A DNA stretch of 63,502 nucleotides, counting the filler, from Olpidium bornovanus S191 (lineage: Eukaryota; Fungi; Olpidiomycota): the NCBI GenBank assembly GCA_017911155.1. It is 28 parts of 28 records of this genome, joined end to end, with 100 filler letters (N's around TTAATTAATTAA, not from the genome) between each part and the next. Parts side by side here need not be neighbours in the genome. Positions count along the whole stretch, not along the records: positions 19,653 to 21,425 come from JAEFCI010003330.1; 27 more parts are not named here. The stretch is one strand, 5' to 3'. Under the pieces are notes generated by a model. The model did not search any database. It was not told where the DNA came from and saw nothing but the letters and a program-made list of their open reading frames with translations. Every line of letters starts with the position of its first letter. The first letter of the stretch is position 1. Below, piece after piece: positions 1-63,502 of the stretch. Made by a program: the position numbers and the translations under genes.

Positions 1-769
1 CATGTCCGCCCGGCAGAGCGACAACCTGCCCATAGCGCTTCGGGTCAACGCAAAGGCCGTCAGGGCCCTGCTCGACGCGGCGGGAGGGAAGCTTTTCGTG
101 GACATCGTTTCCAACCTGACTGTAAAGGTGCGTTTTTTAATGCAACCTTTTCTTTTCTTTGCGGACGAGAGGCGAGAGGGGAAGAGGGGGCGGGAAGGGA
201 GTAAGGGGCAAAATCAGGGTCAATTTTTTCTTGTTGCGGGGGGAAAAAACCCCTGTGCTCAAATTCGGACATTCGCACAATTCCGTGGTCGGCGTCGTCG
301 ACGGCGTTCAGGTCGGAGAGTACACGACGCAGCTGGACTATGACATAAAAAGCGTTCCTTGTTCGCTCTCCATTTAAAAAAGGTCCTTGTTCGATTTTTT
401 TTTGCACGCTTTCTTCGCACGCACTGCCGCGCGCTGTGCCCCGCGAAAGAGATGGGCATATTTTTTGGGTACGGTTTCACCTGAGCTTTTGAAGGGGTTG
501 GGGTGGCTGAGGGGAAACGACGATCATACATACAACACGCGCAAAAAAGGGCGAATTGGCAACGAGGACGGCGCGTGTTTGTGCGTGTTTGTGCAGGTGT
601 GGGGAGGAAAGGGGTAATAGAAATTGAATGCGGGAATAAAAAAAAAGGGTCGTACAAGTGGTGAATTCGACGCTGGGCGGTACCGAATCTTTTATGTGGG
701 CTCTTCTGCTCGTTCTACAACGATTCATCGTATGATCTATACTCCAATAAGTCATAACCTTTCACAAAA

Positions 770-1400
770 TGTCAGAAGGCGACCGGATAATCGATAACGT
801 TACGTGACCATGTAGCAGGCCCCTCAACGAAGCCTTCCCCCCTTCCGCCCATCTTCGATTCCCAACTCCTAACACAAAAACATCTTTCGACGGCCCAAGG
901 ACGACTGCCCTGTCCCGACTTCTCTGAACACGTCCGTCGATGTTGGAGCCGCCCCGCGCGCGCCTCCGGGGAGCCGTGATCGGCGCTGCGCTTCGCCGAG
1001 CCGCCCGCGCCTTGCGCGGCGCTGCCGCGCGGTTGCAACGGTCCTTTCTCTAACAACCTCCGCGCGCGCCTGTGCGCGCGCGCCACGCGTGCCACTGAGC
1101 CGCTGCCGTCGAGGCGCTTCCCTGCACCTCCGCTGACACCACCGCGCGTCATCTCAGGCGTCGAAGATAGAGAGCAGCTGCTGTCGAAGTTCGTCACCGC
1201 CGCGTCGACGCCCACTGTTTGGCGTCGCCCAAATGTAACGGCCTTTTTGTTTTGTGGTGTTTTTGGAGTTCGAGCGGAAGAGCCGCGTTTGTGGGGGGGG
1301 GGGGGGGGGTGGGGGGGGGGGGGCGGGGAGGGGGGGGGGGGGGGGGGACACGGGGGAAGCGGACGAAGTAAAAGGGGCGAGCTGTCCATAATATATGCAT
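770..1400 (-). mobile_element. Possible 3' LTR of the chromovirus element
   Basis: On the minus strand, a purine-rich tract (AGGCGGGGGGCAA) follows the chromodomain and is followed by TG; the segment ends ...TTCTGACA at 770. There is no second copy to confirm it. Confidence 0.3.
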
Positions 1401-1430
1401 TGCCCCCCGCCTAGTCCGCTGGCCCTGGGG

Positions 1431-2219
1431 TCAGAAGGACTCTTTAAGATACAGAAAAAGGGGGAAACCTGATTGTTCGGACGTTGCTTTCATCCCGCGA
1501 CGGCAGCCGGCGCGTTCGCGAGATTTACGCGCCGGTTCCCAAGAGTTTTCCGACGAGTCGAAATTTTTCCACTTTACCAAGTACTGCAGTTGACCGGCGG
1601 TGAAAGGCGGGCACCGAAGGACTTGTTCGACCTCTCCCACTCTTGAGAGACGTGGACCACGGGATGCAGCCGGGTGGTAGGGTGGAAGCTCAAAGTTCGT
1701 GGGCGAGGCGGGCCAAACGCGGCGGAGGGATGCGGTAGGGCCCAACGAAGCGGGTGCTTGGAGCTTCTCGGGGCAAAGACAATTTTTGTGTTGCCATCAG
1801 CGTTGACGCGAAGGCGCCGGGTGGACATAAGGACCCAGTCCCCCCCCCCACGCAGAACTCGAAATCGCGGCCGTGACGATTTGGCGTACGTCAACTCGGC
1901 GGTCCTGAGCGGCGGCCAAGGCGTCGCGTGCGCTCCTGGAGATTTGGCGTCCAGCGTGTCCCGCCAGGGATGACGTGGGGACAGAGGGGGGGGGCAGTCG
2001 GGCAAACGCGGTCAAAGGGGTCCTGCCGGAATGTACCCCCAGATCCAGCTTGAAAGGTGGACTGCAAGGTGGACGTCTTGAGGTGTGGCATTGTAGGCGT
2101 ATTCAGCCAAGCCGAGGTGGTCCACCCAGTTATCGCCCGCGGCGAACCAGCGGAGGTAGTCCTCCAAGGTGTGGTTGAGGCGCTCCACTAGGCCGTCCGT
2201 TTGCGGGTGGAACGACTTC
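1431..2219 (-). mobile_element. Degenerate Ty3/gypsy chromovirus LTR retrotransposon: integrase C-terminus plus chromodomain (frameshifted)
   Basis: Minus strand reads SFHPQTDGLVERLNHTLEDYLRWFAAGDNWVDHLGLAEYAYNAT (integrase HPQTDGxxERxN motif), then KLQAPASLGP...ELPPYHP (GPY/F-like region), then QYLVKWKNFDSSENSWEP (chromodomain). Confidence 0.9.
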
Positions 2220-2220
2220 C

Positions 2221-2251
<31 letters not shown>

Positions 2252-2263
2252 TTTTTTTCTCCC

Positions 2264-2363
2264 NNNNNNNNNNNNNNNNNNNNNNNNNNNNNNNNNNNNN
2301 NNNNNNNTTAATTAATTAANNNNNNNNNNNNNNNNNNNNNNNNNNNNNNNNNNNNNNNNNNNN
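2264..2363. other. Artificial contig-joining spacer (first of 27): 44 N + TTAATTAATTAA + 44 N
   Basis: The same 100-bp unit recurs, starting near 2264, 3682, 5530, 8540, 9878, 13236, 14688, 16393, 19553, 21426, 22640, 26859, 28034, 29153, 33584, 36756, 38733, 40038, 41322, 45129, 46518, 49303, 50410, 52038, 56517, 57954 and 62009. TTAATTAATTAA places stop codons in all six frames. Confidence 0.98.
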
Positions 2364-3337
2364 CATGACGCCGTTTCACACTACGCCGCAAAAGCGCGGG
2401 AGGAGCCGGACGTCGTGCCGCATTCGACGATTCGGATGCGGTCCCTGCGTTACCTTCCAGACGTCAAGGATCCCTTTGCACTGGGAATTGGTGCACACGT
2501 CCTTGTCCTCCACGTCGGCGTCGTCGAACTTCCAGTTGGGAAAGGAAACGATGACCTTGTCGAAGGTGGTCAATCCCAGGTGCCGGGATAACCGGTTGAC
2601 GGACTCGGTGACGTACTCCGGCGGGAATGGCTGCGACGAGGAGGAGAGGGAGAATATCTTCACTGCAGGAAAGTGGCGGAGAAGACGAACCAGACGTCCA
2701 GAAAGTTCAAAAGCAATTACGCCAATAAAGCGCGCATTCAACTTAGAGGCCGGGTGGAGAGGCGCCAGAATCCTCCGTGCTTCTTCCCCGCTATTCCGCG
2801 CGTTGTTCGGCCCCCCCCGAGGAAGCCGGGGCGACGCCTCCACTCCGGCTTTTCGATACCTGTCGTGTCCAGCTCTTCGGCCGTTTCGGCATGCGCACCA
2901 CCGTTTTGCTCCTGAGATGAAGAGGGCCGGAAATTCGCGGTACCGTCGTCAGCTGTCGTCGCAACGCAGTCTTCTAGGGTTTGCGAGATGGCCTCGAGCA
3001 GCTGGGCATAAGATCCCGAGTCGTCCGGCGCCGCGACGGACGAAGAAAAAATAAAGGTGGGGGAATCAGCCGCAATACCGTGCGCGGGATCGTGGAACCC
3101 AACGCGGCGGCAAAACCCTCACGACGCTTTCAAGCCGCGACCGCTCTCGCACGTGCTTGAGGTTCGCGGGTCAGGGGGTAGAAAAAGGGCGATGGGCAGG
3201 GAAATCCCCCCCCCCATTTTTGCTTTTGTTTCCCTGGCTCCACGCACCTGCTCGTCGGAGCCCGTGCGCGTGTTCCCCTCTTTCTTGGCCTTGATGAGGT
3301 TGGCGGAGTACACCACGACGCTGTCGGGCGCGGACAT
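2364..3337 (-). CDS. GCLM: Glutamate-cysteine ligase regulatory (modifier) subunit, multi-exon, 3'-truncated
   Basis: Exon 1 MSAPDSVVVYSANLIKAKKEGNTRTGSDEQ|gt; exon 2 LLEAISQTLEDC...EELDTT|gt; exon 3 VKIFSLSSSS...ESVNRLSRHLGLTTFDKVIVSFP...ILDVWK|gt. This matches the aldo-keto-reductase-like GCLM pattern (KLF...L.v..iD..IvS.P...W..LE). Confidence 0.75.
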
Positions 3338-3368
3338 GGCCGGCGGCGGGCGCGTCTTCCCTCTCTCT

Positions 3369-3402
<34 letters not shown>

Positions 3403-3507
3403 GTCTTCGGCGGTAGGGGCGTGGGGTGTGTGGCGTGCGTGGTCGGGATGACGGCACTTCGGAACAAAACAGGCCGGGGGGTGGGACCGCTGGGGAAAAA
3501 CGTTGAG

Positions 3508-3517
3508 GTCACGTGAC
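3508..3517. promoter_or_regulatory. Perfect palindrome GTCACGTGAC (Cbf1/USF-type E-box) about 170 bp upstream of the GCLM ATG
   Basis: The motif is directly visible and matches the RTCACGTG bHLH consensus. Function is inferred. Confidence 0.4.
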
Positions 3518-4742
3518 TTTTCTTTTTTTCCCCCCACTTCCTCTTCTCTCATCCCGCTCTTCATGTGGGAATACAACGCGAGACTGGCCCGCGAGAACTC
3601 ACCGCCTCTGCCGTGTCGCGAATCACCGTCACCGTGTGACGCACATCGTCGCCGCCGCGTGAGCTGCGCTTCTAATGCGCAANNNNNNNNNNNNNNNNNN
3701 NNNNNNNNNNNNNNNNNNNNNNNNNNTTAATTAATTAANNNNNNNNNNNNNNNNNNNNNNNNNNNNNNNNNNNNNNNNNNNNGTCGAGCAAATCCGGCTG
3801 GCCTCTGCGGTCCGTTCGAAGCGTCGATGTGTGAACCGGTGCGCAACGGGGATCGCTCTTTCTTTGTCAGGCTGTGGATCTCCCCAGACCGTGAGGCGCC
3901 GACAATCGCCGCATGAGCATGCCAGAGACTCCTATTGTCTCCTGCTTCACACCGCTTCTTTTCGTATGTGCACCGTCCGTCGGCCACTGCATCAATCGCA
4001 CCGCTCAACCTTGATGCTTTCATCGAAATGCAGCGCAACGCCCCGATAGCCACCGCCGTCGATTCGCCGATCGCTGACATACGCAGTCCTCACTCTTCTG
4101 CTAGTATGCTTTTCCCGCCCGGGCAAGAAGATATACGACGAGATGGGTTTTTAATGCGGCTAGCCTCCTTCTGTAGACCCACCGACTCATCGTTGCCGCC
4201 CCTCGAAGTTAGCCATAATTCGCGCGGTGGGGCTTTCTTCGCGACGGGGGGGATTGTAGCGGACACTCTATTATTCTCTGATTCGTCCGCCCAACGCATC
4301 GCCTTCTATTGATGTACCGTTTGACCGCGATGCCTCCCGTTCGATCTCAAGGCTTTCCGTTTGCTCTCGACGCTTCCGTTCGACCTCGAGATCTCTCGGT
4401 CGACCTCGAAGTCTTTCACTCGATCCCAATGCTTTTGCCCGACTTTGATACTCACCGCTCGAGCTCGATGTACCGCCCGCTTCTCCTTATTGTTGGGCTC
4501 CAATCGAGGGGGGCCCCTGTACGTAAACCCGCCGGTGCCCCCCTCTTCTAATAAACACAAGAACCCTTCGCCGGACACACCACCCACAACAGCTGCCTTG
4601 CGACTGCGGGTAAAAAAAAAAAAAAAAAAAAGCCAAAAAAAACGGCGGGGGAAAAAAAGCGCAACCCCCGGGTATAAAAGGGGGCACGGCGCGCGCCGCG
4701 CTCGCTTCATCCGGCTCGGAAGAAGAAAAAAAAGAAAGGAGG

Positions 4743-4862
4743 AAAAAAAGAAAGAAGGAAAGAAGGAAAGAAGGAAAGAAGGAAAGAAGGAAAGAAGGAA
4801 AAATGGAAAGAAGGAAAGAAGGAAAGAAGGAAAGAAGGAAAAATGGAAAGAAGGAAAGAAGA
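4743..4862 (+). repeat. (GAAAGAAG)n octamer microsatellite
   Basis: Tandem GAAAGAAG with occasional GAAAAATG variants. Confidence 0.9.
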
Positions 4863-5020
4863 CGGGAGACGGGAGACGGAGAGGAGGACCATGGTGGCGG
4901 GAGCAGTGGAGGGCGCCGGGGCAGCCGTGCACACCTACTGGGAAGTGGCGGAGAACTGGAGGGCAGACAACACGCGGCGTGGATTGCGCACGAAGCTGGA
5001 GGTGCGCGCTCCACGCTCCG

Positions 5021-5086
5021 CACGTCCGTCTCGTCCGTCACATCCGTCTCATCTGTCACGTCCGTCTCGTCCGTCACGTCCGTCCG
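5021..5086 (+). repeat. 9-bp tandem repeat (CCGTCWCRT-like)
   Basis: ccgtctcgt ccgtcacat ccgtctcat ctgtcacgt ccgtctcgt ccgtcacgt. Confidence 0.8.
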
Positions 5087-5090
5087 ACAC

Positions 5091-5398
5091 GAGTGCGACC
5101 TGTGTGCACGCTCGGCCAGCCATCTGGTTACCTCCTGGGGTACGCGTCAACGAGGGACGCTGGCGGAGAGCCCCCGCGCAGTAGTCCTTAGTCGGCGGCA
5201 TTACCGGGTAGCCAATTTGGCAGGCCGTCGCGGCAGGGTGCGCCAGTCCATTTCCGGTGCAATGAGTGCAACCTGTGTGTGCGCATGATCAGCCAGCTGG
5301 TGACTTCCTGGGGTACGCATCGACGAGGGACGCTGGCGGAGGGCCCCTCGCAGTAGTCCTTACTCGGCGGCATTACCGGGTAGCCAGCTTGGCGGGCC
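5091..5398 (+). repeat. Imperfect direct repeat of about 135 bp (5091-5226 and 5264-5398)
   Basis: Shared blocks include cctggggtacgc, cgagggacgctggcggag, gcagtagtcctta and tcggcggcattaccgggtagcca. Confidence 0.85.
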
Positions 5399-5629
5399 AT
5401 TGCCGCATGGTGGTGTGCTAGCCACGGAGCGGAGTGCCATGAACGCGTGGAGACGGCGTCCCACAATTTGTTGCTTGCATGGCGTAACGTTCCGCGGCCG
5501 TCTTGCACTAACGCTGCTCCGTCCTGCACNNNNNNNNNNNNNNNNNNNNNNNNNNNNNNNNNNNNNNNNNNNNTTAATTAATTAANNNNNNNNNNNNNNN
5601 NNNNNNNNNNNNNNNNNNNNNNNNNNNNN

Positions 5630-6640
5630 CATGACTGGTCCGTCCGCTCCCTCGATTTCATTACCGCTTACCTGAATTCTCCGTTAGACCGTCCCATTTT
5701 CCTCCGACAGATTGATGACTACGAAGGATTTCCCGATGACGACACCAAGGGCTACCTTCTCCAAAAAGCTCTCTATGGTTTAAAACAATCTGCACGATGT
5801 TGGAATGCTAATTTGGACTCTACCCTCCGCCAACTCAGTTTCCATCCCGTTCGCGCCGAACCATGTTTATACGTCCTACGAAGTGCTCCCCTCTCGACGC
5901 AAGGTGGCACAGACTGATGACGCCGAGAAGGTTGCAGATGATGCTGAGAAGCTCGCATCCACCGATGAATCCGAAGACGATTTTCTTTTTCCCGAATTTT
6001 CTGAATTTGACCCGGCCAATCCCAAGCTCCCTCCTTTTTCTACCATCTCCGTTTTACTTTGCCCATGGGTTGACGATATCGTTCTCACTGGTCCCGCCCC
6101 TGCCTTTCTCGATTCCATCGCTCGCGCACTCCATGACAGGTTTCCTTTGTCAGACGGTGGAGCCCTCACACACATCCGCGGGATAGAAGTGCTCCACGAC
6201 TGCAACGCCAAAGTCTTCCTTCCACAGCGGCAGTACATCGAGCACATCCTCAACCGGTTCAACCACACCAGTTGTCATGCCGATCCTCTTCCACTCAACC
6301 CGTCAGCCATCTCCACCCTACAGAGGACAGATGTTGCTCCAGCAGCCGAGAAAACACGATATGCCGAGCTTATCGGTTCTCTCATTTACCTGTCCACACG
6401 CACCGGTCCGGACATCGCCCCTGCAGTTGGCTTCCTAAGCCGTTCCACAGCCAATCCTTCCGCCACGCATTGGAATGCGTTGAAGCGCATACTGCAATAT
6501 CTTTGTGGCACAACAGATACGGACTCTGTTTTCCGGGGGCGCAATCCACCGACACCACGCCATACATCTGCGCGTACGCTGATTGGGACTGGGCCTCAGC
6601 CTCCGCCATGGCGTCACCGGGACCCTCTCCGCCATGGCGC
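5630..6640 (+). mobile_element. Degenerate Ty1/copia reverse transcriptase to RNase H start (frameshifted)
   Basis: LLQKALYGLKQSARCWN, VRAEPCLY, WVDDIVLTG (YVDD equivalent), YAELIGSLIYLSTRTGPDIAPAVGFLSR, HWNALKRILQYLCGT and AYADWDWA. Confidence 0.92.
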
Positions 6641-6947
6641 ACCGCCGTGGGGCCATGGAAAGAGCTTTGGAAGGAGCCGTGGATGGAGCCATGGAAGGAG
6701 CCATGGAGGGGGCCATGGCTCCTCTTTGCGTCTCCCCTCCGGTTTACTCACAGAGCACAATAAGCACCAAACACAACGGACAGGCGCCGTTTTCCAACAT
6801 TGCCAACACTTTTTTTTCCCTCTCCGCCCACGCTTTATTCTGCCCGTTTCCGCGCGATCAGCTCCGCCCGTTTTGTCCCTCCCCCGGCCCGCGCGGGGCT
6901 TGCGGCCGCGGCGCGGCCCCTCCCCCCTTTCCCCCCCACGCTCGCGC

Positions 6948-7692
6948 ATGGACTCGCGCAGGGGCGCCGGCTCGCGGGACCAAAACCTGGAGGAGTTCCC
7001 GCTGCCGCCGTGGTCGCGTGCCGCGTCCCCCGCGCCGGACGCGGCGGAAGAGTGGCCCGACCGCCCCCACAACCCCCGCCCCCGCCTCCACCGCCCCCGC
7101 TCGAGAGGCTCGCCGCGGCTCCCCGATGGCCTGCCGCTGCGGCCGAGCGCCGCGGGGTCCTCGGCGGAGACGGCGGGGTACCTGTCCCTGCCGGCGGTCC
7201 CCGTCTTGGCGCCGTACGCGCAGGCGCCGCGCATACGGAACTACACGCGGAAGAACACCATCTACATCAGCCAGGCGGAGCCCGACACCACGGGTCTCAT
7301 GGGCTGGGCCCTCCTCCTGTGCACCTACGTTGCGTTCGTGGCCCTGGGATACGCGGCGGTAGTCAGCAAGTTCATGCCGCGTACGGGAAACAAGGTGCGG
7401 ATTACCCCAACCGGGTCTTTCCTCCGGGAAGAGATTCGCCCCGTCGAAAAGGGCGTTTTAACCTTCCCCCACCCTCCCTCCCACCGGCGTGCGCGCCGCC
7501 GCCGCCTTGTGGGGAGGCGCCCAAAACTCGACTTGAACATCTTCGTTTGACTTGCGGCTGCCGGCAAACCAGATCTTGGACTACATCAGCGATGACAACT
7601 ATTACAGTGTCCTGATACCTGTGACCCTGCCCGTTGCTATCTTCTGGGCTTTCTTCAACTGGCTGGGCCTCAAGACGTTCCGCACGAACTGA
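6948..7692 (+). CDS. PIGY: GPI-GlcNAc transferase subunit Y family (PIG-Y), 2 exons (6948-7394, 7573-7692)
   Basis: Spliced product ...GWALLLCTYVAFVALGYAAVVSKFMPRTGNK|ILDYISDDNYYSVLIPVTLPVAIFWAFFNWLGLKTFRTN*, with a GT-AG intron in phase 0 and the typical fungal PIG-Y SKxMPxTGN...DxYY...WxGxKxFRxN pattern. Confidence 0.85.
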
Positions 7693-8639
7693 GGCGCCGC
7701 CGCGCGCAGCGTCTTGGGGCATTGCCGTTCGCTGTTTCCGTTATAAAGTATGATCAACGGGACACGCTCAGAATTAACTCCCTATCCGCTGTGCAGCAGA
7801 GAAAACAGAGAAAAGTCTGCCTGGTCTCTTAATTGACGTTTAGTGATCGTGAAAGCCGGTCCGCGGCGACGTATTCTATAAGTGAAAAATCGTATCGGTT
7901 CCTTGGTATACAGGAGTTGGCCGTCCGGGGACAACTCTCAATGGTTTACGCCTGCGTTCAATGACTGCGTGGCCCTGTCCTGACCTTCCTCTCACGTGAC
8001 TGGCGTGGGTTTTTTGGCTCCTCGGTGACTGTAAGTGCTCGGGCGCCTTTGTGTCGGCCAGGGCGCGACTTCGCCAATGGTACGCGGGAACGGCTCCGGA
8101 TTGGGGCCCCCCGGATCATCTTGGTTGGCCGATTCGTGACCGTGAAAGGTGTGTTGTAGAAATTGTCTTGGATTATTAAATTATTGTGCGTGTTGAAAAC
8201 AAAAAAACGGGCGGGATGGGAGCGGCTTCCGGCCCGTTCTGCGTCCGATTCAGACGACCGCAAGGCTTGAGTCCTAGTGTCCTGCCAGCGAGGTTCGGCC
8301 CTTTTCGATCGGCGGCGGGATGGGCCTGGTCCCCGAAAGTCCTCCTGATTGGCGGCCGCTGACGGTCGCTGGCAAGGTGGCTGAGATTTAAACTCATATG
8401 TATACTTTGGAAGAGGTGGCTGCTCGAGTCAGGCGACGCCGACCGGCGGATCCGCGTCTCTCACAAGCTGTGAGTTGCTCCCAAGCGGTCTCTCCATCTC
8501 GAAGAGCTCGTCTGCCGCCCAAAGGGCGGAACCTGCATGNNNNNNNNNNNNNNNNNNNNNNNNNNNNNNNNNNNNNNNNNNNNTTAATTAATTAANNNNN
8601 NNNNNNNNNNNNNNNNNNNNNNNNNNNNNNNNNNNNNNN

Positions 8640-9190
8640 CCATGCGCCGATGGGAAGATTATGCAAGTTCTTCGCCCTGGTCAGCCGCCGGTCGATCTTC
8701 GCCTCCCCATCAAGGTTCTGGGTCCGCTTGAAAATGGTGAACTTGATTAGTTGATTCGGCCCTTCGACCAACATGCGCCGCAACTGCCGGTCGTCTGTGA
8801 CAAGGCAGGGATAAATTGGGCCAGGTCCCCGTGCTCTCTGTTAGAAACTTTCGCCGACTCTTGGGGAGGTTTTCGTGACCGATTTTGTATCGCTGTACGA
8901 ATCCTCTTCCCGGTCAAATGGGGGTGTGGCCGGGCTCATTTTTCCGCACCTCTCATGTCTCTGCTCGTGTACGTCGGCGCCTGGGCGTTGGTCGTGTCGC
9001 CCAGGTTGTCGAGCACCTGGAACTCCTCGATGAGCTGGTTGCGGAATATCGACGCCCGTGGGGAAAGGTCGTGGAATGCGTTGTTGTACTCGGCAAACTC
9101 CGCCTTCCTCTGCGAAGGCAAGGACGACGAGTCCGTCGTCATCCGCGAGCTCGCCGACATGCCCGAATTGACGGAGAAGGTGGACTGCAT
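8640..9190 (-). CDS. Unidentified multi-exon protein, 5' part
   Basis: MQSTFSVNSG...AEFAEYNNAFHDLSPRASIFRNQLIEEFQVLDNLGD...RDMR|gtgcgg...cacag|DDRQLRRMLVEGPNQLIKFTIFKRTQNLDGEAKIDRRLTRAKNLHNLPIGAW. It splices in frame and has globular composition. Family not recognised. Confidence 0.6.
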
Positions 9191-10112
9191 CTTTGGAGTC
9201 CCGCCCGGCTCGTTCGCTCGGGTTTTAGACCGGAAGATGGTCCGGAGGAAGGGGGGAGGAGGAATGCGTGCTCGCGTATGCTTGCGTGTGTGTGCGGGCG
9301 CAGGACGATCGGGCCGGCTCGCGCGCGTTTGCTTTCCGGCGTGATGTTCAACCTCGCTCGGGTCGCGCCGTGGGGCTCAAAAAAGGCAGCAGTTGCCGGA
9401 TCGACAATCCGCTTCTCTCCCACTCCCCTCCCTTTCCCTCCCGTTTCAAGCCCCCGGGGAGTGGAGATATTCTCGTCGAGATTTCGGGGTGCGCTCCGCC
9501 AGGTGCGATCGAAGGGGGCGGAGAGGGGGGAAATTCTCCGCTTCCCGGCGAAAACTGCGGCGAAAGCTCGGCCGCCCCGCGGAGGCCTTTTCTTCCTGCT
9601 TTTTTGGGGGAAGAGTGTGGGGTGCGCCGTGTTGTTTTCTTTTTTTTTTTTTTTTTTTTTTTTTTCGTCCGGGGGGGGTGTCGTCCGGGGGGGGGGTCGT
9701 CCGGCGGGGGAAGGCAAAATAAACTTCGCCCTGCGCCCGAGCGTGCAGGGACCCCTTGCGTGGGTCTGCCGAGCGTGGGGGCTCCCCGGCTTGGGCGGGC
9801 CCGTCTGGGTCATGGTGAAACCACTGCTTGCCGACGTACCGGGGTACGATGGAACCGGTGGTGCGATGAGACTCGAGANNNNNNNNNNNNNNNNNNNNNN
9901 NNNNNNNNNNNNNNNNNNNNNNTTAATTAATTAANNNNNNNNNNNNNNNNNNNNNNNNNNNNNNNNNNNNNNNNNNNNCATGGTTGGTTCGTCGCACTAG
10001 ACGCCCAGACAAAGCTAACGCAATCGTGAGCAACCGTTGCCCCAGATGTAGCGAGCCGCCCACAAATTGCGGTGCTCTTGAAGACAAGCGCGCTGCGTTC
10101 GGTGTTTCTGAA

Positions 10113-10355
10113 TCTCTGCCAACCCGGCGCTTGCAATGGGAGGTGATCCACGGCCTTAAACAATTAATTCAGCTGATGAACACCCAAACCCTGAATTATG
10201 TGAAAAACAACAAAAATTACACGCCACACGTTGTATACACTTCTCTGCCAACCCGGCCCTTGCAATGGGAAGATATCTTCTTGAACAATCAATTCAGCTG
10301 ATGACCATCCAAACCCTGAACTATCTAGAATATAATAAGAATTACACGCCACACG
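10113..10355 (+). repeat. Imperfect direct repeat of about 115 bp (10113-10230 and 10242-10355)
   Basis: tctctgccaacccggc...ttgcaatggga...aattcagctgatga...ccaaaccctgaa...aattacacgccacacg occurs twice. Confidence 0.85.
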
Positions 10356-10968
10356 CTGTGCACAACCCCTTTCCCTCATCTGCTTTTACCATACACTAGA
10401 TGGAAATTGCCGTAAAGAACAACCAACAGCGCGCACTGTCCTCGTTTTCGAATTTAGTGCACAAATCTGCTTCCCTTAACTCTTCAACTCCGATTTCGAT
10501 CGGGGAAAAGGTATGTTTGCGCTTCCCTTCTCGCAGCACTGCGTTAACCAACGGGCCGGCAAATGCGCACCGGCATGCACCAGGCACTGGACGCACAATC
10601 CGCCAACTCCTGGGCATTTCTGCCCTGGATCGCAGGCGGCGGGGAGGGGGGAAGGGTGGGGGTGCGGTTCGGCTGTTGTCCTGTTCAGTGCAGCCTCCTG
10701 AAAAGTGTTAACGATTATAGCATTTTGGCGGTTTACCGTCCGTGAACAGTGTGAAACACGACGGGGCTCTGTACGCACAAGCACATCGGAGACAGGATCC
10801 GCAGCGCGAGGTGCTCTAGAGCGATTGTTTGTAGACGGAGACGGGAGGGTTCTCGCTTGCAGGCCCGACTTTCTCATGAACCTGGCTTTTTCCCTGCCAG
10901 GTAAACGCGAGCAACGAGAACGCTCATAAACGAGTTGTTGCTAAAGGGTCCGTGATCGGGACCGGTTC

Positions 10969-11690
10969 TCAGCGGGCAAGCCATCGCCCGCTGCACATAC
11001 CCTTGCCACCCTTTGCGCCGGCCGGCCTTTCGTACGCGTTCGGCGGCGGCAAACGCGAGGTCCGTTTCCGCTTCCCCCCGGGCTGGGGTAAGCTGCCCGA
11101 AGACGATCCGGGGTCGCCGTGGTGGTGGTGATGGTGGTCGTCGTGGGAGCCCTGGCTGCAGGAGTCCGAATCCGAGTCCGAAGACGAGTCCGAATCACTC
11201 GAGCATTCCGAATCGGACTCATCGAACGCCGTCGGCTTCCTGTAGATGCAGCAGACTGCGCACAAAGCAAAGGACACCACCTTGGCGTCAGGCCCCAGAC
11301 ATAAAGTCTCACGCACACCAAAAGCCGGCCACGGAGCAGCACCCGGCACGAGGGCGACCGAGGCAAAACCAAAAGAAAAAAACTCAAAGTACTTTTGCTG
11401 CTTTTCTTGCCCAGCCCTTCATTGTCCACGACGTCGTCGTCCCAGCGGATACGCCTGGAGCTGGAGTCGGCGGCCTCCTCGGCCTCCTGTTGCCGCGACG
11501 ACGAGGCGACGTCGGCGGCGACCAGGCGGAGGGTGCCGGCTGGGCCGATGACGGTCGTGCGCGAGCCTGCCACACGCACCGGCGAGGTCGCCAGGCCGGC
11601 GGCGGCGGCGGCGGGCGGCCCGCGCGACGACGAGGGGCGCGTCCCGTCCGGAGACGCCGGAATGGCGGCGGAGACGAAAGGGGGCGGCGG
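10969..11690 (-). CDS. YPI1: Protein phosphatase 1 regulatory subunit Ypi1/Inhibitor-3 (PPP1R11); start codon unresolved
   Basis: RRIRWDDDVVDNEGLGKKSSK|ICCIYRKPTAFDESDSE...HHHHH...PPPNAYERP. It has an RVxF-type RIRW motif, the hallmark VDNExLGKKxSKxCCIYxK, and a GT-AG intron. Confidence 0.9.
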
Positions 11691-12429
11691 GAGTGGGGAG
11701 GAATGTTCCTTCGCCCTCTCCCCGCCTGACCGAGTGACGTGCGAAGTAGGCTTTTTTTTTCCCCTTTTCTTTCCACCTTCGGGCGGGCGGCGCGCACGGG
11801 GCGCCCCGTGTGGCGCCACGGCTCGGCGGGCGAAACACGTCGCAGAGAAACGCCCCGCGGCCCACGACGCCCTGCCCTCTTCGTCCGCAAGGCCGGCCAC
11901 CCGGCGGCGGCCAATTTACCTTCCGCTCTTTCCAGTCCGCAGGTTTGAATCCCGGCGCTGGCCCGGGATAACTTGATTGCAGCACAAAAAGACGATACAC
12001 GTACTGTACTGTTGTTTCTCTTTTTTTTTTTTCTGACTTTTCTCCAGGCTGGCAGGATTTGACGGCCACGCAAAACAAGCTATAGGCAAAGTAAATAGCT
12101 GGTGCGTTGTAGTCGTCGCTTTTGCTTGTTGGGCACCAACGAGGCGGGACACCAACGAGCGCTGCCTCCTTGTGCGCGTGCGTTTGTAGACTCAATTTTC
12201 CTCCGGAAGTAGATGGTTTAGTTCAACATATGAGTTTAAATTTCATTTGCTGTGCACTACTTTAGCTCGTATTAAAATGCCATCTATAGCTAACTACAGA
12301 GGATCAAGCCGCTTCCAGCGCTGCTACGGGCAGTCCGGCTCCGCCGGCCACTCCTTGGCCGACCGTTCCCCGAGTAGAAAAGGCGTCCTGGAACGTCACG
12401 CTTCCGGAAACCACGGAGACGCTGGCCAA

Positions 12430-12750
12430 GGCCATTACCCTCCAGTAGGGTGACAAGCGGCCAAAGCGGTATGGATGTCCGCCTCCTCCCGCTGGTTAAT
12501 CAGTGGCAATATATGGCCAGCAGCTCCTCTCGGTAACACAAACTGCACACACGCTCATGTCGAGCTTATCCGGGAAAACTTCAAAACGGTCTCGTCGTCC
12601 ACCTCCTCCCTCTCATTAAACAGTAGCAATATATGGTCAGCAGTCCTCCACAGCAATACGAATTACGCATGCACTCAATTTGACCTCATTCAGGAAAACA
12701 TCAAAGCGGCCTCGCCGTCCGCATCTTCCCTCTCGTTTATGAATAACAAT
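12430..12750 (-). pseudogene. 120-bp internal repeat, possibly a decayed ankyrin-like repeat ORF
   Basis: Minus frame NEREDADGEAALMFS*...FVLLWRTADHILLLF / NEREEVDDETVLKFSR...FVLPRGAAGHILPLI / NQREEADIHTALAAC, with a 40-aa period and several stops. Confidence 0.3.
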
Positions 12751-13118
12751 ACGCAGTCTTTCCTCGGATAAGTTATCCCCTCATATGTTAATCCTGGAAT
12801 AAATCATTGGAATGTCCGGACTCGTCCCATGGTGGATAAAGTTACAAGTTATAAGTTATGTCCGAGAGGCAAAAGCAATTTCGAGGTAAAATGAGATACC
12901 TACGTAGGGGGCCGAGAGATAGCACACAAAAGCGATTGTCGAACGGAACTGACAAACGAAATACCCGAGCCTTCCCATCGCCGAACCCGTCGTTGCTTGT
13001 CAAGTGGTGTCACCCGATCATCAGCCCACCGAGTGGACGGCCGGGGGCTTCCGCTCGTGGGACATTGGCGCTTCCCCTGCCTGCTGGTGGCGGTGGCGCG
13101 GGGGGGTTGGGAAGGCGG

Positions 13119-13153
<35 letters not shown>

Positions 13154-13336
13154 AAAAGGGGGAAAACCTTCTCAGAGTGCGAAAGAGCATCAGAAAGCGA
13201 CAGATGATGAAAATGATGAGAAAAAAATAGAAAATANNNNNNNNNNNNNNNNNNNNNNNNNNNNNNNNNNNNNNNNNNNNTTAATTAATTAANNNNNNNN
13301 NNNNNNNNNNNNNNNNNNNNNNNNNNNNNNNNNNNN

Positions 13337-14414
13337 GCATGGCCAAGGTGTGGTTCGATGTGTTACTGGCCTCGTGCAGGGTTTGGAAGTACGTCTCGTA
13401 GACGGCGTCTACCACGATCCCGGCCTCACCCGCTCGGTCGCCAGCGCCTTCGGCATCCTCGTCACTATTATCCTGCAGTTCCGCAGCGTACGTGGGTCGT
13501 GGTAGACGTCGAGCCCCTTTGGCGTGTCGCGGAACGGCAGCCTCTTCTGCCGCAACGTCCTCTTCCTGTTCATCTTCTTCCTCGCTCTCAGAATCTTGAG
13601 AGTCTGATTTAGACTCATCGTCTTCGCTGCTTGACTGTGAATCCCGATATTTCGTCAAGGACCGGTCCACCCGCCTTCTCTTCGCTGACTGCTGAGCCGT
13701 GCGTTCAATTACGGACCGATCAGCCGCGAGCTGAACTCTCCTTGGCGTACTCAACGGGCTGCCAACGGGAATTGATCCCTGGCCGGTCCGGCCTTTTTCC
13801 GACCGAAAAAGCACTTCCTCTTCCACAGAAACCCTCCTCTTCGCCCTTCGCCCCGGCGTGGGGGAAGCGTCAATATTTACGGCCTGCTGCTGCTGCTTGT
13901 CCCCCGGAAACTTCACCCTGTTGACCGACCGCGACGTCCCGGCTGCAGCGGTCAAGAGCGCGCGTGGCCGCTTTTTCTCCGCGTTCGGTAGCCCGAACAG
14001 GAGCCTCCCCGGCGTGGACCCCTCGTCCGTGTTCTCCTTGTCGCCCTCGGCAGGAGCCTTGTCTTCCCGGCGGCACTCCCCATCCTCCCCTGCCACGACT
14101 TCCGGTGCCGCCTCGGCCGGTTTCGCCACGTTGTCCGCCGTCAGACCAGTCTCCAGCAAAACCCGCTTTCTCCGAGAGGCCGCCACGCCGACGCGCCGGT
14201 TCGTCCGCTTCGCGATCCGCGCGTAGTCGGCCGGCGAGAGGGACTCCTTCCAGGAGAGGACGTTCTCGATATGGCAAGGAAGTTCAGCGTCCGATTGGAA
14301 CGTGATCGGAATCTGTTCGCTGTCGTCGTCAGCTTCCCGCGCGCTCCGCGGCAGAGGGTCCGCGTCCTCGCCTCTTGCAACCCCGCCAGCCTGCGCGCTG
14401 TTTTCGGAGGCCAT
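13337..14414 (-). CDS. ORC2: Origin recognition complex subunit 2, N-terminal part, 3'-truncated
   Basis: A long disordered N-terminus (MASENSAQ...) ends in YETYFQTLHEASNTSNHTLAM, matching the Orc2 YF...TSxxTL motif that precedes the conserved domain. Confidence 0.65.
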
Positions 14415-14849
14415 TTGCCGAGCGGACCGGTGCTGTCTCCGGGTTTCGGCTGTGGGATGCGCGCAAGATGGGGGGGCGCGGCGGACGGGGCATGGTGTTC
14501 CCTGCCTTCCGCCCGCTGGCTCTGGCGGCCCTTTTACTCGTTTGGACTGTTGCGACCAACGGTCACGTGCCACCCGCACAATCGCGCGTTTCGGGAATCG
14601 AGCGCCGCCGCGCCGCGCCTGGCCCCGGCCGTCAGCCCGCCGCGCCGCCCTGGAGTTCAACAAGCTCTCTGCTCGTAGCCGCCATGCNNNNNNNNNNNNN
14701 NNNNNNNNNNNNNNNNNNNNNNNNNNNNNNNTTAATTAATTAANNNNNNNNNNNNNNNNNNNNNNNNNNNNNNNNNNNNNNNNNNNNCGGGAAAAAGGAA
14801 AAAGGGGGGGGGGGGGGGGAAGGGGGGGGGGGGGAGAAGAGTAGGGCCG

Positions 14850-15330
14850 CACGCGGTTTTGCGTCTCACCTTGCTCTGAGCTTCCGCGCCGTAAGCCACG
14901 GATCTTCTTGCCAAACTTCCCCAATTTGAGGTCCTGCACCGCGTCCAGGGTGACGGCGATCTTATTCTTCGCGCCGCCCTCTGCCGCGCGGGCGCCGCTG
15001 CCGTTCCGTGCCGCAAAAGTTCTCGGCCGCCTAACACTTCAGCACCATGGCCTGGAAATGCTTGATGCGCGCAAAGCATACTGGAGCTTCGCGAGGTTGG
15101 GGACATGTTCTTACAGTATAGGTGGGCAATGGGCGGCGAAGGTTGGTGCAAGCTAGCCAGCGGGGCCACGCGGAAGGGGGAAGAATGCATGCAGGACGGA
15201 GGAGGAGGGCGAGGCAAGGCAGGGAAGGCGACCAAGCTGTTGACAACGCGAGCGAAGTTATCGGCGCCTTTCTGATGGTTATGGGCGCCATTAAGAAAAT
15301 CGTTATGGACGCTGATAAGGTCACCCGACA
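14850..15330 (-). CDS. Probable exons of an unidentified protein
   Basis: GDLISVHNDFLNGAHNHQKGADNFARVVNSL and ag|RPRTFAARNGSGARAAEGGAKNKIAVTLDAVQDLKLGKFGKKIRGLRRGSSEQ|gtgag. Confidence 0.35.
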
Positions 15331-15419
15331 TTCGAATGTTTGGCATGCACTATTATTATTCCCTACGCCCAATAGCCGGCGTGGAACACACGACATTCCT
15401 GACGACACGACGCCGCGTT

Positions 15420-16218
15420 TGACGGGGTTTGAGGAGGACTGCACGCATGCGTATTACCTTACGTGGGACGCCGTGATGCTCCCACAACGTGCTCGATATA
15501 TACTTCGCGGTACGCTTGGTGTTCGGCCGGAAGACGTCAGGACATTTGCGCGGGGTGTTCGCGTTCTCGGAACACATCCTGCCACCCGCGGGAGGTGTTC
15601 TGATATTTGTGCGGGGTGCCTTCGGTGTCCGGTCGGAATCCTGTCGTCCGACGACCTCGCGGGACCTTATCGCCGCCGAACACCGCGAGCGGTTCGGATC
15701 CGGCACCTGGATGACTCTGCCGTCTCGCGAGTGAGAACCCCTAATTTTCCGATCGCGCCGACGAGTAAGCCTGCGGCGTCTCGAGAACCGCGAAATAAAA
15801 ATCGGCGCCGAGGTGAGCAACATTGAAGCGAGGTCGGGTCGCCGGATAAACGGGCCGGCACCGAGGACGAAACGCGGAAGGTCTCCGATCGAAGACGGTC
15901 GCCGCAGACGGGTCCAAACACGAATCGACTCGCCGAGACTCATCTGTCTCCAGCTGGAGACCTGCAAACGCCTTCCCTTTCTCGACTTCGTGGCAGGGGT
16001 CGCGCGGACGTGCCGCTGCACACGCGTTCGCCCGGCCGGGCGCGCCAGCACGGTTCGTCTCCTTTCGTCATCTGACTCACCACCACGTTCTCGAACACCC
16101 TTACTTTTTGAAGACACCCGGTGTACAGGAGTTCCGCCTCACCACCACGTTCTCGAACACCCTTACTTTTTGGAGACACCCGGTGACGGGGTTTGAGGAG
16201 GACTGCACGCATGCGTAT
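15420..16218 (+). repeat. Identical 35-bp direct repeat (15420-15454 and 16184-16218) plus a 48-bp near-identical repeat (16076-16123 and 16138-16185)
   Basis: tgacggggtttgaggaggactgcacgcatgcgtat occurs twice; ctcaccaccacgttctcgaacacccttactttttgRagacacccggtg occurs twice. Confidence 0.9.
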
Positions 16219-16572
16219 GGGGCACTCTTCCGGCGGCGAGAGCAAACTCTCCTCTTTAAAACGCGCCCCGCCATGCTTCCACCCCGCCAATCATTTGTAG
16301 ATTTCGGTAATACCGGGTGGCGTTCTGCGAACCAAAATGTCGCGGACTCGATCTTTTGTTGGTTTTTTTTGTTGAGGGCGCGGTCGGCACGCNNNNNNNN
16401 NNNNNNNNNNNNNNNNNNNNNNNNNNNNNNNNNNNNTTAATTAATTAANNNNNNNNNNNNNNNNNNNNNNNNNNNNNNNNNNNNNNNNNNNNCGCCCCCC
16501 CCGCTTTTTTTTTTTTTTTTTTTCCCCCCTTTTTTTTTTTTTTTCTTTTGCCCCCCCCCCCCCCCCCCGGGG

Positions 16573-16619
<47 letters not shown>

Positions 16620-18599
16620 AAAAGGCCCTGGCCCGCCCCCCCCTTTCCGACTCCGCGAATCGTTCCCCGCTGAGTCAACGGCGGGTGAGAAGAAAAAAAA
16701 AAAGTAAATAAATAAAGATGAGAGAGGCGCGGGAGTTTGTTCTGCTGTGATGACGGATAAGAGAGAGAGAGTGAGAGAGAGACAGAGAGAGAGAGTGAGA
16801 GAGAGACAGAGAGAGAGATAAAACAGATTGGGCGGTGGAACGGGGGGGGATCCAAGCCCCCCCCCTTTTCCCGGCCAAAAGAACTTCCCCCCCTTCTCTC
16901 CCTACCCACCCGCCCTACCCCCGTCCCATCTCCCCCATCCCGCCACCTTCGTTTTTCCTTCCGGGGGTTTTACGCGCGGCTAAATACCATAACCCGACGG
17001 TAGCACCCCATCATATCTCCCCCTCTTCCCCCCCTTGGCCCCCCCCCGCCTCCGGGACAACCCTTCTCACACAGACACCTACCGCAGCTTAAAGAGGGGA
17101 AGGCCGAGGGGACGGGAGGGGAGAGGGAAGGGGGTGGTTAAAGTTGGGACTGTCAATGGGGCAAGGGCGGATAGTTACGATTGTCACACGAGCCGCGTGC
17201 GTTTTAGTGTTTGGACGCTCGCGCGCGGGGGGGGGAAAGCCGGTAGGACCGGAGGAATGCGTTTGAGAACCCGGACGAAATTTTACTCACAGGATTGAGA
17301 GTCCCCCCCCCCACTGCGCGTAACTTTGGAGAGTCAACCCGCCGCCGTTGCCATTGCGCGCGTACCGGAAGTTTTCCCGGCGCCCTTTTTTTTTTTTTTT
17401 TTTTTTTTCGCTCCAGTTCCCAACCCTCCGGCTTACACCAAGTGTTTTCAGAAGACCGCCCGACCCCGAGACTGGCCGTGACCCGACACAAAAACGGGCA
17501 TTGGGCACCCCGCCGTACGCTGTCGAGCGGTTTGCTGGGGAAGCCACGTGCGACCAAAGCGCATGTCCGACCACCGAACTCGCCGCCCAAAAACTGTATG
17601 ACGGAAAAAGACGCGTTCCGTCGCTCGCAACTTGCGATGCATCGGCGGATCGTAGCCATCAACCAAAGGACTTATCTTCCAAGAAGGCATAAAGGAGCTC
17701 GGTTTCGCCTTTATTTTTTTTTAAAACAAAATAGATTTCGTTTTGCGTGGCATGTATTTCGCAAACCGATTCCTGCGCCACGACACACTTCGTCTTCCAC
17801 AGCGGCCGATACATTAGCAGATGCAGCGGCTGTGCTCCAGCAGCCGACAGCCACACATTGGCCGCAATAATAGGCAGCGGGGTGTTGGAACGGCCGCAGA
17901 ACGTCCATGTTGAGTTCACTCACCTAGCAGCTGTCTTCATCTGCAATGGGCAGAACAAATTACGTCGCAATCCCAACTGGCCGGAAGCGCCGGTATTGCT
18001 CAGTCCGCCCCATAGCCGATGCGGAAGCGAACAAAAATATTTTAACCCTCCGGCTGCGCGGTCCGCGTTATCAATGTGTTGCTTGAATTTTCTCTATGTT
18101 TCGTTATGAACACGCAATGGGAACTCCAAATACCTCCAAGCGAGTATGCGATGACGGCGTTTGATCAAGTGCGCAGGGCACGCTGCTTTCCAGCTACCGA
18201 GGATGACAACACGAGAATCCTGGACTTGGCAAGCGTTGCCCTATTGACAGTACGCGGTTTTCCTGCAGGTTGCAAATTCCGCACAAACCACCCAGTGCAC
18301 TCATCGTGTTTTGAATGAGTTCTCCAATGCCTGTCTTTGTTGCCCGAGCCAGGACATCGGGGTGCCACTGGAATTCGCGGTGCCCTCTCGCAGGTACCGG
18401 CGCCCGACATTGTACCTACGAAACCAATTGTTAGGGAAAACCCACAGCACTTTATACAGGAAAATGCATGGGCGACGCGCAATCCACCCAGTGGCCAAAA
18501 TACCATGCCGACAACATCAGCTGTTGTTCCCGCTTCCAGTTTACCCGCTCTTCCTGAAGTTGTCGCTGATGCCGATGTTGGGGCTCGTAAGTCACGGTT

Positions 18600-19552
18600 T
18601 CCCAGTACAGTAACGTTTGAATCGCAGAAATTACAAACCTGCAACTTTTCCCTTTCTTCCTGGTTGATACGGAGCTCCGCCTTGATCGAAGTCACAGCCT
18701 CGTCGACATGGCCCTGAGCCTATCGCATACCTCTATCCTGTTCAACTGCACCACCTCTCGGAGAGTCGGAATGCGAATAAACCGCTCCGTTGAGCGACTC
18801 ACACTCGGAGTCGCCGACTTAAGGTCTTTAATCTCCTGATCTTGCTTCCGGATGAACTTCGGGGTATAACGGCACGAGGCGAACAAACGAAAGAAGCGCG
18901 CAGTCGAAGTCAGTGATGCAGATCTCGAATCAAGAGATCCTTAAGATTCATGTCTTCTCTTCCTCTCCTCACGTTTGGCGACACCCCTCCCAGCCGAAAT
19001 GCCGGCCAAAACAGGGAAGCTTAGAAGAAGAACATTCGACGATGCCCTACGTCTTTCGCTTTCTGCAACTTGGCCAGCAGGCTGGATATCTGCTCAGACA
19101 TATGCTGGACCTTCTGTCGCAGCGTCTGTAGCTCTTCCCGTTCCCCCGGGGCCACCTGCTCCCACGATTTGTTCTCGAGGTTGCTGCACTTTTCCTTGAG
19201 GTTGCTGTGTGACCGATCGCGTTCAGGGCTACCGGCACTAACGTCCAGTTACGGAATCAAAGAGTGCGCACCTAATGGTTATTTCTTTATCAAGAATCTG
19301 GTCTTTGGCTCTCGAAATTTCCGCCAGCAGTTCTTTATTATGCGTGATCTCAGCGTTGAGTTTCGCATCGTATTCCGACCGCATCTTGGACAATTCATTT
19401 GACGAGCTGGCAACCAGTGGAACTGTCAGAAAAGAAATACGATGCGGTACTCATTCGTCTCCTTCGTAACCCAGGCGCCACCCGCATACCCGTTCTTTTC
19501 TAGCTCCCTCACACGGTCCCGCAACAAGAGTAAATCTTTTCGTGCCTTGGAG
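18600..19552 (-). CDS. Internal exons of a long coiled-coil protein
   Basis: SKARKDLLLLRDRVRELEKNG, SSNELSKMRSEYDAKLNAEITHNKELLAEISRAKDQILDKEITI, NLKEKCSNLENK...EREELQTLRQKVQHMSEQISSLLAKLQKAK, KQDQEIKDLKS and IKAELRINQEEREKL, separated by short GT-AG introns. Confidence 0.6.
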
Positions 19553-19651
19553 NNNNNNNNNNNNNNNNNNNNNNNNNNNNNNNNNNNNNNNNNNNNTTAA
19601 TTAATTAANNNNNNNNNNNNNNNNNNNNNNNNNNNNNNNNNNNNNNNNNNN

Positions 19652-19849
19652 NCGCTCTTCCTGTTTCGCCCCACCGCGCGCTTCCTGTTTCGCCCCAACT
19701 CGCGCTTCCTGTTTCGCCCCAACTCGCGCTTCCTGTTTCGCCCCAACTCGCCCCAACTCGCCCCAACTCGCCCCAACTCGCGCTTCCTGTTTCGCCCCAA
19801 CTCGCGCTTCCTGTTTCGCCCCAACTCGCGCTTCCTGTTTCGCCCCAAC
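19652..19849 (+). repeat. Tandem array of the 24-bp unit CTTCCTGTTTCGCCCCAACTCGCG (about 7 copies), including a 4x10-bp CGCCCCAACT expansion
   Basis: Directly visible; the array runs off the contig end. Confidence 0.95.
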
Positions 19850-19871
19850 CTGGCACAGGCAGTTGTCCTAC

Positions 19872-21425
19872 CCTGTAGATCTCTACGGCGATGGTGTCCA
19901 TGTGACAGATCTGCCCGGCGCATCCCACGAGGTCGTCAAGTGCACTGGCTGACGTGTATGTAGCGAGGCTTTCCACGCGGGCTTCGGCCAAAGCGTTCTG
20001 CGCTTGTCGAAGGCCGAGTCTCCCTGCGTCCTCGGCCCAGCTGTCGGCGAGCCCTTCGCGCAGCCAGGCCCCGACTGGCAACCGTAGATATGCCGAAAGT
20101 GGCATTACCTGTCTTCCTGTTGCCTTCCTCATGCCCTCCAGAAACTTCCCTGGACCAAGCCTTCTCATGAGCTGGTCGTCCGCGTGGCGGATAGAGGCGA
20201 ACCGTCGCCAGCTCACGTCGCGGATGTCGTCCGCGAGGCGTGCAAGTATGGTGTTGATGGCACCGTCGTAAGCCTCGGCCGCCTCGACGAATTGGCGCGC
20301 GACGTAAGACAAAGCAGGCCCGTAGGACGACGACGGCGCTCCGGGCGGGACCCATTCCTCATACCATACGAACACCGTCTGCGCAGGTGAAAGGGTTCGA
20401 TGCCCGAGTTGGGGCGAAACAGGACGGGAGTTCGCGGGAATTCGCGGCAGTTCGCGCGAGTTGGGGCGAAACAGGAAACCGTACCTTGACAGGAAAGCCG
20501 CGCACACGTGCCATGAATTGTATCTTGGTCTCCGCCATCGGCGGGAGTGCGGGGAATATGCCGACTAAAGTATCGAACCACCCGGATTCGATCGAAAACC
20601 CAGTCGATATGAGCGGGGTGACAACGAGCACATCGATCATTTGATCGCGCAGCCACCCCGTGGGATCGTCCCCAGCAATGCGCTGTTTTGTAGAGGCGGG
20701 CGACGACCGATGTAGCGCTAGTACCCGGAGGTGCGGAAAATGTGTTCCAATGTACGTCGCGACCGCCTCCAGGCTGGCCACAGTGCCGCACGGGACGAAA
20801 ATCTTTGCTCCTCCTTCCAGGAGGACATGCAGTACTTTGACGGCGTCGTCCGATGTCGGCAGCCAGACGACCTGGTGATCGGTCAAGGCCCCTTCGCCGC
20901 CTTCGTTGATGACCATGCGGGCGCTGAACCTGTCGGCCCAATTTCGCCCGGGGAAGAGCACCTTCAAAGATGGCGGGTCAAGGTCCGCCGCCGCCACCAC
21001 AGTCAACTTGGCCCCGTCGATAATCGTCCGAAATGTTTTTATGACGCTCCTGAGCTGGTCTTGGACGATATCTGCAATATTATGATCCGCCACTTGCCGT
21101 CCTAAATACCAAACACCAATGCCGGTTAAACGGACGGACGGGTAAGCCGCGAGTTGGTGCGAAACAAATGCCGCGAGTTGGTGCGAAACAAATGCCGCGA
21201 GTTGGTGCGAAACAAATGCCGCGATTCACTCGTTTACCCTCGTCGATCGCGACAACCTGCCATCCTTCTTCGCGGTCATCGAGGTGGGGCAGCGAAGTCG
21301 AACAAATTGCGAGATGGCGCGAAGCTCGCATGCGCGCGGAAGCGTCGGCAGGTTCGGGTCCACGTCGCCCACTTCGCATCCACACCGCCCGATCCTTGTC
21401 GGCGGATCGCGAAAGTTCCCGGTAG
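19872..21425 (-). CDS. UL9/origin-binding-protein-like superfamily 2 helicase (Herpes_ori_bp / plasmid Rep-like), truncated at both ends, introns at 21102-21237 and 20379-20484
   Basis: Spliced: YREL...HLAICSTSLPHL...WQVVAIDE|GRQV (Walker B)...VVAAADLD (motif III)...KIFVPCGT (IV)...DVLVVTPLISTGFSIESGWFDTLVGIF (V)...QFMARVR (VI). Intron 1 (GTAAAC...TTTAG, phase 1) and intron 2 (GTACGG...CGCAG, phase 0) both restore the frame. Confidence 0.8.
20405..20478 (+). repeat. Two inverted-orientation copies of the same unit (GAGTTGGGGCGAAACAGGA) flanking three GTTCGCG/ATTCGCG 10-bp subrepeats, inside intron 2 of the helicase
   Basis: cgcgagttggggcgaaacaggaa is the reverse complement of the 19.7-kb unit. 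Confidence 0.9.
21147..21223 (+). repeat. Three tandem 23-bp units CCGCGAGTTGGTGCGAAACAAATG inside intron 1 of the helicase
   Basis: Shares the core CGCGAGTTGG(G/T)GCGAAACA with the 24-bp unit. Confidence 0.95.
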
Positions 21426-21525
21426 NNNNNNNNNNNNNNNNNNNNNNNNNNNNNNNNNNNNNNNNNNNNTTAATTAATTAANNNNNNNNNNNNNNNNNNN
21501 NNNNNNNNNNNNNNNNNNNNNNNNN

Positions 21526-22639
21526 CATGATCACGACGAATCGCCCCGTGAGCACGCTGCGCTGGGCCTGGACGCGGTCCCGGTCCACGGGGTGCTCCGC
21601 CAGGGAGAGCTGAAGGACTTTGCCTTTGACGGAGACCCGGACATAGTTGGGCTTGACCTCCAGCGAGACGAGCGAGGTGTCGATAAACTTGCTGATCTCC
21701 ACCGACAGCACGACGGCCCGGTCTGTGTCCTCGATCCGGAAGGGCACCTTGGGCTCGTTCCGCTGCAGAACGCGCCCGTCGGGCTTTACCAGACTGTCGG
21801 GAGAAGACCGCCGCGGGGGCTTGAGCGGGTCGGGTTTCGACTCCGGCTTGGCCCTTCTCCGGGCGAGCTCGCGCGCCGTCTGCAGTCTGGCTTCAGGCGT
21901 GTGCGGGACAATTTGCGCGGCGAAATCGTCTGTTTCCGCCTGCCGAGGCGCGCACTCGCCGCGAACTCCGTCGTTTCCGGAATCCTCCTTGATCGTGATG
22001 CCGTCGCCGGCCGGAGGTTCCCCCCCGTTTTGCGTCGCCCCGGCGCCGCTCCTTTCCGACCCGCCCGCGCTCGTTTCATCGGCGGGAAACGCGTTCGGAT
22101 CGCCGCTTCCTGCGGTGCTGCAGACGCCGGTGCCGGACGCCCCCTGGGTGTGCTTCAAAGCCCTTTCCCGCAGCAGCCTCTCGCGGACGGCCGCATGTTG
22201 CGGAGCAGCGGCGAGCCGGTGCGATTTCTCGATTTCGCGGCCGTCCAACGACTGCAACGGACGGGGAATAGATTGTTGTTTTTGTCAACGGTCGTAATTG
22301 CAGGCACATCACCGCAAGTGAGAAAAACGCCCTGGCTCTCTCCGCCGCGAAGATCGGACCTTCAGTTGTGGCAAGGCGGTAATCACAAACTCCCGGTAAC
22401 CTTCTTCCGACGCACACGGATTGCCGACCAGAAAGCTTGGTTTTCGTGCCATGCCGTCACGCGGGACGCAGTCAACTATCTTGCGAAACATCCGTCCTGG
22501 GCTATTCAACGCTTCTGGCATGCAAACGGCTGGGGACGGTTGCCACTTACAGTTCCCGCAATTTCGTGCAGGGCTTCAGGGTCTCGACACACAACAGGTC
22601 TTCGACGAAATTGACCGTCAAGTCCAGTTTCCGCAGCGA
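21526..22639 (-). CDS. LRRC6: Dynein axonemal assembly factor LRRC6/DNAAF11 (TilB/Seahorse), internal part
   Basis: SLRKLDLTVNFVEDLLCVETLKPCTKLREL|FLVGNPCASEEGYREFVITALPQLK (LRR plus LRRcap) and GRVLQRNEPKVPF...SKFIDTSLVSLEVKPNYVRVSVKGKVLQLSL...AQRSVLTGRFVVIM (C-terminal CS/p23-like domain). Confidence 0.92.
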
Positions 22640-22739
22640 NNNNNNNNNNNNNNNNNNNNNNNNNNNNNNNNNNNNNNNNNNNNTTAATTAATTAANNNNN
22701 NNNNNNNNNNNNNNNNNNNNNNNNNNNNNNNNNNNNNNN

Positions 22740-23300
22740 CTCGTATTGCGAGCCGTAATGTTGACGGAGCAGTTCCTTCATCGATGCCCATGATTCCTCG
22801 TTGCCAGTGTCGACGTGGGCGAACCACAAGGATTCTGGAGGGCCGGTTAGTTTATTAACAGCGATCATAAGTTGCAGTGTCGAAGATGTCTGCGCAAACG
22901 TAAAATACATGTCGAGTTTGCTGTATGAAGGAGCGTAGTTGGCTAGTACCTCCAGTCCCGTCGAACTTCGCGATATCAGCGAGCGTAGAGCGAACTGATT
23001 TGGCGGACTCGGTAAGAGGTGACAAGGTTTTGCGCTGATCGCGATGACGATGCGGACGGTCTGAACGATCTTTGTCGCGGAGAAGGGCAGCGACTTGGGC
23101 CTTAAGGATTTCGATGTCTTCAGCATGTGGTGATTGGTGACGGTCTGATGGCGACGCAACCGCGGGAGGCGGTGAAGGCGTGTTAGAGTCGAAACCAAGG
23201 TCACTTTGAAAGTGTTGCCTGGAGAAGATGGCGCCTCTGCTAGGCTTGGCGGCGCTTGACTGTCCGTCGGGTTGACGTTCGTCCTCAAAAGGCATGGTAA
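22740..23300 (-). mobile_element. Frameshifted retrotransposon gag (capsid-like) fragment
   Basis: LADIAKFDGTGGTSQLRSFIQQ / DMYFTFAQTSSTLQLMIAVNKLTGPPESLWF...SWASMKELLRQHYG. It lies downstream of a PBS at 23882-23893. Confidence 0.7.
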
Positions 23301-23344
23301 AAAGGGAGAAAAAAAAGGGGGTTGCGTGGAATCACAAGCGGTTG

Positions 23345-23830
23345 GTGTCGTCAAAAGCAGCGGCGAAAGCGAACGCGGCGGCAAAAAGCGGCGGAAAAGC
23401 GCAGCGGCGGCGGCGGCGAAAAGCGGCGAAGAGCGCAGCGGCGGCGGCGGCGAAAAGCGGCGGAAAAGCGCAGCGGCTGCCGGAAAGCGGCGGCGATGGT
23501 GAGCGGCGGCTGCGGCGGCGGCGGCGAAGAGCGGCGGAAAAGCGCAGCGGCGGCGGCGGCGAAAAGCGCAGCGGCTGCCGGAAAGCGGCGGCGATGGTGA
23601 GCGGCGGCTGCGGCGGCGGCAGTGAGCGGCGGCTGCGGCGGCGGCAGTGAGCAGCGGCTGCGGCGGCGGCGAAAAGCGGCGGAAAAGCGCAGCGTCGGAT
23701 GGCAGATGCGCAGCGGCGGCGAAAAAGCGCAGCGGCGTCGGGAAAAAGCAGCGGCTGCGGCGGTGGCGGCCGGGGAGCTCGGAAAGATGGCGGCTGCGCA
23801 GCTGAGTGAGGGCTGCGGCGGCCGGAGAGG
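23345..23830. repeat. GC-rich low-complexity repeats (GCGGCGGCGAAAAGCG-like) in the retroelement leader
   Basis: Recurrent gcggcggcgaaaagcggcggaaaagcgcagcggc modules. Confidence 0.8.
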
Positions 23831-23881
23831 GAGACGGACGGAGCGCCGACGCGTCAACGGGAGGGGAAGGGGCGTCCCGTT

Positions 23882-23968
23882 GGGCTTATAACCTGTTAAG
23901 TTATGTGTTTTCGCCACGGGGGGCGTTGTATTGTACAGGGGAATTTACGCGTTATAAGGACTGAAACA
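23882..23968 (-). mobile_element. Half-tRNA-iMet-type PBS (GGTTATAAGCCC, 23893 to 23882) directly after a short candidate LTR (TGTTTC...TTAACA, 23968 to 23894)
   Basis: Minus strand ...CTTAACA|GGTTATAAGCCCAAACGGGAC. Confidence 0.55.
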
Positions 23969-24661
23969 TTAAGGGGTTCCGACTAACCGCCGGGGACCCA
24001 AACGAGAAGGAAGAAAAGAAAAGGAGAAATTCCAACAATATTCGCTACGGCGCCGGCCATGGCAGCCGCGCCTTGGCCACGAGATCAGGTCACCATGATT
24101 GGCGAGCGGCGCACGGCGGTGGCGGCGACGCGCAGCGGCGGGCGCGCGGCGGTGATGAGCGGCCGGCGGCGGCGACTGCGGCAATGGCGCAGCGGCGACG
24201 GCGCTTGCGCGGCGGCGGCGAGGCGGGCGCGCAGCGGCGGTGAGCGCCCGGGGGCGGTGGCTGGGGCGGGCGCGCAGCGGTGACGGCGGTTGTGCGGATG
24301 GAGGGAGCGCAGCTGCGGGGGGGCGGCGGCTGCGGCGGGCGCGCGGCGGCGGCGGCGGGTGCGTGGATGGAGGGAGCGCAGCTGCGGCGGGGTCGTCAGA
24401 GTCCCGTTGGGCTCATAATCTTTCGTTTGGTTTCGCCTTTTGTTTTGTATTTTCCGCTCCTGGGGGTTTCTCGTTGTCCTCGATTACAGGCCATATATGA
24501 CGACACCCACAGCTGCCCGTTCTAGCCTGCCGAAATCCCGTCGGAGACGAAAGTCACCCGACACCGGGCAATATGCACATGACGGGATCAAATTATCACC
24601 CTTGCCATTGCCTTTGCTGCCGGCGTTGCCGGCACGACGTCCCCCACCTGGCCGTGAGAGG

Positions 24662-25417
24662 TCAGTCCTGCCCTTTTCCTTTTGACTTGCCCTTAGACGA
24701 TTTGCCGTTGGTCGGAGCGGCGTTCGCTGATGCAGGCGGGCGATTGTCACTCTTGTCTGGCTTTTCTGTCCCAATCGCTTTGCCCATACGGAGGGCGATC
24801 GACTGCAAGTACTCCATCGATGAACGATGAGTCGGATCCGAGAGTACTGCTATCTTGACCCGTTGATCCAATCTGTTGATGTATGCTTGCTTCACCAGCG
24901 ACTCCGATACGACTCCCTCCAGCGAGATTGCCAGCTTGTTAAAGGAGAGATTGTACGCATGGACCGATCGAGACTTCTGCTGGCACGCATGAAGTTTCTC
25001 GTAGGTATCAAGTTCAAAGTCCGGAGGTAGGAACTTTGAGCATAGAGCCGCCTTGAAGTCGTCCCATGAGCGAATGCGCATGGGATCGTCGTTCGAGTAC
25101 TTGCGCTTGTTGCTGATGTACAGCGAGTGCGCGTCACCGATCAAATTCTGGACGGCAACTTGCAGGTAAAGTTTGGAAGGTAGATTCATGACTTTTTTTA
25201 AAATCCTTGAGCTTCTCCTCGAACGCCAGAAGCCGTTGCTGGCTGCCAGCGCTGTCGTACGGGTTGATGTCTGCGAGCATTGTCTTGCCTGCATCGCGTA
25301 TCGCCCGTGCGCGCTCTTTGTCGATTGATCTGCTGCGAGATCGATGCCGACTTGATTTTTTGTCGCGAGGTCTGCACCGGCGATCGGCAGATCTTGTGTC
25401 TGAATCGGGTCCATCAT
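24662..25417 (-). mobile_element. Ty3/gypsy Retrotrans_gag ORF (ends prematurely)
   Basis: AVQNLIGDAHSLY...IRSWDDFKAALCSKFLPPDFE...KLHACQQKSRSVHAYNLSFNKLA...LVKQAYINRLDQRVK. Confidence 0.88.
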
Positions 25418-25518
25418 TGCCTGATGGATCAGACGGATCGGGGCTTGACGAACGACGACCGCGATGACCCTCGGATTTGAATGATCTCAGGGATCCAGAG
25501 GTTTTGATTGAATGTGAG

Positions 25519-25813
25519 TGTCACGGCGCGTGCTACGGTGGCGTCAAACCCCTCTCAGGCTACGTCAAGCCTTTATCAGGGGCAGCCCACCAAGCGCAAA
25601 GTCATGTGACCTTGAAATCGTCAAGATCACTAGACACACCAGTGTGTCTAGTCGCGACGTCACGTGACCTCCAGATCAAGACCTAGACCAAGACCTAGAC
25701 GGTGTATATAGTGCGCCAGCACTGTGGTAAGCCGTAGCATCGGTGAATTCCTACCACGCTGTGGCTGCAGAGAATAATTCCAAGGCCCGGTGTCGGGGTT
25801 GAATTACGTGACA
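25519..25813. mobile_element. Candidate 295-bp LTR bounded by perfect 7-bp inverted termini TGTCACG...CGTGACA
   Basis: It sits about 100 bp upstream of the gag ATG and contains an 11-bp hairpin (25629-25652), GTCACGTGAC and a TATATA. No TSD or PBS was seen. Confidence 0.55.
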
Positions 25814-26759
25814 GTCCTGTTTAGCTTTGGCCGTGTTTAGCTTTTCCCGCCTGTCACCGCCACTCTTAGTTTCCCCCGCTTCTCACCGCTACCCTACCCC
25901 AGTAGTTTGCTACGATCTTGAGTGAATAAAAAGAGACCAGACGAAAGCTCCCTGCGCGGCCCACCACATCTGTTAGCAACGCCTAGCCTCCTGTTCAGCA
26001 ACAGTACGTCCGTCCGCAACTCGAGGGACTGCCCGCTGCCGCGTGAGACGCCGCCGTGGGAGAGAAGAGTTTGCCAGGACGTTGAGCCTAGGAGGAGGTT
26101 GACTCGGTTGAGCCGCGGGGAGGGAAGCGTTCGTTCCGCCGCCGCGCCGCCCGCGGGAGAAGAAAGTGCCCGCCGCCTGCGGGAGAAAAGAGTTCGCTTT
26201 CGCTCCGCCACCGCTTGCGCGAAGAGAAAAGTTCATTCTGCCCGCCGCCCGGGGGAGAGGAGCTCGTTCTGCTCGCCGCCGCACCGGCGCGAGAAAGGAG
26301 AGTTAGTTCCGCCCGCCGCGCCGCCGCGCCGCCCGCGGGAGAAAAGAGTTTGCTCCGCCCCCGCCTTCGCGGAAGAGGAGAGAGTGCGCCGCTTCCGCGA
26401 GAGAGGAGTTCGTCCTGCTTGCCATCGCGTTCTGCTCGCCGCCACGTGAGGAGCTCGCCGCCTCGTAAGGAACTCGTCGCCGCTTTCGCCCGCGGGAGGG
26501 AAGAGTTCTTTCTGCCCTGCCGCCGCTGTGGAAGAGAAAAAGAAAGGCTTTTTCTGCGCGCCGCCTCCGTGGGAGAGGAGTTCGTTCTGTCGCCACACCG
26601 CCGCAGGCAAGAACAGGAGAAAGAAGCTTGTTTTTCCCCGCCTGCCTTTACGAAGGAGGAGGGGCACCTGGCAAATGCTTGCGTAATACTGCCAGGTTGC
26701 TTAGCTGGTCTGCGTATAGACCAACTCACTCGGCGACTTTTTCTCGTGTCTGTTACAAC

Positions 26760-26858
26760 CATGCCTCACCGCACCTTCGCCGCCAACACGTTATGCCTTC
26801 CCACGTTCGGAGGTCGCCACCGTGAAGACTTTTTTGAATTCAAGGAAGAATTCCTTGC
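26760..26858 (+). mobile_element. Start of another retrotransposon gag
   Basis: MPHRTFAANTLCLPTFGGRHREDFFEFKEEFL resembles the LPxFxG...f..w N-terminal gag motif. It is preceded by a GC-rich repetitive leader (about 26.0-26.65 kb). Confidence 0.45.
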
Positions 26859-28244
26859 NNNNNNNNNNNNNNNNNNNNNNNNNNNNNNNNNNNNNNNNNN
26901 NNTTAATTAATTAANNNNNNNNNNNNNNNNNNNNNNNNNNNNNNNNNNNNNNNNNNNNCCTCCCCTCCCCTCTTCGGTCGAGCTGCGTCTGCCAGCCCGC
27001 TTTCCGCTCCCGCTCCCCTCTTCCCTTCTTCTCCATTTTCTTCCACACTCCCCTCTTTATTTCTGTTCTCCTCTTTTCAACTTTCTTTTCCCCATATTTT
27101 TTTTATTCTTTTTTCTTTTCTTTTTTTGTTATTCTTTCTTTCCTTTTTTTATCTTTCCTCTCTTTTCTTTCATTTTTCGTTTTTCGTTTTTCGTTTTTCC
27201 TTTTCTTCTTTGTTTGCTTTTACCGCTCTCTTCCTGTTATTTTTCTCTCTTGGAAGAAAACAGTCGGGGGAGAAAATCTTCGACGTCCGGCGTGGGAGGA
27301 AGGAAACGTTAGCACAAGGAGACTATGACGAAGCATTCCGCTCAAAAGAAAAATAAAACCCATCGACCAGTCTGGCTGGGAAGGTCGAACAAGCCTTCAG
27401 GACCGGCAATGGGCTCTAAAAACCAAAGTCGGCGCGGGGGACGTTGACAAAACGGGGAACTCCTGCGTTTTGAAAACTCCGTCTTTTTTTTGCTTGGTGC
27501 AGATACGTGATACTTTTTTTGACTTCGGCGAAACGGGACGGAGCTTCGCTTTTTTGTTTTCCTTTTTTTTTCCCTAAAAACGATGGAACCGAAACGACGG
27601 ACTGCCAGACCTACTTTTGCTTGAATCTTGCGTCGAAATGATACACCGTTTGCAAAGGCAGCTCAGGCAGTACTAATGGACATTTGAGTGGCGGTGGTCG
27701 GTCGAATGAAAAAGGGAAGAAAGGAACGGAGGGGGGGCGGAGTCGGTTAAAGTATGCGGGACAGCCTTGCCGATCATTTCGTTATTGAACGGGGGGCGGG
27801 AGTTGCCCACTTGAGGGAGAGGCGCTGGGCCGCGTCGAACGCGGGTGTGTGTGTGTGGGGGGGGGGGGGGGGGGGGGGGGGTTTTCCAACGAGAGGGGGG
27901 GGGGACAAAAAAGGCTCCGTGCGGGCGCCCCGGCCCCCCAGGGCAAGAAATTGCCCGACAACCCGCCCCCTCGCGACATTCCCCGCTTAGTCGAGGGACA
28001 TGTTGCAAACTATGAATACGCAAAGGAGGGACCNNNNNNNNNNNNNNNNNNNNNNNNNNNNNNNNNNNNNNNNNNNNTTAATTAATTAANNNNNNNNNNN
28101 NNNNNNNNNNNNNNNNNNNNNNNNNNNNNNNNNCGCGATCAAATCGGTGGTGTTGTGATCTGATTTTTCCCTTTTTTACTGTTTCGTCGGACGGAACGCT
28201 CCCCCGCTGGCAACCGGTTGCGTTTCCGAACGCGGAACGAACAG

Positions 28245-28899
28245 GCGAGACATGGAACGTGACCAAGATCGGCTATCAGCTGAAGCAGGTGCGGGAACGG
28301 CTGGCCAAGGGCCTGGTAGATAAGGGGGTGCTTCGGACGGAGAAACGCAACTTCCTCCTTTTCGATATGGCGACGCACCCGGTGGCGGACTCCAGCGCGA
28401 AGGAGGAACTGGTGCGGCGGGTACGCGAGACGCTCCTGGCGCGGCATCCGCCGCCGCGAGCACACAGCGTCCGAGAGAACCTGGCGCGCTTACGGACGGT
28501 GTCGGCGGTGTGCGCGTCGTACGCGGCCAACGTGCTCGACAACGCACTTTCTGGGCTGCCCCACGATGCGCGAGAGTACGCGTATTCCCGCGTCGACGAG
28601 ACGCTCGCCGAGTACTCGGTCTGGCCGCCTGGCAGCGGCGACACTGCTTACGGCGGCAGAAACGAGAGCGCGACGATGGGCGACGGTGAAGACGCCGAGA
28701 AGGTGGGGAGCGGAAGAGAGGTCGTCAGCGCCGTTCTGTGCGTTTTCACAAAGGTGCGTACCCGGATCGTTTGGACATCCCCGCACGCCCTGCGTACGGC
28801 GCTGCCGTCCGAAAATCGATCGGCGACTGCGCGTTGACACTTGGGTTTTGGCACGGCCTTCGTTTGAATCCCCCGCGACAAAAGATGGACAGCTTGTGA
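28245..28899 (+). CDS. VPS74: Golgi phosphoprotein 3 / Vps74, C-terminal exons (28245-28753, 28885-28899)
   Basis: GETWNVTKIGYQLKQVRERLAKGLVDKGVLRTEKRNFLLFDMATHPVAD...CASYAANVLDNAL...VFTK|MDSL*. Confidence 0.95.
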
Positions 28900-29374
28900 G
28901 TGTCGGCCTCTGTTGGGGGGGTTCGCACTGGTTTCTGCCGTGTGGACTCAGCTTGTTTTGAACAACACAGACTATAACTTCTTGCCCGTCAAGTCTACTG
29001 GATAATCCTCCCTGTTTATTCGCTTTTCTTCCCCGTCGTTGCAGTCCTTGCTGTTCCAAGGTTTTCCGTACCTTTATTCCCTCGAAATTCTTTGCATCAC
29101 CCTCCGTTCAGACGCCCTCCTCCTCCTCGTCATCGCCCTCGTCCTTCTCCTCNNNNNNNNNNNNNNNNNNNNNNNNNNNNNNNNNNNNNNNNNNNNTTAA
29201 TTAATTAANNNNNNNNNNNNNNNNNNNNNNNNNNNNNNNNNNNNNNNNNNNNTGCGTGCGCGAGAGGGAGTGGGCCAAAAAAAAAAAAAAAAATGCTCGC
29301 CCAACGCCGGAGAACCACAAAAGCACGGTGCAATTTGAGGGAACGATCACCGGACAAAAAAAAAAAAGAAAAAG

Positions 29375-32300
29375 ATGACATCGCCGGCGCCCGTCCAGAT
29401 CACGCCGTCGCGCCTTGCGTTGCGCTACGAGGTTCCCGCCCTGTACTTGGAGTACACCCTGCTGGACTCTGGTACAGTAGTCTATGCAAGCGGCCGCAAC
29501 GCAAGTTGACGAGTGCCGGACCGAGAAAAAATAACGAAAAAGCGCAAACTGGGTCTTTTCTCCGCCCTTTCTCTTCCCGTCCCCCGCACCCGTCCCCGTC
29601 CCCGTACCGTCGTCCGTTTTGACGTTTTAACGCCTTGCCTGCCCCGCCCTACCACTCGCCCGCAGCGCTCGAGGAGCATCGCCGGCGGCGGAAGATCCCG
29701 CTCCGCGGCCTGGAGGCGTCCCTGCGGGCCGACGGCAACGTCAGCGCCTACTCGCTTGCGAGCGAGGTCCTCGACCGCCACCGGCCGTACCTCGAAAAGG
29801 TCCAGTTCTCGCAGCTCGAGCGCCTGGTCCAAACGATCATCGACAAAACCGCCGTGCGCGTGCTCTTCGCCGAGAAGAGTTCTCGCAAGTTCCAGCTCGC
29901 CGGCGCGGGGTCGGCAGCGGCGGCGGATTCCACGGAACGGCGGCCGGACGACGGGGACCCGCGCGGTCCAGGAAGGCCGCCGGGAACCGCGGCGCCAAGG
30001 GTGGGAGTGTCCCCCGGATCGCCCCGCGGCGTTGTTGATCATAACAAGCAGCCCTGCGGCGTCGCGACGCCCGGCGCTTCCGGTGACGCTTCCGCCCCGC
30101 CCGGTGCCCCGGGGCGACAACCGTTCGGCCCCGCGAAGTCGTTCGATGCCGGCGGTCCGTGGCTTCCGCAGGGAGAGCCGCCGCCGCCGCCCGCGGCTTC
30201 CCGCGGCGAACGCCCCTTTCCGTCGGCGGTGGGGGCGGAGGCGGCGCCCGCCGGCGGCGAACTCTTTTCGCCTCTCTTTCCCGACTTCGGGGGCGCCGCC
30301 CGAGAGGGAACACCCGGGACCGCCGCTGCCGCGACCGCCGCCGGGGGACCAGACGATAAGGTGCGGGGCCGCCCGCCGTATCTTTTGATCTGAAAGTCGG
30401 AAGAAAAAACGAAAAAAGGCATGGCTAAAAAAAAAAAGAAAGAAAGAAACGAAAGCAAGCTCAGATCCGGTTCCCCCCTTGTGGAACTGCGCCCGCGAAA
30501 ATTTCGCAGCTTATGGAGGTCAGCCCACCCGCGCGGTCGACAAACCCGTTTTGGTCGGGTTCGGCGTCGGCCGGTGCGACGAGCGCAGAGAAGACGATTC
30601 TCACCACGGTCACGAAGGACACCGATCTCAACAAACTGGAGTGCGTCTTCCCCCCCCCCGTTTTATCCAGAATTATTTTTTTGGCTACTCCGACATCGAC
30701 GCGCGGTCCGCAAAAAGGAGCCTTGTTTTTATCATTCGGCGCTGATTCGTTTTATTTTATTTTTTTTTTTGACTGGCAGTGATCGGGAGTTGACGCTTGT
30801 GAAAAGCCAAATGGAGTCGAGTTTCCAGAAGAACAGGCTTCTTCCCACGGACGCCGGGTACGTGTACGACAAGGAAGTCGAGTTCGGACCCTCCGACCGA
30901 GCTTCTGAGTGGGATGACGAGCCGGTTACTTCCGCTCCGGCGGCACCCCAGGCGGGCTTCGCCAAAACGAACCCCTGGTTTGGGGGGACTGCGGCCCTTT
31001 CGGCGGCGCCGACGGCCCTTCAGGTTATGCCGCCGTCGTCTCCCAATCAGCAACCGATAATGCCCGTGTTGGCCGGCGGGTGGACGGCACCGCGAGGACG
31101 CCTGCCGAGCCTGCTGGAGACGCCCCGCGAAGACACGAGCCGAGAATCCATCCCCGCGGAAGTCCAAGGGGGGGAAGCCGGGGAGGAGGATCCGAATTCC
31201 ACCCTGGAAGATTCGGTCTCGCGGGGCCGGCAGGCGCCGCCGCGTGAAGGGCCCCGCGGGGCAGAAAACGCGCCGTCTCCGTCACCGCCGCCGCCGCAGC
31301 TGCCGCCGCCGGCAGTAAGCCGGGAACAAACCGGCGAGACGGACGCCGCGGCCGCGGAGGATGATCTGGACATCGACGACATCCTGGAGGACGACGACGA
31401 TCCGCGCCAAAAGCGCGGCGCGTCGAGCCGGAGCGTGCTGGACGCTTCGACTGTAGATTTGGGGCGAGCGGATAAGGCCGGGGACGCCGCCGACGACGAC
31501 TCCCTTCGCCGACGTCCGAGCAGCGAGGAGGAACTGCGCGGCTGGAGGCGCGGCTTTTCCGAAGACATCCACGCTTCGTCCTCGCGTGACCTCGGCGCCG
31601 CCGGAAAGCGGCCGGACGTCGGCCGTCGCGGGCTCTCCTCGGGCTCGCTGCGTTCCGAGGGGCAGAGCGGTGCTGCCGAAACGGCGGCGACGGCGACGGG
31701 GAGCGGCAGCCGCCGGACATCGCTGGAGTCCGTGAAATCAGAAGGCGCGGCGGCGACCCCCCGCTGCCCGCCGCCGGAGCGGAGCAGGTCAGCGGGCGAC
31801 GTCGTCGCCTCCGGGGAGGCGACGCCGAGACCTGCGAGCGGGTCGGCGGGCAAATTGCACAAAGGGGCCGGGTTGGAGGACAGCATCTACCTGTCGACCG
31901 AAGACTCTTTCCCGGCGGCGGAGGAGGAAGAGGAGGAGGGGGCGGACGAGAGTGTCAAGGAGGAGCTGGCGAAATTTGCGTTTCCCGAGGGAAGATCGGA
32001 TTCCGTCCGGAACGAGGAGGACGATGACGAGGACGGAGCGCGCCGCCCGCCGGCGGCGGCAGAGAACCGAAGGCAGGACGGCGGACACCCGGGACCCGGG
32101 GCCTCCTCCTCCTCCCGGCACGACCGAGCGGAGAAGGCGGACGCGGCCGCGGACGAGGCCGACGACGACTTTTCCTTCCCGCAGAAGTCTTGGAACCCCG
32201 CCACCGCCGAGCGGCAGGCGTCGTCGCCTCCGGCAGCCAAGGGGCCGGAGCAGGCCGCCGCCGCTGCCGCCGTCGCCGTCGCGGAGGCTCCCGACGCGTT

Positions 32301-32653
32301 CAAATCGTCGTCCGCCTCAGTTCCGCCGCCCCCCTCGAGGCACCTCTCGAACCTCCCGCCGCTGCTGACGGGGAAGCCTCAGGTGGTGGCGCTGGATAGG
32401 GTGCACCGCTTGGAAGCCGAACTCCAGGACGTCATCGACCAGGGGGGTCCGCTGCCGGCGGGCCGCGGCGGCGAGCTCGACGAGGTGCCGGAGGAGGAGG
32501 ATGCCGACAACGACGCGGAAGAGGAAGATGAAGAGGAGGAGGAGGAGGAGGAGGATGGCGGGCCCGACGCCGCCACCACCGGCAATTCCCCTCCACCGAA
32601 GAACGCGCTTTCTCCACCACCTCCGGCGGCACCGCTGGTCACTGCCGCCGCCT

Positions 32654-32691
<38 letters not shown>

Positions 32692-32997
32692 CCTGGCGGG
32701 CCGCCGAAAGCGAAACATCTCTCCGACCTGCCGCCGCTGCGGAAAGCGGGAAGCCCTGGTCTCTTCGTGACGGGGCCGGAACCGCGAGAGCCGAGCGGGG
32801 CCGCCGACGCCGAAAGGACGGTGAGCCGGGAGGAGCTGGAGGATGAGGAAGGCGAGAGCTTCGTCGAGGAGGAGGTCGAGGAGGAGATAGAAGAGGAGGA
32901 GGAGGAGGAGGAAAAGGAAGAGAACGGGGGGTACTCAGACGACTTCGACGCCGATTTCGGCGCGGGAGACACGGACGACGCCCCCGCCGCCGCCACC

Positions 32998-33028
<31 letters not shown>

Positions 33029-33252
33029 GGGGAGGAGGAGGAGGAGGAGGAGGAGGAGAAAAGGAAGAACCCGGAAAGGCGGCGGCTGCGGCGGCGCGGA
33101 AGAAAACCCCGCCAGCGGCAGAGGAAGAAGAGGACGACGACGCGGACATCGTGTTCAGCGACGACGGGTTGGACCTCCTAAGCGACGGCGGCGGCGGCAG
33201 CGGCAGCGGCAGCGGCAGCGGCCACGCCGACGACAACGACGACGGGTTCTGA
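29375..33252 (+). CDS. CEP19: CEP19-like centriolar protein with a long insertion and an acidic C-terminal extension of about 790 aa; exons 29375-29471, 29666-30360, 30510-30640, 30780-33252
   Basis: N-terminus ITPSRLALRYEVPALYLEY...RRRKIPLR...RHRPYLEKVQFSQLERLV and core DLNKLD|DRELTLVKSQMESSFQKNRL...YVYDKEVEF...SEWDD match the two conserved CEP19 blocks. All three GT-AG introns restore the frame. Confidence 0.85.
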
Positions 33253-33510
33253 CGTGGGGCGGGGCGGGGCGGGGGGGGGGTGGTATTTTAATTTTATTTT
33301 GTTTTATTTTCGCCTATTTTTTATTTTTTTTATTTTTTTTTTATCTTATTTTATTTTTTTTTCGCTTCCGAAACGCGGGAAACGTCGATATACCACCGAA
33401 ATTTCGTTTCGGCACAAAAAAACACGATTTTGTCCAACACCCCCCCCCCACCTCAAAACGGTCCTGAAACTGTGGTGCCGAGGCGGGGCGGGGAAAAAAA
33501 AAAAAAAAAA

Positions 33511-33550
<40 letters not shown>

Positions 33551-33876
33551 ACCCCCCCCCCCCCCCCCCCCCCCAACAAACAANNNNNNNNNNNNNNNNN
33601 NNNNNNNNNNNNNNNNNNNNNNNNNNNTTAATTAATTAANNNNNNNNNNNNNNNNNNNNNNNNNNNNNNNNNNNNNNNNNNNNAATGGCTGCGCCGCTCG
33701 ACTGCGTGCGGGTACGACGACGACGACTATGGGCGCTGTGCGCGGATGCCCGTCGGGGCTCGCCCAGCCTCCCGTTGCATCCCAAAAGCCAGATTCCATC
33801 GACCGCCCCCCCCCCCCCTTTTTTTTTTTTTTTTTCTTTCATGCCCGGCGAAACCGAAGGGGGAGGGGAGAGGAGA

Positions 33877-33925
<49 letters not shown>

Positions 33926-33959
33926 GCAAGCGCCTCAAACGGGCTATCCTCCAGGCGAC

Positions 33960-36755
33960 ATGGCTGCCGCTCCCGCCGCGCCCGCCGCGCCCGCCGCGCT
34001 GGCGAACGCCTCGGACGACGCCGGCGGCAGTTTCGTCGGCGAAGCACACGGAGGAGCCGGGCACGGAACGCGGCCCGCTGAAGCCCGCGATAAAATGGCG
34101 GGCGTCCCCTCGACGCCCGCCGAGCCGCCGGCAGACTCGGGCGCAGGCGCTGCCTCTTCCGCGTCCGCGCCTACCCGGACGAGCGCGAGGATCGCTCAGA
34201 ACAACACGCGCAAGAGGAAGGCGGAGGAACAGCGCGCCGCGGAAGAAGCCTCTGCCGCCCGGGTGCCGCCTCAGAAAAGGCGAAACGGGCTTGCCTCGCC
34301 CTCCAAAGCCAAACCGGCGTCAAAGAGAGGTACCCGGGCCAAGGCGCAGGCTGAACAGACGCAAGATACGCCACGGGCGGGAACGGGCGGAGGCGTGACC
34401 GCGAGCGCTGCGACCGTCGCGGCGCCCGCCACCATTGCTGTCGCGAGAGCGGTCGCCACCGCGAATGGAGTAGGGGAGCAAGCCGGCCTGAAAGGAGAGC
34501 TCGGAGAGACGGAATTGCCGGTGAAGAAGGACAAGGGCAAGCAAGTTGACCGTTCCGGTGAGCCGTCTTCGTCGAGGTCGCTCTATGTCCTCCCACGCTT
34601 GCATTTCTGGCCGGCTGAACGGTGCCCTCTTAGGCTTTGGCGAGGACATGTCTTCCCCGGACTCGCCGGATTTCGAACCTTGTCTTTCGAACTACATCTA
34701 TGACCCGATCGACGAGAGCCCCATAGACGAACTTGCGCAAGACGCTGACGCAGAAGAAGACGAGGTACTCGGTAACTGGTGGATTTTTTATCCTGACCGC
34801 AGGCCTGTGATGAAGCCTTGCCCGGAAAACCCAGAGCTCAGCATGTCCACCGCAGCTGCCGCCTATCATAGAGCGGGACCTCCATCGGGCCAGCCAGCAG
34901 GTCCCTCTGCGGGACCGTCTTCTGCAGGCGATGTGGGCGGAGATGTGGCTGCCGAAAGCGGGGTTGACGTGAGCGACGGCGTGAAGCACACCGACGAGCT
35001 TTTCGTTTGCGATATGCAAATTAGTATGAAGGCCAAGCTACGCCGGGACGAGATGGATGATTGCGAAATCTTCAAGATGTACAAGCTGTCCGTAGCACGG
35101 TAGGGAACATGCAAAAAGTTTTATGAAGCTTTCCTTGTTTTTGATGGACCTTGAACAAGTATATACCTTCTCTCCGTATTGTCACCAGTCCGAAGATTGA
35201 GAATGAGCGTTATGTTTACGAGTACGGCAACCACCGGAAGCGAGAACATGTCACGTACGAGTTGCCCACAAATTTCTGGATCAGCCGGATTGAAAGCCAG
35301 GACGAGGATCTCCCGGAGATCACGAATGCGGATTTCTCACATTTGGAGGCTGCTGACCCATACACAAACGCGAAGGTGAAGTCGGCAACCTATTCCTTCA
35401 ACCGGGCTGCGGAAACGCAGGACAGCGACGGCTTCGTGACCAGGGAAGAGCGGAATATCGAACGAGATCTCCTTGCCAGTTACATGCTGTACGTGCGCAA
35501 AACAAGAAGGCTGGTTCCCTTTGAAGCGCATAGTTACCCACCGCCATCCAACCTCGGGGATACTGCCCGCCGGTTTTTTCGCGCAGTCGTTCGGCCTTAC
35601 GATCCGGACGTTGCTGAAGACTACGGCCCGTGCCGACCCGACAAGGATATGCGCACCGTATCTCTTTATCTCCGCTCAAAGTTATTGAACCAGGCCATCC
35701 GCCAGGGCGCCAACATTAAACACGTCGCGAGTGTACTTTCCGATTATCTATACCCTGTCATCAGTGGTAGCATTTCGCGGCACCTGTACGTCCTCTCAGA
35801 TACCACTTCCGAGCCTGAAAAATCACCTCCGACCGGGTTCGCTTTGGAGCTGTACGACTATCAGAAGCGAACCTTGAATTGGATGATGCGGTTGGAGAAT
35901 GACGAGAGGGAGACACTGGAGATTCGACGCTTTTCCGCCCCCGACATCAACAAGGAGGTACTGAAGCTGGGCCCCTCAGGGTGCTACTTCTACCCAAAGG
36001 ATCGTCGGTTCACCGTACGGAACCACTGCGACGCCCGACCGAGCGACGTGAAACGCGTCCGCGTCCGCGGTGGCTTAGTCCTCGACAGTGAGTCTTCCGT
36101 ATACGTTTTGATGATGATCACGTGGGAATTGTGCGCCTGAAGACGCGTATCCGCTTTTCTAGAGGTCGGCTCCGGAAAAACCGTTACTCTGCTCGCGCTA
36201 ATACACTCGAACCCGTTCAGAAGCGTTCGGAACATTCCTTGGAAGCAATCCCAGGACCGTGAGCTTTACCTTCCGGCCCGCGGCAGCCTGGTGATTGTGC
36301 CCGCGAACCTGGCCACGCAGTGGTCGATGGAGGCTCGCCGCTGCCTGCCTCCACAGACGAAAGTCATCTTGCTCACGACAATGGTCGAATATCGGAAGAT
36401 TTCGTGGTCCGACCTGCTCCTCGCGGATCTGGTTATCGTCACCCTTCCCTTCCTCCAGAATCCGACGTACCGTGCAAGGATCGCGCAGATTGCCGGGCAA
36501 TCCGCCTACAAAATATCCAGCAAGTACAGCAGACGTAGCTTATATCATAACTTGGATGCTCAACAGTTCACGCGCGAGCTTGACCGGATGATGCTCGCGC
36601 TGACTTGCCAGGGGCGGGCCCAGTTTGGCGGGAGGAGCAATTGCTGTATAATAGAGCGGGTGCATTGGCACCGGATTGTCATCGACGAATTCCACGAACT
36701 GGGAAAGAACTCGAAGGTGTGGTAGACAGTGACTTTTCATTAGCGCGGAATGATG
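33960..36755 (+). CDS. SNF2-family ATPase, Rad5/Rad16/SHPRH-like, N-terminal part, 3'-truncated
   Basis: LYDYQKRTLNWMMRLE (Q motif), RGGLVLD|EVGSGKTVTLLALIHSN (Walker A), GSLVIVPANLATQWSMEA (Ia) and WHRIVIDEFHE (Walker B). Joining the upstream exons from 33960 is less certain. Confidence 0.85.
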
Positions 36756-37443
36756 CTGACCATCTATTTTCCATGNNNNNNNNNNNNNNNNNNNNNNNNN
36801 NNNNNNNNNNNNNNNNNNNTTAATTAATTAANNNNNNNNNNNNNNNNNNNNNNNNNNNNNNNNNNNNNNNNNNNNCATGGCACACTCCGTGAGTGCGTGT
36901 TGGAAAACAAACGTTTTGCGCCGGTTTTGGGGCTTGGGGATGCGGGACGTTCCGGGCACCGCGCGAGTGCGCGAAATAAATTGAAAACCCTGACGGGGCG
37001 CACACGCGCGCACGCGTCCTCGTCCAAAAACGCGGACGAGGGGAGGCGGGTGCCTCTCTGTTGCATTGGCGACGGAGGGCCCGCGCTGCACCCCCACTTT
37101 CCCCAAACGACTTTTCTGCAGAAATTTGAACCGTTGGGCGCCGTTCGTCCGTCGAGGGGTGTACGGTTCGGGGGTAAAGGAGGCGTTTTTAGATGATGGG
37201 ACGGTGTGATTGCTCAAGGAGCTGCGAAACCAAGCCGGATATTTCACGTGACCGGCATAGCACACCCTCTCCCCCTATATACCTCCCCGTCTTCCCCCTT
37301 TTTTTTTTTTTTCTTTTGACTTTTGTCCAAAAGTTGACCAACAATCCCCGGCCCAACCGCAGCTTCAGACCAGCCGAAGAGTCGAACGCACGTAAAACCC
37401 CGTCCCGCGAAAGGCGAAACGTTTTTGGGAACGAGTTGCAGCG

Positions 37444-38732
37444 ATGGAGTACGTGTTTCCTGGTTTCTTTTCCCGTTTCCGGGGACCCTCCTTTGGGAAG
37501 GACGACGAGGTCCCGTTTCCGGGAACCCTCCTTTGGGAAGGACGACGAGGTCCCGTTTCCGCCCGTTTCCGGGGACCCTCCTTTGGGAAGGACGACGAGG
37601 TCCCGTTCCCGCGGAGCGCCAGAGTTTAGCGTCGGTTCCCGTGGAAGGAAGCGGGGTGGGGAGACTCTTGCGGTGTTCAATTTCTTTCCTACGACGCTGG
37701 CGCCCAGCCCTGCGTGTTATCGTCGACATGTTCAAGCTGCGGGGCCCGCGCTGTCTCATCTCGGGAAAGACGCTTTCGGCCGCGCCGAACGCCGGGGCGG
37801 GGCCCAGTTTCTTCCCGCTGTCCTCGAACGCGCGGAATTTCGCCCGCTGCGGGTGGCAAGTCAGGCGAACTGCCTACTTTTGCTTCAATACGTTCTGACC
37901 CCCGCCGTCTTTTCGTGCCTTTCCCTCGCCCATTGTTACCCCGAAGTTTCCAAAACCGTGCGGGCAGCAAGGTTTGGTTTCGTCGGGTTTTCTTTTCCCT
38001 TTTTTTCGGCTGTAAACCTTGTGCTGGTTTATAATTGTTAGATGCTGACCCCGCACGTACCTGCCCGTGTTTTGTCCGACTGTAGCCCGGTTCCGCTGGC
38101 GTGGCCGGTCATTCCGAGAGCAGCCTCGATCGTCGGGAACGTCTGCGGAGACTGGCGCTGGAAGTGATCAACCTGGAGACCGACCCGTATTTCATGAAAG
38201 TACGCGATCCCGCAAACTGTAACGCGCCGCCGTCTCTCGCTCGCTGAGCGCCTTGTTTGCTTATCCCGTCTCTGCTTCGCAGAACCATTTGGGGTCTTAC
38301 GAATGCAAGCTCTGCCTTACCTTGCACACGAACGAGGGAAGCTACCTTGCCCACACTCAGGGCAAAAAACACCAGACTAATCTTGCGCGGCGCGCTGCTC
38401 TCGACGCCAGATACCGTGACTCGGCGCTGCCGGCGCGGCCGGGGATGGGGTCGGGCTCACTGACGGTGAAGAAGAACATCATTAAGATTGGTCGCCCGGG
38501 TTATAAGGTCACCAAGGTGCGCGATCCGGCCACACGGCAGGTCGGCCTGCTCTTCCATATCCAATACCCCGAGATGAACGTGGCGGATGCTGGTCATCCG
38601 CGTCACCGGTTCATGTCTGCATACGAGCAGAAGGTAGAGCCTGCCAACCGGGCCTGGCAGTACCTCATCTTCGCGGCGGAGCCGTACGAGAACATTTCCT
38701 TCAAGATTCAGTCCCGCGAGATAGACAAATCC
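37444..38732 (+). CDS. SF3A2: Splicing factor 3A subunit 2 (SF3a66/Prp11), 3'-truncated; coding exons 37444-37448, 37947-37971, 38086 onward, then a further exon from about 38283
   Basis: MD|FQNRAGSK|PGSAGVAGHSESSLDRRERLRRLALEVINLETDPYFMK|NHLGSYECKLCLTLHTNEGSYLAHTQGKKHQTNLARRAA...IGRPGYKVTK...PRHRFMSAYEQKVE. Confidence 0.96.
37472..37609 (+). repeat. Three 40-bp tandem units CCCGTTTCCGGGRACCCTCCTTTGGGAAGGACGACGAGGT in SF3A2 intron 1
   Basis: Units at 37472-37511, 37512-37551 and 37562-37601, with a 10-bp partial unit before the third. Confidence 0.95.
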
Positions 38733-38832
38733 NNNNNNNNNNNNNNNNNNNNNNNNNNNNNNNNNNNNNNNNNNNNTTAATTAATTAANNNNNNNNNNNN
38801 NNNNNNNNNNNNNNNNNNNNNNNNNNNNNNNN

Positions 38833-40020
38833 CCATGGTGTTCTTCCCCTCGCAACCCCGTCCATAACGCTCAAACGCGCGCCAACGCTTTTGCACCGCC
38901 TGAGCGTAGGGACGTGCATTCCGCCCTTCGCAGCCGCTGTCGCACCGGCGGCAGCGTGCCGCTCGAATTCCCGCTCGTAAATCGCCGACACTGTGCGCCT
39001 CAGCTGCCCGGCCCGCCCGGAATCCTTTTCCACGAAGCTGCAGGTCGTCTCGTTCAGATGCCGGGGACGGTCATCGAAGACTCGCTGTGGGGTTTCTCCA
39101 GGTTCCCGCCGGCCGGAAATCCGTGCGGCGCAGGCCACCGCGTGTTTGTACAGCGCCTGCTGGGAACGGACGATATGCTCAAAACGCTCGAACGATGACG
39201 CCCGCCGCTTCCGTTTGCCCTCGGGGGTGTTCTTCGACAGCTCATTGCTTTTATCTGAACAATTCGAGCCGAGGTATCGGCACCTTCCTGATTGCGCGCT
39301 TCCGGAATACCGTAGAGTTCGCACCTTTGAACGTCACGACGTCCGGCTGACCGGGAATGGAGATCGCGCTTTCTTCCCTTTCACGACTTCCGGGCATTCT
39401 GACCATGACTGATGTTTGCGTGGCGGCTTCACGTGTCCGTTCTGGTGTTGCCCGTGATGAGGGGGACCAGGCGCCGGGCACGGCCGAGAATCGTCTGTGA
39501 ATGCGGCACACCGGACCGCAGTAATCAGCGTTCCGCGCGGGGCAAGTTGCCGGCTGGAAAACTCGGGAAACAGCCGAAACCACGCGCGAGTCACGTACTT
39601 TCTCCAATCCTTTCCGGAGGCTGAAGCTTCAGCGCGAGCAGACGACTTCGCGGATTTTGCACTTTGCGCGTTGGCTTCCTGCAAGGTGGCGTGGGATGCG
39701 TTGAGTGGTCAGGAGAATCTCAAGTCACACGCGTGGAATGCAGTTACAACCAGCAGCTTGCGTGTCAACTTTTCCCATAAAGATATGCGCTTTTCGCTGC
39801 GGATATTCTTCAACTGACTCCTCGATTGCTCCAGCATCCGCACGGCTATATCGAGCGCCTTGACCTGCCTCCGGAAATCTTTTTCTAACTCCGTCAGCGC
39901 TGCCTTCTTGTCAAGCCATGAGCACCCATACATTCCGACCTGCTTAAGGAGCTCAAAGACTGGCTCGTGAAGCGTGGACTTTGAGCGAAAGATCCTGGAG
40001 AATAGTAGCGTCAGACTCAA
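38833..40020 (-). CDS. Probable exons of an unidentified helical protein
   Basis: KKAALTELEKDFRRQVKALDIAVRMLEQSRSQLKNIRSEKRISLWEK and SNELSKNTPEGKRKRRASSFERFEHIVRSQQALYKHAV...SAIYEREFERH. Confidence 0.4.
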
Positions 40021-41243
40021 TTTTATGTGACTGGGANNNNNNNNNNNNNNNNNNNNNNNNNNNNNNNNNNNNNNNNNNNNTTAATTAATTAANNNNNNNN
40101 NNNNNNNNNNNNNNNNNNNNNNNNNNNNNNNNNNNNCATGGATGGTCCGTCTGAAAGGCAGGAAGTTGGAACCGGTACAGCTGTTCAGGAGGAAGCTGGC
40201 TCAATGGACGAGCAGTTGGTTTTGCAGTGGAGGAACAGGTGGAAAGGTTCTCCAAGGCTGATGCGCTGAATTGGTCTCAATCTCACCATTTCCCTTCTTG
40301 ATCTTTCTCGGGAGGACCATTGTGTAGCTCATCGTACTCTCTGGCAACTTCAATTTGGTCTCCGTACTGCTAGCACCACCCAGACTACTCTTGATTCCTG
40401 GCTTTCAGTAGTTTCCTTCCCTTCAGTTCAACGTTTTTTCATCACTCTTCCACTTATACAGAAGTGCTGTGTTCAGATTTCTGCCTTGCAATAACTAGAA
40501 ATTATCCCTTTAATATGGAATATGCGGCCTTTTGGGTAAATCCATATTCCGTATTCCGTAGCGACCATAAAGCGAGGTCGGTAGAAATGATATTCCATTC
40601 CGTAGCAGAGGATATTCCATACCGGAGGATTCCATATCAGAGTGAAGGCTGTACGGAGTTTTCCGTACACGCGTGATCGTCACACCGGATACATTGCGCC
40701 CCGTAAGACCACCATAACTGAACGAACGGTCCGGGAGTAAATTGCACACAATCCGAGCCACCCCCCGCGAGAGGGGCAACGGGGTGGTGTTTTGATTGGT
40801 GCCGATGCCAATCCAACAACGTGTTGACTACACGCACTCTCTCGTGTCGAGCTGCCGCACGGAACGCTCTTGTTGCGTGTTCGGCCCAGCGCGACCTTGC
40901 AAACCATTGCCCGGCCCACACACTCCACACCCCACCTCACGCACGTCTTCGGTTCTGCGGGCGGTATGGCGAACCAGCTGCTGCAGCGCCTTGAGGAGGC
41001 TCTCCGGTCCGCCGCCGCCGCCGCCGCCGCGGGAGCCGAAGCAGATGCACGAGGCGCGGCAACGGCGGCGCCGCCGGAGCCGCCCAGGGCGACTTGCGAG
41101 CTCGTGCTGAAGAACGCCAAAGAGCCGCTCCTGGTCGCCGTGGCGGAGCTCCGGTCGTCCCCGACCTTGAGGTGCGCCGCCGCCCGACCGAGCAACTTTT
41201 TGACGAACTGCCGTCGGAAGAGGGAGGGGGGGGGGGGGGGGGG

Positions 41244-41297
<54 letters not shown>

Positions 41298-42723
41298 GGG
41301 GGGGGGGGGGGAAGGGGGGGGNNNNNNNNNNNNNNNNNNNNNNNNNNNNNNNNNNNNNNNNNNNNTTAATTAATTAANNNNNNNNNNNNNNNNNNNNNNN
41401 NNNNNNNNNNNNNNNNNNNNNCCGCCGCTCCGCGCCATCCGCACGAAGCCACGACGAAGGCAGCTCCAACAATTACAGTGACGGCGACGAAAGGTTCTTC
41501 GCGGCCCCTGAGCCAGTCGAACTCGTGGGAGTGGGATCGACACAACCAGGCACGTCGGGGGAATCGCCTTCCCTAACCGCGGATAACAGTCTTGCAACGT
41601 GTGTGGGTTGGACAGACAGTGGAATGACTCGCGAGTAAACCTTCCCCCAGAGGCGTTTTTGGATGGGTCTTTTCGTTAATCCCTTTAATGGGATTTTCAA
41701 CGGTACAAAAACCTTTACGATCTCGGTTTCGTCTGACCACCATGGAACAAGGAAAAGAGGGGGATCGGTTCGGGTGAGCGCGGAGATACGGTGAACGGGA
41801 CGTATTCGCTCTAAAAAAAAAAAGAACAAGGGCTTCGGGCAGATCACGGGGAGAAATTTTGCCTATGGCAACGGGAGGCAACATAAAAGATAACTATATA
41901 CTTCTCTGGCGTCTCCCGCGCACCCTCCAACACCCCTTCCATGGTGAGCGCAGCGCATCGAAGACATCAATCACAACAAATAGGCCATCTTCGACACGCT
42001 CTTTGATGCCGTCGCAGAAGCAACGTGCATCCAAACGCACAGTCGGCGGCACGACAAGGAAATGCGCTCCTTGCGGGGGAGCAACCGCAGGACTTGCGCT
42101 CGTACGACGAGGCTGTTTTTATCCATTGGGCGCTCTATAGGTGGTCTGCATTGGGGGGAAAATTTGAGTACCGGAGAGTCCCGCTTTGGAACAAGCGGAC
42201 GCGTTGTATGCGGGCCGGCGTTGATAGGGAATGCAAAAAAAAAAAAAAAAATAAAATAAAAAAAAATAAAAAAACAAATAAAACAAATAAAAAAATAAAA
42301 AAATAACGAAGCAAGCTCTACATGTCTAAGAAATCCCGGCCCTGTCCGAAATCGAACGCAATTTGACTTTTGTTACTTTAAGCCCTATTGAAGGGGGCCC
42401 CAGTCTATTAAAGGCGTATCGTTGCACAACTACATGTACTTCCTTTTTCGGTTTGGAAGCGGTGGATACCGTCGCCGTTGGGTGAGTCCGCGGCATGGGC
42501 AGAGGTCGTCAATGTTGCAAACAATCCAAAGATAGAAGGGACAAAAAAACATTACCTACTAACTTTTTTTTGACACGCGGGATGATGGGATCTTTGAGGC
42601 AACCCAACGACCATACGCCGAGGCCGCCCGCAACTCTTCTCGGCACCCTGCGCAGCGCGAAGCATACGCGAAGGCTGGACACCGCCTCGGAACCCTGATC
42701 CTGCGGGCTGGGAAGAAGGAAGG

Positions 42724-43190
42724 TATTTTTTTGCGACGGCGCATCTTCTTTTTTTGCCGACGGCGCATCTTCTTTTTTTTGCGACGGCGCATCTTCTTTT
42801 TTTGCCGACGGCCCCCCTTTTTTTTTTTGCGACGGCGCATCTTCTTTTGACGGGCGCATCTTCTTTTTTTGCGACGGCACATTTTCTTTCTTTTTGCGAC
42901 GGGCGAATCTTCTTTTTTTGAGACGTGCGAATCTTATTTTTTTTGCAACGTGCGCATCTTTTTTTTGCGACGTGCGCGCGCGCGGAAATTAATTTTTTTT
43001 TCGATGCGCATATTTTTTGCCATGCGTGCATCTTCTTTTTTTGCAACGGGCGCATCTTCTTTTAATGGGCACATCTTCTTTTGACGGGCGCTTCTTCTTT
43101 TGTTTTGGCGAGGGGCGCCCCTTCTTTTTTTTTGCGACGGGCGCATCTTCTTTTGTTTTGCGACGGGCGCATTTTTTTTTCGGCGTCAGC
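42724..43190 (+). repeat. Degenerate 22-24-bp minisatellite, consensus GCGACGGCGCATCTTCTTTTTTT, roughly 20 units
   Basis: Directly visible; a GC box alternates with a T-tract. Confidence 0.9.
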
Positions 43191-43526
43191 GGAGCAAAAG
43201 GTCTCTGTCACGAGCCGTCAAGCGGAGGCTTCACGCGGCCAGAGGTGCCTTGGCGGCGCAGGTGCCCAGGCATTCCAAGGACTGCAGCAAGCTCTAGTCG
43301 GGGGCCCTCCGACTAAAGACAAGCCCAAGTCTCTTGCGAAGGCTGGGAGCAAACGCGTCCGCGGACACCCCGCGGCAAAACCACGTCGTTGCCCGGGCAT
43401 TCTGGGCCATCTGCGATGCAGCCGCAGTGGCCCGGGGAGAGGGAAGGATAAGCTCCGGTGTTCTACGGACAAATCAGAGCGACGCGCGCAAACTTTGCCG
43501 GTCCGCTCGTCCTCGTGCGACCGACT

Positions 43527-43558
<32 letters not shown>

Positions 43559-43601
43559 CCCCCCCCACCCCCCCCCCCCCCCCCCCCGCCCCCCCCCCCC
43601 G

Positions 43602-43637
<36 letters not shown>

Positions 43638-45228
43638 CTTTCCTCGCACCAACCGAAACGCCTGCCACGCAGCGCTTCCTGGCGAACCCAAACCGCTTCC
43701 CACGCGTCTGAGCGTGTTGCCGCAGGGGCCCCCCGGCGCGCTGCTGCAGAAAGTTCCGACCATTGCGGTCGTGGAGCGATCTCGCTCAGCGCCGGCCCCA
43801 CAACCTCTCTTCTCCCACGGCTTGCCTTTCGGAAAATGGCAAAACTCGCGACAATCGTGCCCCCGCGTGCGCTCCAGAGCGCGGCACGTAAGCCTGTCCC
43901 CTGGATGAATAAAAGGCCAACGAAAAATGAAAGCAGGCACGCGAGCACTATGGTGACCCTTTTTCCTCGTCGCTGAAGCAGGCGCAGAGGCGAGGGAAAC
44001 GTGTCAGGAAGCGGGGCGGAGAATGATTGCAAGTGTTCCGGGCGCTCACGGACAACGGTGCTCCGCCCTCCACGCGTAGCGATTCAGGAAACGGCAAAAA
44101 ACTGAATTCGCATCCAGTGACCCCGGTGAAGCGAACCGCGAAACGTCCGAGAAAGCAGCGCCAGCCTGTGGATGCTGCTAAACGGCGCGTCTTGACCAAG
44201 TTCCGGGACGAAAACCGGTGATCAACCAGGTCGTTGCCGCCGCCGCTGCCGCGTGCCGTCGTCTACACTGCCGTTGTCGCCGCCGTCGCCAAACCGCTGT
44301 TGAAGGCGGGCCGGGCCGTCTTCGCAATTATCGTGGCACCGTCGTTGCCGCGGACTTTGCTGCCAGTGGTTCCGCCGGTCACTGATTGTTGCCGCAGTCC
44401 TTTGCTGCCGTCGTTGATGTCATTCGCAGATCGCCGGCATTTTCTTTCTTCCCCACCGCCCCCCTCCCCTTTTGGTTTTTTTTGTTTGTTTTTTTTGTTG
44501 TTTTTTGGGTAGCCGGATGCGGGTTTTTTGCCAAAGATGTGACAAGAACTTCGCAGGTGCGACCGAAAAGCCGCCTGCCGCTCGCCCTTTGCGGACAACA
44601 ACACAACACTTGGGGGGCAGCGTGCGCAAAGCTTGAGAAACGGGCAGTCAATGCCAAATTTCCAAGCGGCGTTAGAACGCTCAGGCGGTGCAGTTTGGTG
44701 GTCGGAAGAATCTGTAGGCCGGACTGGTCCGTGCTTCCGTAGCGGTTCGGCAGGGGCGGCGTTCGCCAGGTGGAGAGGCCAGGAGCCAAGCGCAACCGGG
44801 GCAGGTGCCAACCCTTGCAGAGGCTGGCATGGGAGAACACTACGCGACGAGAATCCTGCAAACCGCGGACGAGGTTGATTCGTGGCACTGCTCGTCGAAG
44901 ATCACGTTGATAAGCGATGGAGAATGGGACTGGGGGCGACCCAAAGGCTCACGGCCAGGGCTCTGACGGCCCGGCAGCACAGGAGTGGTTATACGACCCG
45001 GAGGAGTAGGCTGCGACCGGGACGGGATCGCAGGTGAGCAGCGAGAAGTGCAAGGTCGCCTACCACCACACCGACACCCAGGTCTACAAGGAGCGGGGGA
45101 GTCGGACGACGCCGGGGGTACCGGCAGGNNNNNNNNNNNNNNNNNNNNNNNNNNNNNNNNNNNNNNNNNNNNTTAATTAATTAANNNNNNNNNNNNNNNN
45201 NNNNNNNNNNNNNNNNNNNNNNNNNNNN

Positions 45229-45989
45229 CATGAACGAAAGCAGGCCAGTGAGGATGGTGGAAACGGACCAAGAAGGGTTCCACGTCCCGGCTGCATATAC
45301 CGCGCAGCGAAGGAGTTATAAGGGTTAACGCCAAGTCCTAAGAGGATCTTGGGACGCGGAGGCGGGGTCAGGCGGCGCTTACGATGGAAGTCAGACATCG
45401 AAAGGCATATCTTCGTGTCCGTCTGGAACCGTCCGCTGGGCGTGGTCATGCGAATGGATGGCGGTTTAAACGGACTAACAGGACCGGCGAAAAACGATCA
45501 TAACCAAGAGAAACAAGAGAAATCAGAGGTTTGACTAAAAAACATTCCAAGGAGTTCGACGCCGCGAGTTGCGCGCTCCTCGGTGTCACTTACTAGTCGC
45601 TGGGGAACACGAGCTTGCCGTGGTACTAGAGAACGACGGCAGAGCGGCAGCGAGGGGAAAACCAAGGGTGTCAGCTGATCCGGCGAGCGCCTGTTCGAAA
45701 AAACACCACCAGTTCCGCTCAGTTCACCTCTCCGCCTTCGTACGGTGTCTGCGGTGGGCCGCGAATAACGTAGTGCCTAGTTCCAGGGAAAAGCGCCATG
45801 TGGCAACACCGCCGGGAATTCGGGGGAGGTAAGAAGTGGGGAAGGGGAGGAGCGCGCGCGGGGGGGAAGGGGGGCAGAAACGCACCACTCGAGGATGTTG
45901 GTCTCCAGGGGCTTGGCTATGATGAAGGGCGGAGGGCTCCGCTGGATGAGCATGTACTCCTTCGCCAGCCTCTTCGTCGCCGCTTTCGT
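45229..45989 (-). CDS. UBC6: ER ubiquitin-conjugating enzyme Ubc6/UBE2J2, multi-exon, start unresolved, 3'-truncated
   Basis: [35 protein letters not shown]|[16 protein letters not shown]|[11 protein letters not shown]|[30 protein letters not shown]|[21 protein letters not shown]. Confidence 0.95.
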
Positions 45990-46431
45990 CTAGACCCGCA
46001 AAACGTTTCCGGGCCCGCAACCGAGGCGTTGGACGGGGTTAGGTTACGTCGGCGCGACGGCGAGGAAAGGGTGTGTGTGTGGGGAGAAGGGAAGGGGGGT
46101 GGGGAGCGGAAAGGCGAGGGGAAGGAGGCTTGCGATAGGGTTCCCGCGGCCGTTGTTCCTGGCAACGTTTGACGGGGGCCGGCGGTGTGGTCCGCGCGGG
46201 CGAGAGAGAGAGAGAGCGAGAGCGAGAGCGAGAGCGGGAAGAGAGCGAGAGCGAGAGCGGGAAGAGAGCGCGGGGAGAGAGAGCGGGAACACAATTACTC
46301 CCCGCCATGCGAGCGCCGGCAGTGTCTTTTTCCTTTTTTTTTTTTCTTTTTTTGTTCGATCCTGGGGGTGCCTCGCAACGGAGGGGAGGGGTGTCGTTCC
46401 TCTTTCTGGTGTGTGGCGGGGGCGGGGGGGG

Positions 46432-46511
<80 letters not shown>

Positions 46512-46616
46512 GGGGANNNNNNNNNNNNNNNNNNNNNNNNNNNNNNNNNNNNNNNNNNNNTTAATTAATTAANNNNNNNNNNNNNNNNNNNNNNNNNNNN
46601 NNNNNNNNNNNNNNNN

Positions 46617-48475
46617 CATGCTCGCTTGATGGGAAGCCTTACGTCCTTCGAAGAATAGAAGGTAAGGCCCTGGTAGGCTTTTGTTAGAATTTGGCGCGGC
46701 TGGAATTTTGTTTGCCGCGTCGCCCATTATCTGACGCTGTGCTGTCCGCCGGAACGGAAAAAGGATACCGATTGACAAACGAGGCGGCGATGACGCCTGT
46801 TGAGAACTGGCGGAGAATACGGCACGCGAACATCGTTTCCTTGCGAGAAGCGTTCACCAGCAAAGGCTTTGGCGATAACTGTACGTCGGCCGTGCTTAGT
46901 TGACAGATGTTTTCCTCTGCGTGCAAAGTGTCGACGTCGAGCAATGATGACCCCCCGTTTCTCTCCGCGCACAGCCCTCATCCTCGTTTATGACTACCAT
47001 CCGTGTTCGACTACACTGCTGAATAAGCATTTTGTCAACCCTCTTGTGCCAGCGGCGTCGCCGGCGGCGGCCGCCGCACCTGCCGTCGGCTTCACGCCCG
47101 GGGCAGTGAAGGCAGCCATCCCGGTGCAGCAGCACCGTGTGAGACTCATATCCGGAGGCATGGAGCCGGCGTCCGACGAGGAGATAGGCCCAGGCGGCGG
47201 CTTGTCGGAGAAGGTCATTTGGAGTTACGTGACGCAGATCGCTTCGGCAATCAAGGTTACGCACGCCGCCGGGTTGGCTTTGAGGACAATAGAGCCAAGT
47301 AAAATTTTGCTAACGGGAAAGAACAGGTGGGGACGGTGCGCTGTTCGGTGTTTCTTGCGGCTTTTCGTCGACGTGCGATTTTTTCCTTGGTGGTCGCCTG
47401 AGGGGGACATCGTCCACCATCTTAAGGGAAGGGGGGCCACATCATCTGCCATGCCGCGCCGATCTTCTTTTGCGTTTTGTCCGTTGGTCCGCGTTTTGCT
47501 GATGAGCGGCGCCGAAAATTTTATGCGCAGACTTCGGGTTAATTGCGTGGGGGTCTTCGACCTGATCAACTACGACGGCGGCAAGAACCAACCGCATTTC
47601 CAGCAGGAAGACCTCCTGAACTTTGGGCAGCTGATACTCTCGCTGGCTTGCCTGTCGCTCACCGCCATCCACAACCTCCCGAAATCCCTCGACTACATAA
47701 CGCGCTTCTACTCGATGGATCTAAAGAACGTCGTGCTGTACCTACTCAGCAAGCCCTCGCCGATGAAATCTGTCGACGACGTGGTGGCGATGATGGGCAC
47801 GCGGATACTGCACGAGATCGACAGCGCACACTAGTTGGGTTCCGTTTGATGGCGGCTTTTCGCGGCGTTCGTTTTCGGGCGCTTTCCTGGCCGAGCCAGG
47901 CGAAAGTCAGCCCCCTCGTTTCGCTGCTCCGCCTGACCGCCCTCCACGCGCACGTCCCACAATCCATTTATTTGCATGCTGTGACGCGCAGCTACAACGA
48001 TTTTTTGGAAGATGAGTTGTGCCGGGAGTTGGAAAACGGTCGGCTGGTACGAGTGCTGTGCAAGCTCGGCTTCATCAACGAGCGACCGGAGTAAGTCCTT
48101 TTGATCAATTTTTATTTCAACCATCTATGACACACACGCTTTACCCACCTTTTTTCTTTTCTCTCCCGCTCTCTCTCTCCTTTTTTTTCCCTTTGTTCTG
48201 CAAGGTTCGACCTCGACCCGTCGTGGTCTGAGACCGGCGACCGATATCTTTTGAAGCTCTTCCGCGACTACCTATTCCACCAGGTGGACGAGCGGGGGAG
48301 GCCGGTGCTCGACATGGCGCACGTGCTCGGGTGCCTGAACAAGCTGGACGTCGGAGTGGACGACCGCGTGATGCTGGTCAGCCGAGACGAGCAGAGCTGC
48401 CTCATCGTGAGCTACCGCGAGCTGAAGAAGTGCGCAGAGGTAGTATGGAGGGACCTGTTCCGTAAAGCCGTTTGA
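46617..48475 (+). CDS. PAN3: Poly(A) nuclease subunit Pan3 (pseudokinase plus C-terminal knob), 5'-truncated
   Basis: [12 protein letters not shown]|YRLTNE...[17 protein letters not shown]...LVYDYHP...[12 protein letters not shown]...[12 protein letters not shown]|RLRVNC...QQEDL...[22 protein letters not shown]|...[23 protein letters not shown]...LNKLD...[12 protein letters not shown]. Confidence 0.97.
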
Positions 48476-49784
48476 GGTTCCCCCCGTCCCGCCTCCCCCC
48501 CCCCCTCCCTCCCTCTCGAAGCTTTTCGTTACTTCGATGGTCTGGCGCACTCGTACCATGCAAACCCCTTTCCTCCTCCCCGCCCCTCCTGCTCCCCGCC
48601 CCCCCCACCCCCCCTCCCCCCAACCCTCAAATCACGTGTCCTGCTTTTTTTTGCCTAATCCTGCATGCCGTGCGCGCCTTCCCCCTTCCCCCGTCTCCCC
48701 CGCCTATTCCTACCTTCCCCCATTTCTCCTCCCCGTTCCCCTCCCCCGTGTCCATTGTCCGCGGGGTCCCCCCCCCCCCCCCACCCCGAAATAATAAACG
48801 ATATACGAGGGGGTAGAGGGGGAAGGACCCGCGCACGCGCGCCGCCCTTTTTGCCTCCTACGACTCGACACTTTATGCTCCTTTTTTTCCTGCTCTCTAG
48901 AACCATCCCCCCTCCCCCCTCGCCTTCCCCGCCTCTAATGGTTTTCTTTTTTTTTTTTTTTTTCTTTTTTTCCTTCCAGTAAGACTTTTTTTGTAGTATA
49001 TAAAACCGTATGTGATTTTTCTTTTTCTTTTTGTTGTTTTTTTGTTGTTTTCACTACGGGCTCATGACGGGCGGCGGGGAGAAGCGCGGAGGGCGGGCGG
49101 TGAGCAGCCCACTCGCTCGGCCCGCGAGAACCCTAAAACCCCTGAACCGTTTTTTCCCCACACAAACACACACATCCACGCGGGCAGGGGGGAAGCTGAA
49201 ACGGGGCCTTTTCGAGGGCGAACGGGCGGGCCGTCGTCCTCAAGGGCTGGCCGAGGAAGAGGGCGGCTGGTTCGCGGCGCAGCGCGAGGCGGCCGTGATC
49301 GGNNNNNNNNNNNNNNNNNNNNNNNNNNNNNNNNNNNNNNNNNNNNTTAATTAATTAANNNNNNNNNNNNNNNNNNNNNNNNNNNNNNNNNNNNNNNNNN
49401 NNCCGGCCCCCCCCGGGCCCCCCTCTCGCGCTCCTCTTCCTTTGTCTCCCCCCCGGCTCTTTTGTCCCTTTTTCCCCCCCCCCCCCCCCCCCCGGCTCTC
49501 CCGCCCTCCTTAGCTCCGGCGGGGGGTCTAGGCCGCGGTATATCAGCCACGTCGGCCGCGCGAACCAGACCCGCGCGCCCCGGGAGGGGGAAGGGGAGGA
49601 AGCGCCGGCGGTTGGTGCGTCCGGCGGGACATCAAACCCCCCCTTTTCCTTGCAGGGTGCAAATTGCCCGGGCAAAATGTGCTGGCCCGCGGGGTTAAAA
49701 ATAACACAGCCGGCGGTGCGGGTGGGGGTGGGGGTGGGGGAGTGGGGTGGTTTCCGTCCCGAACAGCCCGTTACGCGCGCGCAC

Positions 49785-49985
49785 TGTCGAAAATAAAGGG
49801 GGAGGCTGAGCAGCACGAGCACTGCGCACGCCAAAAAGCCCCTGTTACCCCTTTGTAGAGTCTCTAGTTTCCCCTCATATAAAACAAGCCGGGAGTAGAT
49901 AGCGGCGCAACGCCCCGAATACAATACAGAAAACCTCTTCCTCTTCTTCTCCTTCGGCTTCCAGAAATCAACAGGTTATGAGCCC
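49785..49985 (+). mobile_element. Candidate 5' LTR (TGTCGA...TCAACA, 49785-49973) followed immediately by the half-tRNA-iMet PBS GGTTATGAGCCC
   Basis: ...GAAATCAACA|GGTTATGAGCCCAAA, with CATATAAAA inside. Downstream is a gag-like coiled segment (DVEARMTALQKELEALRAEK). Confidence 0.65.
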
Positions 49986-50509
49986 AAACCGCCAACTCTT
50001 CCCTGTCTGACAAACCACGGAAAGGACCGGAAGTCGCGTGAACGGCGACAATGGAGAGGAAGAAGCCCGCCAAGGCGACGGAGACCCTTTTGTAGGGAAC
50101 TACCGTGAAGCCGCCATGCCAGGCGGACTACGAACGCCTACGGAGCAAAGGGGGCGCTCAAGAGCCCCGACTACCTCCATTCGCGGCGCCACAACGGCGC
50201 GCAGCCACTCACGAGAATCGTACTCTCACGGCTCTCGACTCTCTCCGAGTCCTCCCAACATATCGTAAACTCCGTTTTGCTCCACAACGAAAGGAGAGAA
50301 CGCCAGCGAGAACGCCACCATGACGACGTGGAGGCGAGGATGACTGCCCTCCAAAAGGAACTAGAAGCGTTAAGGGCTGAAAAAGCAGCCATGGCCAAAC
50401 AAGTTCAAGNNNNNNNNNNNNNNNNNNNNNNNNNNNNNNNNNNNNNNNNNNNNTTAATTAATTAANNNNNNNNNNNNNNNNNNNNNNNNNNNNNNNNNNN
50501 NNNNNNNNN

Positions 50510-50800
50510 CCCAAAACTGCGGCTATATCAGAAGTCGTCAAAACCTGATCGTGATGAGGAGCCAACGCAACAATAAGATTTTGCATCTGCTGCTGATTAT
50601 TTTGGTTCTGGGCTATCATTACTTGCATGAACTGCTCTATCATGCGCTCCGTGTTGCTAGATGTCGTGCCTCGGGTGGAGGAAGGTAGACGAGAATCGTG
50701 AGAGCGGTATCCGTCGTTTTCACGCATAGCATGCGCGTTGTGTCCAACCTTGTCCGTACTCACGCGGGCATGCATGTTGGTGCCGACGAAGCGCCGTCTT
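50510..50800 (-). mobile_element. Possible gag N-terminal remnant
   Basis: ERMIEQFMQVMIAQNQNNQQQMQNLIVAL has a composition typical of gag N-termini; no diagnostic motif is present. Confidence 0.25.
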
Positions 50801-52614
50801 GCGTGTAGGTCACCATAACCGTAAGGTTTGGGACGCGCTCCGAACGACTCGCCGACGGATGCATTACGAGTGGGAGCGAAAGAGTTACTCGTCACCTCAG
50901 CTGCAGTAAAGTAGTGCACGCCTTGTGAAGCAGGATGGACTTGGGCTTGTGGAGCGTATAATTGACAATTTCTCGAAGTAATTAACGGCATCCTTACTGC
51001 AGTACTCTTTCGACAATAACGAAAAATGTGTTCGCGAATTCGTCGGCTACGCGGTGCTGTGAGCTGGGTTGCAGTATAACCAGAGGGACCTTCTCTTGAA
51101 CGGGACCAAAACATAAAAACTGGCGCGCGAACTACTTATCTGCATTGCTTTAGAAAGTTTCCGGTAAAACACATAGCTGCTAACGAAGAAGTTTACGTGG
51201 AGTTAAAAAATCGAAAATCTGAAAAACTTTCAATGTTTGGATTCTCTAAGAAGAAAGGTGAAAGCGCGTTTTCGTTTTTTGAATGGAGCGGAGTATCCCC
51301 ACCCCTCTTCTTCATTTTTATGAGACAAAATAGGTTTAATAGTGTATCAGCAAGAGAGGAGAACAAGGCTATTAATAAACATCAAAACATTGAAAGTTTT
51401 TCAGATGGCTACTAAATACATTAAAAGTTGAAAATGAGGCTTCCGGTTTTAGCTCAATTTTAGGGGTTGCATTAAACTCAATTTTTTAAGATAATCAATT
51501 GATATAATGGTTTAACGCAAGAGAGGACACCGCGCTGTCAACCGCACAAACTAAACTCCAGGCAGAAAAAGAAGGGGGAAAAAAGGAAAAAGACAAAAAT
51601 TAATAGTGGACTGATTTCCATTAATATAGGTTGCATAATTCACTATAAATTATAATATAGCCGGGCCGGAATCGTTCTTGCGCACAGGATCAAGTGGGGG
51701 CCGGCGCTCGCCGTCGAGTGAAGCGGAGTGCGGAAGCAAAGGAATAAATTTTGTAGAGCGCGGGCGAAATCGTCCTTGCGCACAAGAGCAAGCCGGAGCC
51801 GGCGCTCGCCGTCGCGTGAGGCGAAGAGCGAGGCTACAGCCGGCACGCGGCGTCACGCGCGGGGAGAAGGGGTGGGGGTGGGGGGGGGGGGGGGGGAATA
51901 CGCAATTTCCGGATCGCATGGCACACATTTTTGAACGCAAAGTCATAACTTAGCGGATTTGGAACGCCGCTTACCCAGCTTTACGTTAAGCGACGAACCA
52001 AGGCGCAAGCCTCGTAACATTATTTTGAGCAGCTCCGNNNNNNNNNNNNNNNNNNNNNNNNNNNNNNNNNNNNNNNNNNNNTTAATTAATTAANNNNNNN
52101 NNNNNNNNNNNNNNNNNNNNNNNNNNNNNNNNNNNNNCATGCTGTAGGAAAGTGAAGCGTTCCCCAAGGCCACGGACTAAGAATCCCTCTGCTGGCCTTG
52201 AATGGCAACCTAAAGACCACCCGATGCGAAGTAATGCCTTGATCCGGACCGACGCGCAAAAGTTCAAAACCTGGCAGCGGGACCGGAAACCATCGACCAT
52301 CCACGTCCCGTTGGACCCTACAAACTTCCAAAAGTGGCCAATCTCACACCTTCAAGACCGACAGACGAAAAGGTTTCCACTCGAAAAAATGTTGCTTTCA
52401 TTATGGAGCCCCCCGTGCCCGGGACTGAGATCAGGAAAGGAGAGGTAAACGTCAGCTAAAGTGGGGAGGGCGTTTCAAAAGTTTTCGAGTTCTCAGAGGC
52501 AAGTGCGAGGAAAGAGGACGACAACTTCGTTGGGAAACGGACGTAGTAAGGAGAAAGGATAATCGGGCGTTTCCTCGGGGATTTCTCGGCGAACAGCGTG
52601 AAAAGAAAAACGGG

Positions 52615-54822
52615 CTACTGTCGGCGCTGGGAGTTGTACTGTTGCTGCTGTCCGTTGTACGGCTGCTGGTTTTGGCTGCGGAACTGCTGCTGGGGGCCGC
52701 GGTACTGTTGCTGCTGCTGGCTGGAATACTGCGGCTGCGGATGGTGGTTATTCTGTGGCTGTCTTTGTCGCTGTTGGTAATGCCGCGACGGAGGCAACTG
52801 TTGCTGTACTTGCTGTTGCTGCGGCGGCGGCTGCGGCTGTTGCGCCGGCTGCGGCTGGGGGTGAGGGGGCTGGGTCTGCTGGGACGGCTGAGACGGCTGG
52901 AGCGGCTGCTGCTGCGGCTGTGGCGGCTGCCGGGGCCGCTCCTGCAGTTTATTGTTTGCTTCACCATCCGCTTGGTCTATAGACGACGGGGCAACGTAAA
53001 GTCGCTTGTCGATAACGGCGGGAATTGGGCGGATCTCCGTGCCCAGCTCCTGCTCAATTCTGTAGAAGTTGAAGCGGTCATCGTACGTGATGAGGTTGAT
53101 GGCCAGGCCGAGGTGCCCGAAGCGGCCGGAACGGCCGATGCGGTGCAGGTATGTCTCAGCATTCTTGGGAAAGTCAAAGTTGATGACAACGTTGACAGCT
53201 TGGATATCGATACCGCGGGTAAGAAGATCTGCAGACAAAAGTTAGATGTCGCGAAAGAACCTCGTTAGCGGTCAACGAATACATCACGGAAGGTAAATGA
53301 TGAACAATTGCAATTACAAATGAGCCGGGAACGAAGTGCGATACGACGCTACCACATACCGGAACAGACGAGATTGCGGCACACACCCCTACGGAAATCG
53401 TGGAAAACTCTATTGCGGTGAGTTTGGAGCATCTTGGCGTGGCTGTAAAAGCATGAGTAGCCCAACTCCGTGATCTTTTTCGCGAGCAGTTCCACGCGGT
53501 TCGTGGAATTGCAAAAAATAATCGACTGGTTGATTTGCAGCTGGAGTCGAGAAGTGGCAACAGGGAAGACTCAGCAACCGGCCGCATATCACAAAAGGAC
53601 ATCAACGCCAAATGTAAACAACCTTAGAGAACAGCGTGTTCAGACAATGGACTTTTTGCTTCTCCTCGACGAAAGCGTAGTACTGAGTAACACCGCGCAG
53701 CGTGAGTTCATCCATGAGGTTGATCTCGTACGGATTGTTTAGGTGTTTCTCCTTGAATGAGCGCACAATCATTGGGAACGTGGCGCTGAACAGCATGACT
53801 TGGCGGTTATTGGGGAGGAAGCTGATGAGCTGATCGATAATAGGTGAAAATTCCGGGGCGAGAAGTTTGTCTGCCTCATCCATGACGAATGTGGTGCACT
53901 CCGACAGATCGGCAATTCCCTTGATAGCAAGATCCAGAATGCGACCCGGCGTCCCCACCAGGATGTGCACGGTGCCACCCAGGCGCATAATGTCGTCTTT
54001 AAGGGTGGTGCCTCCGGTGGTCACCATCACGTTCACTCCGCAGTGCTTCCCCAGCCTCCGGCAAACTTGCGACGTCTGAAGGGCGAGCTCCCTCGTCGGC
54101 ACAAGTAGCATAGCCTGAATTTTATCCTTCTTAGGGTTGACTTTCTCGAGAACGGGTATGACAAACGCCGCTGTCTAGCAGCACACGCCGTCCGCAAACC
54201 GTATATCAGAGAAAGGGCGACGAACGGAGCCGGAACTGAGCCAAAGGCAGAATTGAAGTTCCATCTACCTTTCCTGTTCCATTTTTGGCTCTCGCTAAAA
54301 TGTCGCGTCCACTCAACGCTATGGGAATCGCTTCTTCCTGAATGGGAGATGGTCTTTCGAAGCCCGCCTCAAAGATCCCCATCAGTAGTTGACGTTTCAC
54401 GTAGTAGTCCTCGAATTCGTGTCCCTTGGTAAGGGTGACATCCTAGCGATAAACGGAAACCGGCGACGCAATGTATTACCGCCCAAATTCCAGGCGGAAC
54501 ACCAACGTTGGCGAAAGCGTGTCACCAAAAAAAGCAAGGAACGGGACCCGTAGGGTCGATACGGGAACAAGAAAAAACGTGCAGGCAAGTACGCCACAGC
54601 GGCCCATCGCACCTCGGTTTGCGGTCTAGTGTCTTTCGCGGGAAGTCGCAGGTTCTTTTTCCACCTGTCGTCCTGATGACTGTGCGAACACGCAAAACAC
54701 GGTGGCGCAGTAAACGCCCGAAATGGAATAAGATTTAGCAGCGGCGACGCGGGCATTATAAAGACTTGAAGCAAGAAACTTCACCTCATTTGTTGCCTGC
54801 CTGCAGAACCATCGAAAGCCAT
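52615..54822 (-). CDS. DHH1: DEAD-box RNA helicase Dhh1/DDX6, apparently complete, multi-exon
   Basis: [13 protein letters not shown]|[22 protein letters not shown]|...[14 protein letters not shown]...ARAKNGTGK|TAAF...VPTRELALQ...MDEADKLL...FSATFP...[20 protein letters not shown]...[38 protein letters not shown]. Confidence 0.98.
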
Positions 54823-55907
54823 ATCTACGTCTCTGCACGGAAGTGAACTAGGTAAAGATGGGACAAGTGGAAACAAAAATGGCAGGTACCGAAGGTATAT
54901 ACAAAAGGTGAGGAGGTATGGGATGCCCTATGGAGGAAAGAGGAGTGGGTGGCCGTGGAGTGGGGGGGGAGGCGGGGGGTGGGAGGGGGTGGGAGGAGGA
55001 GTAGGTGGGTTAGAGTGAGGGGAGGGGTCTTGAAGTATATCTACAAACTAGGAGCGGCAAGGGGAAAGAGAGGATGACCTGCGTGCTACGCGAAGGACCA
55101 AGGAATCGAGGGTTTGGCCAAAACGTGGACGTGTTTCGTGAGAACGAACTAGCTGGAAGTAGATCTCGCAAATTGTCCAAGGAAACGCGGCTTTGACCGA
55201 AACGTGGACGTGTCTCGTGAGAACGAATTAACTGGGGAAGCAGACCTCGCAAAGCGTCCGGTCGTCCGGCTTCCGGGCAAACGGAAGGGTGGGGAGGTTC
55301 CGGGGCGAGGGAGAAAAACAGTAAAGTGGGCCGCCCCCGTGGACTAGTTTTTTTTTGGTGTTTTCTCTCTTCTTTGCCCACACCCCGTTGGACGGGCTGC
55401 TCCCTACGCAACAGCGGCGGTAGCAGGGGCTGGGAGAGGGCGGGTCAGAGGGGTTTTAAAAGATGAAAGTGGGGGAGGGGGGAAGGGATAAACGTGGAGA
55501 CGGCAGAGGAGAACCCTTCCGCGGGCCGGGTAGGGGGGGGGGGGGGGGGGGCGTCCTTTCTCCTTTTACCGCCCCTCCTTTCCGTTTCGGTCGCGTCTTT
55601 CGGTTTCGGGGCTCCCTGGGCGCAAGTTGGCGCGCGCGTGTGCCTTTTGCTTTCTGCCGGGCGACGGTGTGCGTGGTTGGGGGGGTGTGGGTGGGTGGGT
55701 GGGTGGTGGGTGACACAGGGGAGGGAGGAGGAGGAGGACGAGAGGGGGAGGGAGGACGGGGCGGGAAAGAAGGGAGAAGGGCCGGATGGCGGGGAGAGAA
55801 CGGGGGAGAGAGAAGAGGAGGGAGGAGGAGCTGTGTGTGTGGCGGCTGGGGGGGACACACGGGGCGGGGAGGCGCCGCGGGGGGGGGGGGGGGGGGGGGG
55901 GGGGGGG

Positions 55908-55947
<40 letters not shown>

Positions 55948-55961
55948 CCTTCGGTCCGTAC

Positions 55962-56107
55962 CACAGGGTGGTCTTTTGGGGGTCGGCGGCGACGGCCATT
56001 GCGTGGGGCTGGGCGTAGGCCTGGGCGGCGGAGAACTGGTGAGCGAACTGGTGCTGGTACTGCTGGTGCAGCTGCTGATCGAAGGGCGGTGCGCCGTAGT
56101 ACGCCAT
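55962..56107 (-). CDS. First exon of a probable Nam8/Ngr1/Csx1-like RRM protein
   Basis: MAYYGAPPFDQQLHQQYQ...AADPQKTTLW|gtacgg. KTTLW(MG) is the typical RNP2 start of this family. The remaining exons were not found in this contig. Confidence 0.55.
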
Positions 56108-56616
56108 CGCAGGGAAGGGGACGGCGGGGGGCGTGTGCTCTCTCTCTCTCTCCCTCTCTCTCTCTCTTTCTCTGTTCTCTCTCTCTCTCTCTCGGACGGG
56201 TTGGGAGGGAATAAGGAGGCCCGGGCGGGGTGATGGTGACGGGGCGGGGGGGCGGGGGCGGGGGCGGGGGAACGAGCCGGGGGCGGGGGCGGGCGGGGGG
56301 CGTGTGCTCGTGCCGAGTGTGCGCGGTCCGGGTCTTTTCCGCAAACGCACACACCCTCGCCCCAACTAGGCCCGCCCTCACTCCTCCTCCGCCGCCTGCT
56401 CCCCGTCGACAGAGCAGCCAGAACACGACCTCCCCTGGGAGATTGCCCGGTTTTTATCTTTTTTTTTTTCCCTCTTTTTCTTCTCGTTTTTGTCGCTTGC
56501 CCCGCCTGTTTCCATGNNNNNNNNNNNNNNNNNNNNNNNNNNNNNNNNNNNNNNNNNNNNTTAATTAATTAANNNNNNNNNNNNNNNNNNNNNNNNNNNN
56601 NNNNNNNNNNNNNNNN

Positions 56617-57066
56617 CCTCCGGCGCCAGTTCAACAATTTCCTTGGCGCTTCTTCCCGCGACATGGCCTTGCTCCGCCGAGTCCGGGCCGCGCGGAGCGG
56701 TCGACCCTTACCGGAGCAGTGTCTGGTGATAGCCGGCGGCGAGGGCGAGCTCACGCTGCGCCTCGCCAAGCAGCTCCGGCCCAAGGAATTCGCTTTCGAC
56801 CTGCCACAGGTCGATCCCACGGCTGCCCCGCGAGACGTCGAGATATTCGGGGTGATCCCCCGGACGCCGTCGCCGGCGGACGACGAGCAAGCGAAGGAAG
56901 AGCTGGTCTCCCTCGGCCGCCTGCAATACGACACCGCGGCTTCCAGCGCGCAAAGATACGTCTTGGAACTCCGCGACGGCGAGAGGGAGTTCGAAGTGAT
57001 CCGGATCAGGATCAAACAAGGGAACCCGCTACAGACGCACCTATGCAACGCTTTACTCTACGACTG
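56617..57066 (+). CDS. Internal exon of an unidentified protein
   Basis: Open frame ...EQCLVIAGGEGELTLRLAKQL...RYVLELRDGEREFEVIRIRIKQGNPLQTHLCNALLYDW ends at the donor gtgagc; codon usage is GC3-rich. Confidence 0.55.
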
Positions 57067-57775
57067 GTGAGCCGCGAATGCGTTTCGTGGGCCGGGGGGG
57101 TGGGGGGGAAGGCGGGCGTTGCCGCCTTTTTTGGACCAATCTCGTTTCTAACGCAAACCTTTCGCGGCGCGGAAAAGAAAAAAAGATCTGCCTGCGGATG
57201 CACGCAGCGTCCGGCGTCTCCGAGTACTTTTTTTTATCCCGAGGCTCGCAAGAAAAGCGGAACGAGCCACCCTCCCCGTTCAGTTTTTTGTCTGTTTTTT
57301 TTTTCGTACCCGTTTCCAGATGGTTTTGCCGCGATTCCAAACCGCCCTATCGCAACCCCCAAAAAAGCGGGCCTTGTCTTTATTTCCGCACGCTTGGTGA
57401 TTCCACGCTTCATCTTTCGTTGCCTCGAGCTGCGACCTGTCTTTATTGACCGTTTGACCCCGCCGCAGCCCGGTTTTATTTTATTTTGTTTTTTTTTTTT
57501 TTTGCGAGCACGTATTTTTTTTTTCAACTCCCGGCATTTTGCCCCAAGTACCGGTAGATCGGCGCACTTTTCTCTTTGGTCGTTTCCTGGTCCCGCTGCC
57601 AGTTGCGTCGGCGACCCGAACACACACTGTCGGGCACTTTCGGTCGCCCCTCTTTTTGCGTGTGTTTTGCCTTTTCGCCTTGTGATTGAGCGTGGGTCAC
57701 CGGGTATTTGTCATTTGTTCCTTTTTTTTTGTCTGGTCCGTGGATCTAAGTTCACACGTGACTACGTGATGACGG

Positions 57776-57893
57776 AGAGAGAGAGTGAGAGAGAGTGAAA
57801 GAGGGGGCAAGAGAGAGAGAGAGAGTGAGAAAGTGAGAGAGTGAGAGAGTGAGAGTGAGAGAGAGAGAGACGGAGAGAGAGAGAGAGAGAGAG

Positions 57894-57933
<40 letters not shown>
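57776..57933 (+). repeat. (GA)n / GAGT-interrupted microsatellite
   Basis: Directly visible; similar tracts occur near 3361, 16760, 33880, 46200 and 56140. Confidence 0.9.
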
Positions 57934-57936
<3 letters not shown>

Positions 57937-60155
57937 TTGTGACTGAGAAGTGANNNNNNNNNNNNNNNNNNNNNNNNNNNNNNNNNNNNNNNNNNNNTTA
58001 ATTAATTAANNNNNNNNNNNNNNNNNNNNNNNNNNNNNNNNNNNNNNNNNNNNCATGCTCAAAAAAAACGGGGACGTGCAGGTCGAACTTCGAAGGGAAG
58101 CGGGGACCGGGCAGGTTGTAAGGGCGCGAATGGCGACTGTGGTACTGTACTTATGCCTTGCCCGGAAGGTGGGGGGTTGGGGCCGCCCTCTGCAGATTTC
58201 CCGCAGTCTTCCCCAGCGGCGGCGACCTTCTCCACCCCTTTCCCCTTCCCCGTTGTAGATCGCACCGGAGAAGTAGAGCGCCACTGGGCGTCATCACTGA
58301 AACGGCGAGGAAAAGGCCGTACAAAGCATTTTCGGACATTTCGGAATGTCAACCGTACTGCGAAGACACCGTTGCCTAGTGAGCACCACGTGGGGAGGTG
58401 TTTGACAAGCTCTTTATTTATTTTTCCGGGACGAAAAGAAAAAACTCGACAGAAACAAAAGAAAATTTAAGTGGATTGGGGATTTAGATAGGTGACATCC
58501 CAGAGGCCGCGATCGGTGCTCGGTGGACATTGTGGACTCTTCCCGGGAAACTCAAAACCCATGGTGTCTTCTAGACTAAGAAGTCTTGCCGCCAATGATC
58601 ACTGTGTGCAAAGGATTCACCAGCCGACCACGCGGCGGCCCCACCGCGTTGTGACCTTTTGACTTCATGACGGTTTTAATCACCGAAGTGATCTCGGTTC
58701 CACCTCGGCTCTCGTCACCGAAGTGATGTCACATGGTTCCACCCCCGCTTTCAGATATAGAAGGGAGAAAGGGGTGGGGGAAAGACGTGCGCTGCGCACA
58801 GCGGGCGGCCACGGCGTCCCCGCGAACCGAGAAAGGGGTGAAGACGGAAAGAGCCCGCTTACCCGAAGTTTTTGCGAGAGAAAGACGGGCCGGGACCTGA
58901 TGCGACGTGCTTTTTCCTTCCACCTTCGCGTTTGCCATGCTGGTTGGAAGAGCGTGCGGGGTCGAGGCGGAAGGTATATTCATAAACGCCTTGGAATTTT
59001 GGGGCAACCCCGGAAGGCTGCGCAGATTGACAGGGAAGAAAGAGGATGAAAACGCGCTCACAAGGACTACTGGCGGAACCGACACCACCTCCCGTGGCCT
59101 TGCCTTTTCGGGGCAGCCTTCCGTTCCCCATTTTTTTGTTTTTTTTTTTTTTTGTAAACCGGGACAGATATCTACGATATCAAGAAAGACGAACGTCCAC
59201 GCGTGCCCCATTGGGCGTTGCCACTGGGGACGAAACGTCGACATCGAGAGTATCCGAACGCGGGCGAGGTTTTTGTTGAGATTGGAGGTCTCCGTCGCGA
59301 TTTTCGTGGTATCCGGAGAGGTGTTAATCGACGCGTTTCGCACCTTGCAAAATCCCAATAAAACCCCGATCCAGCCGTCAAAACGCCTCACGGGCCCGAA
59401 CCGTCGCAATGGGGACTTCTGGAGCTATTTCGCTTTGTCATTTTTGTGAGGCACGAAGATCCTAGGATTTCCGCAGCAGCTGACGCTGCCCTTCCGCGAG
59501 ACAACGATCAACACGCCCTTCTGCCAGGCAACGATCAAAACATAAGAGGAGTCGTTGCTTTTTCCCTCCAATAGTCCTCCATTTCGCTGCGCTCTCGGCT
59601 CGTATCTCCGGTTGAAATCGACAGCGGGCGGAGTTAGGCGAAAAGGTTACGACGTACGTGGTCTGCAAACTTTCCCCCTCCCGGTGTCAGTGTCATCGCC
59701 CCCTCCGGCCACCCTTCCTCCCCTCTCGTCTTTTGGATTGTTTGCTTTCCTCGGAGTGCGCCCGACCTGCTCCCCCATTCCGTGTCGTTCGCTTAGCTTT
59801 TTTTTTTTTTTTTTTTTTTTTGCCTCCAATCGTCTTCCCCCATCCCTCCACTCCCACGCCGTTTTCGACTCTTTTCCGTTTAAGGCGCCAGAGAGGAGGG
59901 GAAAAAAAAAAAAAAAAAAAAAAAAAAAGACGCCCCTCCTCACCCTCTTCCGCGGCGAAACCGGCGGGGAGAGGCGCAAGAGCGCGACGGAAACAGAAAA
60001 GAAAAACGTCCCCGACCGTCCGTAACATCGTTTTGCGCTGAACACCGAGACGGCCGTCGGCGCAAAACAGGAAGAATCACCGCGCGGAGGAGAAGGTTCC
60101 CGCACCGCGCCGGCAAAAAAAAAAGGAAAGAAAAAAAAACCGAAATCCAGAAAAT

Positions 60156-62008
60156 ATGGGGCGCCTGCAGCGGGTCGAATTGGAAAATTTCAAGTCTTAC
60201 CGCGGCCACCAGGTCATAGGCCCGTTCCACAACTTCACGTCTGTCATCGGTCCCAACGGTTCGGGTGCGTTTTTCAGAGCTAGGTTACCGCAAAGCGAAA
60301 TGACAAAAGGCGATACCAACGGGTACTGGGGGTGTGCGGCCGGCTGCAATCCTTCTGCATCGCCGTCACGGCAGGAAAATCCAACTTGATGGACGCGATC
60401 AGCTTTGTCCTCGGTATCAAGTCCTCGCACCTTCGCTCTTCCAGCTTGAAAGAACTGATCTACCGCGGAAAAGCGATGGAGGATGGTCCGCCGGAAACGG
60501 GAGCCAACGCCCCGGAAGCCGGGCGCGAGAACCAGAATAACCCGACCAAGGCATCGGTGTTGGCCGTATACGTGGACGACGAACAAAACGAGACGCGGTT
60601 CATGCGCAGGTACGACCTATTTTTTCTGTCGTGCGCATTTGGCTGATATATATGTGTATATATACATATATATATATTCAAGACTGTCGCGACTGCTCAA
60701 AAAAAAAACTAAAAAAAAACAAAAAGGAGAAAATATGAACATGCTCTTTCGCTGACGTTTTTTCGGCGATATCAGCGTGACTATTGCGGGAGGGAGCGAA
60801 TACAGGTTAAATGAACGCGTCGTGACGTACAACACCTACAGCGCCGCCTTGGAGAAACAAAACATTCTGGTGAAAGCCCGGAATTTTCTGGTTTTTCAGG
60901 CAGGTCTCTATTGCGCGTTTCGCGCGTTTGTTGTTCAGGCACGCCGCTCGTTTTAACGCATATCGTCGCTTCCAGGGCGACGTCGAAGCGATCGCTTCGC
61001 AGTCGCCGAAGGATCTCACGAAGTTGATTGAACAGATCAGTGGGTGCGTGTGCTCGTGGGATTTCCTGCGGATTCCCATCGTGGGCTGTTCGGTCATGCC
61101 TTTACTCCACGAAACCGCTAAGTTCTTTGTGGCAGCTCGTTGGATCTGAAACAGGAGTACGAAGAGCTCAAAACTCAGCAAGAGCTCGCGACTGAGAATT
61201 CCACGTTCAACTTCAACAAGAAACGGGGTATCAACGCCGAAATCAAACAGTACCAGGAACAGAAAGAGCAGGCCGAGCGTCTCGATCGACTCCAGGACGA
61301 GCGCGTGAGTCATGTTTGCTGGCAAAATTTTTTTTTATGGCCGTGCTCAAAGCTTGGTTCCTGACCGCCAAAGGTGCCTTGCGGCAGCAAAACGTAGTTA
61401 TAAGCCTTTTGCTCTGGAAACTTTTCCACCTCGAACGTAACGTTCGGGCTGTCAAAGACAACATCGCTGACAAGATTTCGCGAGTGGCTTTGCGAAGGAA
61501 ATGCCAGGTACCGCTTGTGGCGATTGTGACCACTGATCGTTTTTTTTCCGGATATGCCATGCTGATTGGCGCTTCCAGAGTGACCTTGAGGGAACTCTTC
61601 AAGCCGCTCGTAAGGAGCAGGCCCAACTCCATAGGGAAATCCTTAAACACGAGAAGGCAATTAAGCGGAAAGAGAAGGAGGTTGACGATAGGGTAATTCT
61701 TAGACTATTTCCGAGTTTCTGTGTGCTTTATCGCCTTTCCCTTTTGTTTCTATTTTTTGTTCTCCTCGTTGAATTTGAGTTCATGCACCTGTAGCGGCCA
61801 AATTTGGTCCGCCTCGAAGAAAGCATTGCTCACGCCACAAGGAAAGCCAAGAATGCCAGTGATAACCAGAAAAAAGTTCGGCATAGCCATGATACCCAGG
61901 TGAAATCTTCGTAAACCTATTATCCTAAAGATGGTTGTCAGACTGCTGCGATCCCCTGACTTGGGTTGCCTCTATCTCAGGCAGAACTTGTAGAAAAGCT
62001 GAGAGCAN
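60156..62008 (+). CDS. SMC1: Cohesin subunit Smc1, N-terminal half, multi-exon, 3'-truncated
   Basis: [36 protein letters not shown]|[22 protein letters not shown]...LIYRG...[13 protein letters not shown]|[23 protein letters not shown]|SLDLKQEYE...[16 protein letters not shown]. Confidence 0.97.
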
Positions 62009-63297
62009 NNNNNNNNNNNNNNNNNNNNNNNNNNNNNNNNNNNNNNNNNNNTTAATTAATTAANNNNNNNNNNNNNNNNNNNNNNNNNNNNNNNNNNNNN
62101 NNNNNNNCATGGGTGTTATCAGAAGTACCTGACGCTCATCATTACCGGAGAGTGGCCCTTGTTGCCAATGTTGCTGGTTCGAAGGTGCACGACGCAAAAA
62201 TGCCGGATGCTCGGCATGTGAGGCGAGTATGGCGTATTACTAGAGGCACCAAAATAAAATTTTGGAGTCAACACCTGGAGCTCGATCATCAGTAAGGCTT
62301 GGCACAGTACTTGCGCCAGAACCAGGCCGGGCCAATCGCGACGGATGTATTTCGAACTTCTAAGGGGGGGCCGCGTGGGCCGGGTATTCCGGCAGCGCCC
62401 GCAAGCGCTTCATCCTCCTATGTCGACTTAAAGCCAATTTGCCGCACCTCTCCAGCCGCCAAAAGTCGATCCCGGAACGACGAACGTGTCTTCGTACGCG
62501 AAAAGGTCAAACTGGGCAGCCACAACATCGGCGAGCGCCTTGACGTGAACCAGAGGACGCCGCGGAACGCAACCGGTTTTCTTTTCTTTTGCGGCCCCGC
62601 GTCCTCGCGCCCGTCCGCTCCGACCTTTGTAAAGAACATCAAAGTGCTCGACCCGTCCAGCAGAAGCCTATCGTGCCCGGGCCTTCCTTTGGGAAGGTTA
62701 TAAAAAGGTATGAGGGGAAAACGTGCTCGAAAACCGCGGCGCAAGGCAGGCGGCGCATCGGGCGCGGATACCGCGCGCGCCTAAGCCGAAAGAAGAAGAG
62801 GGGGGGGGAGATTGAAAACGGGTCCAACTCTGCTAGGGCCACGCTTTATATGGGGGCCAGGCTGCCTCGAGGAGGGGGAGAGGGGGGAAAGGATGTCACG
62901 CGGAGCGGCGGCGGCGGCAGGGGGAAAGGGGGGAGGGAGAGGAAGCTGACGGGAGTGCGCGCAATAACGGGCTTTTGTTGCGGTGGATGAAGGTAGAGAG
63001 AGAGGAGGCGGAAGGCGGAAACGGAGGGGCGACAGGTGTTGTTGAGAATAGAGGCGGAAACGCCGGCGACGGGGAAATGTTGAGCATCAAAAGTGGGCCG
63101 ACTGAGGGTCAAACTCGGGACCTTCCCTTTCCCGGAGGGACGCTCTTCCAACTGAGCTATCTGCCCTATTCACCAGGTGTCTGGCTCGCCCTGCAAAGCC
63201 ATTCCAACCCCCCCCCTCGAGCCAGGCACCTCAGGCACTGCTGTCATCGGGGCTCGGCCACCCGCGCAACCACAATCAGAGGGACGAAGTCACGATT

Positions 63298-63309
63298 GGG
63301 CTCATAACC
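63298..63309 (-). mobile_element. Half-tRNA-iMet PBS GGTTATGAGCCC directly after ...TCGTTCA; the candidate 5' LTR runs from 63310 to the window end
   Basis: Minus strand CTGTCGTTCA|GGTTATGAGCCCAATC. Confidence 0.6.
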
Positions 63310-63502
63310 TGAACGACAGACGTGGAACCAAAGGAGACAAGGGAAGATGAGTGCACAATGGAGGGACCAAGGATGGAGGGCGGAGACGGCGGACGGCGGG
63401 GACGCCGGAGACTGCACCGCGCAGTTCGGAACGCTGTAGAGTTTCTACAGGCTTTCGGTTTGTTTTGTATGTCGTCGGCGTGCGGGATTTACAGGGGGAA
63501 GA

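Follow-up and report, generated by a model that had tools for sequence, protein, structure and literature searches.

The helicase gene described here lies on a contig of 1773 bp (19653–21425), part of a window of 63 502 nucleotides from Olpidium bornovanus. The window is made up of 28 contigs of 1.0–4.4 kb separated by 100 nt spacers of N around TTAATTAATTAA; the adjacency of contigs in it is meaningless, the gene is alone on its contig and the rest of the window is unlinked to it. Its features are collected in Table 1.

Table 1. Features of the helicase contig and its flanking spacers (positions are those of the whole window).
Feature	Position	Strand	Description
Artificial spacer	21426..21525	.	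Upstream DNA unlinked to the gene
Exon 1	21238..21425	-	RecA1 part to Walker B (DE); truncated by the contig end
Predicted intron 1	21102..21237	-	GT-AG (GTAAAC...TTTAG), 136 nt, phase 1, branch-like TTAAC at -28
Repeat array in intron 1	21146..21224	-	3.3 identical 24 bp units
Exon 2	20485..21101	-	Motif III (AAD), clade-specific INxGGxG stretch, RecA2 with motifs V and VI (QxxARxR)
Predicted intron 2	20379..20484	-	GT-AG (GTACGG...CGCAG), 106 nt, phase 0
Repeat units in intron 2	20402–20424 and 20454–20477	-	Two units
Exon 3	19872..20378	-	Helical region past motif VI; homology to about residue 367
Stretch omitted in X3	20283..20364	-	82 nt, GT-AG, branch-like CTTAC
3' tail	19653..19871	-	Begins GTAGGA; possible intron 3 or UTR; reaches the contig end
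Repeat array in 3' tail	within 19653..19871	-	About seven units, inverted with respect to the intron copies
Artificial spacer	19553..19652	.	Downstream DNA unlinked to the gene

Excision of the two predicted introns leaves a frame of 437 codons free of stops, running from 21424 to 19872 on the minus strand. The other five frames contain 5–16 stops, and none of 2000 base shuffles was stop-free. The junctions were compared with in-frame GT/GC-AG alternatives no more than 90 nt from each site, using a profile built from homologues only; that of intron 1 ranks first of 69 and that of intron 2 first of 30. The alignments to P0005, P0006 and P0012 cross junction 1 without a gap, as those to P0011, P0005 and P0012 cross junction 2. 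When the exons are searched separately every one matches homologues, in collinear order; exon 1 alone matches P0006 (E = 3.7e-4) and the alignment of P0016 begins at its first codon. The initial annotation had proposed that removal of two GT-AG introns restores a single open frame, and the proposal holds.

Motifs are named according to the SF2 helicase numbering. All of those listed at the outset are found, and in the order given for them. Walker A (motif I) falls upstream of the contig edge and is present in the relatives P0005, P0006, P0009 and P0012. At the other end of the gene the final 70 or so codons of exon 3 cannot be aligned to homologues, and from motif VI onward the protein has 181 residues compared with 416–439 in relatives. 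The frame does not close at 19872 but runs on into the repeat, and the tail is open in essentially all of its three frames; the 3' boundary placed at 19872 is therefore a guess based on a GT donor.

The host reference was a DHH1/DDX6-like DEAD-box gene elsewhere in the window (53174–54442, minus strand), whose introns measure 94, 82 and 131 nt and are all GT-AG. The predicted introns of the helicase gene are similar to these in size, and the GC content at the three codon positions of exon 2 is 0.63/0.44/0.68, compared with 0.57/0.34/0.68 in DHH1. The feature observed is an intact helicase gene fragment, split by predicted introns, and it had been read correctly.

The 24 bp repeat and the public read contigs

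A matrix of the 24 bp repeat gives 12 matches of 36–48 bits on the contig, compared with 7 bits for the best match elsewhere in the window and a range of 3–11 bits for shuffled sequence. The two introns share a repeat core of 17–19 nt only and their ends differ; an introner origin was rejected because they are not alike from end to end. A telomeric reading of the tail was likewise set aside, as degeneracy is greatest in the distal units and the introns contain this unit too. A likeness to Box I of HSV-1 oriS (a 7 nt overlap) was rejected as post hoc and close to chance, 284 of 5000 shuffles giving the same. A 20 nt pattern of the repeat has no match in the viral_contigs set; its eight matches in metagenome contigs are single, with no tandem copy and no encoded relative, and are treated as chance. 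An Rfam scan of the window gave no match. A second tandem array with a 24 bp period (19–26 bp), of about 18 degenerate and T-run-rich units at 42726–43180, scores nil on the repeat matrix.

The intron and tail copies are complementary, with predicted duplexes of -141 and -147 kcal/mol, the latter for intron 2 paired with the 3' tail (shuffled mean about -94 kcal/mol, minimum about -111 kcal/mol). Pairing of this predicted kind might allow exon 3 to be looped out of a transcript.

Three public sequencing runs (X1, X2 and X3) contain small shares of the locus; none of the listed holders is marked as RNA, which counts neither way. Run X1 yields several variant repeat contigs with depths of up to 11, compared with 2.7 for exon 2, a weak indication, from contigs only, of further loci. 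In X3 one contig, at a depth of 2.3, still has the 3' portion of intron 2 but lacks an 82 nt stretch of exon 3 (Table 1). This is the only joint present in the public data and it differs from both predicted junctions. With intron 2 wholly retained the X3 form stays in frame and scores 242 bits, compared with 265 bits for the predicted splicing. The X2 contig crosses 19871 unspliced. Should X3 be RNA, it would show that the locus undergoes transcription and splicing, in that molecule otherwise than predicted.

Among related ORFs, P0001 ends two residues past junction 2 and P0002 at the tryptophan that coincides with the X3 donor; P0011 and P0005 read through. These ORF ends suggest that intron states may differ between close relatives. 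The position of intron 2 is probably common to the window gene and a relative of 57–59% identity.

Helicase family, fold and relatives

Exon 2 matches the CyRepA1 profile (NCBIfam NF042913) with E = 8e-17 and 61 bits, below the cut-off of 200 bits; full-length P0005 (88 bits) and P0012 (46 bits) also score below it. The profile phrog_4913, labelled 'replication', is matched with E = 3e-7. The match to Pfam Herpes_ori_bp (PF02399) has E = 0.068 and 11.7 bits, under the gathering score of 20, which the relatives P0006, P0082 and P0083 exceed at 23 bits; Helicase_C is matched with E = 0.072. Sequence matches include 18 cyanobacterial plasmids, with a CyRepA1 annotation on 13 of the 15 rows listed, and RepA of the Halomonas phage phiHAP-1, with plasmid and phage identities of 25–29% over exon 2. 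In the top ESM-Atlas clusters 27–30% of members carry Herpes_ori_bp, and profile A7 weakly recovered UL9 chains (E = 3.6–9.6) as its only helicases. A further profile comparison was left out of account as circular, with P0006 entering on both sides. A sequence search of the PDB with exon 2 gave no match; a word-seeded protein search gave none among the longer proteins with exon 2 as the query and one bacterial-type protein with alignment A2.

Structures were predicted for exon 2 (pLDDT 63) and for the relative P0081 (pLDDT 69). The top viral Foldseek matches of the exon 2 model are the ASFV helicase/primase protein and the origin-binding proteins (OBPs) of EEHV and of a Pyramimonas virus. Against the PDB the top Foldseek matches of this model are of SNF2 type; in a ranking by Z, UL9 comes ninth in a tie less than 1 Z wide that includes the top match. 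The P0081 model places HSV-1 UL9 (9hgi) first, with Z = 16.6, an r.m.s.d. of 5.5 and 368 aligned positions covering UL9 81–534, the next match having Z = 13.1. It also matches giant-virus origin-binding helicases with E = 1e-16 to 1e-13. On the side of the relatives, the predicted P0081 model decides the matter in favour of a UL9-type helicase fold. UL9 has a C-terminal origin-binding CDD/SAP domain, according to the available text of PMC13483431. The contig itself lacks this domain. Residues 454–760 of P0081, modelled as part of the longer protein, do not align with the C-terminal domain of 9hgi, which is no sign that such a domain is absent.

With its motifs in order and with the UL9 match of P0081, the window protein belongs to the broad group of UL9-like SF2 helicases. 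The initial annotation had placed it in a UL9/CyRepA1-type family: the CyRepA1 profile, the plasmid matches, the Atlas clusters and the viral Foldseek matches bear out the broad family, and neither best profile hits to cellular DEAD, RecQ or ResIII helicases nor signs of a bacterial contaminant were seen. Membership proper of either named family was too strong a claim, the scores lying under both curated cut-offs. For the window protein, read from sequence, the term origin-binding is best taken as a family label.

A phmmer search of 1.84 billion representatives gave 77 matches. The closest relatives are Logan ORFs (59 and 46% identity), followed by an O. bornovanus protein (39%). Organisms were looked up for 29 proteins; the other named members of the clade come from Jimgerdemannia flammicorona (1447 residues) and Globomyces pollinis-pini, so that the three named among the 15 clade rows besides the window are all from early-diverging fungi. 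The Jimgerdemannia protein already bears the automatic name 'replication origin-binding protein domain-containing'. A first tree, with 81 rows, places the window gene in a clade of 16 (SH-aLRT 100) and a second, with 47 rows, in one of 15 (support 100/100); from the latter we use the clade and not the deep branching, the outgroup rows P0043, P0049 and P0061 being mis-trimmed. A phylogeny had been proposed as a check, and it gives the gene a well supported clade of its own. In both trees this clade stands apart from groups that we label CyRepA1-like and AEP-UL9 viral-like, labels assigned in this analysis to trees without named viral sequences, and its sister group is not settled by either. The clade is very patchy: of the 80 proteins collected by searching 1.84 and 5.8 billion sequences, 15 belong to it besides the window gene. 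One subclade contains at least six versions of about 53–60% identity, several of them partial, and in the Olpidium-like subclade two versions are only about 38% alike. P0005, P0006, P0008 and P0081–P0087 form a subclade of AEP-zinc finger-UL9 proteins of 53–65% identity, among them a single piece of 1419 residues on a 32 kb contig; P0005 is encoded on a contig of 32 kb, P0006 on one of 14.5 kb and P0081 on one of 11 kb.

Residues 60–370 of P0005 resemble AEP_C962R clusters of Nucleocytoviricota (ESM-Atlas 0.96), with weak profile and motif links besides; the AEP domain of the relatives has no sequence match in Pfam or the PDB. Four clade members carry a CPxH...CxxC zinc finger. An N-terminal primase had been suggested for the missing part of the gene. 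Such a domain is indicated in full-length relatives; in the window gene that region is off the contig.

In their arrangement of AEP, zinc finger and UL9-like helicase the full-length members of the clade agree with the AEP-SF2 primase-helicases of Nucleocytoviricota and mriyaviruses, a layout described in the available text of 10.1101/2024.02.29.582850 for mimivirus R8, ASFV pF1055L and yaravirus SF2 helicases. Giant-virus proteins, including those of Marseillevirus and the Bodo saltans virus OBP, are the best structural matches of the clade models. The clade differs from the viral AEP-SF2 proteins in its separate position (100/100), in its own INxGGxG stretch, in its predicted spliceosomal introns and in the absence of viral neighbours on the contig. 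With herpesvirus UL9 it shares the helicase fold (as modelled for P0081), a motif II that is not DEAD/DEAH and a QxxxRxR motif VI; motif II is DEG in the window protein and DEVM in UL9 (PMC13483431, as far as its text is available), and the AEP domain carried by the relatives is missing from mammalian UL9 (10.1101/2024.02.29.582850, likewise in part). CyRepA1, the best-scoring profile for the window gene, differs by its sub-cut-off score, by the absence of DUF3854 from P0005 and P0012 and by the eukaryotic introns.

Origin and possible role of the gene

Our preferred reading, held at about even odds, is that the window gene serves the replication of a virus-like DNA element which resides in the nuclei of early-diverging fungi. 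An endogenised virus, plasmid or mobile element had been proposed from the start. The helicase family and the AEP domain of the relatives favour that proposal, but the 1773 bp contig offers no element context, since it carries no capsid, integrase, transposase or terminus. Three further points speak for a resident element. Firstly, every characterised relative is a protein of a virus, phage or plasmid. Secondly, the clade has many divergent and often partial versions, as would be expected of a multicopy element, and the intron states of relatives seem to differ. Thirdly, the repeat is confined to this contig within the window and its depth in X1 exceeds that of exon 2. Against it we also count the sister group left open by the trees, the X3 joint, the small number of named members and an exon 2 model that is not specific to UL9. 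Five protein scans of viral_contigs (IMG/VR) and one each of metagenome and genome contigs also found no relative, a weak result as exact short peptides were required.

Such an element would have its gene expressed by the host polymerase II and spliceosome. The protein would hydrolyse ATP to open and unwind the origin of the element, and the AEP domain would lay primers for host polymerases. The introns may have been acquired after entry into the fungal lineage, with the 24 bp repeat as sequence that travels with the element.

A less likely alternative is a domesticated host gene, in which an anciently captured viral primase-helicase now serves fungal DNA repair or repriming and has ordinary host introns. 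A long-resident host gene fits equally well with the codon GC of exon 2 and the intron sizes, because both are host-like. The frame is intact, members come from three fungal lineages and the position of intron 2 is probably shared with a close relative. The very patchy spread of the clade argues against domestication, as do the many divergent and partial versions and the apparently unlike intron states of close relatives.

The gene may instead be an orphan relic of a giant-virus (Nucleocytoviricota) insertion, a reading that we think about as unlikely. Introns and minisatellites would have been acquired once the virus had integrated, and the gene would by now be in decay or cut short by the repeat array. 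Insertions of this kind with introns are on record, in the available text of the papers concerned, for Rhizophagus (22 intron-bearing genes; PMC10640383), zoosporic fungi (PMC13533422) and Chlamydomonas (PMC9693826). The structural matches to giant-virus OBPs, the loss of homology in the last 70 or so codons, the inverted repeats through which intron 2 might base-pair with the tail and the non-canonical X3 form would all suit a relic. Against it, the 437 codons contain no stop or frameshift although the closest relative is more than 40% divergent, and both trees separate the clade from the AEP-UL9 viral-like group. The endogenous giant viruses of fungi (the Rhizophagus GEVE, Mycodnaviridae and fundsviruses) likewise place viral replication genes in early-diverging fungi, some of them intron-bearing (PMC13533422, PMC7017919, PMC10640383). 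In the available text of those papers, however, the markers are PolB, D5, MCP and SFII and not a UL9-like AEP-helicase, and no hallmark gene is linked to the gene studied here. Further literature, also available in part, is given in 10.1101/2025.04.19.649669, PMC12166617, 10.1101/2023.10.09.561360 and PMC4889955.

It is very improbable that the contig is foreign DNA assembled together with that of the fungus, whether of a free, nucleus-replicating and intron-bearing virus or of some other eukaryote. The contig is unlinked to host genes, and intron-rich nuclear viruses do exist in the mirusviruses (PMC12768974); the composition is nonetheless host-like, a fungal assembly is the source of the most similar named protein and a term search of the main text of that paper found no UL9, helicase, primase or fungi. 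An ordinary cellular DEAD, RecQ or SNF2 helicase, or a contaminating bacterial plasmid whose 'introns' arose by chance, is hardly credible. The exon 2 model alone resembles generic SF2 RecA2 domains and the E value for Herpes_ori_bp adjoins that for Helicase_C, but the position in the clade and the alignments that cross the junctions without a gap largely refute this reading. The CyRepA1 profile, Atlas clusters, viral Foldseek matches and P0081–UL9 match oppose it as well, and the scan of prokaryote genome contigs, weak as it is, found no relative.

Herpesviruses, giant viruses, mriyaviruses, phages and cyanobacterial plasmids are the known sources of UL9-like initiators. If the window gene does belong to a resident virus-like element, a fungus-associated clade with intact genes and predicted introns would point to a DNA virus-like or plasmid-like lineage in chytrids, Olpidium-like fungi and Endogonales. 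The clade would then be a marker, besides PolB or MCP, for finding such a lineage, and it would offer a case of a viral gene gaining introns independently in related copies. An isolated giant-virus relic would be an ordinary example of a known process. More speculatively, and in our view improbably, the clade could represent an unrecognised family of nuclear, spliced and self-replicating elements with an AEP-zinc finger-UL9 initiator, in which the intron and tail repeats act as an iteron-like origin bound by that initiator; the origin would then be stored within the introns of its own initiator gene. What is new here is the host group and the form of the gene, undescribed in the literature searched, whereas the kind of protein is already known. 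Our searches, with most subscription papers outside their coverage, found no description of this fungal clade.

Other contigs in the window

A domain scan of 90 ORFs selected from the 560 in the window identified further genes. A CS domain of DNAAF11 (21526–22284, minus strand) and a CEP19 domain (30394–30920, plus strand) represent flagellar and centriolar genes, and a GPP34/Vps74 piece (28136–28834) matches yeast Vps74 with E = 1e-33 and human GOLPH3 with E = 2e-19. Together these genes point to what is likely to be a zoosporic fungal host. A Pan3 piece (47543–48472) matches 4bwp_A and 9qtu_A best (E = 7e-33 and 3e-32), above eight other entries, and leaves the kingdom undecided. There are also pieces of SNF2 (35145–36722), SF3A2 (38223–38732) and a SUN-domain protein (56618–57067), together with the N-terminus of an SMC protein (60284–60643).

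Retroelements are represented by a Ty3-type gag/capsid domain (24665–25486, minus strand) and a Ty1/copia-type reverse transcriptase split over two frames (5630–6300, plus strand). A degenerate GCG-rich satellite (23353–24392) lies beside retrotransposon-like sequence. Two tandem duplications of about 120–125 bp (10113–10359 and 12477–12734) occur on the same contig as a Ypi1 domain, and many of the contigs in the window end in long homopolymers of G, C, A or T.
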